A stretch of 59,152 nucleotides of DNA, filler included, from 5 parts of 5 records of this genome joined end to end with filler, not necessarily neighbours in it; one strand, 5' to 3'. Shown: positions 1 through 59,152, counted from the first letter of the whole stretch. The notes: generated by a model not told the origin, from the letters alone. A program made the numbers and translations.

Positions 1-201
1 AAATGCTGCGTAATATGAGAACTGCACCCAATATTATTAAATAAGGTTTAGGTTTCGTGCATTAACTTGGCTACTAAGGTTTACGAAAAATGGAATAAGG
101 TTTTTATCGCCTATCAATTTTGTGTAATGTTGGTATAAAATGGAACACCGAGCTTGAATTCTACCTTTCAAATCATAGTTTGAGCAAAATCCCCAGGCTC
201 C

Positions 202-797
202 TCACAATCCAAGAAAAATTCCTACAAGGGGCATATAATCCTTCAGTTCCTTACGGAGAATTTTTAAAGCACGGGTGATATTCGATTCTACTGATTTTAG
301 TGAAATGCCCAATTCTTCAGCAATTTCACGGTTCTTTTTACCGTCGAAACGGCTTTTAATAAAAACCTGTTGGCATTTTTCAGGGAGCTTATCAATAGCT
401 GTCTGGATTATTTCTTCCAGTTCGGTGTATTCTAACCTGTCGAATTGAAACGATTCAAGGATTTCGCGGTTCAGTTGATCTTCCTTTTGCTTTAATGAAG
501 TTTGAATATGACCAATTTTATATTTTTCATGACGAAGATAATTCAGACAATCTGTTCGGGCAGAAGTATATAAAAAAGCGCGTATCCCGGTTATACGTTC
601 AACTTTTGCCTGTTTATCCATAATTTCAGAAAAGCTTGCTGAGCTATGTTTTTTGCTTCCTCATTATCAGAAATGAACTGAGAACAAAAACCAACCAAAG
701 CTTCGTAATTGGCATTAAAAATGGCACTAAATGTTGCATTATCTCCCTGTTTAAACAAGAATAAATTTATACCTCCGCTATTTAAGTCGGTAGTCAT
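202..797 (-). CDS. ECF sigma-70 factor (Bacteroidota type), split by a 1-nt indel near 604-607
   Basis: ORF 591..797 has region 2 (EEAKNIAQQAFLKLW); ORF 202..621 has region 4 (LPEKCQQVF..SRFDGKKNREIAEELGISLKSVE). One extra A in an A-run joins them (RQKVERITGIR). Confidence 0.88.
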
Positions 798-990
798 TTA
801 ATGTTCATTTTAGGTTCGGTTTTAGAGTTGCCTAACTTACAAAAATACTTTACCTATTAAAAATGTTTTGTCCTACTGTTAGCAATTTTTGCTGTAATGA
901 TGTATATTCTTTGATAATAAATACTCCAATGCAAGGATACGTATTCCACAGCCAAAAACCTGTAACCTTTTAAATCTAATCCCTTTAGAA

Positions 991-3547
991 TTAGTTTCCT
1001 TCGTACTTAAACCAATCAAATGAAGCAGTCTCCTTACTTTCTTTTCCATTCGATGTGGCGTACATTCCCACATAAGGACCATTAAATCCACCAGCTACTT
1101 CGTCTGAAATAAGCGTTAGTTCTTCTTCTCCTCCAATATTTTGTTGCTCATTTTCCGATTCTCCAAAACTGAATTCAACCGATGTTTTATCTGCTTTAAC
1201 TGTCAAAACAATTTCATCCTCTTTGCAACTTTCACGTACAATTTCGGTCTTAACTCCCTTTTTAGTTTTTATCAGAACTACTTCGTCTTTTTCTTTTAAA
1301 AGCTGAAAATGGTTTTGACTGTTACGGTAAATAATCAATCCTGCCTGCTCGTTTTCTTTTTTTGTTCTGAATGAAACCTTTGTTGAAACTTTCCAAACGT
1401 GGTCTTCTATTCGGCGGGCAATTAACGATGGATTTACAAGGCTGTCGGCAACTTCAGGACGGAGCTCAATATTTAATTTTTCATTTTCTAAATTATACCA
1501 TTTTTCATAAGGTGTACGTAGAAAATTCCAGTGCATGCCTAACTCATCTTTTGTAAATTCATCTTTTTCGGAGGGTCGCTCAACAGGTGTCCAAGGCAAA
1601 TTCGGACGTTTTTGTTCGGGCAATAATTTCCCGATACCTGCATTAAATACAGGTGTTAGAATTCCTTCCTGTTCCCAACTTAACAGGTGTTAAAAATGAC
1701 TCACGAGCTAACAAAGTACTTCCATCCACTTTGCGTTTGCCGAGCATTACAGCCCACCAGTCGCCATTTTGCGTTTGTATCAAATCGGTATGACCAACCG
1801 AATGAATCGGATAATTATTACCCAAATGACGATGCGTTAAAACCGGATTGGAATGATTTGGGATATAAGGTCCCCAAATGCTGTCGGCATGGTGTACGGT
1901 TGTGGCATGATGAAAACCGGTTCCTCCTTCGGCAACCATTAACATATATTTTCCATCGATTTTGTAAATATGTGGTCCTTCGGTCCAACGCGCATTTTTC
2001 GCATGACCATGTGTAAGTTGTTTGCGTTCGCCCACTAGTTTTTCCTGCTCTAAGTCGAGCTTTTGAATCCAGGCACCATTTTTTTGTGGCCAGTCGTTTA
2101 CACCTGTAATATTGGCATGTCCGGTGTAATAACAGGTTCCATCATCGTCCCAAAATAAATCGGGATCGATACCACGAGACCCCAACCAAACCGGGTTGGA
2201 CCATGGCCCGGCAGGATTTGTGGCTGTTATGTAAAAATTACCCTTACACTGCACACAAGTGTTTATAATGTAAAAGATACCGTCATAATAACGAATTGTA
2301 GGTGCATAAACACCACGCGAATCGCCTAATCCTTCAGGTAGTTCTACTTGTTCGGGACGATGCATCCCATAGCCGATTAGTTTCCAATTCACCAAATCCT
2401 TACTGTGATATACCGGCAAACCCGGATACCACTCGAAACTGGAATTTACCAAATAGTAGTCGTCAACCACCCTGCAAATGGAAGGGTCGGGGTGAAAACC
2501 CGGTAGAATTGGATTTTTGTAAGTTTCGGGAGCCCCCTCTAACTTTCCACCAGATGGAGGAGGAGAATCGGGTCGGCAATCATACTTTGCTTTCTTTTCC
2601 TGACTTCCACAAACCACAAGATTATCAGTACCAGCCGTACGGCGGTCGGTGTAGGCGAAAACTTCGATTTTAGCATTTTTTATTTCGCCGTTTAAAGTCA
2701 TGGTTTCGTCCCAAAGGCTTACCAAAACAGCGTTCGGATTTTCTATATCACATCCATCGATATTTACAGTAACCGCATATTTCCCTTTTCTGCCCGAAAT
2801 AATGGCATTATCGGAATTACCTCTGCCCGAATCGCCAATAATTGTAAGATTTTTGAAATGACCAACTGCACCATCGGAATAATTACCCCAGCCCAATTGA
2901 ATGGGCACGCAATTTTTTACCATTTCAATTGTGGTGTTTGTTATAGTCATATCTGCGTACAGTTTTATGGCATCGTCACCGGTAGCAAAGTAGCAATTGT
3001 CGACAGTTGAGCCATTGCCACCCGCAAATCCATCGCTGTGGTTATGATGCCCGCCACGATAATCGATAAAATCGCAGTTTTTAATGTGTGCCTGTTGGTT
3101 AAAACTTCGCACAAAAAACGAATAAGGGTCAATCATCGAAAGGTTGTTCATTTGAAGTACTCCGCCGTGATTTAAAATGTGGCTGTACCTCCAGGCAACA
3201 ATTTTGCGATTATTTGCCCAACTTTGTTCTGGAGTACCATAAATAATGGATGTTTTGTGGTCTTTCCCCTCGATAATGCAATCGGCATAGGTGTGAAATC
3301 CGGCTGTAACTTTTGTATTCTTATTTATTACAATCTTTTTCACCTCGGCTGGAACATTCCAGAAATAGTTGAAACAGGTGTCTTGTCGGTCGAATTCCAG
3401 TTTCCCAGAGGTTTTGAAAGTTAGGGTTGCTGTTTTTGCATTCCAATTGGTTTTACCTGAATAGTGTTTTTGAAGTTCGGGAACTGACTGAGCTTTTACT
3501 CCGCTTATGGAAATTAATAGGATTAAAGTTAATATTAGATTCTTCAT
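991..3547 (-). CDS. Secreted fusion: N-terminal pectin-lyase-fold beta-helix hydrolase (GH28/GH49-like) + GH43 catalytic domain + GH43 C-terminal lectin-like domain; 1-nt indel near 1675
   Basis: Signal peptide MKNLILTLILLISISGVKAQ after RBS AAGGAG. NHSDGF..GDDAIKLY acidic motifs of GH28-like beta-helices. GH43 motifs NPILPGFHPDPSICR, GIDPDLFWDDDG, TEGPHIYK, GHTD. The frame shift gives EQEGILTPVFNAGIGKLLPEQ running into ORF 991..1623 (GGFNGPYVGMYA..FDWFKY). Confidence 0.85.
2533..2567. repeat. Degenerate GC-rich REP-like element forming the inter-domain linker (DSPPPSGGKLEGA)
   Basis: CCCCCTCTAACTTTCCACCAGATGGAGGAGGAGAA resembles, from recall, the dispersed Bacteroidota repeat CCCCCTCTAACTCCCCC..GGGGGAGAA. 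Confidence 0.4.
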
Positions 3548-3645
3548 TATTTCGTCTCCTTTTTTCAATTTCATAGTTACGGTTCATAGTAAGCTGGAGC
3601 TTTAAAGAGCTGTAGTTGATGAACCTAATTTTTTATTCCTGCTTT

Positions 3646-3691
3646 CATAGGGCTCACACCCAATGCTATTACGTGTCTCCCCGTTGGGGCT
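3646..3691. repeat. Degenerate REP-like double hairpin
   Basis: CATAGGG-ctcaca-CCCAATG followed by CCCC-gtt-GGGG in an intergenic spacer. The pattern resembles RAYT-associated REPs of Bacteroidota. Confidence 0.5.
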
Positions 3692-3716
3692 ATTATTAAT
3701 CGCAAATAACTCAAAT

Positions 3717-5261
3717 TTACTTTTCCCAAGGCAACTTCTCCATTCCGTTTGGGCGGAAAGCCGGCAGTTTATTTCCAATCTCTATTGCTCGTTTTTGTTT
3801 CGCCTGATATTCTTCCCTGGTTTCCCATGGATTCCAATACCATTCGTGAGCTTCGTGTTCGCGTTTCATTATTTCTTCAGCTTCATTGACTTTTTCTGGA
3901 TAAATGGCTGCCAGGTTTCTTTTGGTGTAGGTATCCTCTTCAACAAGATATAATTCAATTTTACTATCAGGATTTTTGCGGTAAGCTTTCCAAGGTCCCA
4001 TTCGCACAGCCTGTTCCCTTGCTTTTGAGAAGTACAAAAAATTGTGACCTTCGAATTCTTCCAAATTTCCTTTTAATGCAGGCAGAAGATTTATTCCATC
4101 TAACTTAAACTTCCCGGAATTGACACCTGCCAACTCGCAAGCCGTTGGGAAAAAATCGGGTAACCAAACCGGTTCGCTAATTACCGAAGGTTTGAATTTT
4201 GCGGGCCAGCTAACAAAAAATGGCACGCGGCATCCGCCCTCTAAAACCGAAAATTTTCCACCGGTAAAAGGTCCCTTATTTTTTAACCACGGGTCATCAG
4301 GCCAGTGAGGAGCATTTCCGCGGTTCATGTAGCCGGCCATTGAATAGCCATTATCGGATGCAAAAAAGATGATAGTATTATCGTACTGCTCTGTTTTTTT
4401 TAGATATTCAACCAATTCTCCAACAAAATTATCAAGTTTAATTACCATTGCAGCCCATTCACGAGCTTTTAGATTTATACTGTCGGGATGTTGCATTTCG
4501 CCCAAATCAGGAATAATCATTGGTCCATGCGGTAATTGTGTGGCGTAATACAAAAAGAATGGTTTGTTTGTCTTTTCAGGATTATTCTTTCTCAGAAATC
4601 CAAAGGCTGCCTTTTCAATTTCATTTTCTGAATAAGAATATTTTGTAGGTTCTTTCAACTCTTCAATAAATAGTTTCCCATTTTCATCGTAAGTATTCGC
4701 CGGTTTACTTTGGTCGTACCGTTTAGGCATATCGAAACCTTGATTTTCGGGGTATTCAATTATTTTATCGTTTTCGCGTAAATAATGCGGAATATAAGTG
4801 TGTGCGCGAGTTTGATCATAATAGCCAAAAGCATAGTCAAAACCTTGTTTATAAGGAACACCTTCGGTTCCGGGCAAGCCAATTCCCCATTTCCCTGTAA
4901 ACCCGGTGTTATATCCAGCTTCTTTTAAAACTTCGGCAATGGTTAAATCTTCGTCACGTAAATTATCTTGTCCGCGCGCACTTGAATTGGTACGAATTGG
5001 TCCGTGCCCGGTGTGTTTCCCGGTTAACAAGCAACCACGCGATGGGGCACATTCGGGGGCAGCGGCATAAGCTTGTGTAAACCGAATTCCGCAGGTTGCC
5101 AATGCATCGAGGTTGGGTGTTTGGTAACGTTGTTGCCCATAACAGCTTAAGTCGCGGTAACTCATGTCGTCGGCTAAAATGAAGATGATGTTGGGCTGGG
5201 GTGTTTGTGCATTGCCTAAGAATGTAATTGCTATGAAAAAAGTTATAAATATTGGTCTCAT
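3717..5261 (-). CDS. Formylglycine-dependent sulfatase (S1 family), secreted
   Basis: PNIIFILADD, CAPSR core motif, GKWG, SDNG, EGGCRVP; signal peptide. Confidence 0.95.
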   Translation of the reverse strand: MRPIFITFFIAITFLGNAQTPQPNIIFILADDMSYRDLSCYGQQRYQTPNLDALATCGIRFTQAYAAAPECAPSRGCLLTGKHTGHGPIRTNSSARGQDNLRDEDLTIAEVLKEAGYNTGFTGKWGIGLPGTEGVPYKQGFDYAFGYYDQTRAHTYIPHYLRENDKIIEYPENQGFDMPKRYDQSKPANTYDENGKLFIEELKEPTKYSYSENEIEKAAFGFLRKNNPEKTNKPFFLYYATQLPHGPMIIPDLGEMQHPDSINLKAREWAAMVIKLDNFVGELVEYLKKTEQYDNTIIFFASDNGYSMAGYMNRGNAPHWPDDPWLKNKGPFTGGKFSVLEGGCRVPFFVSWPAKFKPSVISEPVWLPDFFPTACELAGVNSGKFKLDGINLLPALKGNLEEFEGHNFLYFSKAREQAVRMGPWKAYRKNPDSKIELYLVEEDTYTKRNLAAIYPEKVNEAEEIMKREHEAHEWYWNPWETREEYQAKQKRAIEIGNKLPAFRPNGMEKLPWEK

Positions 5262-5396
5262 TTCAATCTATTTTCTGGTTATTTCGTCCGAAGTCTTTTC
5301 AGTTTTTCAAACTATGTTCTACCGCGGACGAGTTCAATTTTTGCTTATTTTCCCCGGGGAAAAACCCGGGAAAACCAAAATTAAATCCCAACGGGA

Positions 5397-6410
5397 TTAT
5401 TTGTTTGCCGCAGCATTTGAACGGCGCAATAATTCGTTGTGGATTCGTTCTGACCACTGTTTGAATTTTGCTTCGTTTGCTTTTTCCACTTCCGGTGGAT
5501 TGGTTCCGTTACTTTTTATATCCTCCAAACTAACTCCCCAGTTTTCCAGTAATACCCAATAGGTTGCGGCATCGGAATGGTCGACACAGTTGTGGACGTA
5601 TTTTCCTTCGATAAACTTTTGCCCAAGCGCACTGCTTTTAAATTGATTGAAATATTCTTCGCCTTTGAGGCTACCGCTAACAATTCCGTGTTGCCCAATG
5701 GCACCGCACTCGTAATATTTAATTTTGCCTTTTAATGCCATCTGTTTTAGGTAGGCACAAGCATTTGCATCTTCGCGACAATTGGCAACATCTTCGGGGT
5801 GTTCGGGTGAGCCTTGGTGCCATGAAGAATTAGTCCAGTGCGCAATAAAACGGAGATTGTTTAAAATATCTTGTCGCCCGGTTGTAATGCAATGGTTTAC
5901 AAAAATTGCAGGTTCGGTTAGCGAGCCCCAGCATAAAACATTTATTATTTCGTTTTCTTTTTCAACCAAATTGAAAAGAGATTCCACTGTTGAATAGTTT
6001 TTTAATGAAGTATATTTTCGGTAAGGATTGTAACGTTCCGATGATTCCTTTAAACACGATTGCACAAACTCAATCGTTTCAGGATAACCACCAATATTCT
6101 TGTTCAGATTAGAAATATCTTTCCGATAAGCTTCTCCCCAAAAGAGGTTAGCCCATTCGCCCTGATGGGGTGTAGTTTTATGCTCACTCCGGTGAGTACT
6201 GCCTACCGCAATTCCCTTTGTATCGAACATATTTGCCATAAGCAGGTAACCTGCCATAGCCGAAATATCGTCGGGATCGTTTATGGTCCCCATGTGGTTA
6301 TTGCCCGGCAGAGAATTGTCGGTCATGTCGGTGAAAATCCACACTTTTGGCTTTTGTGCAAAAACTCCTATTGCAAAACAACAAAGTATCAGAATTATCA
6401 GATTTTTCAT
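5397..6410 (-). CDS. Nucleoside-hydrolase-like (DUF1593-type) secreted protein
   Basis: Signal peptide; VWIFTDM...DPDD motif; NVLCWG. Confidence 0.7.
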   Translation of the reverse strand: MKNLIILILCCFAIGVFAQKPKVWIFTDMTDNSLPGNNHMGTINDPDDISAMAGYLLMANMFDTKGIAVGSTHRSEHKTTPHQGEWANLFWGEAYRKDISNLNKNIGGYPETIEFVQSCLKESSERYNPYRKYTSLKNYSTVESLFNLVEKENEIINVLCWGSLTEPAIFVNHCITTGRQDILNNLRFIAHWTNSSWHQGSPEHPEDVANCREDANACAYLKQMALKGKIKYYECGAIGQHGIVSGSLKGEEYFNQFKSSALGQKFIEGKYVHNCVDHSDAATYWVLLENWGVSLEDIKSNGTNPPEVEKANEAKFKQWSERIHNELLRRSNAAANK

Positions 6411-6504
6411 AATGGTCTATTGGTTTATACTCTGCAAATGAAAAGTAAATCAAAGAAATTGAATTGCTCTGTTGTTCGGGATTGTTTCCTTGGTGTACAA
6501 TGTT

Positions 6505-8754
6505 TTATTCTTTAATAAAACGTGCAGAAGCAATCGTTTTATTTCCTCGAATATTCACAATATACAAGCCTGGTTTTAGGTATTTAACCGAAACATCTTC
6601 TTTTTCATTAATAGTTTGAAAACTGTATACCAGTACTCCTCGAGCATCAACTATTGTAGCATAACAATCTTTTGGAATTCCTGTGATTGTAATATTTGAA
6701 TCTGCAGGATTTGGGAAAATTTTAATCTTATCCTTCAACCTCAAATCTGTTTTAGTTGAAGTTATCGTAGAAAAGACAATTGAATCAACAGGCAAATCAA
6801 AATAATCATCACCCTCTTCAAAAGTAACTTCTATTGTATGGTTTTGCTGAATATTTTTGAAGAGATGCATTTGCTCCCACCCAACTGACTTCCCATCAAC
6901 TTTAACTTCTTTTATTTTGAAGCCATTATTGGGTTGAATTGATATGGTTTGTGAAGTTCCCTCGGGGCAATCAACAGCACCGGCTGTTCCTTTTGGGAAA
7001 CATTCTCCTCCGTCACCACAAAGCACGCTAATTTTGTATAGTTCGCCTGTTGAATTAAAAGTAATGTTGCGTGCATAATTGTCTACATCGGTATTTACTC
7101 CATTGGAACCTTGCAAATTCAGGTCGAAATAGTTTTTGTAATTGTCGAAAGTTACCAGCGTACCATCCACCACAAAGTTGGTAAAGGAAAAGTTTTCCAC
7201 CCAGGCAATGCGGTTATCTCGTTTTAATCCCTTGAGCCGGTTTAACTGTTTCTCTCCATTGCTTCGTTGAAACGGGTAATCGGCTTTAATATTTATAAAT
7301 CGGAAATCGCGAAACCAGGTGTCGTAATTGGTTGAGGTCCCTTGGTCGAGGATTTGGGCATCAACCAGATTTGTAATTGGATGATTGATATGAATATCTT
7401 TTAATTCAACATTATGGGTTTGAATTCCAAAATCGGCTTGCGAACCAACAATGCCATCGTTGTTCGAGTAATTGTTTTTGGTTTCGGGATTGATGATGTG
7501 GTTATTATTAAACCACCAGCCCTCGCCGCCAAGTGTACTCCACGAAATCATTCCAACAGAACCATTAAACATAGGCCAGATTACCGAATTTTTAAACACG
7601 TGGTTGCCACGTACATAGTCGTAATCGTCCATGCTTTTTATGAAAATCTCATCAACAATAGTTGCATCTCCGGAGCGCACTCCATCGTTGTTGTAGTTAA
7701 AACCAAGAATTTTAATGTTTTTAATCAGGCCTCGTTTCCCCGACGGGCAAGTGTGGTGAAAAGGTTCGATAATGCAAATACCATCCATACGAATATCGTC
7801 GCAGCCAATAAAATCGACAAAAGCTTCTTTGGTTTGGGTTTTATGAATCCAGTTACCCTCGTTGTCGAATTCTGGAATAAGAATCTCATGAAACAGGTGG
7901 TCGCGTCCAGACACCACACCACGACCGTAAAGCCAAACATTATCGTGCCCGCGTCCGTTAAAACAGCCTCGAACATACGCCCCCGGAGCCAGATATATTT
8001 TTTGCGATTTATTTAAACGCAACTGTCCGTGATACAGCGGTGAAGTTTCCATATTTTCCGGTACAGTTAAAAACTCTTGTTGGTTGTCTTTGTGGCCTTT
8101 CATTTTATGGTCGCCGGCCGGGAAATATATTATTTCAGCATTTCGGATGGTTTCGATGTTGGTTTCGTTATCCCAAACCACAACGTCGGGATCGGTTGGC
8201 TGCGGGATTTCGTATCCGGCTTCACTTTCAGGCTTATCGGCAAAAAGCATTAAGCCATGTTTTATGTGAAAGCCTCCTGCCCCATCGCCATCGTGGTTAT
8301 CGTCAGAAACAAAATTTACGCTAATGTAGCCCCATTCGTTTATGACAAAACGCACCACTTGCCCATCGAAATAATGGGGATTAATATTGTATGCCTTTGG
8401 TGTAATTTCAACTCTTGACGCCAAGTCGCCAAACAGTTTTCTTACTTCAATTTCAATTGGTCCGGAGAATGCAAAAGTTGCAAAGGAAGTTCGGCGGTCG
8501 CTGGTGATATTCCAGGCGCTGGCTTGTTCGCCACAAATAGGATGGTCTTGTGGCGAACGCGGAACTACATTCAAAACAGTTATTTCCTGCCAACTTTCGT
8601 AATTGCCATTGGCGTTTAAAACACGTGCCCGAACGGCGTATTGTTCCGAAATAATATCCGGATCGGAAGTCGGGAATGGATAGGTTTCGAGCTGTGCTGA
8701 AACTTTTATAGAAAAAGTAAAAAGACAAAAGGCAAAAGTAAGAAGTCGTTTCAT
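6505..8754 (-). CDS. T9SS-secreted beta-helix glycoside hydrolase (GH49/GH28-like) with a C-terminal sorting domain
   Basis: Signal peptide; IYFPAGDH, KIYLAPGAYVRG, YGRGVVSG, NNDG..MDD; Ig-like repeat; T9SS CTD (IFPNPA..LKPGLYIV..RFIKE). Confidence 0.8.
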   Translation of the reverse strand: MKRLLTFAFCLFTFSIKVSAQLETYPFPTSDPDIISEQYAVRARVLNANGNYESWQEITVLNVVPRSPQDHPICGEQASAWNITSDRRTSFATFAFSGPIEIEVRKLFGDLASRVEITPKAYNINPHYFDGQVVRFVINEWGYISVNFVSDDNHDGDGAGGFHIKHGLMLFADKPESEAGYEIPQPTDPDVVVWDNETNIETIRNAEIIYFPAGDHKMKGHKDNQQEFLTVPENMETSPLYHGQLRLNKSQKIYLAPGAYVRGCFNGRGHDNVWLYGRGVVSGRDHLFHEILIPEFDNEGNWIHKTQTKEAFVDFIGCDDIRMDGICIIEPFHHTCPSGKRGLIKNIKILGFNYNNDGVRSGDATIVDEIFIKSMDDYDYVRGNHVFKNSVIWPMFNGSVGMISWSTLGGEGWWFNNNHIINPETKNNYSNNDGIVGSQADFGIQTHNVELKDIHINHPITNLVDAQILDQGTSTNYDTWFRDFRFINIKADYPFQRSNGEKQLNRLKGLKRDNRIAWVENFSFTNFVVDGTLVTFDNYKNYFDLNLQGSNGVNTDVDNYARNITFNSTGELYKISVLCGDGGECFPKGTAGAVDCPEGTSQTISIQPNNGFKIKEVKVDGKSVGWEQMHLFKNIQQNHTIEVTFEEGDDYFDLPVDSIVFSTITSTKTDLRLKDKIKIFPNPADSNITITGIPKDCYATIVDARGVLVYSFQTINEKEDVSVKYLKPGLYIVNIRGNKTIASARFIKE

Positions 8755-8870
8755 TGGTAACAGTTTTAGTCTGCTCCAAATTTAAACGGGTATTGTTGAG
8801 GGCTTTTGTTTAAGGGTGTTTTTGTTTTGTTGGGTTGTACAGATGTTGGAATTGGAACGCAGATGACGGG

Positions 8871-9020
8871 TTAGCCTTGATTAATATGTCTTTTTATCGT
8901 CTCTTCTAATCTTTTGTCTAATTCTTCCTCTGTTAAATATATGGCCTGCTTTTCTTCTATCTCTCGTAGTTCCCTTTCTAAATAGTCTTTGTTTTTCTGA
9001 TAGTTTTTGTCCTTTTCCAT
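8871..9020 (-). CDS. 49-aa charged small ORF, possibly a remnant of an antitoxin-like gene
   Basis: Manual translation MEKDKNYQKNKDYLERELREIEEKQAIYLTEEELDKRLEETIKRHINQG; amphipathic helical pattern; not in the ORF track. Confidence 0.4.
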   Translation of the reverse strand: MEKDKNYQKNKDYLERELREIEEKQAIYLTEEELDKRLEETIKRHINQG

Positions 9021-9078
9021 TTATATTAAATCTGATATTAACAAAGGTATCAACTAACCTATAAAGCAAACTTGATTT

Positions 9079-9783
9079 ATGTTTAATATTTTCATTATTT
9101 TTAATAAAAAAATGGACAAAGAAATTTCAAAACAATACAAAAGGCTTATTCTAAAAAGCATATTAGTATTATGTATAGGTATATTGCTGGTCATTATTTC
9201 TCCTTATATTTTTACTAGAAACGTAGGAATTATTGACTTTTCAAAAACAGGTCAAATAGGAGACACAATAGGAGGTATAACTGCTCCAATTGTAGGTTTA
9301 ATAGGAGGCTTTCTTGTTCTTATTTCTTTTGCAGAGCAATGGAAAGCTAATAGAATTCAATGGAAAGAATTAGAAAAGATACGTGAAGATAAATTAAAAG
9401 ATGAAAGAATAGAGTTAGTATGGAAATTATATGATGAAGTAAAAAATGACTTCAACAAAATTGAACATATAGATGTTTTCATTCAAAACCTAACTCAAAA
9501 AACAGCAATGGCCGATAGTAGTTACAATGCCCTTTCAATACATTTAAATCCTATTTTAAATAACTTCAACTATCTTCTTCTTCTTTTTTTAGGATTAAAT
9601 CAAGGAAGAATTAGACCAGATTATGCTGCTACATTTATCTTTAAATTTGAAACCTTATATGATTCATTTGAAATCCTTTATAAAGGATTTCCTGATATCG
9701 CCGCCCGAAAAGTAATTGAAAATCATTTTAACAAAATCACTCCTAATCTCGAAAAACTTAGGAAACTCAACTGGATTAAATAA
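9079..9783 (+). CDS. AT-rich two-TM membrane protein, N-terminus similar to putative abortive-infection (putAbiC-like) proteins
   Basis: TM-GQIGDTIGGITAPIVGLIG-TM-EQWKANRIQ pattern; opposite strand and lower GC than the surrounding cluster. The start may be the ATG at 9112. Confidence 0.55.
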   Translation: MFNIFIIFNKKMDKEISKQYKRLILKSILVLCIGILLVIISPYIFTRNVGIIDFSKTGQIGDTIGGITAPIVGLIGGFLVLISFAEQWKANRIQWKELEKIREDKLKDERIELVWKLYDEVKNDFNKIEHIDVFIQNLTQKTAMADSSYNALSIHLNPILNNFNYLLLLFLGLNQGRIRPDYAATFIFKFETLYDSFEILYKGFPDIAARKVIENHFNKITPNLEKLRKLNWIK

Positions 9784-9788
9784 TAATT

Positions 9789-9812
9789 TACAGCGGTTCG
9801 GAAACCGCTGCA
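9789..9812. terminator. Hairpin between convergent genes (terminator or REP)
   Basis: CAGCGGTT-cgga-AACCGCTG perfect 8-bp stem. Confidence 0.6.
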
Positions 9813-9814
9813 CC

Positions 9815-11413
9815 CTACTCTTTCAAATCCCCGTCAAAATCAGAATCATTTACCCAGCCGGTTTTCATTTTTTCGCCACTCATAAAACGGTTATAAAAAT
9901 TGCGGTCGGCACCTGAATATTCATATTTATCAAAAATATCACCACCGCCCAAAATTCTGGGATCGCCTTGCTCGGTAAGTTTTTGTTTCATTTCGGCATA
10001 CATGGCTGCTTTTCTTTCTGCGAATTCAGGCATCTCAGCAAGGTTGTTCATACAAAATGGGTCGGCATTTATATCGTACAATTCTTCTTCAACACGCTTG
10101 CCAAAATTCAATTGCCAATATTCCATTTCTCCCTTTTTGCGACGTGTATCTAAAATGTAGCTTTTTGTTGGGCTGCCATCGCAATTTAAGTAGCCTGTTT
10201 CAGGATTACCAAGGGGCCAGCGGTCGGTTTTAAAATTTCGCAAATACAAATAGCCATCTTTATTTATTCCTCTAACCGGGTAGCCTTGGTCATCGGGCCG
10301 ACCAATATCGTGGCGTTCTTTGCCAACCAGTACAAAATTGCGGTCGTTGGTAACCGTTCCCTCTTTTTCTGAATAAAAAATATCGGTTAAACTTGTACCT
10401 GTGGTAGCTTGCATTCCTGCAGATTCAGGCGTTAAACCAGCAAGTTCTAAATAGGTTGGTGTAAAGTCGATAAAATTTACAAAATCATCTACAACACGCC
10501 CCGGATTTTTAATTCCGTTGGGCCACATAATTGCCAGCGGAAGGTGGTTAGAATATTCGTAAACCTGTCCTTTTATTCGCGGAAAAGGCATGCCATTATC
10601 GGCAGTTACCACCACCAAAGTATTTTCAAGTTCGCCAATCTCATCCAAATAATTTAGCATTTTTTGCAGGTGGCTATCAAAATGTTCAATCTCAAAAGCA
10701 TAGTCGAGCATGTCTTTTCGTACCGAATCAACATCGGGCCAAAATGTTGGAACTTTATCAATTTGGTCAGTCGATTTACCTCCGTATTTTATACCTGCTT
10801 CAAATTCGTAAGCGCGGTGCGGTTCGGTGCTTCCGTACCAAAAGCAAAAAGGATGACCTTCGGGGCGTTGCTCCAGAAAGTATTCGAAGTTTTTGGCATA
10901 ATCGTTATTCGAAATTTGTTTGGCAGGTGGCACAAGTTTGTGTTTGTTAAAAGTTGGGCCTGTTAGTTGGCGTTTCTTACCATCAATCATTCCGGGGTTG
11001 CCGGGAGCCCATCCTTTGGCAATGCTGCCTACCCAATAACCGTTTTCGCCCAAAGCCTCGGCATAGGTTTTAAATTTTGTCGGGAAATTTGGAAAGTGAT
11101 TTGCTGCTTCTTCCAGTTGCCAGCTGTTACGTCCGGTTAAAATACACGAACGCGATGGCGCGCATTTGGCATTTGGCGTGTAAGCATGGGTAAAAAGAAT
11201 TCCATTTTCTGCTACTCGGTCGAAACCCGGAGTTTTTACCCAATCGCAACCATAAGCGCCAAAATGTTTCCACGAGGCATCGTCGGCTATGGCGAATAAA
11301 ATATTTGGTGGCTTGATGTTGGATTCCCGATTCTGGTTAGATGACTTTGATGTGCAACTTGTTAATATTGCAGCAAAAATGAAGAAGATTGTTGTTAGTT
11401 TAGCTGTTGTCAT
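9815..11413 (-). CDS. Sulfatase (S1, heparan N-sulfatase-like subfamily), lipoprotein
   Basis: Lipobox [31 protein letters not shown]. Confidence 0.95.
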
Positions 11414-11433
11414 TTTTTATTGTTTGTTATCTC

Positions 11434-11456
11434 TGACAGGGTTTAAAACCCTGTCA
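11434..11456. repeat. REP-like palindrome at the contig end
   Basis: TGACAGGGTT-taa-AACCCTGTCA; the contig breaks exactly here. Confidence 0.6.
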
Positions 11457-11556
11457 NNNNNNNNNNNNNNNNNNNNNNNNNNNNNNNNNNNNNNNNNNNN
11501 TTAATTAATTAANNNNNNNNNNNNNNNNNNNNNNNNNNNNNNNNNNNNNNNNNNNN
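11457..11556. other. Artificial contig spacer
   Basis: N44-TTAATTAATTAA-N44, giving stops in all six frames. Confidence 0.99.
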
Positions 11557-11586
11557 GGACAAGTTATTAAAAACCGATTCCTAAGC

Positions 11587-12654
11587 GTGGAGGAGACGAC
11601 ACTCACCATGGAACACTCAACAGAAAAGAAACTTGAAAGTCCGGAATACGTTCGTATGAGCCTGGCTGCAGCCATGACCCTGGGATTTAAACAAGGCTTA
11701 TTTTACAGAAATGCCAAGCTTTATTGCGTCAATCTTCTGCTGACATATCATGGCGGTTGTGCAGCCAGATGCACCTATTGCGGCCTTTCTGGAAAACGGG
11801 CCGGAAAATACAACGAGAAGAGCTTTATTCGGGTCACATGGCCGACTTACCCTCTCAATGAGATCATCGAACGGATTTCCCATCGGACAAACAGGGTCAA
11901 ACGGATCTGCATCTCTCAGATCACCAACAAACGAGCCATCGACGATACGGTAGATATCTGTCGAAAGTTACGCGAAAGCTTTGATATCCCTGTTTCCGTT
12001 CTGGTCTCCCCGACCATTCTCCATCGGAACGATTTAATGGACTTGAAAATCGCGGGCGCAGATAAGATCGGCGTGGCGATGGATCTTGCCACACCTGAGC
12101 TGTTCGATCACTACCGCGGAAGCGGAGTTCAAGGACCTCACTCATGGGCGACGTATCAGAGGTGTCTATCCGATGCCATTGACATTTTCGGTTCAGGAAA
12201 TGCCGGATCCCATTTCGTAACCGGCATGGGGGAGAGTGAAAAGGAGATGGTGGAGATGATTCAGACGATTCAGGATATGGGGGGATGGACCCATCTTTTC
12301 TCCTATTATCCTGAGCCGGGGTCTGCCATGGGAGAGCATCCCATGCCGAGTATGGATCATTACCGCAGGATTCAGCTGGCCCGATACCTGATTGACGAAA
12401 ACATCTGTCGCGACGATTTTTTTACCTATGACGCGAATCATCAAATCGTCGATTTCGGCATCGATGATGACCAATTGAACGAAATCATCGACTCGGGTGA
12501 ACCATTTCGCACCAGCGGTTGTGAAGGATATGACGGTGAAGTTGCCTGCAACAGACCCTATGCCAACTCCAGACCGGGTGGGGAAATACGTAATTTTCCA
12601 TTTTCACCCAATCGAGAGGATATTGAATTGATTCGAAGCCAATTGAATCAATAG
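11587..12654 (+). CDS. Radical SAM protein, biotin-synthase-related, LipS2-like (alternative lipoyl synthesis)
   Basis: CAARCTYC (CxxxCxxC); C-terminal TSGC..CNRP motif. The true start may be the ATG at 11608. Confidence 0.75.
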   Translation: MEETTLTMEHSTEKKLESPEYVRMSLAAAMTLGFKQGLFYRNAKLYCVNLLLTYHGGCAARCTYCGLSGKRAGKYNEKSFIRVTWPTYPLNEIIERISHRTNRVKRICISQITNKRAIDDTVDICRKLRESFDIPVSVLVSPTILHRNDLMDLKIAGADKIGVAMDLATPELFDHYRGSGVQGPHSWATYQRCLSDAIDIFGSGNAGSHFVTGMGESEKEMVEMIQTIQDMGGWTHLFSYYPEPGSAMGEHPMPSMDHYRRIQLARYLIDENICRDDFFTYDANHQIVDFGIDDDQLNEIIDSGEPFRTSGCEGYDGEVACNRPYANSRPGGEIRNFPFSPNREDIELIRSQLNQ

Positions 12655-12679
12655 GGGACCGAGCAGAGTCGCCCGGTGC

Positions 12680-14764
12680 CTAAGTATTACAATCGGCATC
12701 ATTCAGCGTTTCACGCACCTTGATGAATAGATCATTTTCCGAAAAAGGCTTCTGGAGAAAATTTACCCCCTCATTCAAAATGTCATGATGGGCGATGACG
12801 TTGGCAGTATACCCGGACATAAACAGATATTTTAGGCTTGGATAGAGAGGCTGCAAATATTGCACCAATTCAACACCATTCATATCGGGTAGAACCACGT
12901 CCGTTATCAGCAGGTGGATCCGGTCTCCATACTCTCGCGCCAGGTCAATGGCCTGGCTCGGCTTGATTGCAGTCAGAACGCTATACCCCTGGCTTTCCAG
13001 CATCGTTTTGATCATGTCCAAAATCATCGGTTCGTCTTCGAGCAGCAGAATGGTTTCACTTCCTTTCACATCGGATGCCGCAATGCTTTTTTCAAGACCC
13101 TGCTCATCAACGATCCTATAACGGGGAAGGTATATTTTGAACGTCGTACCAATGTCCGGCTCACTGTAAACATTGATACAACCGCAGTTCTGTTTTACGA
13201 TTCCGTATACTGTAGCCAGACCAAGCCCGGTTCCCCGGTCCGTATCCTTGGTGGTAAAAAAAGGTTCAAAAATTTTCTGTAATGTCTCTTCGTCCATTCC
13301 GCAGCCGTCATCACTAACCGACAAAAAGACGAAATCACCGGGAATAAAGCCCGGATGGTTCTTGCAAAAGCTGTTATCGAATCCAACCATGCCGGTTTCA
13401 ATGGTAAGCCTGCCCACCCCTTGGATTGCGTCCCTTGCATTGACACAAAGGTTAACCAGGATTTGGTCAATCTGGGACGGATCAATTTTGATCGACCACA
13501 AGTCCTTTGCCGGCAGCCAGATGAGATGGATATCTTCTCCGATGAGACGCTGGATCATGTTGAGCATATTCGTTAAGGACTTGTTCAGGTCAAGTACCTT
13601 CGGTGCAATGGGTTGCTTGCGGGCAAAAGCCAGCAACTGACGGGTAATGTCTGCGGAGCGATGGGCGGCTTTCATGATTTCCCGTATGGCCTTATGCGGG
13701 CGCCGGGCCGGGTCCGTCCACTTGAGAGCTATTTCAGCATATCCGAGAATCACGCTGAGCATATTATTGAAATCATGCGCTACGCCACCGGCCAGACGAC
13801 CCACTGCTTCCATCTTCTGGGCCTGAAGAAGTTGTCTTTCGAGTTTTTCTTTTTCCTTTTGAGCTGTGATTCGTTCCGTTATATCTTCGACGATTCCCTG
13901 AAAATGTGTTATGAAACCGTTCTTATCCCTTCTGATGGATGTTTTTTCCTCAACCCACTTTATGCCACCTCCGGCCGTGACAATGCGGTAAGGTTCGAGA
14001 GTAAACTGTGTTCGTTCATTCTCCTTGCTGTAGCCGTCAACTTCACGTGTCATTTTTTTCAAATCTTCAGAATGAATGATTTGAGCGTATCGCATTTTCT
14101 CCGAAATAAAATCTTTTTCAGGGTATCCAAATAGTTTCTTTACATTTGGAGATACAAATGCAACAGGCCATCCCTCCTCATTTTTCCAACGAAAGGCAAC
14201 TCCGGGGCTTCGGCTGATAATATCATAGGCCTCCTTCAATTCATATTCAGTCTGGCGGCGTTCCTCAATCTCTTTTTTCAGATGCTCATTGGATAGACGC
14301 AGTTCGTTGGTGCGAATCAATACCTTTTCTTCCAGGGTGGTGTTGGCCTTTTGGAGGTCTATCTGAAGACGACTAACGGTGAGATGAGTTTTAACCCTTG
14401 CCAGTAATTCAATCGGTTCAACAGGCTTTGTAATAAAATCCACGCCACCCACTTCAAATCCTTTGGCTTTATCAAAGGCTTCATACAATGCGGACATAAA
14501 AATGACAGGGATGTCTTTAGTTTCTTCATCATCCTTTAATTTCAAACAAGTCTCATACCCGTCCATCCCCGGCATAAGGATATCCAACAAAATAAGATCC
14601 GGCATTGAGAGTGTCACCCGCTCTATGGCCTCTTTACCGTTTTTGGCAATGGAGACCCGATACCCTTGATTTTCAAGCGCGTTGTGAACGATATTGATAT
14701 TAGACGGAATATCATCGACAATCATGATGGTATATCTTTTGTCCCCATCCATTTTCAATTCCAT
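12680..14764 (-). CDS. Hybrid histidine kinase REC-PAS-HisKA-HATPase-REC
   Basis: IVDD..LLDILMP..KP; AHDFNNML; NLCVNARDA; GTGLGLA; C-terminal LLITDVVLP..QKPF. Confidence 0.95.
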   Translation of the reverse strand: MELKMDGDKRYTIMIVDDIPSNINIVHNALENQGYRVSIAKNGKEAIERVTLSMPDLILLDILMPGMDGYETCLKLKDDEETKDIPVIFMSALYEAFDKAKGFEVGGVDFITKPVEPIELLARVKTHLTVSRLQIDLQKANTTLEEKVLIRTNELRLSNEHLKKEIEERRQTEYELKEAYDIISRSPGVAFRWKNEEGWPVAFVSPNVKKLFGYPEKDFISEKMRYAQIIHSEDLKKMTREVDGYSKENERTQFTLEPYRIVTAGGGIKWVEEKTSIRRDKNGFITHFQGIVEDITERITAQKEKEKLERQLLQAQKMEAVGRLAGGVAHDFNNMLSVILGYAEIALKWTDPARRPHKAIREIMKAAHRSADITRQLLAFARKQPIAPKVLDLNKSLTNMLNMIQRLIGEDIHLIWLPAKDLWSIKIDPSQIDQILVNLCVNARDAIQGVGRLTIETGMVGFDNSFCKNHPGFIPGDFVFLSVSDDGCGMDEETLQKIFEPFFTTKDTDRGTGLGLATVYGIVKQNCGCINVYSEPDIGTTFKIYLPRYRIVDEQGLEKSIAASDVKGSETILLLEDEPMILDMIKTMLESQGYSVLTAIKPSQAIDLAREYGDRIHLLITDVVLPDMNGVELVQYLQPLYPSLKYLFMSGYTANVIAHHDILNEGVNFLQKPFSENDLFIKVRETLNDADCNT

Positions 14765-17126
14765 TATCTCATCACCTGTTGAAGATAGGATAGAATTCCC
14801 TTAGAATCATACTGTTGACAATATTGCCCGATTGCATGGCAAAATTGCCTGTAAGTCGCAGATTCCTCTACGAGATCATCAAGCTTTTTTCTCAATTCTC
14901 CAAAATAACCTGCCTCGGTTAAATCCATGATTTCATCCAGTACCTGGGGGCGGGAATAGGTTCCGATTTCGCTGTTTCCGTCGAGAACGAGGCCCCGGCT
15001 TCCCTTGTGCCTACCTCATCATATAGCCACTCAAGCTCAATTTGCTTTTTAATTTTTTCCAGCAGCAACGGTTCACTCACCGGCTTCGGAATAAACTCAT
15101 CACATAATGACTCAAATATCCTTCTACGGGCGTCATCCTTTACTGCAGCTGAAAACCCGATCGTCTTTACCTGTTGATGCGCTTGTGTCGCCTTGATTTT
15201 CTGCAAGGTCTCCGATCCATCCATGTCCGGCATGATCATATCCAAAATGATCAGGTCCGGCTTGAAAATGGTGACATTCCGGACGGTTTCCCGACCACTC
15301 GACGCTGTAAAGACTTGAAATCCCAGCGCGCTTAGCATATCAACCAACATGGAGAGATTTGCGGCATTATCGTCAACCGCCAGGATTTTCTTCTGCTCTC
15401 CTTTGTAACCGATCACGATCTGTTTCGTCTCTTCGGTGGAAATATCCGTCATCCCGGACACAGGCAATTCGACTTGAAAAGAAAAGAGACTGCCGGCGCC
15501 AACCTCACTTTTTATTGAAAGGTTTCCCTTCATCAGTTCAATCAGATGTCGAGTAATGGCCAATCCCAGGCCGGTGCCCTCCCGAGTTACGCTATCTTCG
15601 CCCAACTGGACAAAGGGGGCGAATATTTCCTCCATTTTATTTTCGGGAATCCCCACACCCTGATCCTCAATGTCGCATCTGAACGTGTTTGAGTCCTCTC
15701 CCGGATATCCGACCCGGAACGTTACACTTCCCCTATTGGTATATTTAAGTGCATTGTCCAATAGATTAAGCATGACCTGTCGAAGTCTTTTTTCATCGCC
15801 TTTGACGATGACAGGCAATGGGCCGATTTCTTCATACCTGAGCATGAGACTCTTTTCATCCGCCTTGATCTTGGTAATGTTATAAACTTCACTGATGAGA
15901 TTGGGCAGATGCAAACTCGTTTCAACGATATCGACTTTACCCAATTCAATTTTTCCGACGTCGAGAAGATCATCGATGAGTGCCATTAAATGTCTTCCGC
16001 TGCTGTCAATAATATCCAACTGTTCCTTCTGCACCTCGGTCATGTTTTTTTGTTTTTGTAAAATCTGCGAATACCCCAACATGGCATTGAGCGGTGTCCT
16101 GAGTTCGTGGCTCATACTGGAGAGAAATTGACTCTTGGCACGGCTTGCAGCTTCCGCAGCTTCTTTAGCCGTGCGAAGTTCCTCAGCTGCCTGCTTCTGT
16201 GCCGTAATATCTTCGAGAATAATGATAAAGCCACTGAATATCTCTCTCAGATCTTTTATTCGTGATAGATTGATACCGAAGTACCTGCTTTCATCCCCAT
16301 TCCGAACCTCCTTTTCGAAGCTGAAAAAAGCCGTGCTGCCCGCGATAAATTTTTCAAGATCATGAACCAGCCATGGAAAAATTTTGAAAATGGGTTCTCC
16401 GATAAAAATTTCGCCATTTTTCTCCGCCGTCTCTTTATTCGACGACGAATCAGAAGCCAGTGTCACTGTCTTCAGATAGTATTGTGCACCCTGGGTTCCT
16501 GGAGCATCCAACATGACCGAAGCCGCCAGATTCAAATCGGCGATCCGATTTTGTTCATCGATGATAAATACAGGATTTGGAACCCCTTCGAAAATTGTCA
16601 GATATCTGTCCTTTTCTCTGGACATGGCCCGATTGCGAACCTGGAGTTCCTCTATCAATACACTTTGATCCGTGTCTGCCCATTCCGCACAGAACGCAAC
16701 CATCATACGGTCGAACATGCGTGTAACGTATTTCAGGCACACCGTTTCATACTCGGATTCAAAAGAGCCATGCCTGACAAGGTCCAGCCAAGCCTGTTTG
16801 TAATAGATCATCAGCCCGTGAAACATCTCCAAACCGATACCCCTTGCCCTGTGCCGGATTGCCGTTTTCACCATAAAAGAGCAGAGTGGATCATGCCTGA
16901 AGTCATCGCCCTGTTTGAACTCGAAATCAGGATACTTGGTTTCCAGCCCCTTTATCAGCGCCCCTGAAAGCCCTCTGACACATCTACGCCAAGCTTCTTC
17001 GACCGAGGCACCATCTCCAATGTCAATGACTCTCTTGGCATAGTGAAGCAGCCGTTGCATCAGCCAATCTTCATGGTTGATTAAGAGTTCTTTTAACGGC
17101 GACATTTCATGGTACGAAGGATTCAT
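14764..17126 (-). CDS. Hybrid histidine kinase with an N-terminal globin-like (RsbRD_N-type) helical sensor, then PAS, HisKA, HATPase and REC; 1-nt indel near 14946
   Basis: SHELRTPLN, NLLDNALKYT, GTGLGL, ILDMIMP. An extra C in the C-run extends the frame (QVLDEIMDL..LQQVMR*) to a TAATG overlap with the next kinase. RBS AGGAAGG before the ATG at 17126. Confidence 0.88.
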
Positions 17127-17278
17127 GCGGATACCTTCCTTCCGGTCTTTCCAAGTCAAATCGTCACAATGGTAAGAATAAGCTCATAGGAATTAAAACG
17201 CTTCAAAGATCCCGTACATTACTTGAACGTAGGTTACTTAACATTGCTCAAACTTCAAGGAAAAAGTCAATCACTAAT

Positions 17279-17318
17279 TTCGGCATTGAGCTTCTCTCTT
17301 CGGCATTGGGCTTCTCTC
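17279..17318. repeat. 20-bp tandem direct repeat in the divergent promoter region
   Basis: TTCGGCATTGAGCTTCTCTC followed by TTCGGCATTGGGCTTCTCTC (1 mismatch). Confidence 0.85.
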
Positions 17319-17485
17319 TCGATCAGAGGCGAATCACCATTCATATCACTTCAAATTTGAAACAATTTATGTTAATCGTATTTATATGACCGAAACGGGT
17401 GGGCATCTGGAAAATATTAGAAAGATGGAAGCGACTCTCACGAAGATCATTGGTAAAAATCCTAAGTTGTAGGAGATAACTGATT

Positions 17486-18014
17486 ATGGAAAAAAGAATC
17501 GGATTTGAAGTGGATCACAGGTTTGATTCGAAAAAATGCCGTCATTACGTCAACGGTGTATATAGTGTGCTTCATTGCCACCATTATGCGATTCTTTATA
17601 CCCAGCTTGCGTATGATGCCGAACAATTCGATGGAGTACGTTGCCTTACGGAGGTCTCGGAGGATGTGTTTTACGATGTACTGAATAAGTATTTCACGGA
17701 AAGAGGAATTACCGCGGTGGAAGACAAGATTACCATTGCTCAGGAATATTGGCAGGCTGTGGGGATGGGGCTTATTCGCTTTACAGGTATTGGGAAATAT
17801 GAGGCAGCAGCAGAGATGGAGTACAGCCACCTGGACGAAGGCTGGCTCAAGAAATGGGGAGCCAATGATAAGCCGGTGAACTTCTTCACTGTGGGGTTTG
17901 TCGCGGCTGTGGTTGCATTGGCCAACAACACCCCCCCGGACATTTCGGGTCACGGAAACCAAGTCACTGGTGTGCGGAGATGATAAATCGGAATTCACGG
18001 CAGTTCCGAGATGA
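17486..18014 (+). CDS. Stand-alone V4R (4-vinyl reductase / H-NOX-like fold) protein 1; 1-nt indel in C7 at about 17931
   Basis: RBS AGGAG; VLHCHHY; GMGLIRF; GFVAAV. The shifted frame gives the V4R C-terminus RTFRVTETKSLVCGDDKSEFTAVPR*. Confidence 0.75.
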
Positions 18015-18114
18015 TAAGCGTTTCCAGGGTTTCCGAGGTCATCTGTTTTGGATTGATAAACCCGAACCGCGCAGAACCCGTTAAACGTAAGTATGAGTCA
18101 CACAGGAGGAATCT

Positions 18115-18723
18115 ATGGCTATCAACAGGGAAAAGATCATTGAAGAAATATCAAAAATAAGGGTTGTCGGAAATGAAGAAGGGCTTATTCCCATATTTGG
18201 AGTCTATGTTCAGCAGCTTCCGGGTGAGTTCTGGAACGGTTTTGCCCGCCGGATTGTCAACACTGTTTCCGAAGACTTGGTGGAGGTAGCCGAGGGGCTT
18301 CTTGTAAATGCGGCCCAGGAATGCGCGTATCATACAGGTCATGGACTGATGAACTCGGATGAGTGGAATAATTTCGTGAGCCCCATGATTGAGAAAGACC
18401 CCGAGGACACCCTTCACGCTGCGTTCGCGCTGATCAGCGCTTTGGGATGGGGGCAGGCAGAAATACAGGAACTCGTTCCGAATCAAAAGCTGATCGTGCG
18501 GACTTACGATTGCTATGAGAGTGAAGTGATGTTTTATGGGACACCCAAGCGTCCAACCTGTTATGCGATGCGAGGTATCTGCGCGGCCTTTATGGACCTT
18601 GCATACGGGGGAACTTATGATGATACTTCGAAGACCGGCATACGAACTTTCAAGGGCGAGCAAACCAGGGGAGTTGAAGTCGGCGACGAGTATGGAGAAT
18701 TTGTAGCCACCAGGGCAAGCTGA
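18115..18723 (+). CDS. Stand-alone V4R-fold protein 2
   Basis: RBS AGGAGG; ECAYHTGHG; LGWGQAEI; CYAMRGICAAFM; EQTRGVEVGDEYGEF (V4R E..C...GD..CEF variant). Confidence 0.75.
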   Translation: MAINREKIIEEISKIRVVGNEEGLIPIFGVYVQQLPGEFWNGFARRIVNTVSEDLVEVAEGLLVNAAQECAYHTGHGLMNSDEWNNFVSPMIEKDPEDTLHAAFALISALGWGQAEIQELVPNQKLIVRTYDCYESEVMFYGTPKRPTCYAMRGICAAFMDLAYGGTYDDTSKTGIRTFKGEQTRGVEVGDEYGEFVATRAS

Positions 18724-18817
18724 TGGGGCGTCAGGAAGAAATATATGGAATACGCGAAAGATTAAACGCCCGCCGGAAATAAACTAAACTCAAGTATTTA
18801 AAACAGTTAACCGTTTC

Positions 18818-19920
18818 TTAACTGTTTTTTTGAACAATGGTGGGAGATGGTGACAATGCCTTACGTATGGCTCTTGCCACATCACTGCGAATGACCGGTT
18901 TCATTATGAAGTCACGAATTCCCATGGCACGGGCCTTTTCTATTTCATCTGGACGACAAAATCCGGTAATGATGATCACAGGAATATCCGGTCTGAGCGC
19001 CATAAACTGTCCGGCGAGCTCAAGACCATTCAGATTGGGCATTACCAGGTCGGAGAGTATGATATCAAAATTTTCCGGGGCCGCTCTAAAGGCGACCAGG
19101 GCATCTTCACATGAAGTATAGGCCGTGACATGATACCCTAATTCTTCAAGTATGTTACAACACATTTCACAAATTACTTTTTCATCATCCACCAGCAGAA
19201 TGCGCTCCTGACCTGTGAGTACAGGACTTTCACACAGATCCTTTTTTTCAATTTTAGGGATATGGTCAACTGTTGGAAAATCAATAATGAACCTGCTGCC
19301 CTTTCCGATTTCACTTTCCATTGAAATCTGACCGCCCAGATCTTTCACAATACCATAAACCGTTGCAAGTCCCAGACCGGTTCCCTCTTCTTTGTTTTTT
19401 GTTGTGAAATAGGGTTCGAAAATTCTTGCCGATATTTCCCGGCTCATTCCACAGCCCGTATCACTGACTTCAAGCCTGACACTTTCACTACTTTGAAGTC
19501 CAATATCTTTCGGAATATCCGTATCTCTGAGCGATACGCTGAGAATGCCTCCCTTATCCTGCATTGCATGAAACGCATTGGTGCAGAGATTCATAAGCAC
19601 CTGATGAATCTCCACAGGATCAGCGGATATCAAGCTGTCTGATTGTACCTTATTCCGAATTTCAATGGTGGGAGGAAAGGCAGAGCCCATGAGTTTCAAC
19701 ACTTCTTTCACAACAAATTTAATACAGATCGGCTGACGCTCTTTCTCTGTCTGACGGCTGAAGTTGAGAATTTGGCTGATCAGTTCTTTGGCCCGGTGAC
19801 TCGCCTTTAAGATTTTTTTCATATAGTACCATTCCCGACTTTCAGGAGACAATCTGTTAAGGATCAGTTCTGAATATCCGCTCATGGCAAACAGAATATT
19901 GTTGAAATCATGGGCAATAC
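18818..19920 (-). CDS. Hybrid histidine kinase HisKA-HATPase-REC (5' part beyond the contig end)
   Basis: IAHDFNNIL at the contig edge; NLCTNAFHA; GTGLGL; ILSDLVMP..MKP. Confidence 0.93.
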
Positions 19921-20020
19921 NNNNNNNNNNNNNNNNNNNNNNNNNNNNNNNNNNNNNNNNNNNNTTAATTAATTAANNNNNNNNNNNNNNNNNNNNNNNN
20001 NNNNNNNNNNNNNNNNNNNN
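19921..20020. other. Artificial contig spacer
   Basis: N44-TTAATTAATTAA-N44. Confidence 0.99.
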
Positions 20021-20896
20021 TGAGGCTGGGAAAAACCCTGTCCTCTTGATTTGTGCCACAACTTCAAGAACACGCTGTTTAACACTTTCCAACCCATAAA
20101 ACTCTTCGTCGAGAAGTTTTTGCGTTTGTACTATTTCCGGAACAGATATAGGTGATAAGTTCCAGTCAATGTTGAGAATATACGTAAGCGCCCTGAGAAT
20201 GTGCTTCTTTTCTTCATTACTCGTTTTGGTGTTTTCAAATACATTCAGATTATGTTCAGCCCAAGCTTTGATATCCTGTCGATACATTCTTCCGCAGGTT
20301 GCGAGCAGGAACTTCAGCTCATTGGCATTAGAAAAAATGACAGGCTTTTCCCATTCATAATCATCGCTACAAGTTATGCTTAACAGTAAACGATTGATCA
20401 CTTTTTTAAGGTGTATATTTGTCATTTCTCCGTTCAAGAGCCGTGATAACTCATTTTCGTCTTTTTTTACCGATTCTATATCTAAACCAAGAACCTGATA
20501 GTGCCCCTTGCTACTTTTCCCGATAAGCCGCAGCGGCTTCTGCGTATCATCGAAATATTTAAATAGCGGCAGGAGACGAGGATCCATCTGATCGGACACA
20601 AGGCATTCATCCATGCAGAATTCGTCGCCTTCAAAGACGGCACCGGCGCAATGAGGTGTCTCATCGTCCGACGAATCATCGGTCTCATCCGCTGTTTCGA
20701 GCCTGAACATCACTTGATCCCTAAATAAGACAAAGCGACCTGAGATATTAGTGATTTCTTCACCTTGCAACCAATCCGGAAGTAGAAAATCCATTAGAAA
20801 TCCGTGATTTGCACCGCAATGCGTTCTTCCCGATACATGTTCTACCGCAGTCGAAACAGGATCTACCATGCTTTTATTAAGATTGCCATCCTTCAT
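20021..20896 (-). CDS. Lon-like AAA+ protein with an atypical N-terminal domain (3' truncated by the contig end)
   Basis: IDW..LLDEEFYGLESVKQRVLE matches the Lon pre-AAA helix (LPW..LDEDHYGLEKVKERILE); RBS GGAGG. Confidence 0.7.
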
Positions 20897-21007
20897 CTAT
20901 TAACACCTCCCTAATGCTTTCCCCTATATTTCGCGGCGGTATCTAGATATCGCTGTTCGTCCTGAGAAGGGTTACTCAAACAGGTATATGCTGTCATTGC
21001 CGCTATT

Positions 21008-21036
21008 TATATAATACGCATACTTGTAAATTGCAA
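21008..21036 (-). promoter_or_regulatory. Probable sigmaA promoter for the Lon-like gene
   Basis: Minus strand TTGCAA-17 nt-TATATA; a near-palindrome CGGTATCTAGATATCG lies downstream at about 20937-20952. Confidence 0.4.
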
Positions 21037-21049
21037 TAAATGTCCCTGA

Positions 21050-22282
21050 TTACTCACCTAAAAGTGTATAGAATTCAGAGTTCTCGCTTATAAAAACTAC
21101 CTTCCGGTTTACTCCCGCATTCGCATTCTGTGTACCATCAGGGTTAAGGTCTTCTACATGCCAGGGATCTTCATAACCCAAACCGATCGTTTGCAACTGC
21201 AAAGGATTAACACCTAATTCAATTAGAGTATCCCGTACTGTATCCGCACGCTTCTGACTGAGTTTGATGCAATAATCTGGATCCGCAAGAAACGTAGCTG
21301 TTGTGCCTACCAACAGCGCTTTGAAGTCGGAATGATTCATCATGTATTCAGCCACCGGCTGAAGTGTCTTTATCGCTGCCTCTTTGTTGATAAATTTGCA
21401 GGAATCTCCGACAAAAGCCACCCGATCTTCATTAAAGACGATCGTTTCCGGAACGCTTGGCACCGAAGCTTCGATATCCGGCTCGGCAAGTAGCGGCACC
21501 GGTGATACATACGGCAGGTCCTTTTCGGTCAGCGCAGACACGGAAAGCGCGCCAGAGAAATATACGGAATTGGCATTTGCCGATGTCAGGACTGCTTTCC
21601 AGATATTCCGAAGGTTTTCAAGCTGCTTCGGCGATAAATCCGCCTGCGGGGCCTCAGTGTCTCCCAGCCCAAACCATACTACCGATATGCCCGTCAGGTC
21701 GGGAATGGCACTCATGTCGGCAAGCTGTTCGCAGAGCACCTGCGCATCCGACTCAATTAGGTTATTTTTAAAATTAAGGCTGCCCGTTGTACTCAGCCCA
21801 GTATCAAATATCACTATATGCTTGACTTCGCTTTGATTGTCTTGCAGAGTACGCGCAGCCAAACGTATTGCCGCCAGCGTATCCACTTCGGGCGTTACCG
21901 CCGACGCCTGATAAAGCAGCTGCTGTATCAGCGTCGTCTGTTCCGTAGCAATTTGCCGCAATTTGTTATCCGACAGGCCGCTTTTAGATGGTGTGTTTAT
22001 TTCGAGTTCCGTTTCACAATAAGGGTCACCGTCTACTATAATTAAAGATACTGCGCCAAACGTCTCGGCCACCTTTGTAATCAGTTCAGTTGCTTCATCC
22101 GCTTGTAGAGGAAGCTCCTGAGAATTTGCGTGATTTCCCACAAGCACCGCGACGGCTGTCGGTTCCACTGTTTTTGCTTCACATCCCGCGAGATACAATA
22201 CGATAATCAGAGCAATGATTAGAAAAAAGATCACTTTAAACAGTTTTTTGATAAGGTTAAACAAACCGGTGAGCAGGAACAT
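21050..22282 (-). CDS. Lipoprotein with a vWA-like domain and a C-terminal OmpA/MotB-like peptidoglycan-binding domain
   Basis: Lipobox LAGC; VDTLAAIRLAAR..HIVIFDTGLST (vWA-like); LSQKRADTVRDTL..GLG..NRKV (OmpA_C). Confidence 0.8.
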   Translation of the reverse strand: MFLLTGLFNLIKKLFKVIFFLIIALIIVLYLAGCEAKTVEPTAVAVLVGNHANSQELPLQADEATELITKVAETFGAVSLIIVDGDPYCETELEINTPSKSGLSDNKLRQIATEQTTLIQQLLYQASAVTPEVDTLAAIRLAARTLQDNQSEVKHIVIFDTGLSTTGSLNFKNNLIESDAQVLCEQLADMSAIPDLTGISVVWFGLGDTEAPQADLSPKQLENLRNIWKAVLTSANANSVYFSGALSVSALTEKDLPYVSPVPLLAEPDIEASVPSVPETIVFNEDRVAFVGDSCKFINKEAAIKTLQPVAEYMMNHSDFKALLVGTTATFLADPDYCIKLSQKRADTVRDTLIELGVNPLQLQTIGLGYEDPWHVEDLNPDGTQNANAGVNRKVVFISENSEFYTLLGE

Positions 22283-22295
22283 GCGGATCGCCTCC

Positions 22296-23052
22296 TTATG
22301 ATGCTTTATTTATGTCAACAATGTGTACTGCCAGTTCCTCTGTCAGCATTGAAATCTGCTCTGGCTGTCCTAAATGTCTCGCAATTGCTTCGCGCACCTT
22401 CATTTTCATTATCGCGGTTCTTGCCAAAACGATGGCGGTTATACCTTTTTCTCTTTCTTCCACTAAAGCTGCCAGCTGACCGCTGCGGTCTTGCTCCATT
22501 TCTTCCTTTGCTGCCTCTAGGTCACCTATCATTTCCTGAAGTTCAATGCGGCGCAGCCGAAGCTTATTAATCTTTCTTCGGATCGGATCGTCACTAATGA
22601 AGCCGAGATAAACGTTGATGACAGAGGTGATAAGCGGCAACGTTCCCAGCAGCAGCGTCAGCGCCTTCGCAGCCGGCGAGCTGTCCGATACCGTGTTTAT
22701 ATCAAGGCCCGTCTGCGCCGACGAATAAACGATCAGCGAATCGGTGCCAGAGAAGCTCAGATCGCGTGTCTGCCACCGCAAGTAGAAAGTCGTCGAAAAC
22801 AGCAGCAGGAACACGCCGCCAAGCACGGCGATCGTCCAAAACGGCACGCGGGATCTTTCATAATACCGCTCGCGAATTAAGTACCCGGCAATGAGCGGAA
22901 TAAAATTCAGCGCAAGCGACAGGCCCCCGACGACAAGCTTGCTGATATACTGGTTTTCCACCATCACATTATCAATGACCGTATACAGGGTAGCCGCGTC
23001 CAGACAGGACAACCCGACAATCAAAAACATGATCGTTATCCGGTGCTGCCAC
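22296..23052 (-). CDS. Four-TM membrane protein with a C-terminal coiled coil, apparently 5'-truncated at about 23055
   Basis: Four hydrophobic segments then a heptad-rich tail; 13 nt upstream of the OmpA gene. Upstream of about 23055 the DNA belongs to a plus-strand helicase fragment, and no RBS is visible. Confidence 0.65.
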
Positions 23053-23059
23053 AAGGGTT

Positions 23060-24340
23060 GATCACAGGCTTGAAGGCCTTGTCGTTGATGACAACTTCTC
23101 CGATTATCTGTCGCAGCTGCTCTCTGCAAAGGTAGGAAGTCTACTTGAAGAGCTAGACGATCTCAATACGGAAGTCTGGCTAAAAATCACGCTGAAAAGC
23201 AGCGTTGGCTTTATGCTTCTGACCCGCTGCGGCATCGGCGCAAAATACTATTACTCCGCCGAAGATTTCAATCACATCTGCGATTTTAATACACCCGAGA
23301 CCATCTCTATCCTTGGGGCCGCCGGCAGCGATATATCCGAAATGATTCTGCGGGAAATTGCTGCAACGGTGAAGTCTCTGCAGCAGGAAGAGAAAAAACA
23401 GGTCCGTACATTTGCGGCCCACGAACACGACCGCTATGATGTAAATGTAAAATTCAAAAACGAAAGGAGTTTTGACCATGGAACTGTCCTACAGGCAGGA
23501 GGGCGATTATCTGCTTCCGAACCTGGCAATGCCGGAATCTCCGAAAGTTGGGAAGTTTGGAATGCTGCGGCGAAGCTTCCTGCGCAGCCAGCGAAATGGG
23601 ATTTATACCGGGATGATGCTCAGCGGAAAGCTGAACAGTCACTTGGAGGAGATCGACCAAAAAGCAAACGAGATGATGGAATTCCTGACAACACAGATGG
23701 CGAAATCAGAGGGCGTGACAGAGAGCCTGAAGGCGTCGAATCAGATGCGCTGGGTGGCGATGATGAACAGCATCAGGAGCCGGGCCGAGGAAGCGGTATT
23801 GACGGATCTGATTTACAGCTAAATGACCCTCTTCCCAGCGTCCAAGAACAACAGGATATCATTACAGAAGCGGAGGTTGAACGGGCTTCCGCTTTTTCCA
23901 TTTCTCAAGAAGATATTGATGCCATCCTTACTCGCGGCAACGGGGTTCATCACGGCAAATATCGTATTTACGAACAGTATCTGAAGCAAATGACTTCTGC
24001 TGACAATATCGCATTTCTCAAAAACGAATACGGTTGGGGCGGCGCATATCCAGCCGTCGCTGATCGTGAGCTTGATGAGATGCACGATGCTAAGGGGATC
24101 AAGATCAGCCATGTGGTGCCCATTGCTCTGGAACAGTACCTGAATGATCATCCTGGCATTCAAACCCTGCGGCTTCACCTTGACAACGACGAAGTCGGTT
24201 GCGGTGCGGTGGCAGGAATCGTCTCCAGCCTGAACAGGAGGTATCAAGTGTATAACGAACCGCCAAAATGCGGAAAGGATGTTAATGACCAGCTGAAAAT
24301 GAGAGTAGGAATAAGGAAAAAGGAGGATAATTGCCGATGA
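23060..24340 (+). pseudogene. Chimeric fragment: internal N-terminal part of an ICE giant helicase/methylase fused in frame (about 24108) to the C-terminus of a toprim (DUF3991-associated) protein
   Basis: The frame is open from about 23060 without a start (VDDNFSDYL..SSVGFMLLTRCG). HDAKGIKIS then switches to VPIALEQYL..LHLDNDEVG..PPKCGKDVND (toprim). Confidence 0.65.
23478..23822 (+). CDS. tnpV: TnpV protein, nested in another open frame
   Basis: RBS AAAGGAG; MELSYRQEGDYLLPNL..GKFGMLRRSFL..EGVTESLKASNQMRWVAMMNSIRSRAEEAVLTDLIYS, typical of TnpV. Confidence 0.9.
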   Translation: MELSYRQEGDYLLPNLAMPESPKVGKFGMLRRSFLRSQRNGIYTGMMLSGKLNSHLEEIDQKANEMMEFLTTQMAKSEGVTESLKASNQMRWVAMMNSIRSRAEEAVLTDLIYS

Positions 24341-25383
24341 TGGATATACGAATCTATCAAGTAAATCATGAACGGGACAAGGACAATGTAGGCTTTATGA
24401 GCTATGACACCTTACCCCGTTTTCAAGGCGAACAGGAACCAAACCCGGAGATCTACGACAAGGTGTTTGAAGGTCCCGTAGACTGCTCCAGCCTAGAAGG
24501 CATTTATGCAAAATTCAACACAGATCACCCCGCCGGGTACTGTGGGAGATCTCTTTCGGTATCAGATATCGTGGAGGTTATTGAAGCGCCGGACACAGAG
24601 TCCGGCTTTTATTTTTGCGACAGCATCGGTTTCAAAAGCGTTCCTTTTGATTCGGATCAGGCGCAGGAGAAATCCGATACCATTAAGGTGGTGCTGCTGG
24701 AACCGGGAAAACTCGCCAGAGTTGCCGACATTGATGCCTCTCTTGAAGGAATGCAGAAGATCGTGGGTGGCTGCATTGAAGGCTATTATCCCTTTGAGGA
24801 GATGGTGTGTATCGTGTGCAACGACGAAGGCAAAATCAACGGCATGGATTTAAACCGAGCAATACGCGAAGAAGATACTGTGACAGACATGACGTATGCA
24901 GAACTGACGAACCTTTTCCGCAACACGGAGCGCGATGGCTCAGGCAAGCATATCTCCGGGTATGTTGTCTTTAGCGCGGATAGCTTTACCGAAGCCTATT
25001 CAGAGGAGGCTCGCACGTATCTCGTCTCCAGTAACAACAAAGCATTTATACCCAATATGGGCGGTTATTCCATCTATGGCTCAGCTGTTGACGGCAGCGA
25101 TCCGTCGGCACGTCTTGAGCAATATATGGCTGCTGAAAAAGGCGGTAAGGATGGCTGGAAAGTCGAGCGCTGTTATATCAAGAAACCCGGCAGAGAAATT
25201 CTCGACATTATTGCCGGCCCCTGTTTTATCTGCGACTGCAGCGGCGAAAATTTCGGCAGCCTTTCCGCGGAGCAGCTTGATCGATACACAAAGAAATTCA
25301 GATATCCTGAGCAGTTTATCCGCGTAAACGGAAACATTGAGGCTATCCCTTACAAACCCCAGAACAAAGACCACGAAAGATGA
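24337..25383 (+). CDS. YodL-domain + DUF3846-domain protein with an inserted extra domain
   Basis: IYQ..FNTDHPAGYCGRSLSVSDIV..YFCDSIGF (YodL); LEGMQKIVGGCIE..VCNDEGK..NRAI and DIIAGPCFIC (DUF3846); ends in DHER. Confidence 0.8.
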   Translation: MMDIRIYQVNHERDKDNVGFMSYDTLPRFQGEQEPNPEIYDKVFEGPVDCSSLEGIYAKFNTDHPAGYCGRSLSVSDIVEVIEAPDTESGFYFCDSIGFKSVPFDSDQAQEKSDTIKVVLLEPGKLARVADIDASLEGMQKIVGGCIEGYYPFEEMVCIVCNDEGKINGMDLNRAIREEDTVTDMTYAELTNLFRNTERDGSGKHISGYVVFSADSFTEAYSEEARTYLVSSNNKAFIPNMGGYSIYGSAVDGSDPSARLEQYMAAEKGGKDGWKVERCYIKKPGREILDIIAGPCFICDCSGENFGSLSAEQLDRYTKKFRYPEQFIRVNGNIEAIPYKPQNKDHER

Positions 25384-25393
25384 GGAGATTACG

Positions 25394-25729
25394 ATGACGA
25401 AGAACTATGTTGTTGCCCTGGAGGCTACTTCCTATAAGGAAGTTCCCATTTCTGCGGCGTCCGAGGAAGCCGCTCTTGAGCTGGCGCATGAAATGTACTT
25501 CAATTACGGTGAACTTGAATTCAGTGATGATGACGTCATTGAGATCACCGCTGGTATAAAAGCCGATGATACCAATGATGTCAGCGAGGTTGTAAGCATT
25601 GATGAGCTTGAAGCCCTCTGTGAAATTGTAAGGTTCATCCGCTTCACCGACACCCCTGAAAAGGCTGTTGCGATTGGTCTAGTACGCACTATGGAATACC
25701 TGCGTGGAGAGCGGATGGCATTGTCTTGA
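25394..25729 (+). CDS. DpnD/PcfM-like small acidic ICE protein
   Basis: RBS GAGGAG; YVVALEATSYKEVPISAASEEAALELAHEMY pattern. Confidence 0.55.
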   Translation: MTKNYVVALEATSYKEVPISAASEEAALELAHEMYFNYGELEFSDDDVIEITAGIKADDTNDVSEVVSIDELEALCEIVRFIRFTDTPEKAVAIGLVRTMEYLRGERMALS

Positions 25730-25791
25730 CAAGCAACGTCTCTGTACGGACAGAGACCACTTGTCAGGGACTTGGCGTCCCTAAAACCCTG
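25727..25791. promoter_or_regulatory. Candidate oriT upstream of mobC
   Basis: Nested inverted repeats TGACAAG..GTCTCTGT-acgg-ACAGAGAC..CTTGTCA and AGGGAC-ttggc-GTCCCT immediately 5' of mobC-relaxase. Confidence 0.55.
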
Positions 25792-25810
25792 CTGAAAAGG
25801 ATGGTGTATT

Positions 25811-26134
25811 TTGAGAAAAAGAAATTGTAGATTTGAAGTTCGCTTCACAAAGGACGAGCTTTCCGACCTCACCAAAAAGGCCCGGAAGGCTCGTCTTTCA
25901 AATGGTGCATTTATCCGTCGGGCCGTCAGCGATCTGGAGGTAAAAGAGGCCCCTCCCGCTGATGTACCAACGCTGATTCGTGAGGTTCGCCGTGTCGGAC
26001 ATAATATCGACCAGATTTTGAAGATCTCCAATTCTCAGGGCCTTGTAGATGTACCTCAGCTTCATAAGGCGTTGGATGATAACCGCATTGTTGAGAAAGT
26101 GATCGTCAAGGCGTATACCATGCCGGAGGCCTAA
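25811..26134 (+). CDS. mobC: Relaxosome accessory protein MobC
   Basis: RHH-like N-terminus (EVRFTKDE..LSNGAFIRR); EVRRVGHNIDQI; directly before the relaxase. Confidence 0.85.
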   Translation: MRKRNCRFEVRFTKDELSDLTKKARKARLSNGAFIRRAVSDLEVKEAPPADVPTLIREVRRVGHNIDQILKISNSQGLVDVPQLHKALDDNRIVEKVIVKAYTMPEA

Positions 26135-26135
26135 A

Positions 26136-27236
26136 ATGGCGGTAACCTCAATCTGGCCCATCAAAAGCCATTTGGAGACGGTCATCAACTACGCTCGCAA
26201 TCCGGAAAAGACCATTGAAAAGAATTATGAGGGAATGGCCGCGCTCCATAAAATCGACAATGTGGTGGAGTATGCTGCGGACAATATGAAAACTGAGGAG
26301 CGCAAGTATGTGACCTGCATAAACTGCCGAGAAGAAACAGCAGTCGAACAGTTTATGGAAACAAAATGCTATTGGGGTAAAACCGATGGCCGCATCTGTT
26401 TCCATGGCTATCAGTCCTTTAAGGAAGATGAAGTTACAGCGGAAATCGCTCATGAAATTGGCGTGAAGCTTGCAGAGAGGTTATGGGATGACCGCTTCGA
26501 GGTAGTTGTCGCCACGCATTGCAATACGGGACATTACCATAATCATTTTGTTCTGAACTCGGTTTCGTGCGCAGACGGGTATCATTTTGATAATTCACCA
26601 TACGACTATCGCCGTATGCGGGAAGAATCCGACAGGCTTTGCCGCGAGTATCGAATTTCCGTTATTGAGAATCCAACCGGTCGCGGCAAAAACTATGGAG
26701 AATACCTCGCTGAAAAGAATGGCAAGCGAGCACCGCGCGGAACAATCCAGGCAGACATCGATCGTGCGATCGCCGCAAGCATCTCATGGAAGGGCTTTCA
26801 AAAGGAAATGGAGATTTGTGGGTATGAATTTAAGATTTACGGGGAAAGCGGAGCTCAGCTAAAATTTCCAGGACTAAAACCACCCGGAGCAAAGAGCTTC
26901 TTTCGGTTTCATAAGCTCGGCACAGGATATGGCCTTGATGACATTTATGAACGGCTTTCGAAAAAACTGAGCAGGTCCGTTCCATTCCCGGAGGAAGAAC
27001 GAGATGAAGTTTTGCGTCACAGAGCAAAGACGCAGCCGCAGTATCACAAACATGTGACGGGATTGCATGGCTTGTACATCCGCTACTGCTATGAACTTCA
27101 TATCATAGAGAAGCATCCGGCATCCGTAAAACGGGTGTCTTTTTTTATGCGTGAAGATCTCGTAAGGCTGGATAAATTGGATGCTCAGACCCGATTTCTT
27201 GGCAAGGCTCAGATCGAAACCATACGACGATGTTGA
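26136..27236 (+). CDS. MOBP-type relaxase, C-terminally truncated at about 27223
   Basis: YARNPEKT; HGYQSF; THCNTGHYHNH (3H motif). It ends abruptly at IETI where NlpC/P60 sequence begins. Confidence 0.88.
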   Translation: MAVTSIWPIKSHLETVINYARNPEKTIEKNYEGMAALHKIDNVVEYAADNMKTEERKYVTCINCREETAVEQFMETKCYWGKTDGRICFHGYQSFKEDEVTAEIAHEIGVKLAERLWDDRFEVVVATHCNTGHYHNHFVLNSVSCADGYHFDNSPYDYRRMREESDRLCREYRISVIENPTGRGKNYGEYLAEKNGKRAPRGTIQADIDRAIAASISWKGFQKEMEICGYEFKIYGESGAQLKFPGLKPPGAKSFFRFHKLGTGYGLDDIYERLSKKLSRSVPFPEEERDEVLRHRAKTQPQYHKHVTGLHGLYIRYCYELHIIEKHPASVKRVSFFMREDLVRLDKLDAQTRFLGKAQIETIRRC

Positions 27237-27906
27237 CGATAGTTGGTCAGAAAAAATCCTGCATATCACTATAGCACACAAAACCGCCGTGGACATGACA
27301 GCCATATATAATTTTTCAGAAAAGCAAAATACTCTACTGGAAGAACTGCTCGCGGAGCGTAATACATTACTGGATCTGATTGGCGAAGTGACGTTTATAA
27401 GCGCTGAAGCCGCGGAAGTTATTAAGAATCTTCCTGATGATATTTCTCCAGAGCGCAAAGCTGTTATAAAGGCGGCCGGCTCTCTTGTTGGCAAGGTTAA
27501 TTACTTTTGGGGCGGCAAGAGTTTGACCATTGGTTGGGATTCTCGTTGGGGCACCCTTCAAAAGGTTACGGCAGATGAAAGCCCAACCACCGGCACCTAT
27601 CGGCCATACGGTATGGACTGCTCAGGTTTCGTGGATTGGGTATTTTATAATGCCAGCTATGGCGAATACATCATCAGCCACGGTGGTGGTGCTGCCGCCC
27701 AGCACAGCCATTGCTATGCTATTTCATGGGAGGAGGCAATGCCGGGTGATCTGGTGTTTTATCCGGATGATGAGCATGTCGGCATCGTAGCAGGAAGAGA
27801 TGAAGATGGAATTTTGCTTATCATTCACTGCTCGAGCGGATACAACAATGTCGTAATTACAGGCGCTGACGGATTCACTTCTATCGCCAGGCCGTTATTT
27901 TACTGA
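27224..27906 (+). pseudogene. 5'-truncated NlpC/P60 (C40) conjugative cell-wall hydrolase
   Basis: YFWGGKS; GMDCSGFVDW; PGDLVF..HVGIV..IHCSS. No own RBS or start; joined to the relaxase. Confidence 0.75.
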
Positions 27907-27929
27907 TTTTGGTATTTCAACAATGCAAG

Positions 27930-27959
27930 GAGCGGTTTTCGCAGAAGCGAAAACCGCTC
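27930..27959. terminator. Strong hairpin (terminator)
   Basis: GAGCGGTTTTCGC-agaa-GCGAAAACCGCTC perfect 13-bp stem. Confidence 0.8.
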
Positions 27960-28165
27960 ACAATGTGTCCTTGTGCCCCTGCTATCTGTTTTGCTCACCA
28001 AGTATCAACGCTGGAATTGATTTGACCTAAGGGCAATAATATCCCGGCGATTACATTGAGTCAGGGAATCCGATTTTATCTATTTTTTGAATAATTCTCG
28101 CTCTGCGTCTTCACGCTATCCAATAATCGGAATCAAAGTTCTCCAAGTGTACTGAATCTATAATA

Positions 28166-29419
28166 CTAGTCTATTTTTGTATAAGATAATTTCTTAAAAA
28201 TAAAGTTATGAAATAAATCATCACTTTCATTTTTTGCCGAAGCATTTTTCCAGTATTCTAGTTCTTTTATTTCGTATAGCACTTTTTTCACCATGCTTCT
28301 TATTTCTTCTGGTTTATAAGAAATAAACTTAATTTTACCGGTGTTTTCTTTTTTCGTTTCTTTAATTGATAAAAACAAATAACCATCTAACTTTAATGCA
28401 TCGAAGAATTTATTTAATGCCATCACTAATTCCTCTTTATTTGAATGAACTAAAGCTGCACAAGCCCATACACAATCAAATTCTTCAATATAGTCAAGTT
28501 CTTTATATTGCATTACCTTAGCATAGGCATAAGCATATCTGTTGCAAAGGGTCACCATTTGTTTTGAAGCATCCACAGAAACCACTTTAAATCCGTTTTT
28601 AATAAAGTATCTTGTGTCTCTCCCTACACCACAACCCACATCAAGAATTCTGTCTCCCATATTGATGTATTCTCTAACTTTTTTATAACAATCCGCCATG
28701 TTCAAGTAATTTGTACTAGCGAAATAATCCAAATAATTCTTATTATAATACCTAATAACTTTCTTTAGATGACTAGTTTTTGTATCATGATAATTCTTCT
28801 TTTGATTCAGCAAAGAATACTGGCGTTCTAAGAGCTTATTAATTTGTGACTCTATAGCACCATCAAGCTCAAGAGGATATCGATAATGCTTTATATATTC
28901 ACTAAAATCAGTACCTGATAAATCATCATTTGTTGCTAATAAAAATATACGAATATGGGAACCAAATCTACCCAGCAAGTCGCTTATTGATGTGTTCTCA
29001 ACTTCCCAACCATATTTTTCAATTAGCAATTGCTCCTGTTTAGTTATTTCTTGTATTTGCTTTAAAATATTCTGATCGGCATTTTTAAATTTGCCGCCAG
29101 TAGTTTTGAAATCAACAGTTCTAAACCTTTCTCCTAATTTTTTCTTCTTGTCTTTTTCTTCTAATGCAAATAAGTTATATAAATCGTTTGATTCTCGCCT
29201 CAGCTCCTTAAATGGTCCATAAAAATTTTTTAGTTTTTCTTTTATTTCCTGTAATTCAACAATTTCTTGTTTTTCTTTAAAATCCTTTCTTCTGATGCCT
29301 AATTGCATAAAAAATGTCGCTATTATTGTAATTCCAATAATAGCTTCATAATTATCTTTGATAAATGTCCATAAAAAGCAAATTATATTTTCCCAAACAA
29401 ACTGAAAAAAAGTTTCCAT
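28166..29419 (-). CDS. TM-anchored helical domain fused to a class I SAM methyltransferase (TehB-like)
   Basis: N-terminal TM; ILDVGCGVGRDT, SVDAS, FDCVWACAALVH; RBS GGAGG before the ATG at 29419; AT-rich. Confidence 0.8.
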   Translation of the reverse strand: METFFQFVWENIICFLWTFIKDNYEAIIGITIIATFFMQLGIRRKDFKEKQEIVELQEIKEKLKNFYGPFKELRRESNDLYNLFALEEKDKKKKLGERFRTVDFKTTGGKFKNADQNILKQIQEITKQEQLLIEKYGWEVENTSISDLLGRFGSHIRIFLLATNDDLSGTDFSEYIKHYRYPLELDGAIESQINKLLERQYSLLNQKKNYHDTKTSHLKKVIRYYNKNYLDYFASTNYLNMADCYKKVREYINMGDRILDVGCGVGRDTRYFIKNGFKVVSVDASKQMVTLCNRYAYAYAKVMQYKELDYIEEFDCVWACAALVHSNKEELVMALNKFFDALKLDGYLFLSIKETKKENTGKIKFISYKPEEIRSMVKKVLYEIKELEYWKNASAKNESDDLFHNFIFKKLSYTKID

Positions 29420-29509
29420 ATAATCCTCCAATTCTGAATTCTACAAATGAATTGTTGAAAATGCTGTGGGAAAGCAGACTATTTTTCGGAAGAATTAAAA
29501 GAATAAATA

Positions 29510-29626
29510 TCACTTCTGTTTTTCTTCAAGGTATTCAATGATTTCCGGTTGCGTTTTCTATATGTTATCAAGTTTTTTGTCAATGCTCATCAAAGCCGCG
29601 GCCATAAAAAGGATGGCAGGATCTAC
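29510..29626 (-). pseudogene. Gene remnant with an internal stop
   Basis: VDPAILFMAAALMSIDKKLDNI*KTQPEIIEYLEEKQK*; protein-like, no start codon. From recall it resembles an internal segment of a Firmicute hypothetical family. Confidence 0.45.
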
Positions 29627-29658
29627 CTAAACGAACTTTTACATGGATTATAGTTTTT

Positions 29659-30225
29659 TTATTTCTTTAGAATCCTGCAATAATACTGCTCAATTGTACG
29701 AGAGCAGTGTTTCATTATCAGTTTGCGATTATCTTGAGTAATAATTTTCCAAATTGAAGGTGCGATCGTTATTATTCCTGTTGTTTTATTAAAAAACAGA
29801 TATCTCTTCTTTTCAAACACCGCTACAGGATAAGTAATAATAGTTCTTTTTGCACCGACACGATCCGAAACGTTCTTTGCAAACGTGCTATCGTCTTTTT
29901 CTACAATAAGCCCTCTATCCTTTCTGATAGAGTAAAAATCGATAAAAAAGTCTACAACGTCCGAAAGCAAAGCCTCACCCTGCACATTTGCTTTTTCAAG
30001 GAGAGCCAATAGCAAAACGGGTTTGTAGGAATAACTTGTTTTCATATTAAGCAGTTCATTTGCAAACAAACGAACTATTTTATCGTCAGAATCATCATGC
30101 AATATATAATTTTTGTTGCAGACAACAGTTTTCTTTTTGATTGATTCAAATAGTTTAATTGGATTATCAAAATCAGACAGATCAAAGTCATCAATTTTCA
30201 ATGACCAGTTATTCTTATCTTCCAT
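29659..30225 (-). CDS. Stand-alone helical DNA-recognition domain (SBD-like / HNH- or helicase-associated YKPVLL family)
   Basis: MKTSYSYKPVLLLALL..LSDVVDFFIDFY..GLIVEK..YPVAVF pattern; no HNH motif attached. Confidence 0.55.
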   Translation of the reverse strand: MEDKNNWSLKIDDFDLSDFDNPIKLFESIKKKTVVCNKNYILHDDSDDKIVRLFANELLNMKTSYSYKPVLLLALLEKANVQGEALLSDVVDFFIDFYSIRKDRGLIVEKDDSTFAKNVSDRVGAKRTIITYPVAVFEKKRYLFFNKTTGIITIAPSIWKIITQDNRKLIMKHCSRTIEQYYCRILKK

Positions 30226-30245
30226 ATTATTCCACCCCAATAATC

Positions 30246-31235
30246 TTAAATTCCACGCTCTTGCTTAAGCCTTTTCATCAAGGCAATTGGGTCATCTAAT
30301 AGTTCGAAGTTCTCATTTTCATTAGATTGTCCTAAAGTGGTCAGTAGTATATTTGAACTGTTGGTATACTTCTGTTCCACGATACTGCTTTCTTCAAAAG
30401 CCTTTTCAGCTTCAAATAACATTTCCAACGGGTTTACACGCGAGGTTTTGATAAATTCAAGATCTTCAAAACAGCATTCCATCTCTGAGTCAAAAAGTGC
30501 TTCGTCAAAGCCATTACTAAGCTTTGGCGGCGGGTTATTATAATTTGAGGTAAAGTACTCTTCAATTGATGATTTACATAGTAAATCTGCCGGATCGTCA
30601 TCACAGTCATTATTAAAACAAAAAGTCGGATACTTTTCCTCAGTTTCACAACTAATGCAACGTCGAATTCCATTGATCATGTTGATTATTCCCGAGTAGT
30701 ATTCGTAGAAATCATCAGAATCGTTTCGGCAAAGAAGCTCGTTTTCCAGAATGCCCCAGTTGGTTGAAGATGTTATTAGTGGACTCATTATACAGTCACG
30801 TGAAATTTTATTGCTTTTTATACAAGAACAGCCGATATGTACGCCGTTATCGCAGACAAATAAATAAACATTAAATCCATCAAAAGCTTTGTTGAATATT
30901 TTCATGAATTCTATTCCGTCATACAAAGGGTCAGAACTAGATGAGAAATCGATCGAAACTATACAGCAATCTATAGCGCCTTGTTTTGATTGCTTCGTGT
31001 AAACGTAATAGTCAACTTCAGAGTTAATACTTCTAATATAGTCTCTCTCCTGCTTAGTATAGATTTCATGACTGTTTCCGTCGCTAAAAATCATTCTGCT
31101 AAAGGCTTTTGTCGAAAATGATGCGTTTTCATCTAGTAGCCAGGATGATTGTAAAAATGCGCATGAATGCTGTACCGAATAATATCCAATCAGGTCATCA
31201 TATGCAGTTTCGATCATAGCATCCTGCGCATTCAT
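30246..31235 (-). CDS. Hypothetical acidic, Cys-rich protein in the putative defence operon
   Basis: 329-aa ORF with short spacers to both neighbours; no motif recognised. Confidence 0.7.
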   Translation of the reverse strand: MNAQDAMIETAYDDLIGYYSVQHSCAFLQSSWLLDENASFSTKAFSRMIFSDGNSHEIYTKQERDYIRSINSEVDYYVYTKQSKQGAIDCCIVSIDFSSSSDPLYDGIEFMKIFNKAFDGFNVYLFVCDNGVHIGCSCIKSNKISRDCIMSPLITSSTNWGILENELLCRNDSDDFYEYYSGIINMINGIRRCISCETEEKYPTFCFNNDCDDDPADLLCKSSIEEYFTSNYNNPPPKLSNGFDEALFDSEMECCFEDLEFIKTSRVNPLEMLFEAEKAFEESSIVEQKYTNSSNILLTTLGQSNENENFELLDDPIALMKRLKQERGI

Positions 31236-31244
31236 ATCTTATAC

Positions 31245-31799
31245 CTACTTGTTAAGAATTTGGTTAATGGCATCCTCCAAAACTTCACCATCTTGCGATT
31301 CATAGAACTGCTTGGTGAAAGAGTACATTTTCTGGAAATAGGCATCTTCATCGAAGCACTCGTCCACGAATTGCTCATGGAGGACCTCAAGCCCGCCAAG
31401 GAAATAAGCATTAAAAATTGACATGTTTTCGGCAATTATCTTGCGCTCTTCCTCTGTCTCTTCTGAGAAGTTGAAGCCACGCAAAACTCGCTTGTCCACA
31501 TCCGGCTCAGAGTCAGTATCCAATAGCATTATGATTTGATATACGAATTTGAGTTCTTTGCTGCGCTTGGTTATGACTTCTGCCAGCATACCAGCATCCC
31601 CTGGGACAGAGTTATCTATTACGCCTTTTCGGTTAAACTGAAAGCCGATAACTGGACAAGTGATATAGGCGTCGATATATGCCTTGAAAATTTTAAAATT
31701 GTTATGCATTTCCCGGTCTGGCACATTGCCCGCTAAGACACACAAGTCTTTCCAGTAGTTTGCATGTTTTCCGGTAATTCTAAAATCCTTATTAAACAT
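31245..31799 (-). CDS. DndE-like / dnd-associated small partner of the SMC-like ATPase
   Basis: RBS GGAGG; IFKAYIDAYITCPVIG..FNAYFLGGLEVL pattern; directly downstream of the DndD-like ATPase. Confidence 0.55.
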   Translation of the reverse strand: MFNKDFRITGKHANYWKDLCVLAGNVPDREMHNNFKIFKAYIDAYITCPVIGFQFNRKGVIDNSVPGDAGMLAEVITKRSKELKFVYQIIMLLDTDSEPDVDKRVLRGFNFSEETEEERKIIAENMSIFNAYFLGGLEVLHEQFVDECFDEDAYFQKMYSFTKQFYESQDGEVLEDAINQILNK

Positions 31800-31800
31800 A

Positions 31801-33803
31801 TCAAACCTCCGCAGAAATGATATGGGAGGAAGTGTCGATCTCACGACCTTCAGCGTCCCGATCTTTGGCTATCTTGTAGCTTTTGCCGACAAACTTATCT
31901 AGATTATTGACCGCATAATCCCAGTCTTTTTTCATAACTGCCATAATGACCTGGTTGGCCGTGCGCGGAAGTATTTGGCATATATTGTCAATGTGGATTT
32001 CGTCCACGTTGGAAAACGGCGCGTCCATCACGATAGGGTAAACCTGCCCCAGTTGCATATCTTGGTCGTCGAGGATTTTATCCTTAGCCATCGACACCAG
32101 ACTTGCGATGAAAGCGAAGCTCTTGACAGCTTTCAGACCATCAGATTCATCGGTTTTGATATCGCTATACCTAACACAGTATTTACCGTCGATGATGATA
32201 GATCGTTCACCGTGATACATGCGGGAGAAGTTGTCGTTGACACGCTTCTGCAATTCTATGCGTACAGTGCTTTCCTTTTCCTGATAGGTTCCATTGAGCC
32301 ATTCATAGACTGCTTGAGAATAAGAAATCATTTTTGCGATGCGCTCATTCTTCTTGCTGCTCTTAGCAAACATCTCAATGGCGGCTTCGCTGTTTTTGAT
32401 GTTCTCATTGCATCGTCCGGCGTTTTGGGTTGCCTGTTCGAAATCAGATTTGGCTTCGAGATAGTGTGTATGAGCATCCTTGCGTTTTGTTTCAATTGCT
32501 TTTGCATCGGTGTCATCTAAAATCAAATCAGATTGGGCGTTCAGCTCATCTTGTAGCTGTCCAATGGTACGTTTAATGGTGCGAATATCTTTATAACGTT
32601 CCTCCAAAACGGCAAGGAAGTTTTCGGTGCCGGCGAGATAACCTTCAGCCTTCGTTTTGTAATTGGCAACCACCGAACCGATATGTTCTGGCGGGAGTTT
32701 TTTACGTTCTTCCATCACCTTTTGGTAAGGAACACTGCCTGGGTCAAGGTGTGTCCCGCAAATGCAATATCCTCTTTTAGTAAATAATCAATGGAGTCCT
32801 GATCCATATTTGGGACACTTTCGGTGGAGTCCTTTACAGTTTCGAGTAGATCCAAAGTATGCCGAATGACTGGCATACCAAAGAATATGTATGGACGGTT
32901 GTTGAAAGCCTCAACCAACGCTTGAATGGCATTTTCGAGTTTCTTTTTCTCGGAAATCATAGTACGTTCAAGACGATCCCGCTCGGCTTTAGCCTTCTTA
33001 ACCTGCTCAATGTCGCTCTTAGCCAGTTCAGCACTGTATTCCTTTTCCTTGTCACTCCAATACTGCATCTGGCTGTCGGCATTTTTCTTATCTTCTTCGT
33101 AGACGGCAATCTGGCTCTTGTAGGTTTCAAGTGTATCTTTGGCTTTTTGAGCGTTTGTGTCACCCGAGGTATCAATACTGGCTTGGAAACTCTTTAAAAC
33201 CTTGCTTAAATGGTCTCGGGCATTTTCTAAAACATCCAAGCGCATAAGTCCGCGCACAGCTTTTGACAAGTCTGTGCGATTGGCGATACCGGAAATACGT
33301 TCGCCACCGAAGAAGAAATAATCGGAGAGGTCGCGCGGCAAAACCCTATCCATTGACTCGGTGATGTTGGAACGGTCAATCGGGATCTTGGTCTGACCGT
33401 CGCTCTGGAGATAAACCAGGGAGAGTTTTTCTTCGGGATTTTTATTAAGCACGACATCAATACCCGAAGAACCAGCAGTCAGTTTACGCTCGTTGCAAAC
33501 ATAGCGAAACATTCGCTTTAGAGTATAAATTTTGTTGTCGTGGGTAAAGGTGACCGATACCCATGTGTCTTGCATATCGCCAACATTCATATTGTCTCGA
33601 ACATCGCTATTCAATAAAACAGGATCTTCAAAACCTTTCTTTCCGTACAGACACCACTCAAAGGCACGGACGATGGTTGTTTTACCCGAAGTGTTAATCC
33701 CAATGAGAACGGTAACATTTTTTGCTGGATCAGTAGAGAATTCCACCGACTGTAGCCCGATAAACTGGCGAAAATTGTACATTTCTAACTTGTTGATAAT
33801 CAT
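31801..33803 (-). CDS. DndD-like SMC/Rad50-type ABC ATPase with a CxC hinge; 1-nt indel near 32775
   Basis: NFRQF; Walker A GINTSGKTT; FFFGGERI; coiled coils. One extra A restores LKRGYCICGTHLD joining the two ORFs. Signature SDG; Walker B/D-loop IVMDAPFSNVD. Confidence 0.85.
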
Positions 33804-33842
33804 CGCCTGTCAACCTCCGCAATAATGAGCTTTTTGATTTTT
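33800..33842 (-). CDS. 3' end of an upstream gene coupled (ATGA overlap) to the ATPase
   Basis: ..KIKKLIIAEVDRR*; contains the RBS GGAGG; the rest lies beyond the contig. Confidence 0.5.
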
Positions 33843-33942
33843 NNNNNNNNNNNNNNNNNNNNNNNNNNNNNNNNNNNNNNNNNNNNTTAATTAATTAANN
33901 NNNNNNNNNNNNNNNNNNNNNNNNNNNNNNNNNNNNNNNNNN
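33843..33942. other. Artificial contig spacer
   Basis: N44-TTAATTAATTAA-N44. Confidence 0.99.
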
Positions 33943-34084
33943 TTTTTGTAATATAAACATATATGGGAATGCGTTTAAAAAATTAAAATACGAAGTGTTG
34001 TTTTTTTAGTAAAGTTGAGAGATTGTTTTCAAAATATTTCAATCTTAAAATGTGATTGAAATTGAAAAAAATAGGGGTGAAGTC

Positions 34085-34192
34085 ATGTTTTGGGAAATAT
34101 CCGGGGTTTTGATTTTATTTATATTGGTTATTCTAATAGCGAACAAACTGTTGTCCTTTTTCTTTGAAACTGATATTGATACTGATGAATGA
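34085..34192 (+). CDS. 35-aa single-TM small protein
   Basis: RBS AGGGGTG; MFWEISGVLILFILVILIANKLLSFFFETDIDTDE*; followed by a terminator-like hairpin. Confidence 0.65.
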   Translation: MFWEISGVLILFILVILIANKLLSFFFETDIDTDE

Positions 34193-34198
34193 ACGATT

Positions 34199-34228
34199 AA
34201 ATCTTCTCTTAATTTTAGGGAAGATTTT
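34199..34228 (+). terminator. Intrinsic terminator
   Basis: AATCTTCTCT-taatttt-AGGGAAGATT followed by T-rich sequence. Confidence 0.6.
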
Positions 34229-34352
34229 CTTATTTTATAAAGTAGAATTTACATTAATAAAGATTTTTTTGACTAAATAAAAAACTCTTTATTAAATGTC
34301 TAAAATAAGCTATAATTTTTTTGAAGATTAACATAAACTATTGGAGGGATGA

Positions 34353-35688
34353 ATTATCAAATCATATGTAATCGATACTAACGTAATAATAGCAAATCCT
34401 TTTTTTAAGAGAGTTTAAAGAGTGTGAAATAATAATACCAATAAACGTTCTTGAAGAACTGGATAAGATAAAATCTAGGGATGGGAATAGTGGATTTAGA
34501 GCTAGACAGTTTTTTAGATTTTTTAAAAAAATAGAAGAAAAAGGCAATTTGCTTAATGGAATATCTATAGATAACAATATTTTATTAAAAACTGCGCTAG
34601 AGGAAACTGAAGTGGATTTACCAAGTAGTTTTGATAAAACTTACACAGATAATAAGATTCTGGCTATGATGCTAATGGAAAAGTATAGAACACATATTTT
34701 AATAACAAATGATATTAGTATGCGTGTAAAAGCTTCAGCTTTTAACATAAAATGTGAGCTTCTAGATTCTTCAGATAAACATAAGTTAGATGATCTATAT
34801 ACAGGGATTTACCATAAAAAAATTGCTACAGATGCAGTTAAAGAGTTTTATAGGAATGGACAAATCTCTCTTGGAAGTTTGGAAATAGAATCAATGTATC
34901 CAAATCAATTTTTTATTGGGGAAACTGACTTTGATTATAACAAAATAGTAGGTAGATATAGTGAGGAAAAAGATGCCATTGTTAAACTTCATTATGAAAA
35001 TCATTCTCCTTATAGTGTAAGTCCTAAAGATGTTAGGCAAAAATTTGCCTTTGAGGCGCTCTTGAATGATAAGTTGAGCTTTGTGACTATAACATCTAGG
35101 CAAGGTTGTGGAAAGACGTTGTTAGCGCTTTCAGCGGCTCTACATATGGTTATGGAAACTGGGCAGTATGAGAAAATTATAATTGGTAAAAATACATCGC
35201 CAATTGATAAATGGAGTTACCAAGGATTTACAACAGGTGATACTGAGGAGAAGTTACTAACCCATTTTGGTAGTTATACAACAACTCTTGAAAACATTCA
35301 AAACATTAGAAATAAAAGAAGTAAAAATGGAATAGATATGTTACATGCTTTAATTAACCAGAATAAACTAGAAGTTCTGGATATATCGTCAATTTTAGGT
35401 TCTAGTTTTCTTAATAGGATAGTTATCATAGATGAAGCTCAATCATTTGATATTCATGCTATGAGATCAATAATTACTAGAATAGGTGAGAATTCTAAAC
35501 TTATATTAATTGGAGATGTGGGTCAACAAACAATCTCAAGGCTGGATCCAGACAAATCTGGATTGTATGCAGCTGTGGAGTGGTTAAAAGAACTTGATGA
35601 AACGGCACATGTGACATTAAATAAAGTTCATAGAAGTAAATTTGTAGATAAAGCTAGTAAAGTCTTTGATAGAAATATATTTGGATAG
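34353..35688 (+). CDS. PIN-PhoH (PhoH2/YlaK-like) protein; indel in the T-run at 34400-34406
   Basis: IKSYVIDTNV..PINVLEELD (PIN) upstream of the listed ORF; SRQGCGKT; IIDEAQ; RIGENSKLILIGD..Q. Confidence 0.88.
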
Positions 35689-35805
35689 TAGAAAATATGT
35701 TAAGATTAACAATATAAATTTTTTAGTCATAAAGAGGAAATATCAACTTGATAAGTATTAGTTTATTAGAGTCTAATTTAATTAATTAAACAAGGAGGAT
35801 ATTTT

Positions 35806-36383
35806 ATGGCAAATCTCAAAGGAACAAAAACAGAGCAGAATCTATTAAAGGCTTTTGCTGGTGAATCTCAAGCTAGAAATAGATACACTTATTTTGCAAA
35901 AGTTGCAAAAAAAGAGGGGTATGAGCAAATATCATATCTATTTACTGAAACAGCTGATAATGAAAAAGAACACGCTAAAAGATTTTTCAAATTTTTGGAA
36001 TCAGGAGAAGGTGTTGAAATAACAGCTATGTATCCTGCAGGAAAAATAGGTACAACTATTGAGAACCTAAAAGCAGCAGCAGCAGGTGAAAATGAGGAAT
36101 GGACAGAACTTTATCCTACATTTGCGGCTGTAGCAGATGAAGAAGGATTTCCAGAAGTGGCAGTTGCATTTAGAATGATAGCAAAAGTAGAGAAGGAACA
36201 TGAAGAGAGATACTTAAAATTAGCTGCTAATATTGAGAATAGAGAAGTCTTCAAAAACCTACAGTTGTTAGATGGAAATGTAGAAACTGTGGATATGTTC
36301 ATGAAGGAGAAACTGCACTTGAAAAATGTCCAGCATGTTTACACCCAAAAGCGCATTTTGAAATAAAAGAAGTGAATTATTAA
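35806..36383 (+). CDS. rbr: Rubrerythrin; 1-nt indel at about 36255
   Basis: [25 protein letters not shown]. The shifted frame restores the rubredoxin domain [20 protein letters not shown]. Confidence 0.93.
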
Positions 36384-36403
36384 AACTTAAGTAATCTATA
36401 TAA

Positions 36404-36433
36404 AAATCCCCCTAGAGCTCTTTAGGGGGATTT
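36404..36433. terminator. Bidirectional terminator
   Basis: AAATCCCCCTA-gagctctt-TAGGGGGATTT between convergent genes. Confidence 0.8.
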
Positions 36434-36438
36434 AAATT

Positions 36439-37128
36439 TTATTTTTTATTAAATAATAATTTATTAAAAAAACTAAATTTTTCCTCTGGATTATTTACTG
36501 TTTCAACTTGATTATTTGCATTTTTCAATCTTCTGGCTTCTTTTTTCTGTAGATATTTTGTTAATTGCTTAAAGTCATCTTCAACCCAATCAGCAAACTC
36601 AACACCATATTTAACATATCCGTCGTCACCAATAAATAGATCTTTAACAGTTACTTCCACATGATATTTTTTTCTTTCAGCGTTACTATAAAAATCAATA
36701 AAAAGAATATCATCAGTATAAAAGAAATCTTTACTGTAGAAACCAAGACCACCTTCACTTAGATCAAAAGTAACTCCATATTTATCATTTTCAGCCCCCT
36801 TTATTTTTAGCTCAGTTTCAAATTTATGCCTGGAAAATTTTCTTCTATCCATTTTTTTACATTTCTTAGGTGAATAGATACATATATTTCCTGAAATAGA
36901 ATCAATTTTAACAATGGAACTATCAAAATAATAAACTCCATCATGTCGAATTAATTGCAGCTCAACTTTATCATTTGGTATCAACTCTGAATCGTATAGA
37001 TTATTTAACGGTTTAAGATAAAGAAAATTTGAATCTTGCTTATATGAGACTATTTCAACTGAGATAGAGTTGCTCGTTTCAATTTTTTTAATTACAACAT
37101 TTAAAATGTCGGCTAATACAGCATTCAT
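36439..37128 (-). CDS. YcgR-like PilZ-domain c-di-GMP receptor
   Basis: DRRKFSR (RxxxR) and DLSEGG (DxSxxG); N-terminal PilZN-like barrel. Confidence 0.85.
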   Translation of the reverse strand: MNAVLADILNVVIKKIETSNSISVEIVSYKQDSNFLYLKPLNNLYDSELIPNDKVELQLIRHDGVYYFDSSIVKIDSISGNICIYSPKKCKKMDRRKFSRHKFETELKIKGAENDKYGVTFDLSEGGLGFYSKDFFYTDDILFIDFYSNAERKKYHVEVTVKDLFIGDDGYVKYGVEFADWVEDDFKQLTKYLQKKEARRLKNANNQVETVNNPEEKFSFFNKLLFNKK

Positions 37129-37294
37129 ATATACACCCCATAAAATTATTTTCTATATAATGATACTTCAAATTACTAGGAAAGGTCAAGAAAATAATTT
37201 AACTTAATAGCAAATAATTGTTAGAAAATTTGACTTTTAGTATAACTATTTCATATAATAAAATAAGAGAAATAAAGTACAGGGAGAAGATAGG

Positions 37295-38845
37295 ATGCGT
37301 AGATTTATATTATTGTTGACTTTTGTTATATTAATTATAAATACATTTTCTTTTAATTATAATGAATTTAAAGAAGATATTAACTTGCTTTTAAGTGAAG
37401 CTCAATATGATCAAGGAGTCTTGTTTAGTGAGAAAGAGCTTTTGATGGATCTAAAATTAGTTAATAGATTATTAATAGAGCTTTATCCAAATCCAGAATT
37501 TTACTTTGATAAAGGCGAATTTGATACAATGTTTAATTATGCTTATGATAACTTGCATGACAATACTGCCTATTTTACTTTTTATAAATATCTTCATGCT
37601 GTATTAGATAAAATTGGTGATGGAAATATATCTGTTGAACATTCTGAGGTAGAAAATGAAAAAGTAATAAAAGGAAACAAAATTCCTTTTAAGCTTAGAA
37701 TTGCTGATAATAATGTTCACTTTAGTTCCAGAGGATTTGAAATCCCATATGGGGCACAAGTTTTAAGTATAAATGGTATAGATATTGATAAAATGCTTAA
37801 TGATTTATCAATGTTAATATTTACTGACGGTACGTCAATTCAATATAAATACGGAATATTTAAATACCAAACAGAATTTGCCAACTTAGTTTATAATTTT
37901 TATGGTGACACAGAGGGCTATGATATAACATATTTATTCAATAATAGAATGGAAGAAACTTATATTAAAGCAAAGCCGTTTACTAACATGGGAATGAAAA
38001 AATCTTCCGAAAATGAAGGTATTGTTTTTGAGAGAAAAGATATCGAAACATCGTATATATCTATATCTGGGAACCCTGATATAGAGTATGCAAAAGAGGA
38101 ATTTGAGATTTTATTTAAGGTATTAAAAAGAAGTAAGACTAAAAACCTTATAATTGATTTAAGGAGATATGCAGATGGTAATGAAGAGGTATTAAAAGAG
38201 TTACTTAGATACCTTATAAAGTATGAAGGTAAATTGCTAAACCCTGATGTATATGCCACGCAAGAGATACCTTATAAAGAATATTTAATTAGTAGTTCAG
38301 AAGAGATTGCTTATGTTGAGAGAGAACTTAAAAACTCAAGACTAAAGAGAAGTACAAATAAATATGTATCAAAACGAACACCAATTAACTTTGTAACCAA
38401 AAAAGATTTATTGTTTGATGGTAAAGTTTACGTACTATTTACCTCAAGCATGATTAATAATAGCGTTAGATTTTTATCCTTATTGGAGTATTATAGTGAC
38501 GCAATCTCTGTGGGAGAGGAAACAAGAGGAGGAGCTTTAATTACAACTGAACCAGCAAAACTCAAGTATGAACTTCCAAACACAGGAATTAGGATAGAGA
38601 TGCCTCATAAAGAAAGAAGTTTGCGATTAAATCAATTCAATCTATCTGGAAGAGGTGTAATTCCAGACAAAATATTTATGGGAACTTATGAAGAGCTGTT
38701 TGAGAATAAGGATGTTAAGTTGGAAAGAGTTCTATGGGAAATAGAGCAGGAGAGTTTACTTCAAAAGGAATTTGAAAGAATTCAACTTGAAACTGAAAAA
38801 GAAGCAGAATTTGAAGAAAGTGAAAATTTTAATAATAATAATTAG
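37295..38845 (+). CDS. S41-family peptidase-like secreted protein with a degenerate active site
   Basis: Signal peptide; PDZ-like VLSINGI; LIIDLRR; GKVYVL; GEETRGG; GVIPD. Confidence 0.7.
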   Translation: MRRFILLLTFVILIINTFSFNYNEFKEDINLLLSEAQYDQGVLFSEKELLMDLKLVNRLLIELYPNPEFYFDKGEFDTMFNYAYDNLHDNTAYFTFYKYLHAVLDKIGDGNISVEHSEVENEKVIKGNKIPFKLRIADNNVHFSSRGFEIPYGAQVLSINGIDIDKMLNDLSMLIFTDGTSIQYKYGIFKYQTEFANLVYNFYGDTEGYDITYLFNNRMEETYIKAKPFTNMGMKKSSENEGIVFERKDIETSYISISGNPDIEYAKEEFEILFKVLKRSKTKNLIIDLRRYADGNEEVLKELLRYLIKYEGKLLNPDVYATQEIPYKEYLISSSEEIAYVERELKNSRLKRSTNKYVSKRTPINFVTKKDLLFDGKVYVLFTSSMINNSVRFLSLLEYYSDAISVGEETRGGALITTEPAKLKYELPNTGIRIEMPHKERSLRLNQFNLSGRGVIPDKIFMGTYEELFENKDVKLERVLWEIEQESLLQKEFERIQLETEKEAEFEESENFNNNN

Positions 38846-38904
38846 GTCGATATTGGATTTTTTTACAACAATATACTATCGAATGTAACTTTAAGGAGGA
38901 GTTT

Positions 38905-40335
38905 ATGTCCAAACTGTATGATGTAATAATTATTGGTGGGGGACCGGCAGGTTTAAGTGTTGGTTCAGAATTGGCTATGAGAGGACATGATGTACTGGTT
39001 ATCGAAAAAAGAAAGATAGGTCTAACAGATAGGTCATGGATAGTTCCTGGTTCAGTAATTCAAAAATTAGATGAAGAAACTCGAAAATTTGCGTATAACG
39101 GGGTTACACGATTTCTTGAATTTACTCCAGGATTGGAAATAAAATGGGATGCAGATGTACCTTGGCAAGGCCCGAAAGAGTATCAAAAGTACCCTTATAT
39201 TGATCAAGAGGGAATATTGAAGCATTGGGCGAATATAATAACTGAAAACGGTTCAGAAATTATAGAGAATTGCAGCTACATTGATTATACAAGAGATGAT
39301 GATGGAATAATGAATATTAGGTCAGTAAAGACTGATGAGAATTACCAATCTCAGGAGTATAAAGCTAAGATGATAATTGATGCGTCTGGTTATAGTTCGC
39401 AATTGGCTAAAAAAGAGCGGATTAGTAGAGAAGGTTATTTTTGGTGGTCTGTTTATGGATTTGATATAGAGTTTGATGATGTGACACAACTTGATAATCC
39501 TGATAAATTAGGGAAAATGAAGATTGGTGATTATATGTTATGGCAATCATTTAAAGATATGCCAATGAACGAAAAATCAACACTTTCGGATTTACGACCA
39601 ATTATGGAGTATGAAGTACTAGATGAAAAAACTGTATTTGTATTTATTCTGTATTTCGCAGAGAATCAGGTTGAAAAAGAGTTTATGCTTAACCAATTTA
39701 ATTATATATTAAAAAATGAAGAATCAATCAAATCTTTTAGAGAAGGAAAAGTTAAAAAAGAAAGATTTGGTTGGTATCCATCAAATGGATTATCTCAGGA
39801 AATTGCAAAAGATAATATAGCTTTTATTGGTGATGCAGGTTGTTGGACTATTCCAGCAGGTTGGGGAATGTCGTTTATTTTAAATAACTATAAGGTTTAT
39901 GCAGAAGATTTAAGTAGAAATATAAAAGAAAATAAACTTGATGAAGAGAGTTTATGTAAACTAGTAAGATTTAATGATAGGCAGAAATATGAAATAATAA
40001 TGGATAAATTAGTTCTTCACTTTATGGCTTTTGCAGAACCTAAATTAATAGATAAATTTACTAATACTGTGGTGAATAAATTTGGTGGTAAGATGCTGGA
40101 AGTTGTATTTTGCCTTCAATTAACAGAAAAGCAAGCTATTGCGACATTAAAAGAAGTAATGAAGGAGTTTACATTAAAGGAATTAATTAGTGTTTTCAAA
40201 AAAAATCCAGATATTAAGTTATTCCTAAACCTTGGGTTCCTTTTCATTAGATCTGCAATTGAGAATGGATTTAGAAAGCTGTTTGGATTAAAACAAGAGG
40301 ATGCTGGATTTGTATTTGAGGATGAAAAAGGTTAA
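38905..40335 (+). CDS. FAD-dependent oxidoreductase, lycopene cyclase / geranylgeranyl reductase superfamily
   Basis: YDVIIIGGGPAG; IIDASG; IGDAG..PAGWGMS; RBS AAGGAGG. Confidence 0.8.
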   Translation: MSKLYDVIIIGGGPAGLSVGSELAMRGHDVLVIEKRKIGLTDRSWIVPGSVIQKLDEETRKFAYNGVTRFLEFTPGLEIKWDADVPWQGPKEYQKYPYIDQEGILKHWANIITENGSEIIENCSYIDYTRDDDGIMNIRSVKTDENYQSQEYKAKMIIDASGYSSQLAKKERISREGYFWWSVYGFDIEFDDVTQLDNPDKLGKMKIGDYMLWQSFKDMPMNEKSTLSDLRPIMEYEVLDEKTVFVFILYFAENQVEKEFMLNQFNYILKNEESIKSFREGKVKKERFGWYPSNGLSQEIAKDNIAFIGDAGCWTIPAGWGMSFILNNYKVYAEDLSRNIKENKLDEESLCKLVRFNDRQKYEIIMDKLVLHFMAFAEPKLIDKFTNTVVNKFGGKMLEVVFCLQLTEKQAIATLKEVMKEFTLKELISVFKKNPDIKLFLNLGFLFIRSAIENGFRKLFGLKQEDAGFVFEDEKG

Positions 40336-40365
40336 TATATTCATAATTTAATAAAGGAGATTTGC

Positions 40366-41480
40366 ATGAGAAGAGTATTAGCTAATTTATATCAAAAATT
40401 ATTCTATATAAACGAAAAAGGTCTTAGACCATTAGCACTTTTTCCTAAGAAAAAAAGAAGAGATGTTATGCTTCCGAAGGATGATGGATTTCTAAATGAT
40501 CAAGAAGTTCAATGGTGGTACTGGACTGGTCATCTAGAAGGTGTATGTGAGGAAACTGGAGAAACGAAAGAGTTTGGTTTTGAATTAGTTTTCTTCGCTT
40601 TTGATAGTTGGATATTTTTTAAAAATCAACTTGCTCAAGCAGCTGTTAGTGATATAACTGCCGGAACATATCATTATCGTGAAGAAGTAAGATATTTGAG
40701 TTTGCCGAAGAAGCTAAAAGGGAAATTTGATTTAAAAATACATGAGAAAAAAGAAAAGTTATGTCGGCATTAGGAATTGATGGAGACGACAGCTTGTACG
40801 CTGAAGTTGATGATTATAAATTTAAGCTTCAATTAAAATCAGAAGAACCGACAGTAATTAGATACGATGGTAAAGCACATGAATATGAATTTGGTGGGTA
40901 TACATATTATTATTCGCGAGAAAAAATGAAAACGAATGGTACCGTTCAAGTTGGTGACAAAACATATAAAGTTACAGGTGTTTCATGGTTCGACAGGCAG
41001 TATGGGGATCTTTATTTTGCTATTTTTAAAGGTTGGCAATGGTTTGCACTCTCTATGAATGATAACAGAACAATCATGCTTTATGATTTCTTAGGTGATT
41101 ATGAAGATGAAAAATATGGTTCAGTTGTTGCAAACGAGAACTATACTCAACTATGGAAAAATGACTATAAGGTTCATGTAATGGGAAGTTGGAAAAGTCC
41201 TGATACAGGAATAACCTACCCTTCAGGTTGGAAAGTTGAGCTGAAGGATAAGTCTGGTAATATAACGGAGGAATTTATAGTTGAGCCGTTACTGAAAGAC
41301 CAAGAGCTTCATGCCAAACATATATTTTGGGTAGGGCCAGAATATTGGGAGGGAGACTGTGCTATAAAGAGTATGGAGGGAGATGTGATTGGAAAGGCGT
41401 ATATAGAATTAAACGGATTTGGTCACAAATTTCTTAGTATAGATATACTTGATGATGGAAAAACAGATTTTGGAATTTAA
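40366..41480 (+). CDS. AttH/CrtC-like double lipocalin-fold protein; 1-nt indel at about 40755
   Basis: QWWYWTGHL; FGFELVFF; YYYSR; GVSWFDRQYG; GWQWF; WKSPDTGITYPSGW; DQEL; YWEG; GKAYIELNG. Confidence 0.85.
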
Positions 41481-41482
41481 AT

Positions 41483-41524
41483 AAAAAACTGGCTATTTCG
41501 GATTAGTTCCGATAGCCAGTTTTT
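41483..41524. terminator. Bidirectional terminator
   Basis: AAAAACTGGCTAT..ATAGCCAGTTTTT. Confidence 0.85.
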
Positions 41525-41541
41525 ATATTTTACTTAAGTTC

Positions 41542-44500
41542 TTATATTTTAATTCCAACAAGAGTTATATCATCTCTTTGTTTTTCTCCGTTCATATGAT
41601 TATCAAGTTTATCTAGTAATATTTTCTTTTGTTGTGTTAACGGGATATTAGAAAGTTCAAAAAGAGTTTTCTCTAAGTTATTAATTCCTAACATATTATT
41701 TAGAGGATCATTTTGGTCAGTATAACCATCGCTGGCAAGATAAACGATATCATTTTTTCCTAACTCAATTTCATGTGTTGAGAATAATCTAGTTTTCTCT
41801 TTTTGCCTTCCCCCAATGGATTTTTTGTCTCCTCTAATTCTAATTAATTCTTTGTTAGAATTAGACCATTTTAGGTGATAAAGTGGAAGCTTAGCTCCTG
41901 CAAATAATAGCTTTGAGTTGGCTTTGTCAAATATGCAAATTGACACATCCATTCCATCTAATTGCTGAAGTTTTTTTATTTTAGCCTTCTCTTCATCTTG
42001 TCTAAGAATCGAACGAACTTCTTTATGAAGTTCCCTAAGTATAAGACTAGGATCTAATGTGATATCAGATGTAACAATTTTATCTAATAAAGTGCTTCCA
42101 ATCATAGATAAAAATCCTCCAGGAACACCATGTCCTGTACAATCGACTACAGCGAAGACGCATTTATCATCAAGAATCTTTGACCAATAAAAATCTCCAG
42201 AGACTACATCTACAGGTAGATAAATCAAAAAATAATCCGAAAAATATGAACTTATGTCTTTTTTTCTAGGAAGTATTAGACTCTGAATTCTTTTAGCATA
42301 GTCAATACTATCAGTTAGTTTTTTATTCTTAATATTTAACTCTTCAGTTCTTTCTTTAACTTTTTCCTCAAGTGTTTTATTTATCTTTTCAAGCTCAGAA
42401 TATATGTTAGCATTTTCAACAGAGATTGCAAGTTGTGATGCTAAAATATCTAGCATTTGAATTCTTTCCTCCGAAAATGCACTAGTAGTTAAGTTATTTT
42501 CTAGATAGAGTAAACCAATTAATTTTTGTTTATTAAGCATCGGAACACACAAGATTGATTTTATTGATTTCTCTTTTATATATACACTATTTGAAAATTT
42601 ATTATTATTAATCGCATCTTCAATTACAATATGCTGTTTTGTTCTCAGAACATAATTAATAATTTCTGATGGAACAATCTTGTCTTTTGATTGACTGTAA
42701 GCTTGTGATTGAAGAAAGACTTTTTTTCCTTTAGTTAAATCTATTTCAGTTTCAACAAACAGTTCATCATTTTTAGCTAATAAAAGACAACCTTTTTGTG
42801 CACCAGCATTTTCTATAAGATAGTTCATCATCTGCTCTAATAATTTGTTAAGTTGAATCTCACCAGAAAGAGCTTGAGATGCTTTTAGTATAGAAGTGAA
42901 ATCAAGCATATTCATTGCACTAGATGTACTATTTATTTGTTGAGTACTAGACATTAAAGTTGAAACACTAACATTTGAATTATCATTTGATGAAATAAAC
43001 TCTGGATATTTAATTTGCAGGTTATTAGCTTTAAGAAGTAAACCAAGTTTTTTATAAGTAAAATAGGCATCTTTTAAATGTAAAACTGCAATTTTTTGCT
43101 GACCTTCTTTTAAGTAAAAGCTAAAAGCTAATTCATTTGCATATGCTTCATCAACAAGATTTCCATTTTCTTTTGCCAGTTCAATTGAAAATGTATATAG
43201 TTTAATTGCGTTTTCAAAGTTATCTTTAATTTTACTAAGTTCAGCTTCAATTAATAAATATTTATTCTGATAATTTTTTGGTGAGTGTTGTCCCCATTTT
43301 TTAAATAACTTTTGATTTTTTTAATTTGCTTAACTAAATTTTCATCAGAAGTTTCTTCATATAACTTGAGCAAGATCAGAGACTGTTTAAAGTAAAACAT
43401 AGGGTAGTTCATCGACCCTAGATTATTTTCTAAGTATTTTTCGGCATTATTAATACATTTTACAGCTAAACTATAGTTTTGAGTGTAATAATGATAAATT
43501 GCATTAGAGTAATTAATGAAGTATAAGCCTATTCCGTCATTGATTTTGTCAAAATTATCTAATAATTGCTTTGATGTAACTTCGTATTCCGTTTTTGATT
43601 TTTTATTTGCTAATAATGAAATTAAATTTTGGAAAACATGAGTATATGTTAATTGTTTAATCTGCTTAAGTTTTGAAATAGTCTTTTCACACTCATTAAA
43701 CGCTTCTAATGCTTCATTTAAAGTTATTCCAGAATAATAGTTGTACTCACATTTAAGAAAAATTGCCCAAGCAGCGTATTCTAAATCACCATTTTGTAAT
43801 GCTAAATTATATGATAAGTCGATATGATTCAGAATATCTGATACTTTTTCTTTCCAATGAAGAACAAAGTTAGATACATAAAATATAACTCGCTCTCTAA
43901 ATTGATTGTATCTATCTTCTTTTGAGAGCTTCAATGCTACATTACCAACTTTATAAGCAGAATCATAGTCTTTTAATACACCTGCAAGGATTAAGCCATA
44001 TAGTGCATAAGCTTCTGCAGCAGATGATGTGTTCCCATATTTCAATGACAACTGTACTTGTGTTAAAACTACAATAGGAAATAGATTTGGTGATGCTACA
44101 TAGCATAATGAAAGAATATTGGATAAAACTTTCATGGTAGCAAGCATTTTTTCATCCTTCATCTCATCTAAATATAGTAAGCTGTCAATTTTATTATTCT
44201 TTAATTTTGTTTTTGTTTTAATTAATGCAGAAAGAATAGCAAGGTTATCAGGTTTTTTAGGTAAAGTTAATCCTAATTCCTTTAAGATATCTTTTGCGAG
44301 AATTAAACCTTGCTCATATTCATTTTTAGCTAAACAAGCATAGATATTACTTTCATAAGCTTTAATTTTATCTATTGGAGTTTTTGAGTTATTAAAAACT
44401 AACTGCGTGTAGACTTTCATTTGTGTATAATTTCCAGTTAAAAAACAAGCCTCAGCAGCTTCACTATATAGAGTAATTGCCAAATTATAATGTTTGTGCC

Positions 44501-46835
44501 AATAATTTTCGTTTGAGAAATTAATTGCATTTTCAAAGAGAATTAGTGCTTGTTGATAAGCACCAGAGTTTTTTGCTCTAATCCCAGCTTGAATATTTAA
44601 CTTTGCTACTTCTTGAAGTTCTTCGTCTTCAATTACCAGATCGGCAGCTTCATTATAATGATTAACTAATTCAAATATTCTTTCATCTTTTTCGAGTTTT
44701 ACTAATTGATTGTTTAGTAATCTAGCCACATTAATGTGAATATCTTTTCTTTCTTCTACAGGTAACATCGAATATGCAGCTTGTCTAATTTTATCATGAT
44801 AAAATTTATACATGATGCTAGTTGTATTGTCTAAATCTTTTACAAATCTATAAGAATCATTTAATGGGAAAATAAGCTCTTCAGCCAGCAGATCCCACAG
44901 TATGTTTGAAAGTTTCTCAATACTATTATTTGATATCTTTGATAAAATATCAAGATTAAATTGACTACCAATACAAGAAGCAATTTTTAAAAGAGTTTGT
45001 GAGTCAAAAGATAGCTTTTCTATTTTTTTAGTCATTAGATCGATTACGTTTTCCGTAATATTAGTTTTTTCTATATTATCTAAATTGTAACTCCAGATAT
45101 TTTCATCATAATCATAAACTAGATATTGTTCAGTATAAAGTCTACTTAAAAATTGCTTAAGAAAAAATGGATTTCCAGCAGTTTTTTTATAGCATAAATT
45201 AGCTAATTTTTTCATATATTCAGAATCAGATGGGAAATTATCCTGAATAATCTCAGCAATGTGTACATTGTTTAACTCGTTTAATTTTAAATAACTTAAT
45301 GGTGCCAGATTATTTTCTAAATTCTTTAGGGAGTTTTTCAATATATGAGTATTATCTATTTCATTGTCTCTATAAGCACCTATAATGAATAGATATTCAA
45401 AGTCATTGTTAGTGATAAAACTCTCTAATAATTTAAGTGAAGCTAGATCAACCCATTGAAGGTCATCAAGAAATAGAACTAAAGGTTGTTTTTTACTTAA
45501 AAATACCTTTATAAAATTAGAAAGTAATCTGTTAAACCTAAATGAAGATTCAGTGGCATTTAGGGTTTGTACTTCGGCCTGTTTTCCAATAATTAATTCT
45601 AAGTCTGGAAGGACTTCAATTAGAACTTGACTTTGATTTTTAAGTGCTGAGAGGATTCTAGTTTTCCAAACCTCAATACTTTCTTTTGATTCTGTGAGTA
45701 TTTGTGAAATAAGCTCATTTAACGCTTCTAAAATAGCAGAATATGGAGTACTCTTTTTTAATTCCTCATATTTTCCACTAATTAAATATCCTCTTTTTTC
45801 AGTTAGAGGTTTATTTAGTTCGTTAACAAGAGAAGTTTTTCCAACACCTGAGTATCCAGAGATAAGCAAAACTTCAATAGAACCCATATTAACTCGTTTA
45901 AACGCTTCAAGTACTTGCTTAATTTCATTATCTCTACCATACAGCTTATTGGATACTTGGAATTTTCCACTAAAATCTTTTTTACCAAGCTTAAACTCCT
46001 TAATTTTTCCGTAGTATTTGTATTCACTAAGGCAAAGCTCCAAATCAGCTATTAATCCAATTGTTGATTTGTATCTATCTTCAGCCATTTTATTCATTAG
46101 CTTAATAATGATTTTAGAGATTTGTTCAGGAATGTCAGTATTAATCTCATGAGGTGTAAGTGGTGACTTTGCAATATGCATATGAATAAGCTCCATATTA
46201 TCATCTGAATAGAAAGGGAGCTCACCTGTAATTAATTTATAAAATGTTATGCCTAAAGAGTATAAATCAGTTCTATAATCAACAGGTCTATTTATTCTAC
46301 CTGTTTGTTCAGGTGAAATATAGCTAATAGTTCCTTCAAGACTATTTGGACTTTTTATTTCTAAAGATTCGTTAGATAATTTGGTAGAGATCTCAAAATC
46401 AATTATTTTTACTTCTCCAGTTTTTCTATTCCATAAAATATTAGATGGATTAATATCCTTATGTATAATATTTTGCTGATGAATGTTTGAAACACATTTA
46501 GCCATTTTAATAAAAATTTCAAGAATGTATGATATGTCAAATCTGGAGAAATCTATATTTGTAAGAGGTTCGCCGTTAAAGCATTCTCTAATAAGAGCGA
46601 TGGAGTTTTCATAATCTAAAACTTCAACAATCTTAAGAGTACCTGGAATTTCTAAATTTTTAAGTAGTTCATATTCATATTTAAATCTAGTAACAGCTTC
46701 AGTATCAGGGTAATCTGAATTAAGCACTTTTATAATAACTTTGTTATTATCCTCAATATTTTCTCCTAAAAAAATTAAACTTTTAGAACTTTCATAAATT
46801 TTATTTTTTATATTATATTTATTTCTTAAATTCAA
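41542..46835 (-). CDS. Giant Ser/Thr kinase - AAA ATPase - TPR-like - GAF - SpoIIE (PP2C) phosphatase; 1-nt indel at about 43316-43322
   Basis: HKDINPSN, IIDFEI, GTISYISPEQTGR; GYSGVGKT, LFLDDLQW, GNPFF. An extra A gives NQKLFKKWGQHSPKNY.. in frame with ORF 41542..42954 (GAF; SGDFYW, DCTGHGVPG, SDGYTDQ, QRDDITL). Confidence 0.9.
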
Positions 46836-47036
46836 GATAAATCCTCCTGTGGTAAAGCTTCTCTTACTTTAAATTTTATACAAAATTAGCAAAAAAATCA
46901 AGAACTTTAACATCTTAATGAAATAAGATATTTTGCATACAATATGATTAAATAAACTTATGATATTAATAATTTAAATAATAATAAAATTATCAAAATA
47001 TTTCATCATTACTTGGTAGACATTAGCAAATAAAAA

Positions 47037-47067
47037 GTCAATGACAACATGTTAAAGTGTCATTGAC
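47037..47067 (-). terminator. Terminator of the GGDEF gene
   Basis: GTCAATGACA-11 nt-TGTCATTGAC with a T-run on the minus strand. Confidence 0.7.
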
Positions 47068-47073
47068 AAATAT

Positions 47074-47127
47074 CTAAAATAGTTCAGTTCTATTACGTCC
47101 AAGCTTTTTAGCATCATACATAGCTTT
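47074..47127 (-). CDS. C-terminal end of a GGDEF diguanylate cyclase (partial)
   Basis: KAMYDAKKLGRNRTELF* matches the GGDEF terminal motif ALYxAKxxGRN. Confidence 0.75.
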   Translation of the reverse strand, partial: KAMYDAKKLGRNRTELF

Positions 47128-47227
47128 NNNNNNNNNNNNNNNNNNNNNNNNNNNNNNNNNNNNNNNNNNNNTTAATTAATTAANNNNNNNNNNNNNNNNN
47201 NNNNNNNNNNNNNNNNNNNNNNNNNNN
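47128..47227. other. Artificial contig spacer
   Basis: N44-TTAATTAATTAA-N44. Confidence 0.99.
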
Positions 47228-47231
47228 AAAA

Positions 47232-47378
47232 GTGTGGAGAAACTCCACACACCATTCTTTCAATTCTGAGATAAGTGATAGAATACTTTAACCCTCACTT
47301 TGAAAACATGTCTAACTTATTGTTTATTATAATTGATAAAATATGCGAAATTGTCATGTTTTTGGCAAGGAATTTGTA
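47232..47378 (+). promoter_or_regulatory. Probable sigma54 promoter with an upstream palindromic activator site
   Basis: GTGTGGAG-aaa-CTCCACAC (47232-47250, TGT-N11-ACA); IHF-like TAACTTATTG (about 47313); TTGGCAAGGAATTTGTA (47362-47378, GG-N10-GT variant). Confidence 0.6.
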
Positions 47379-47428
47379 TAGTAGTGAATCTTAATTTACA
47401 TAATTAAGTATAATTTGAAAAAAAACAA

Positions 47429-47797
47429 ATGAATTGCCTTTTTATAACAAATGCTAACAATAAAGTTTCTATGGAACTGGTCGAATATTTGGAATTACGG
47501 GGCGTTCCAATTTTATCGACTTTGGATCCATTGGTTGGTATACAAAAGGCACAGGAACAGCATTTTGACGTTATTATATTAGAAGCACAACCACAGATTA
47601 TTAATGTAGAACGAGCTATTCAGTTGTTAAAAGGATGTGATCCTCTGGCACGGATTATTGTGCATACAGAATCAAATTCAAGAAGTTTGGAATCTAAGGT
47701 GAGAAAAGAACAGGTTTTTTATTATCACGTTGATTCTTTTGGTACAGGTGACCTAAAGTTGGCTGTTGCCAGTGCTTTAAAGTTAGATGACGTTTAA
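47429..47797 (+). CDS. Atypical (pseudo) receiver-domain protein
   Basis: REC-like fold with VIILE in place of the phospho-Asp, no acidic pair and no conserved Lys; VRKEQVFYYH motif. Confidence 0.65.
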   Translation: MNCLFITNANNKVSMELVEYLELRGVPILSTLDPLVGIQKAQEQHFDVIILEAQPQIINVERAIQLLKGCDPLARIIVHTESNSRSLESKVRKEQVFYYHVDSFGTGDLKLAVASALKLDDV

Positions 47798-47905
47798 AGC
47801 CGTATCGAATAGATTTTCATTTACCAACAAATACTTTTTATATTAGATTGCCAGATTAATTAAGGCTAAAAAAAGATAAAAAAATATCAACATATCCCAA
47901 AAAAA

Positions 47906-48337
47906 ATGATGGGAGAAGATATGGTAAATACAATAAAAATATTGATAGCTGATGACGATCCGGATTTTATAGAGATAAACCGGACCATTCTCGAATCAGC
48001 TGGTTATGTGATTGATGAAGCTTTAACGTCGACAGAAGCGCTTGAAAAAGTCAGATCTGAACATTATGATCTTCTCATACTCGATCTTATGATGGAAGAA
48101 CGAGATGCCGGATTTACGGTAGCTTATGCCGTACGTGAAGATGATAATCTAAAATATCTACCTATTTTGATGCTTACCTCGGCACAAGAAAAAACGGGAT
48201 TTACATTTAATATTTCAAATGATAAAGACTGGATGAAGGTTGATGATTTTGCTGCCAAGCCTTTGAGACCAGCAGATCTTTTGGCAAGAGTTAAAACTCT
48301 CTTAGAAAAAGGTGCGAAATCACGTGAATCAAAATAA
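47906..48337 (+). CDS. Single-domain response regulator (paralog 1)
   Basis: IADDD; LILDLMM; LTS; AKP. The start may be the ATG at 47921. Confidence 0.92.
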   Translation: MMGEDMVNTIKILIADDDPDFIEINRTILESAGYVIDEALTSTEALEKVRSEHYDLLILDLMMEERDAGFTVAYAVREDDNLKYLPILMLTSAQEKTGFTFNISNDKDWMKVDDFAAKPLRPADLLARVKTLLEKGAKSRESK

Positions 48338-49805
48338 TAAGATTAAAATCCTTGTGGTCGATGATGAGGAGATTATTCGTGCGGGGTGTGCGAAAATTCT
48401 GGAAATTGAAAATCACGATGTCGATCAGGCAGAAAATGGTATAATAGCCCTTGAAAAAATTCGCTCAAAAGAATACGATCTGGTTCTGCTGGATCTCAAA
48501 ATGCCTGATATGGGGGGGATGGAACTTTTAGATAATTTACATGCGATTGATCAGGATATCGTTTCTATAATTATGACAGCCTATGCGACGATCGAAACAG
48601 CTGTAGATGCCATAAAAAAAGGAGCGTATGATTATTTACCAAAACCGTTTATGCCTGAAGACATGATCACCAAGGTAAATAGAGGACTGGAAAAACGACG
48701 CCTGAGCCTGGAAGCAAAATCTCTTCGAGAGGAAAGGGATCAGAATCTTCTTGCATGTTCTACAGAAAAAACACGTACTCGTATCATTATTGACAGCATG
48801 AAGGAAGGATTGATAGCCACAAACAGAGATGGCCTTGTGGCACTCGTTAATCCAGCTGCCAAGAAATTGTTGCGATTGAAAGATAAAAACTTGATTGGGC
48901 AACCGTATGAAATTCTTTTTGGGGCTGATAAATCAAAAGATACCAGTTCAGAAATATTAAATGCCTCGAAGACAAGCAGAGTTGAATTGACCACAAAGCA
49001 AGGTCGGGTTTTGCAAACCCACACCACTCCCATTATGGATATGAATGATGAGTGTATCGGCTCTGTGACGGTTCTGATCGATATTACAAAAGAAAAACAA
49101 ATTGAAAATATGAAATCCGATTTTATTCGAATGGTTTCGCACGAATTAAAAGCACCCATTGGAGCGATTGAAGGTTATCTTAACCTCATTATTGATGGTG
49201 TGGTGGAAGGACAGCCTGAAAAACAAAAGGATATTATCCGGAAATCCCGTGACAAAGCTGAAAATTTAATAGAACTTGTAAATGATTTACTGGACTTGTC
49301 TCGTTCAGACAGCAAGGTTTCAAAAGTTATAGAACCTGTGGATCTTGGAAAAGTACTTAAAGAAACCGTCGATTTCTATCAAAATCAGGCAAATGAAAAA
49401 AACATTCAATTCGGATATGAAATAGATTGCAAAGATGCTGTTTTACGAGGACATCGGGATGATTTATCTAGACTCTTTGCAAATTTGGTTAGCAATGCCA
49501 TTAAATATACGCCTGAAAAGGGTATTGTTTCCGTACAATTAATGCAGTCAGATTCACAAATTACGATCGAAGTTAAAGACTCTGGCATTGGTATTCCAGA
49601 AGCAGATTTACAAAAAATATTTAGTGATTTTTATCGTTGCAGTAACGCAATAAAGAACAAAATTTCGGGCACCGGTTTAGGGTTGTCTATCGCACGTAAA
49701 ATAACAGAAGAACACCATGGTTATATAGAAATTGAGAGTCAGGAAAACGTGGGCTCAACATTTCGCGTTATATTTCCATTAATGGAAAAATTTAATTTAT
49801 CTTAA
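48324..49805 (+). CDS. REC-PAS-HisKA-HATPase hybrid kinase (paralog 1)
   Basis: VVDDE..LLDLKMP..PKP; SHELKAPI; NLVSNAIKYT; DSGIGI; GTGLGL. GTG start after AAAGGTG. Confidence 0.93.
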   Translation: MNQNNKIKILVVDDEEIIRAGCAKILEIENHDVDQAENGIIALEKIRSKEYDLVLLDLKMPDMGGMELLDNLHAIDQDIVSIIMTAYATIETAVDAIKKGAYDYLPKPFMPEDMITKVNRGLEKRRLSLEAKSLREERDQNLLACSTEKTRTRIIIDSMKEGLIATNRDGLVALVNPAAKKLLRLKDKNLIGQPYEILFGADKSKDTSSEILNASKTSRVELTTKQGRVLQTHTTPIMDMNDECIGSVTVLIDITKEKQIENMKSDFIRMVSHELKAPIGAIEGYLNLIIDGVVEGQPEKQKDIIRKSRDKAENLIELVNDLLDLSRSDSKVSKVIEPVDLGKVLKETVDFYQNQANEKNIQFGYEIDCKDAVLRGHRDDLSRLFANLVSNAIKYTPEKGIVSVQLMQSDSQITIEVKDSGIGIPEADLQKIFSDFYRCSNAIKNKISGTGLGLSIARKITEEHHGYIEIESQENVGSTFRVIFPLMEKFNLS

Positions 49806-49895
49806 CTAGTTTTTAATTGGCAACAATACAAAACACTTTAAAAAAAGTGATAATTTACTACCTATATAAAACAGTACAAAGCGAACGAGGAGTTT

Positions 49896-50351
49896 ATGGA
49901 AACGCAAGAAGTATATAGCAAATATCCAGAAAATGATGCCTCATCACTCATAGCTATGTTGCAGGATATTCAGAGTATTCATGGTTATTTGCCTGAAGAA
50001 GAATTACATAATGTGGCAGAACATACTAAATTGCCTGTAAGTCGGGTATATGGTGTGGCAACATTTTATAATCAGTTTCGGTTGAGACCTTTAGGTAAAC
50101 ATGTTATTCGTGTATGTCGAGGAACTGCCTGTCACGTGAAAGGTTCATTTGATATATTACAAACATTAGAGAGTGAGTTGGGTATTAAAGCAGGAGAAAC
50201 AACAAAGGATTTAAAATTTACCATCGAAACAGTCGCTTGTATAGGGGCATGCAGTATAGCACCTGTCATCATGATAGACGACGAATTTCATGGTGGGCTT
50301 ACTGTAAAAAAGAGTAAAAAGTTGATCGAATACTATCAAAATTTGGAGTGA
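49896..50351 (+). CDS. hydC: [FeFe]-hydrogenase NuoE-like [2Fe-2S] subunit
   Basis: GVATFY; VCRGTACHV; ACIGACSIAP. Confidence 0.93.
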   Translation: METQEVYSKYPENDASSLIAMLQDIQSIHGYLPEEELHNVAEHTKLPVSRVYGVATFYNQFRLRPLGKHVIRVCRGTACHVKGSFDILQTLESELGIKAGETTKDLKFTIETVACIGACSIAPVIMIDDEFHGGLTVKKSKKLIEYYQNLE

Positions 50352-50358
50352 GGGCTGT

Positions 50359-52356
50359 ATGAATTCCTATCAAGCTTTATTTACTAATTGTTGGCACTCG
50401 GCTGAAAATCCATGCAAGTTTTTTGTTAATTGTATCAGCAAGGGTCAACAATGTTACCAGTCTCAGGAGAGCTTTGAGAAACTGGATATATTTAAAAAAG
50501 ATATTTTATTTGAAAAACATGCGGAACCTGTCATACTTGTCGGTATGGGGACCTGTGGTTTAGCAAACGGTGCACAAAAAGTATATGATGCGTTAAAAGA
50601 ACAATTAAAAGTTAACAATATTAATGCAAAGCTTTTATCCACTGGTTGTGTTGGTTATTGCGCAAAGGAGGTTATTGTTGATATTAAACTGCCTGATTTT
50701 CCACGTATTAGTTATTGTGAGGTCACACCAGAAGATGTACCGGAAATAATAGAAAAAACATTAAAAAATGAAGAAGTTATCACAGCCAAGGTTCTTGGAT
50801 TATATAATTCAAATGGAAATCAAAATGGTTGGGATGGCTGTAAAGATATTACAGATGTACCATTTTTTAGCAAACAAAAAAAAGTGGTCCTGGAAAACTG
50901 TGGTATAATAGATCCTGAAAATATTGATCAATATTTGGCCAGGGGTGGTTATAAAGCATTGTCCAGAGCTGTTAATCAGATGTCCTCAAAGGATGTCATT
51001 GATGAAGTTTTAGATGCCGGTTTAAGAGGTAGAGGAGGCGGAGGTTTCCCTGCAGGTAAAAAATGGGAATTTGCTCATAATACATCAAGTGATAAAAAAT
51101 ACTTGATTTGTAATGCTGATGAAGGAGATCCTGGTGCCTTTATGGATCGAGCCGTTTTGGAGGGTGATCCTCACCGTGTTGTTGAGGGGATGATCATCGC
51201 TGCATATGCGATTGGTGCCAGCTTTGGGTATGTATATTGTCGAGCTGAATATCCTTTAGCAATTGCAAGGCTCGAAAAGACGATAGCTGCTGCAGAAGAG
51301 TACGGCTTATTAGGGGATAATATTCTGGGAAGTGGTTTTTGCTTTCATTTGAAAATTAAAAAGGGAGCCGGCGCTTTTGTTTGTGGCGAAGAAACGGCTC
51401 TAATTAATTCTATTGAAGGTAAACGTGGAATGCCAAAACCAAGGCCCCCGTTTCCTGCTGTATCCGGTCTTTTTGGCAAGCCTACAGTTATAAATAACGT
51501 GGAAACCTTAGCCAATGTACCTACAATCCTACGCAATGGCGCTGAATGGTATGCCGGAATAGGGACAGAATCTTCAAAAGGGACAAAAATATTTGCACTG
51601 TCTGGTAAAGTGAATAATACCGGACTTGTTGAAGTCCCAATGGGAACAACCCTTCGCGAGATCGTTTTTGATATTGGTGGTGGTATTCCGGATGGAAAAA
51701 AATTCAAAGCCGTACAAATTGGTGGACCATCTGGTGGCACCTTACCTGAACAAGTTATTGATACTCATATTGATTATGAAAATCTTAAAAAGGTTGGCGC
51801 CATGATGGGGTCAGGCGGACTTGTTGTGATGGACGAAACAACCTGTATGGTCGATCTGGCCAAGTATTTTATGAATTTTATCGCCTCAGAATCATGCGGT
51901 AAATGTATACCTTGTCGCGAAGGCACAAAACGATTACTGGAAATATTGGAACGTCTAACTGAAAGTCATAGAAAAGAAAATGATCCAAAAGACGCTCTTT
52001 TGCGTTTTCAGGGTATGGTTTACCTTGAAAGACTCGCTGAGGTCATCAAAAATACATCGCTTTGCGGATTAGGGCAAACGGCAGCAAATCCGGTACTCAG
52101 CACATTACATTACTTTAAAGATGAGTATGAAGCTCATCTCTATGATCGAAAATGTCCTGCTGGTCAATGTCGGCAACTTTTGACATATAAAATAGACACA
52201 GATAAATGTACTGGTTGTACATTATGTGCGAGAAAATGCCCATCAAATGCTATTTTGGGTGAAAAGAAAAAAGCACATTATATTATTGAAGATAAATGTA
52301 TCCGTTGTGATTTATGTCGGACAAATTGCAAGTTTGATGCTATTACTGTAGAGTGA
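50359..52356 (+). CDS. hydB: [FeFe]-hydrogenase NuoF-like flavoprotein subunit, electron-bifurcating type
   Basis: GRGGGGFP; NADEGDPGAFMDR; CGEETAL; RPPFP; GGPSGG; ESCGKCIPCREG; two C-terminal CxxCxxCxxxC motifs. Confidence 0.95.
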   Translation: MNSYQALFTNCWHSAENPCKFFVNCISKGQQCYQSQESFEKLDIFKKDILFEKHAEPVILVGMGTCGLANGAQKVYDALKEQLKVNNINAKLLSTGCVGYCAKEVIVDIKLPDFPRISYCEVTPEDVPEIIEKTLKNEEVITAKVLGLYNSNGNQNGWDGCKDITDVPFFSKQKKVVLENCGIIDPENIDQYLARGGYKALSRAVNQMSSKDVIDEVLDAGLRGRGGGGFPAGKKWEFAHNTSSDKKYLICNADEGDPGAFMDRAVLEGDPHRVVEGMIIAAYAIGASFGYVYCRAEYPLAIARLEKTIAAAEEYGLLGDNILGSGFCFHLKIKKGAGAFVCGEETALINSIEGKRGMPKPRPPFPAVSGLFGKPTVINNVETLANVPTILRNGAEWYAGIGTESSKGTKIFALSGKVNNTGLVEVPMGTTLREIVFDIGGGIPDGKKFKAVQIGGPSGGTLPEQVIDTHIDYENLKKVGAMMGSGGLVVMDETTCMVDLAKYFMNFIASESCGKCIPCREGTKRLLEILERLTESHRKENDPKDALLRFQGMVYLERLAEVIKNTSLCGLGQTAANPVLSTLHYFKDEYEAHLYDRKCPAGQCRQLLTYKIDTDKCTGCTLCARKCPSNAILGEKKKAHYIIEDKCIRCDLCRTNCKFDAITVE

Positions 52357-52374
52357 ATTATTTGAGGAAGTAAA

Positions 52375-54087
52375 ATGAGAATACAAATAAATGGTAAAGA
52401 AGTCTGGGCAAATCCAGGTGAGACAATTCTGACAGTCACTGAAAGGGAAGGAATAAAAATTCCCACGTTGTGCTATATGAAAGGATTTTCTCCAACAGGA
52501 TCATGTCGAATTTGTGTTGTAGAAGTTGAAGGGCAAAGAAATTTAACCCCTGCATGTGCATTTCCTGTAGCAGAGGGTATGAAGATAGAAACAAATTCTC
52601 CCAAAGTACGAAGAGCGAGAAAAACCGTTATTGAGTTACTTATTGCAAATCATCCTATGGAATGCCTTACCTGTGTAAGAAATAGTCAGTGTGAATTGCA
52701 GGATCTTGCGGCTGAATATGGCGTCCGAGAGCTAAGATATACCGGTGAAATACGAACCGGTAAACAAGACGTTGCCAGTCCAGCCCTGGAAAGGGATCCG
52801 AATAAATGCATTCTTTGTGGTCGTTGTGTCCGTGTGTGTCATGAAGTCCAAAATGTTGGCGCTATTGATTTCACCAAACGTGGTTTTAGCAGCGTAGTGA
52901 CACCATCTATGGACAGTAGTTTAAATACTATTCCATGTGTATTTTGCGGTCAGTGTATTGCTGTCTGCCCGGTAGGCGCATTACGTGAAAAGAGTCATCA
53001 AAAGAAGGTTTGGGAAGCCATTAATAACAAGGAAAAATATGTTGTTGCCCAGGTTGCCCCGGCCATCCGCGTTGCCCTTGGTGAGGAATTTGGTATGGAA
53101 CCAGGGACAGAAGTGACAGGTAAAACAGTAGCAGCTTTAAGACGAATGGGAATTGATAAAGTTTTTGATACCAATTTTGGTGCGGATCTGACCATTCTGG
53201 AAGAAGCAACCGAACTTTTGAATCGAGTTAAAAATGGCGGCAAGATTCCGATGATGACATCCTGTAGCCCAGGATGGATAAAGTATATGGAGCATTTTTA
53301 TCCAGATCTGCTGGATAATCTATCAAGCTGTAAATCTCCACACGAGATGGAAGGTGCACTGATTAAATCCTATTTTGCTGCCAAAATGAGTATTGATCCG
53401 GAAAACATTGTTGTTGTTTCCATCATGCCGTGTACAGCGAAAAAATATGAAGCACAACGCCCGGAACTTGGTGAGAAATATCCGGATGTGGACGCTGTGT
53501 TAACAACCCGGGAATTGGCCAGAATGATAAAATCCGCAGGCATCGATTTCGCCAAGTTACCTGATGAGTATTTTGATGATCCTATGGGTGAATCGACCGG
53601 TGCTGCCGTTATATTTGGAAGTTCCGGTGGTGTTATGGAGGCGGCTCTAAGAACAGCTTATTTTTATATGACAGGCAGAGAAATGAATAACATTGAATTC
53701 TCGCCCATAAGAGGTTTGGAGGGACTTAAAGAAGCCAAAGTTGATATTGATGGCACAGTTCTTCAGGTAGCTGCTGTTAGTGGATTGAAAAATGTAGATC
53801 ATTTACTCGAACAAATGAGAAAAGGCGAGTCTCCCTATCATTTTATCGAGGTTATGGCCTGTCCTGGTGGATGCATTAATGGAGGTGGACAACCACTCCC
53901 ATCTGATCCTGACAAAGCAAGAAAACGGGCAGAAGGTATTTATGCTATTGATCGTAAATTGCCAAAGAGATGTTCACATCACAATGAATCACTGAAAAAA
54001 TTATACGACGAGTTTCTCGGTGAACCCAATGGCCACAAGTCTCATGAATTGTTACATACTCATTATGTTAACAGAAAAGAGTCATAA
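52375..54087 (+). CDS. hydA: [FeFe]-hydrogenase catalytic subunit (group A3-type)
   Basis: [2Fe-2S], His-ligated and 2x[4Fe-4S] motifs; H-cluster L1 TSCSPGW, L2 MPCTAKKYE, L3 EVMACPGGCINGGGQP. Confidence 0.96.
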   Translation: MRIQINGKEVWANPGETILTVTEREGIKIPTLCYMKGFSPTGSCRICVVEVEGQRNLTPACAFPVAEGMKIETNSPKVRRARKTVIELLIANHPMECLTCVRNSQCELQDLAAEYGVRELRYTGEIRTGKQDVASPALERDPNKCILCGRCVRVCHEVQNVGAIDFTKRGFSSVVTPSMDSSLNTIPCVFCGQCIAVCPVGALREKSHQKKVWEAINNKEKYVVAQVAPAIRVALGEEFGMEPGTEVTGKTVAALRRMGIDKVFDTNFGADLTILEEATELLNRVKNGGKIPMMTSCSPGWIKYMEHFYPDLLDNLSSCKSPHEMEGALIKSYFAAKMSIDPENIVVVSIMPCTAKKYEAQRPELGEKYPDVDAVLTTRELARMIKSAGIDFAKLPDEYFDDPMGESTGAAVIFGSSGGVMEAALRTAYFYMTGREMNNIEFSPIRGLEGLKEAKVDIDGTVLQVAAVSGLKNVDHLLEQMRKGESPYHFIEVMACPGGCINGGGQPLPSDPDKARKRAEGIYAIDRKLPKRCSHHNESLKKLYDEFLGEPNGHKSHELLHTHYVNRKES

Positions 54088-56132
54088 TGGCCGTTGTTTG
54101 GACAATTGAAGAGCGGTGCAAAAGGTGTTATTCCTGTATTCGTGAATGCCCTGCAAAAGCCATCAAGGTCGAACGTGGCCAGGCCAAGGTTATTAAAGAG
54201 CGATGCATTGGCTGTGGTCACTGTGTGCAGGTTTGTTCTCAAAATGCCAAGGCTATCCTTGACAACGTGGATAACACATTTGAACTTCTTCATTCTTCGG
54301 AAAAGGTCGTGGCCATGCTGGCTCCGTCATTTCCAGCTATGTTTCCTGACATGGATTATGTATATATTGTTGGGGCATTAAGGCAATGTGGATTTGATAA
54401 GGTGGTTGAAGTTGCATTCGGAGCGGACCTTATTAACCAGGAGTATGAGGCTCTCGTTGAACAAATAGATAAACAACGGGCACACAAGGTCAGGAAACCA
54501 ATTATTACCAGTTCCTGTCCTGCCATTTGTAAGTATATCGAAAAATATGTACCTGAATTATTACATAATTTAGCTCCAATTGTATCTCCCATGGTAGCCA
54601 TGGGTAGAGTCGTACATGACTACTATGGGAAAGATACCAAAGTTGTTTTTATTGGTCCTTGCACTGCAAAAAAACTGGAAATCAGGGACGAAACTGTGCA
54701 GGACTCTGTTGATGAAGTATTGACGTTTGATGAATTGATTTCTCTATGGAAAAAATGTAAGGTCAATCCTGAAAAAGCGACACCGTCCTGTTTTGATCCG
54801 CCTAATGCACATTTGGGACGTCTTTACCCTGTATCTGGCGGGTTATTAAAAAGTGCTGGTCTGCCGCATGATATTCTTGACAATGGTGTCATTGTCACAG
54901 AAGGAAAAAATAGAGTTCTCAAATTATTAGACTGTTTGCAAAACAAGCAGATCTCGGCTAACATGGTTGATGTCCTTTTTTGTGAAGGCTGTATCAGTGG
55001 ACCATTTACGAATCAATCTATTAATTTTTTTACCCGCAAACAAAAAGTCGTTGCCTATGCTGATAAAAAAAGATTGCGCAGTGACGTTACAGAGTGGAAA
55101 GAATCAATAGAGAGATTTCGTGATGTAAATGTAATGCGCACATTTGAATTAGAACAAATTCGTTCTGAAATACCCTCTGAGGGGCATCTTAATAAGATAC
55201 TGGCCAAGATTGACAAAATTAGTCCATCTGATGAGCTGAATTGTGGTGCGTGTGGCTACGAGACGTGTCGTGAATATGCGACGGCTGTTCACCAGGGCCT
55301 CGCTGAAGACGATATGTGTTTACCATATTTGATAGAAAAATTACAAAAAACCCAAAATGAATTACAATATTCCCTGGTGAAACTGGAAGAAACACAAGAA
55401 CAACTCATACAGCATGAAAAGCTCGCATCGATCGGTCAACTTGCTGCTGGTGTTGCGCATGAGGTCAATAATCCACTTGGATCCATCATGTTATTTGCAC
55501 ATTTGGTGTTACAAAATTTGGCAACAGATGATGCATGCGCTAAAGATCTAAAGTTTATTATCGAAGAAGCAAGCAGATGTCAAAAAATCGTATCTGGCCT
55601 TGTCAATTTTTCACGACAGGGAAATCTCAATCTGAAACCCCATAGTGTTAATGAGTTATTAGATAGAGTTATTCAAGCTGTAAAAAATCAGCCTAATTTT
55701 AAAAATGTTACGATTTCACTGAATATATCTCCAGATATCCCGGAAATCAATGTGGATAGTGAGCAAATTTATCAGGTGTTTTTAAACATAATGGTCAATG
55801 CCGCTGATGCGATGCCACACGGTGGGCAATTGCTTATTTCCTGTGGGATAGATTTGGATCACCAAAGAGTGACGATCAGTTTCAAAGATTCGGGTATTGG
55901 CATCCCCGAAGAAAATATCAAAAAACTATTTACACCGTTTTATACGACAAAACAAATAGGTAAAGGGACCGGATTAGGTCTGGCAATAGCATATGGAATA
56001 TTAAAAATGCACAAGGGCAGTATACAGGTTGAGAGTAAAGTTGGTAAATATACCTGTTTTACAATTGAGTTACCCCTTTTTGCAGAAGACCATTTGCTGA
56101 AAACTGAAAACAGTGAATCTAAACTAGTTTGA
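54087..56132 (+). CDS. Sensory-type (group C) [FeFe]-hydrogenase domain fused to a histidine kinase
   Basis: 2x[4Fe-4S]; L1 TSSCP, L2 GPCTAKKLE, L3 DVLFCEGCISGP; FeS domain NCGACGYETC..MCLPY; coiled coil; AHEVNNPL, NAADA, GTGLGL. TAATG overlap with hydA. Confidence 0.92.
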   Translation: MAVVWTIEERCKRCYSCIRECPAKAIKVERGQAKVIKERCIGCGHCVQVCSQNAKAILDNVDNTFELLHSSEKVVAMLAPSFPAMFPDMDYVYIVGALRQCGFDKVVEVAFGADLINQEYEALVEQIDKQRAHKVRKPIITSSCPAICKYIEKYVPELLHNLAPIVSPMVAMGRVVHDYYGKDTKVVFIGPCTAKKLEIRDETVQDSVDEVLTFDELISLWKKCKVNPEKATPSCFDPPNAHLGRLYPVSGGLLKSAGLPHDILDNGVIVTEGKNRVLKLLDCLQNKQISANMVDVLFCEGCISGPFTNQSINFFTRKQKVVAYADKKRLRSDVTEWKESIERFRDVNVMRTFELEQIRSEIPSEGHLNKILAKIDKISPSDELNCGACGYETCREYATAVHQGLAEDDMCLPYLIEKLQKTQNELQYSLVKLEETQEQLIQHEKLASIGQLAAGVAHEVNNPLGSIMLFAHLVLQNLATDDACAKDLKFIIEEASRCQKIVSGLVNFSRQGNLNLKPHSVNELLDRVIQAVKNQPNFKNVTISLNISPDIPEINVDSEQIYQVFLNIMVNAADAMPHGGQLLISCGIDLDHQRVTISFKDSGIGIPEENIKKLFTPFYTTKQIGKGTGLGLAIAYGILKMHKGSIQVESKVGKYTCFTIELPLFAEDHLLKTENSESKLV

Positions 56133-56136
56133 AAAA

Positions 56137-56534
56137 ATGAAGAAAAAAATATTAATCATTGATGATGATGTTGACCTGGTCGATATGACAAAGGCTTTTT
56201 TAATTCAACATGATTATGAGGTATTTACGGCCTATAATGGGGTAGAAGGTATCGAGTGCTTGAAAAACTGCATCCGGATCTTGTTATGTTGGATGTTATG
56301 ATGACATCCGTAGGGGAAGGATTTGAAGTGGCTCAGGAGATCCGTAAATTGGATTCTGTAAAGGACATTCCCATTCTCATGGTATCCAGTGTAAATGAGC
56401 AGCACGATTTTCCACTTATGTTTGGCCCGGATGACCAGTGGAATCCTGTGAATGATTTCCTTAATAAACCTGTACAACCACAGCTTCTACTGGATAAAAT
56501 ATCAGAACTGCTGAAAGTAAATAGTGGTGACTGA
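56137..56534 (+). CDS. Single-domain response regulator (paralog 2); 1-nt indel at about 56265
   Basis: MKKKILIIDDD upstream of the listed ORF; VMLDVMM; VSS; NKP. Confidence 0.88.
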
Positions 56535-56620
56535 AAAAATAAAAACAATAATGGACCGAACTTTTTTTGAAATTAATTACGAAATATTAAATATATTCAC
56601 AAAGGAAGACTAGGAAGATC

Positions 56621-57019
56621 ATGAGCGGAAAAATTTTATTTATTGATGATGATGTAGATTTGCTACATATGTATAAACCTTTTCTCGAAAAGCATGGCTA
56701 TGAGGTTGAAGTATCTTATAATAGCGAGGAAGGGCTTGAAAAATTTAAATCATTTAAACCAGATGTCGCATTTGTTGATCTGGCTATGGAACATTTTGAT
56801 TCCGGTTTTACACTTTGTCATAATATTAAGAAATTGCCAGAAAGCAAGGATGTCCCTATTATCATTTTTACAGCAGCTGGTCACGAAACCGGAGTTCGTT
56901 TTTCTACTCAGACCAATGAAGAGAAAAGGTGGATAAAGGCAGATGATTACCTTGATAAACCGATATCCGTTCGTGATTTGTTGCAGTATATAAGTGAAAA
57001 AATATTCAGGGAACAATGA
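56621..57019 (+). CDS. Single-domain response regulator (paralog 3)
   Basis: FIDDD; FVDLAM; FTA; DKP. Confidence 0.92.
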   Translation: MSGKILFIDDDVDLLHMYKPFLEKHGYEVEVSYNSEEGLEKFKSFKPDVAFVDLAMEHFDSGFTLCHNIKKLPESKDVPIIIFTAAGHETGVRFSTQTNEEKRWIKADDYLDKPISVRDLLQYISEKIFREQ

Positions 57020-58493
57020 AATTAAAACATGCAAAAATTTTGGTCATTGACGATGAAGTCGGGATGCGTGAAGGGATAAAACGTCTTTTTGAGCTTCAAG
57101 GCCATCATGTGGATACTGCGGAAAACGGTAAAGAAGGGATACAGAAAGGCACGGCCTTTGAGTATGATATCTACTTTATCGATTTAAAAATCCCAGATTA
57201 TGATGGTGAAAAGATATTAAAGGAAATCAAAGAGAAATACCCTGAATCCATCTGTGTCATTATGACCGCTTTTGCCACAATAGATACAGCCATAAATACG
57301 ACGAGATTGGGTGCTTATCAGTATATAGCCAAACCTTTTCCTCCAGATGAATTACAGTATCTCGCATCTCGAGCACTGGAAAGACGTTGGTACATACTGG
57401 AAGCACGTCGACTCGCCAAGGAACAGGAACGTCGTTTCCTGGAAGTGGCTCATGAAAAATCACGAATAAAAACGATTATAAATGCCATTGATGATGGAAT
57501 TCTCGTTATCAATCAGGAAGGCCAGGTCGTTCTTTTTAATCCTAAATTTCTTTCCCTTTTAAATATTACTACCACCCTTAAAACTGGTCATTTAATACTG
57601 CATCACTTGCCTGAATCGTTACAGGAAATTATCATCGAGTTCATCGAGAATAATAAACCCTTAAAAGCCATTCAGCAAGAGATTGTATTAGAACCACCCG
57701 CCAAATTAGTCATAATGGCAAATACAGCTCCTATTAAGGACGAAAACGGCCAAACCATGGGAGTCGTTTCTGTGCTTCGGGATATAACGGAACTAAAGAA
57801 AATAGATATCCTAAAGTCCCAATTTATAAATATGGCTGCACATGAATTAAAAGCTCCTTTAACGGCTATTCAGGGTTACCTTGAAATGGTTGTTGAAAAA
57901 GAATTAGGTGATGCGCAGGATATTTATGAATCTTATTTAAAACGCTCATTAACAAGATCAAAAGCTCTGATTGAACTGATAAATGATTTGTTAAATATTT
58001 CCAGATTAGAAGCCGGCAAGGTAAGACGCGAAATAAAAAAGCTCAATATTTGTGAAATGCTGGAAAAAGCGATTAATGCTTTTCAGTCTGAAATAAATGA
58101 AAATTCAATCAATGTCACTCTTGACTGCCAACCTGACATGGAACTACAGGCAGATCAAAATGAAATTCAACGTGTATTTAACAATATTGTGTATAATGGT
58201 ATCAAGTATAATAAAAAAGATGGCGATTTAGTCATCACGGCAGGTATATACAAACATTATGTAAAGATAAAAGTTAAAGACACTGGAATTGGTATGAGTG
58301 AAACAGAAAAAGAACGTATATTTGAAGACTTTTTAGAGCTAAAAATAAACACACCAGAAACATTACCGGCACCGGCTTAGGACTCACTATTGTAAAAAAA
58401 ATTATAGATGCATATGCAGGCAAGATTACCGTTGAAAGTGAATTCGAGAAAGGTACGACTTTTACGATCTTTTTACCATCCATTACACAGTAA
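57016..58493 (+). CDS. REC-PAS-HisKA-HATPase hybrid kinase (paralog 2); 1-nt indel at about 58330
   Basis: AHELKAPL; NGIKYN; DTGIGM. The shifted frame restores FFRAKNKHTRNITGTGLGL..GTTFTIFLP. Confidence 0.9.
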
Positions 58494-58620
58494 TTTGAAC
58501 ACGATGATTCGATTTATATAATACAAGTCGAATCCATAAGATATAACTTGCAGTGATAAGCATTAATTCTGGGCGACTTGTGCGTCCCCCAAAACTGGAT
58601 GTCAAATAAGGAATGAAGAG

Positions 58621-58965
58621 ATGCTATTGAAAGATATTATTAAAGAGTTAAATCTGCAAATTCTGAGCGGTCAGGAGAACATTGACCTGGATGTAACGTA
58701 TGCTTATTCTTCCGATATATTAAGTGATGTCATGGCAAAGACCAGGAAAGATTGTCTTTGGATCACGAATCAAACTCACCAAAATGTGATTGCCATTATC
58801 TTTTTTAAAGGGCTTTCAGGAGCCATTTTGGCAGGTGATGTCAAACCAGATGAAGAGACTCTTTCAAAAGCAAAAGCTAAAAACATTCCAGTCTTTCAAA
58901 CGCATCTATCTGCTTTTGAACTCGCTGGTAAACTTTACGGTTTTGGAATAAGAGGAATCGATTGA
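58621..58965 (+). CDS. DRTGG-domain protein (hydrogenase-operon associated)
   Basis: YSSDILSDVMA..LWITNQTHQNVIA..AFELAGKLY. Confidence 0.85.
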   Translation: MLLKDIIKELNLQILSGQENIDLDVTYAYSSDILSDVMAKTRKDCLWITNQTHQNVIAIIFFKGLSGAILAGDVKPDEETLSKAKAKNIPVFQTHLSAFELAGKLYGFGIRGID

Positions 58966-59152
58966 ATGCTTCATTGGTACAGAGCAGATATGCACATACA
59001 TACCGTGCTGTCAGCTTGTTCTGAACTCACTATGGGTCCACGGGACATTGTTCGGCAAGCACTAGAGCAAAAATGTGACATCATTGCCATAACGGATCAT
59101 AATTCTGCTGAAAACGTTCCAGCTGTTTTGGATGCGGCACAGGGTAAACCTT
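58966..59152 (+). CDS. PHP-domain phosphoesterase (partial)
   Basis: ADMHIHTVLSAC..IAITDHNS; runs off the window. Confidence 0.88.
   Translation, partial: MLHWYRADMHIHTVLSACSELTMGPRDIVRQALEQKCDIIAITDHNSAENVPAVLDAAQGKP

What the first reader, a model, noticed from the sequence alone, without database searches (positions are those of the whole stretch)
47228..59152. Putative H2-sensing phosphorelay co-encoded with a bifurcating hydrogenase: H-cluster domain wired directly to a histidine kinase
Seen: the gene coupled to hydA (TAATG overlap) has 2x[4Fe-4S], an H-cluster domain, an FeS domain, then a coiled coil running into HisKA/HATPase with no PAS. Its H-cluster motifs carry sensory-type substitutions (TSSCP lacks the proton-transfer Cys; L2 Met to Gly; L3 Met to Leu with a shortened CEGC). 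The same strand carries two REC-PAS-kinase paralogs, three stand-alone receivers, a pseudo-receiver, DRTGG and PHP genes. Known: kinase-linked group C [FeFe]-hydrogenases are a predicted class, while the characterised HydS examples are PAS-type. Inference: a multi-step H2/redox relay controlling hydCBA, with no DNA-binding regulator in the window.
Basis: partly seen in the sequence, partly recalled or inferred. Interest (0 to 1): 0.78.

Follow-up and report, generated by a model that had tools for sequence, protein, structure and literature searches.

The report
Hydrogenase-like hydrogen sensor fused to kinase
Next to a hydrogen-producing enzyme, this bacterium encodes a hydrogenase-like sensor fused directly to a signalling kinase; the design is widespread and already predicted in databases but has never been tested, and it would let hydrogen sensing be measured directly.

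Summary
Gene 54087-56132 encodes 2x[4Fe-4S], an H-cluster domain, a Cx2Cx4Cx16C FeS domain, one long helix, then HisKA/HATPase, with no PAS domain. It overlaps hydA by TAATG.

It is not rare. At least 587 stretches in species-representative genomes encode relatives (KSB1, Calditrichota, Ignavibacteriota, Bacteroidota). Linkage is conserved: hydA lies directly upstream in 60 of 71 loci, and a REC-PAS-kinase follows in 68 of 69.

The class is already in print but uncharacterised: HydDB group C "histidine kinase-linked (putative)", and a kinase-domain form noted in Hydrogenedentota.

"No DNA-binding regulator" is a contig-edge artefact. The window joins five contigs with N spacers, and the hyd contig starts at 47228. 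In 13 related loci a sigma-54 activator (REC-AAA-HTH) sits exactly there, followed by a conserved -24/-12-like element, which the window has at 47363.

New details:
- The spacing from the last FeS cysteine to the phospho-histidine is heptad-quantised (40, 47 or 54).
- A shortened CxxC L3 motif marks the clade whose sensor cassette is fused to kinase, sigma-54, GGDEF or MCP outputs.

Two relay genes are frameshifted in A-runs. H2 sensing remains unproven.

The parts
47128..47227 (.). Contig-join spacer (N44-TTAATTAATTAA-N44). The hyd contig starts at 47228.
   Evidence: Identical spacers lie at 11457-11556, 19921-20020 and 33843-33942.
47232..47250 (+). Terminator-like hairpin GTGTGGAGAAACTCCACAC. 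In relatives it follows the stop codon of the sigma-54 activator gene, which is missing here.
   Evidence: hairpin plus T-rich tail. L003 has an 18-of-19 identical hairpin starting at the stop codon of its REC-Sigma54_activat-HTH_8 gene.
47363..47377 (+). Sigma-54-type -24/-12-like element TGGCAAGGAATTTGT, 52 nt upstream of the first gene.
   Evidence: TGGYA-N5-TTTGW sits at the same place in 13 of 13 related loci that carry the activator. There are 18 strict matches in 1.42 Mb of + strand over all 80 loci. A single match in the window is not significant on its own (expected 0.93 per window).
47429..47797 (+). Pseudo-receiver (122 aa): receiver-like fold without the acidic pair or the conserved Lys, and with Glu at the phospho-Asp position.
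   Evidence: Homologues are found in KSB1-type loci.
47906..48337 (+). Stand-alone receiver REC_a, PhoB-like with a long beta4-alpha4 insertion.
   Evidence: Pfam Response_reg E 1e-18..
48312..49805 (+). REC-PAS-HisKA-HATPase kinase 1 (RPK1).
   Evidence: The best NCBIfam hits are PnpS, WalK and PhoR, all below their cut-offs.
49896..50351 (+). HydC, NuoE-like [2Fe-2S] subunit.
   Evidence: Pfam 2Fe-2S_thioredx E 7e-53. NCBIfam nuoE_fam 147.2 bits against a cut-off of 142.4.
50359..52356 (+). HydB, NuoF-like flavin subunit with a C-terminal 2x[4Fe-4S].
   Evidence: Pfam Complex1_51K, SLBB, NADH_4Fe-4S and Fer4 610-663.
52375..54087 (+). HydA, catalytic [FeFe] hydrogenase subunit. L1 reads TSCSP; L2 (MPC) and L3 (EVMACPGGC) are canonical.
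   Evidence: Pfam. NCBIfam NF040763 'NADH-dependent [FeFe] hydrogenase, group A6' scores 898.6 bits against a cut-off of 765. The best PDB matches are A. woodii and T. kivui HydA1, E about 1.5e-86.
54087..56132 (+). HydS-kinase fusion (681 aa). It holds 2x[4Fe-4S] (C11/14/17/21 and C40/43/46/50), an H-domain (C144, C192, C299, C302), an FeS domain (C386/389/394/411), a signalling helix at 412-476 carrying H458, and the catalytic ATP-binding domain.
56137..56534 (+). Stand-alone receiver REC_b, split by a frameshift at an A-run near 56255-56273.
   Evidence: the C-terminal piece hits Response_reg at E 4e-9. Relatives have it intact, for example L003:12028-12420.
56621..57019 (+). Stand-alone receiver REC_c.
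   Evidence: Pfam Response_reg E 5e-19. It directly follows the fusion gene in most related loci.
57016..58493 (+). REC-PAS-HisKA-HATPase kinase 2 (RPK2), frameshifted near 58332-58344. The first ORF ends at 58380 and the G2-box tail runs in another frame to 58493.
   Evidence: Relatives have it intact at about 492 aa. Its REC domain scores best against AtoC.
58621..58965 (+). DRTGG-domain protein.
   Evidence: Pfam DRTGG E 1e-7. Conserved in KSB1-type loci.
58966..59152 (+). N-terminus of a PHP-domain protein, cut by the window end.
   Evidence: The L003 homologue has PHP and PHP_C.

Best explanation
The 11.9-kb contig (47228-59152) is the core of a conserved hydrogen-metabolism control locus from an FCB-group bacterium. 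Its nearest relatives are labelled candidate division KSB1.

The locus encodes a HydABC-type, NADH-linked (bifurcating-type) [FeFe] hydrogenase. Translationally coupled to hydA is a group C 'sensory' [FeFe]-hydrogenase-like protein whose C-terminal FeS domain runs straight into an AtoS/ZraS/NtrB-like histidine-kinase transmitter.

Proposed mechanism:
1. H2 binds and is slowly turned over at an H-cluster that lacks the fast proton path (inferred).
2. The resulting change in the state of the H-domain and FeS domain passes along one continuous helix. That helix starts at the cluster ligand Cys411 and carries the phospho-acceptor His458, 47 residues later. The spacing is heptad-quantised across the family, which argues for a register-dependent coiled-coil lever. 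The anatomy is shown; the mechanism is inferred.
3. This sets the balance of kinase and phosphatase activity (inferred).
4. Phosphate goes to AtoC/NtrC-like receiver domains. Candidates are the N-terminal REC of the always-adjacent REC-PAS-kinase and, in KSB1-type genomes, a sigma-54 activator encoded just upstream, off the edge of this contig (inferred).
5. The activator drives a sigma-54-type promoter at 47363, ahead of the whole gene row (inferred).
6. The PhoR/WalK-like REC-PAS-kinases and the PhoB-like single-domain receivers form a second tier. This tier probably integrates a PAS-sensed signal and balances the two hydrogenase gene sets that flank the relay in relatives (speculative).
For: Anatomy
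- The domain order and all metal ligands are present.
- In a 38-sequence family alignment the following are invariant: the 8 N-terminal Cys; C144-P145; G190-P191-C192; F298-C299-E300-G301-C302; C386/C389/C394/C411; and the kinase boxes H458-E-x-N-N-P-L, N567/N571, D601-x-G603-x-G605 and G625...L632.

A [2Fe] site is probably kept
- Positions that I recall as contacting the diiron ligands in CpI are conserved in the fusion clade: A230-P231-S232 (here A79-P80-S81), P324, K358 and E361.
- The proton-path residues C299, S319, E282 and R286 are lost, as in the characterised HydS proteins (passages of PMC8163306).

Signalling helix
- AlphaFold2 gives one helix from residue 412 to 476 (mean pLDDT 78.1, but below 50 for residues 433-458).
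- The distance from Cys411 to His458 is 40, 47 or 54 in all 119 of 122 family proteins in which both motifs were found. It is 33, 40, 47, 54 or 68 in 28 of 32 short-linker representatives.

Sensor-module behaviour
- Of 72 scanned representatives of the nearest 50%-identity clusters, the same cassette is fused to a kinase in 38, to Sigma54_activat in 9, to GGDEF in 2, to MCPsignal in 2 and to PAS only in 6. Fifteen show no output domain.

Linkage

Output
- A REC-Sigma54_activat-HTH_8 gene lies directly upstream in 13 of 16 KSB1-type loci with enough upstream sequence.
- The element TGGYA-N5-TTTGW is present in all 13 of those loci and in the window.

Pairing hint
- The fusion's kinase core scores best against AtoS and ZraS.
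- The upstream regulator scores best against AtoC and ZraR.
- The REC domain of RPK2 scores best against AtoC.
- RPK1 and RPK2 kinase cores score best against PnpS, WalK and PhoR, and the single-domain receivers against PhoB.
Against: - No experiment exists for any kinase-fused member. Searches found none in the library.
- The L3 loop between two cluster ligands is one residue shorter than in every characterised [FeFe] hydrogenase, so H-cluster geometry or occupancy could differ.
- The authors of PMC11406978 (passages read) could hardly find motifs P1-P3 in their group C1 sequences and doubted H2 sensing.
- In TamHydS the C-terminal [4Fe-4S] cluster is not reduced by H2 (PMC13104023, abstract and passages read). 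[quoted passage not shown]
- In this window two relay genes are frameshifted and the regulator is not on the contig.
- In Ignavibacteria- and Bacteroidota-type loci no DNA-binding regulator lies within 10 kb (Pfam on L043 only). A sigma-54-like element precedes hydC in only 4 of 40 loci.
- The kinase-to-receiver assignments rest on best-hit family likeness, all below the equivalog cut-offs.
Confidence: 0.68

Rival explanations
1. Redox sensor rather than H2 sensor. The hydrogenase-like domain keeps only [4Fe-4S] clusters, or an inert site. It would report the reduction state of the ferredoxin/NADH pool that HydABC shares, and the kinase would respond to electron pressure rather than to H2 itself.
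For: - The L3 motif is shortened to CxxC, and the proton path is lost.
- The N-terminal 2x[4Fe-4S] domain is a typical electron entry point.
- Doubts were raised for group C1 in PMC11406978 (passages read).
- The C-terminal cluster of TamHydS is insensitive to H2 (PMC13104023, abstract and passages read).
Against: - A230-P231-S232, P324, K358 and E361, together with all four cluster cysteines, are conserved across the fusion clade at 46-91% identity. That is hard to explain without a diiron subsite. The roles of these residues are recalled from the CpI literature, not tested here.
- The characterised relatives TmHydS and TamHydS do bind an H-cluster and react with H2 (passages of PMC8163306).
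Confidence: 0.2
2. An extra, slow catalytic or electron-transfer subunit of the hydrogenase complex (the 'BfuT' reading), in which the kinase part plays a minor or structural role.
For: - The gene is translationally coupled to hydA and lies directly after hydA in 60 of 71 loci.
- PMC11406978 (passages read) treats the group C protein as a 'T subunit' of BfuABC gene clusters.
Against: - All catalytic kinase boxes are invariant.
- A receiver-containing kinase always follows.
- The same cassette is fused to GGDEF, MCP and sigma-54 outputs.
- In 8 loci (L021, L022, L024, L025, L029-L032) the gene is not preceded by hydA; in L022 and L025 the hyd genes lie upstream on the opposite strand.
Confidence: 0.05
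3. In this particular genome the relay is decaying. The frameshifts in the REC_b and RPK2 genes would be real pseudogenisation, and the sensor would now be orphaned.
For: - There are two frameshifts within 2.3 kb of the relay.
Against: - Both lie in A-runs.
- A third split gene (CrtC-like, 40366-41480) sits on another contig of the same fragmented draft, which fits assembly indel errors.
- Both broken genes otherwise keep 59-63% identity to intact homologues over their full length.
Confidence: 0.3

Closest known systems
HydDB [FeFe] group C, subtype C1 'histidine kinase-linked (putative)', and the kinase-domain 'BfuT' type reported in Hydrogenedentota
   Same: A sensory-type H-domain associated with histidine-kinase signalling and located next to group A3 hydrogenase genes. 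Sources: PMC5037454 Table 1; PMC11406978 (21 of 53 C1 genes and nearly all C3 genes lie next to A3); PMC7768429 (a Petrimonas C1 gene near hnd). I read passages of each.
   Different: These are database or genome-survey assignments only, with no biochemistry. I could not run HydDB, so C1 versus C3 is undecided. PMC11406978 files a His-kinase-domain form under C3. None of the passages I read mentions the heptad-quantised linker, the CxxC L3 signature, the conserved partner REC-PAS-kinase or the sigma-54 activator and promoter. I did not read these papers in full and could not see their supplements, which may bear on this.
[quoted passage not shown]
   Same: It has an N-terminal 2x[4Fe-4S], an H-domain lacking the C299 proton relay, M353 replaced by Gly, and a C-terminal Cx2Cx4Cx16C cluster (passages of PMC8163306 and PMC13104023).
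   Different: TmHydS ends in a PAS domain and has no kinase. In my tree, forms with only PAS or with no detected output lie outside the 64-row clade that holds the window protein (SH-aLRT 96), and they keep the C-x3-C L3 motif (5 of 6 PAS-only forms). TmHydS itself was not in my alignment.
[quoted passage not shown]
   Same: It has no PAS domain, M497 is replaced by Leu, it carries a C-terminal [4Fe-4S] cluster, and it is encoded next to a trimeric bifurcating hydrogenase (passages of PMC8163306).
   Different: It has no fused output domain, M353 is replaced by Ser rather than Gly, and its signalling partner is unknown (PMC13104023).
[NiFe] regulatory hydrogenase systems: HoxBC-HoxJ-HoxA and HupUV-HupT-HupR (HydDB group 2b)
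   Same: The logic is the same: a slow hydrogenase acts as H2 sensor, controls a histidine kinase, and regulates hydrogenase genes through an NtrC-type regulator. Sources: PMC5037454 Table 1 and the abstract of PMC5665086; the regulator type is recalled.
   Different: The metal site is unrelated ([NiFe]). Sensor and kinase are separate proteins joined through a PAS-like region. The window protein is therefore not a member, only an analogue.
AtoS/AtoC, ZraS/ZraR and NtrB/NtrC two-component pairs
   Same: The kinase core aligns best with ZraS in the PDB (9jfj, E 1e-37) and with AtoS and ZraS in NCBIfam. The regulator upstream in relatives scores best against AtoC, ZraR and NtrC.
   Different: All scores are below the equivalog cut-offs: 226.9 against 646 for AtoS, and 187.6 against 479 for ZraS. 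The input domain is entirely different, and the protein is cytoplasmic with no membrane segments.

Membership tests
[FeFe] hydrogenase group C (putative sensory) | H-domain with the four H-cluster cysteines (CpI C300, C355, C499, C503) | tested here: met
   PF02906 E 9e-53. C144, C192, C299 and C302 are invariant in 38 sequences and map to those CpI positions.
[FeFe] hydrogenase group C (putative sensory) | Loss of the proton-relay Cys299 and of the group A proton pathway | tested here: met
   C299 to Ser, S319 to Ala, E282 to Ala, R286 to Gln. The criterion comes from passages of PMC8163306.
[FeFe] hydrogenase group C (putative sensory) | N-terminal 2x[4Fe-4S] plus a C-terminal Cx2Cx4Cx16C cluster | tested here: met
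   (C386-x2-C389-x4-C394-x16-C411).
[FeFe] hydrogenase group C (putative sensory) | Canonical L3 motif spacing, C-x3-C | tested here: not met
   The motif is CEGC, that is C-x2-C. The same spacing is found in 37 of 38 kinase-fused, 8 of 9 sigma-54-fused, 2 of 2 GGDEF-fused and 2 of 2 MCP-fused representatives.
[FeFe] hydrogenase group C (putative sensory) | HydDB subgroup assignment (C1, C2 or C3) by its classifier | not testable with these tools
   HydDB is not available here. The literature is inconsistent on where kinase-fused forms fall (PMC11406978).
[FeFe] hydrogenase group C (putative sensory) | Binds an H-cluster and reacts with H2 | not testable with these tools
   There is only indirect support: A230-P231-S232, P324, K358 and E361 are conserved.
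PAS-type HydS (M2f, TmHydS-like) | C-terminal PAS domain after the FeS domain | tested here: not met
   No PAS hit at E<=0.01. Only 47 residues separate C411 from H458, and all are predicted helical.
HisKA-class sensor histidine kinase | H, N, G1, F and G2 boxes | tested here: met
   HisKA E 8e-11 and HATPase_c E 5e-26. The boxes are invariant in the family. The core aligns with ZraS, KinB and LvrB structures.
HisKA-class sensor histidine kinase | A cognate receiver encoded nearby | tested here: met
   A receiver or receiver-kinase gene follows in 68 of 69 loci. Which receiver is the cognate one was not determined.
AtoS or ZraS orthologue | NCBIfam equivalog cut-off | tested here: not met
   226.9 bits against 646 for AtoS; 187.6 bits against 479 for ZraS.
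HydABC-type (HydDB A3 / NCBIfam 'group A6') NADH-linked [FeFe] hydrogenase | HydA reaches the family cut-off, with NuoF-like and NuoE-like partners alongside | tested here: met
   NF040763 scores 898.6 bits against a cut-off of 765.
HydABC-type (HydDB A3 / NCBIfam 'group A6') NADH-linked [FeFe] hydrogenase | Actual flavin-based electron bifurcation | not testable with these tools
   HydB keeps the C-terminal 2x[4Fe-4S], whose absence PMC11406978 links to loss of bifurcation. Activity is unknown.

The most novel reading that the evidence does not exclude
The cassette of 2x[4Fe-4S], an H-cluster domain with CxxC L3, and the Cx2Cx4Cx16C FeS domain is a general, portable H2-input module of bacterial signalling, comparable to PAS or GAF. 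It is coupled to its output through a register-locked helix that begins at a cluster-ligand cysteine. Evolution has plugged it into histidine kinases, sigma-54 activators, diguanylate cyclases and chemoreceptors. In this locus it heads a three-kinase, six-receiver network that ends at a sigma-54 activator and switches between two hydrogenases according to H2 pressure. The kinase-fused form would then be the first system in which signalling by an [FeFe] sensory hydrogenase can be read out directly as phosphorylation.
Probability: 0.45. Interest if true: 0.7.

Novelty: new member of a known kind. Interest (0 to 1): 0.45.

Why it matters
How sensory [FeFe] hydrogenases pass on their signal is an open question. 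The 2026 TamHydS study (PMC13104023; abstract and passages read) ends by saying that the interaction partners and the signalling mechanism still have to be identified.

In the kinase-fused form the partner is covalently attached. Autophosphorylation with and without H2 is therefore a direct assay, and the heptad-quantised helix anchored at Cys411 gives a concrete, mutable transmission element.

Cultured carriers exist in Melioribacter and Rosettibacter, so genetics is possible.

Ecologically, the family is common in fermentative FCB-group bacteria, where H2 partial pressure decides whether fermentation pays. The window itself adds only one more example, and a damaged one.

Tried and rejected
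- Sigma-54 activator or its remnant in the window. tblastn with the L003 regulator matched only receiver domains and no AAA or HTH part. Pfam on 36 further ORFs found none. The contig edge explains the absence.
- Sigma-54 consensus patterns. A strict consensus (TGGYAY-N4-6-TTGCW) found nothing relevant. My first DNA search pattern had one N too many and returned 0 matches; I corrected it.
- Sigma-54-like element upstream of hydC in Ignavibacteria-type loci. It is present in only 4 of 40, and some of those lie inside coding sequence. The sigma-54 link therefore holds for the KSB1-type clade only.
- HydA motif TSCSP as a possible error or inactivation. Rejected. The same motif occurs in A. woodii HydA1 (PDB 7q4v) and in 61 of 107 HydA genes of the related loci.
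- Radical SAM gene 11587-12654 as the maturase HydE. Rejected. It is LipS2-like and lies on another contig.
- Rfam on 47228-59152 gave no match.
- Sigma-70 promoter and terminator scans were at chance level: 47 found against 40.8 expected, and 9 against 8.1. Only the conserved hairpin at 47232 is used.
- Literature searches found no biochemical study of a kinase-fused [FeFe] hydrogenase. They also found no paper linking DRTGG/PHP genes with HydS. That these genes accompany HydS clusters in Firmicutes is my recollection only.
- Script slip. In some searches the N-terminal piece of REC_b was taken one base out of frame (56138 instead of 56137), so that query was meaningless. I corrected it. No count depends on it.
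- ORF-calling artefacts. Over-long starts hid L015 (hydA adjacency) and L026 (following kinase), and hid the promoter element in L006, L010 and L015 (recovered).
- Not done. I did not run complex prediction: kinase dimerisation and kinase-receiver docking are textbook pairs, and one job could not tell the six receivers apart. I did not run fold search or the protein-atlas search. The genomic context of the 91%-identical protein P0003 stayed unseen.

Full report
**What the window is.**
The 59,152-base window is not one molecule. Four identical spacers, N44-TTAATTAATTAA-N44, lie at 11457-11556, 19921-20020, 33843-33942 and 47128-47227. It is therefore five contigs of a draft genome laid end to end. 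The finding's left border, 47228, is the first base of the last contig (47228-59152, 11.9 kb). Nothing to its left can be used as neighbourhood evidence. That includes the Ser/Thr kinase-STAND gene at 43251-46835 and the GAF-SpoIIE phosphatase at 41542-42954.

**Check of the observation.**
Every gene of the contig is on the + strand:

| Coordinates | Product |
|---|---|
| 47429-47797 | 122-aa pseudo-receiver |
| 47906-48337 | stand-alone receiver REC_a |
| 48312-49805 | REC-PAS-HisKA-HATPase (RPK1) |
| 49896-50351 | HydC |
| 50359-52356 | HydB |
| 52375-54087 | HydA |
| 54087-56132 | the fusion protein |
| 56137-56534 | receiver REC_b |
| 56621-57019 | receiver REC_c |
| 57016-58493 | REC-PAS-HisKA-HATPase (RPK2) |
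| 58621-58965 | DRTGG protein |
| 58966 to the end | start of a PHP protein |

- hydA and the fusion gene overlap as TAATG.
- The fusion protein (681 aa) has two CxxCxxCxxxC motifs and Fe_hyd_lg_C at 72-306 (E 9e-53). It also has the PF04060 FeS domain with C386-x2-C389-x4-C394-x16-C411, HisKA at 450-512 and HATPase_c at 557-664. There is no PAS hit.
- I mapped positions through the window's own HydA, which aligns without gaps to CpI in this region. The fusion protein has Ser at C299 with C300 kept, Gly at M353 and Leu at M497. It has a one-residue deletion between C499 and C503 (CEGC). It has also lost S319, E282 and R286 of the proton path.
- The 122-aa protein lacks the receiver's acidic pair and conserved Lys and has Glu at the phospho-Asp position. 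'Pseudo-receiver' is a fair name.
REC_b is split by a frameshift at an A-run near 56255-56273. RPK2 is split near 58332-58344, with its G2 box continuing in another frame to 58493. Relatives have both genes intact.

**How common it is.**
- A search of the 5.8-billion-protein collection scored 7961 of 8000 candidates at E<=1e-3. All 120 listed hits (46-91% identity, 645-726 aa) carry Fe_hyd_lg_C, FeS, HisKA and HATPase_c. Source names include candidate division KSB1, Calditrichia, Bacteroidota and Ignavibacteria.
- Of the 80 loci kept, NCBI-derived labels give 45 Ignavibacteriota, 15 Bacteroidota, 1 Calditrichota and 15 unplaced, most of which are titled KSB1 or 'bacterium'. Four carry labels that look like binning noise.
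- Cultured carriers are among them: Melioribacter sp. Ez-97 (L041) and Rosettibacter primus (L043).

**Conserved neighbourhood.**
I called ORFs in the 80 loci and matched them to the window's proteins.
- hydA lies directly upstream on the same strand in 60 of the 71 loci with at least 2.2 kb upstream. L015 is a miss caused by an over-long ORF call.
- Ten real exceptions remain. L051 and L073 carry only a downstream hydrogenase set. In the other eight (L021, L022, L024, L025, L029-L032) no hydA precedes the fusion gene. Within that group, L022 and L025 have the hyd genes upstream on the opposite strand, and the other six show none in the fetched stretch.
- Downstream, 68 of the 69 loci with at least 2.2 kb show a REC-PAS-kinase. 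It comes after one receiver in 45 loci, after two receivers in 15, and directly in 8. The 69th locus (L026) has it too, hidden by overlapping ORF calls.
- 72 of 80 loci hold a hydA-like gene.

Three layouts recur:

| Type | Gene order |
|---|---|
| KSB1-type (L001-L018, L023; 59-64% identity; the window's type) | sigma-54 activator, pseudo-receiver, REC_a, RPK1, hydCBA, fusion, REC_b, REC_c, RPK2, DRTGG, PHP, a 187-aa HATPase-only protein, a small 2Fe-2S protein, hydC'B'A' |
| Ignavibacteria-type | hydCBA, fusion, REC_c, RPK2, REC_a, hydC'B'A', kinase |
| Bacteroidota-type | fusion and RPK2; where hyd genes are seen (L022, L025), REC_a-hydCBA-RPK1 lies on the opposite strand |

The relay therefore often sits between two hydrogenase gene sets. 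Forty-five second HydA genes were found among the 80 loci. The window ends before that point.

**The 'missing' regulator.**
- In 13 of the 16 KSB1-type loci with enough upstream sequence, the gene just before the pseudo-receiver encodes REC-Sigma54_activat-AAA_lid-HTH_8 (Pfam on L003:1994-3313; BLAST coverage of the AAA part). L011, L016 and L017 lack it.
- In L003 its stop codon runs into the hairpin GTGTGGAGAAATTCCACAC. The window contig starts with AAAA followed by GTGTGGAGAAACTCCACAC at 47232-47250. The assembly therefore broke at the very end of that gene.
- Between the activator and the pseudo-receiver, all 13 loci carry TGGYA-N5-TTTGW. The window has TGGCAAGGAATTTGT at 47363-47377.
- The strict pattern occurs only 18 times in 1.42 Mb of + strand across all loci, so the positional conservation is real. 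One match in the window alone would not be significant (expected 0.93 per window).
- The -12 part reads TTTGA/T rather than the textbook TTGC (consensus recalled). I therefore call it sigma-54-like, not proven.
- Ignavibacteria-type loci show no such element before hydC (4 of 40). L043 has no regulator within 10 kb. The output there is unknown.

**Is it a sensor?**
Four lines of evidence point that way.
1. The active-site pocket matches the characterised putative sensors. These lack C299 and the proton path, carry the N-terminal clusters and have the Cx2Cx4Cx16C cluster. TmHydS has M353 as Gly, and TamHydS has M497 as Leu (passages of PMC8163306).
2. Residues that I recall as holding the diiron subsite in CpI are conserved across the fusion clade together with all four cysteines. 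These are A230-P231-S232, P324, K358 and E361. This argues that a [2Fe] site is still bound.
3. I searched 1.84 billion 50%-identity representatives with residues 60-420. This gave 3631 hits at E<=1e-3 and 486 at E<=1e-30. Pfam on 72 of the best 150 gave the table below (E<=1e-7, my manual tally). I left out the top three hits, five short fragments and ranks 79-150. A domain shuffled onto all the standard signalling outputs behaves as an input module.

| Output fused to the cassette | Count (of 72) |
|---|---|
| Histidine kinase (includes 2 PAS-kinase, 1 kinase-REC, 1 GAF-GAF-kinase, 1 HisKA_3) | 38 |
| Sigma54_activat, mostly with HTH_8 | 9 |
| GGDEF | 2 |
| MCPsignal | 2 |
| PAS only | 6 |
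| No output domain detected | 15 |

4. A quick maximum-likelihood tree of 80 rows, rooted on three group A H-domains, places all the fused forms together. All kinase-, sigma-54-, GGDEF- and MCP-fused forms fall in one 64-row clade (SH-aLRT 96). Five of the 6 PAS-only and 8 of the 15 output-less forms lie outside it. Many inner branches are unresolved.

The CxxC L3 motif tracks that clade. It is present in 37 of 38 kinase-fused, 8 of 9 sigma-54-fused, 2 of 2 GGDEF-fused and 2 of 2 MCP-fused forms. Only 1 of 6 PAS-only forms and 7 of 15 output-less forms have it.

**How the signal could travel.**
- AlphaFold2 with the family alignment gives a single helix from residue 412 to 476. The mean pLDDT is 78.1 and pTM is 0.60. 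The pLDDT is below 50 for residues 433-458, as expected for one strand of a coiled coil modelled alone. The last cluster ligand, C411, caps the helix that carries H458.
- Across P0001-P0122, the distance from that Cys to the His is 40 (35 proteins), 47 (82) or 54 (2). Both motifs were found in 119 of the 122 proteins.
- Among the other representatives with linkers up to 68 residues, 28 of 32 have 33, 40, 47, 54 or 68. Steps of exactly seven point to a coiled coil whose register matters, as in other signalling helices (general knowledge).
[quoted passage not shown] The FeS domain may act as the hinge of a lever rather than as a redox switch.
- The H-box reads HEVNNPL. The H-E-x-x-N arrangement is the one associated with phosphatase activity in HisKA kinases (recalled), so the protein is probably bifunctional.

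**Wiring (inference only).** Best family hits:

| Component | Best NCBIfam hits |
|---|---|
| Fusion kinase core | AtoS (226.9 bits), ZraS (187.6 bits) |
| Upstream activator in L003 | AtoC, ZraR, NtrC |
| REC domain of RPK2 | AtoC |
| RPK1 and RPK2 kinase cores | PnpS, WalK, PhoR |
| REC_a and REC_c | PhoB |

- All kinase and receiver scores are below the equivalog cut-offs.
- The activator's receiver is also most similar to the RPK1 and RPK2 receivers (88 and 87 bits, against 44 for REC_c).
- Together with the universal adjacency of the fusion gene and RPK2, this suggests two tiers. The fusion kinase would feed AtoC-like receivers (RPK2, RPK1 and the activator). The REC-PAS-kinases would feed the PhoB-like single-domain receivers. 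I give this wiring about one chance in three.

**What is known.**
[quoted passage not shown] It defined C2 as chemotactic and C3 as phosphatase-linked (PMC5037454, Table 1 passage).
- A Petrimonas genome paper reports a C1 gene close to hnd genes (PMC7768429, passage).
- The Hydrogenedentota survey found C1 and C3 genes next to A3 genes and noted HATPase_c in its C1 sequences. It described a C3 'T subunit' type with a histidine-kinase domain, and it doubted H2 sensing for C1 because motifs P1-P3 were hard to find (PMC11406978, passages).
- Reviews and the Cell 2024 paper describe group C as PAS-fused and putative (PMC8924675 and PMC11216029, passages).
- The only characterised proteins are TmHydS and TamHydS. 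Searches found no study of a kinase-fused form.
- I did not read these papers in full and could not see their supplements. The Hydrogenedentota supplementary figures may show architectures that overlap what I describe.

**Verdict.**
The finding is real and the reading is sound. It is one more member of a large, already predicted class, and a damaged and truncated example at that. Its value lies in the family, where the kinase fusion makes signalling by a sensory [FeFe] hydrogenase directly measurable. Three features give concrete handles for experiments: the heptad-locked helix anchored at Cys411, the CxxC L3 signature, and the sigma-54 activator with its promoter.

Noticed in passing
window 11457-11556, 19921-20020, 33843-33942, 47128-47227: Four identical spacers (N44-TTAATTAATTAA-N44) show that the window is five draft contigs joined artificially. 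Gene neighbourhoods across them are not real, and the kinase gene pieces at 18818-19885 and 19973-20896 are separated by a spacer rather than by a mutation.
   Followed up: yes
window 52375-54087 (HydA residues 295-299): The catalytic HydA reads TSCSP, with Ser at the position of the cluster ligand Cys300 of CpI. The same motif is in A. woodii HydA1 (PDB 7q4v), in 17 of 62 first-HydA genes and in 44 of 45 second-HydA genes of the related loci. It is therefore a natural variant. Its cluster ligation was not examined.
   Followed up: partly
L003:15458-20516 and equivalents in KSB1-type loci; L043:13903-19422 in Ignavibacteria-type loci: A second hydrogenase gene set (HydC', a shorter HydB' without a Pfam-detected C-terminal Fer4 pair, and HydA') follows the relay in many relatives. 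In KSB1-type loci it is preceded by a HATPase-only protein and a small 2Fe-2S protein. The relay may choose between two enzymes.
   Followed up: partly
proteins P0137, P0142, P0151, P0159, P0166, P0172, P0180, P0181, P0185; P0128, P0146; P0145, P0148: The same H-cluster/FeS cassette is fused directly to sigma-54 activator domains (9), GGDEF (2) and MCP signalling domains (2). These are one-component H2-regulator candidates.
   Followed up: partly
window 40366-41480: A CrtC/lipocalin-like gene is split into two overlapping ORFs. It is a third frameshift in this draft, which fits indel errors in the assembly.
   Followed up: no
window 20021-33842: A contig with higher G+C (0.47-0.49 around 22-28 kb) carries a MobA/VirD2-type relaxase (26136-27236), a YodL/DUF3846 protein, an NlpC/P60 protein and an AAA_23/AAA_15 ATPase. 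It looks like a mobile element.
   Followed up: no
window 41542-46835, minus strand: A 1194-aa Ser/Thr protein kinase fused to an AAA_16 STAND NTPase lies beside a GAF-SpoIIE phosphatase. They are on a different contig from the hyd genes, so they are unrelated to the finding.
   Followed up: no
window 47906-48337, 56137-56534, 56621-57019: The three single-domain receivers share a long insertion after beta4 (motif around ...W..V/ADD..KP) that the receiver domains of the kinases and of the sigma-54 activator lack. They form their own receiver subtype, whose target is unknown.
   Followed up: partly
window 1-11456: This contig holds GH43 genes, two sulfatases and a protein with a type IX secretion sorting tail. 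That is a polysaccharide-degrading repertoire typical of FCB-group bacteria.
   Followed up: no
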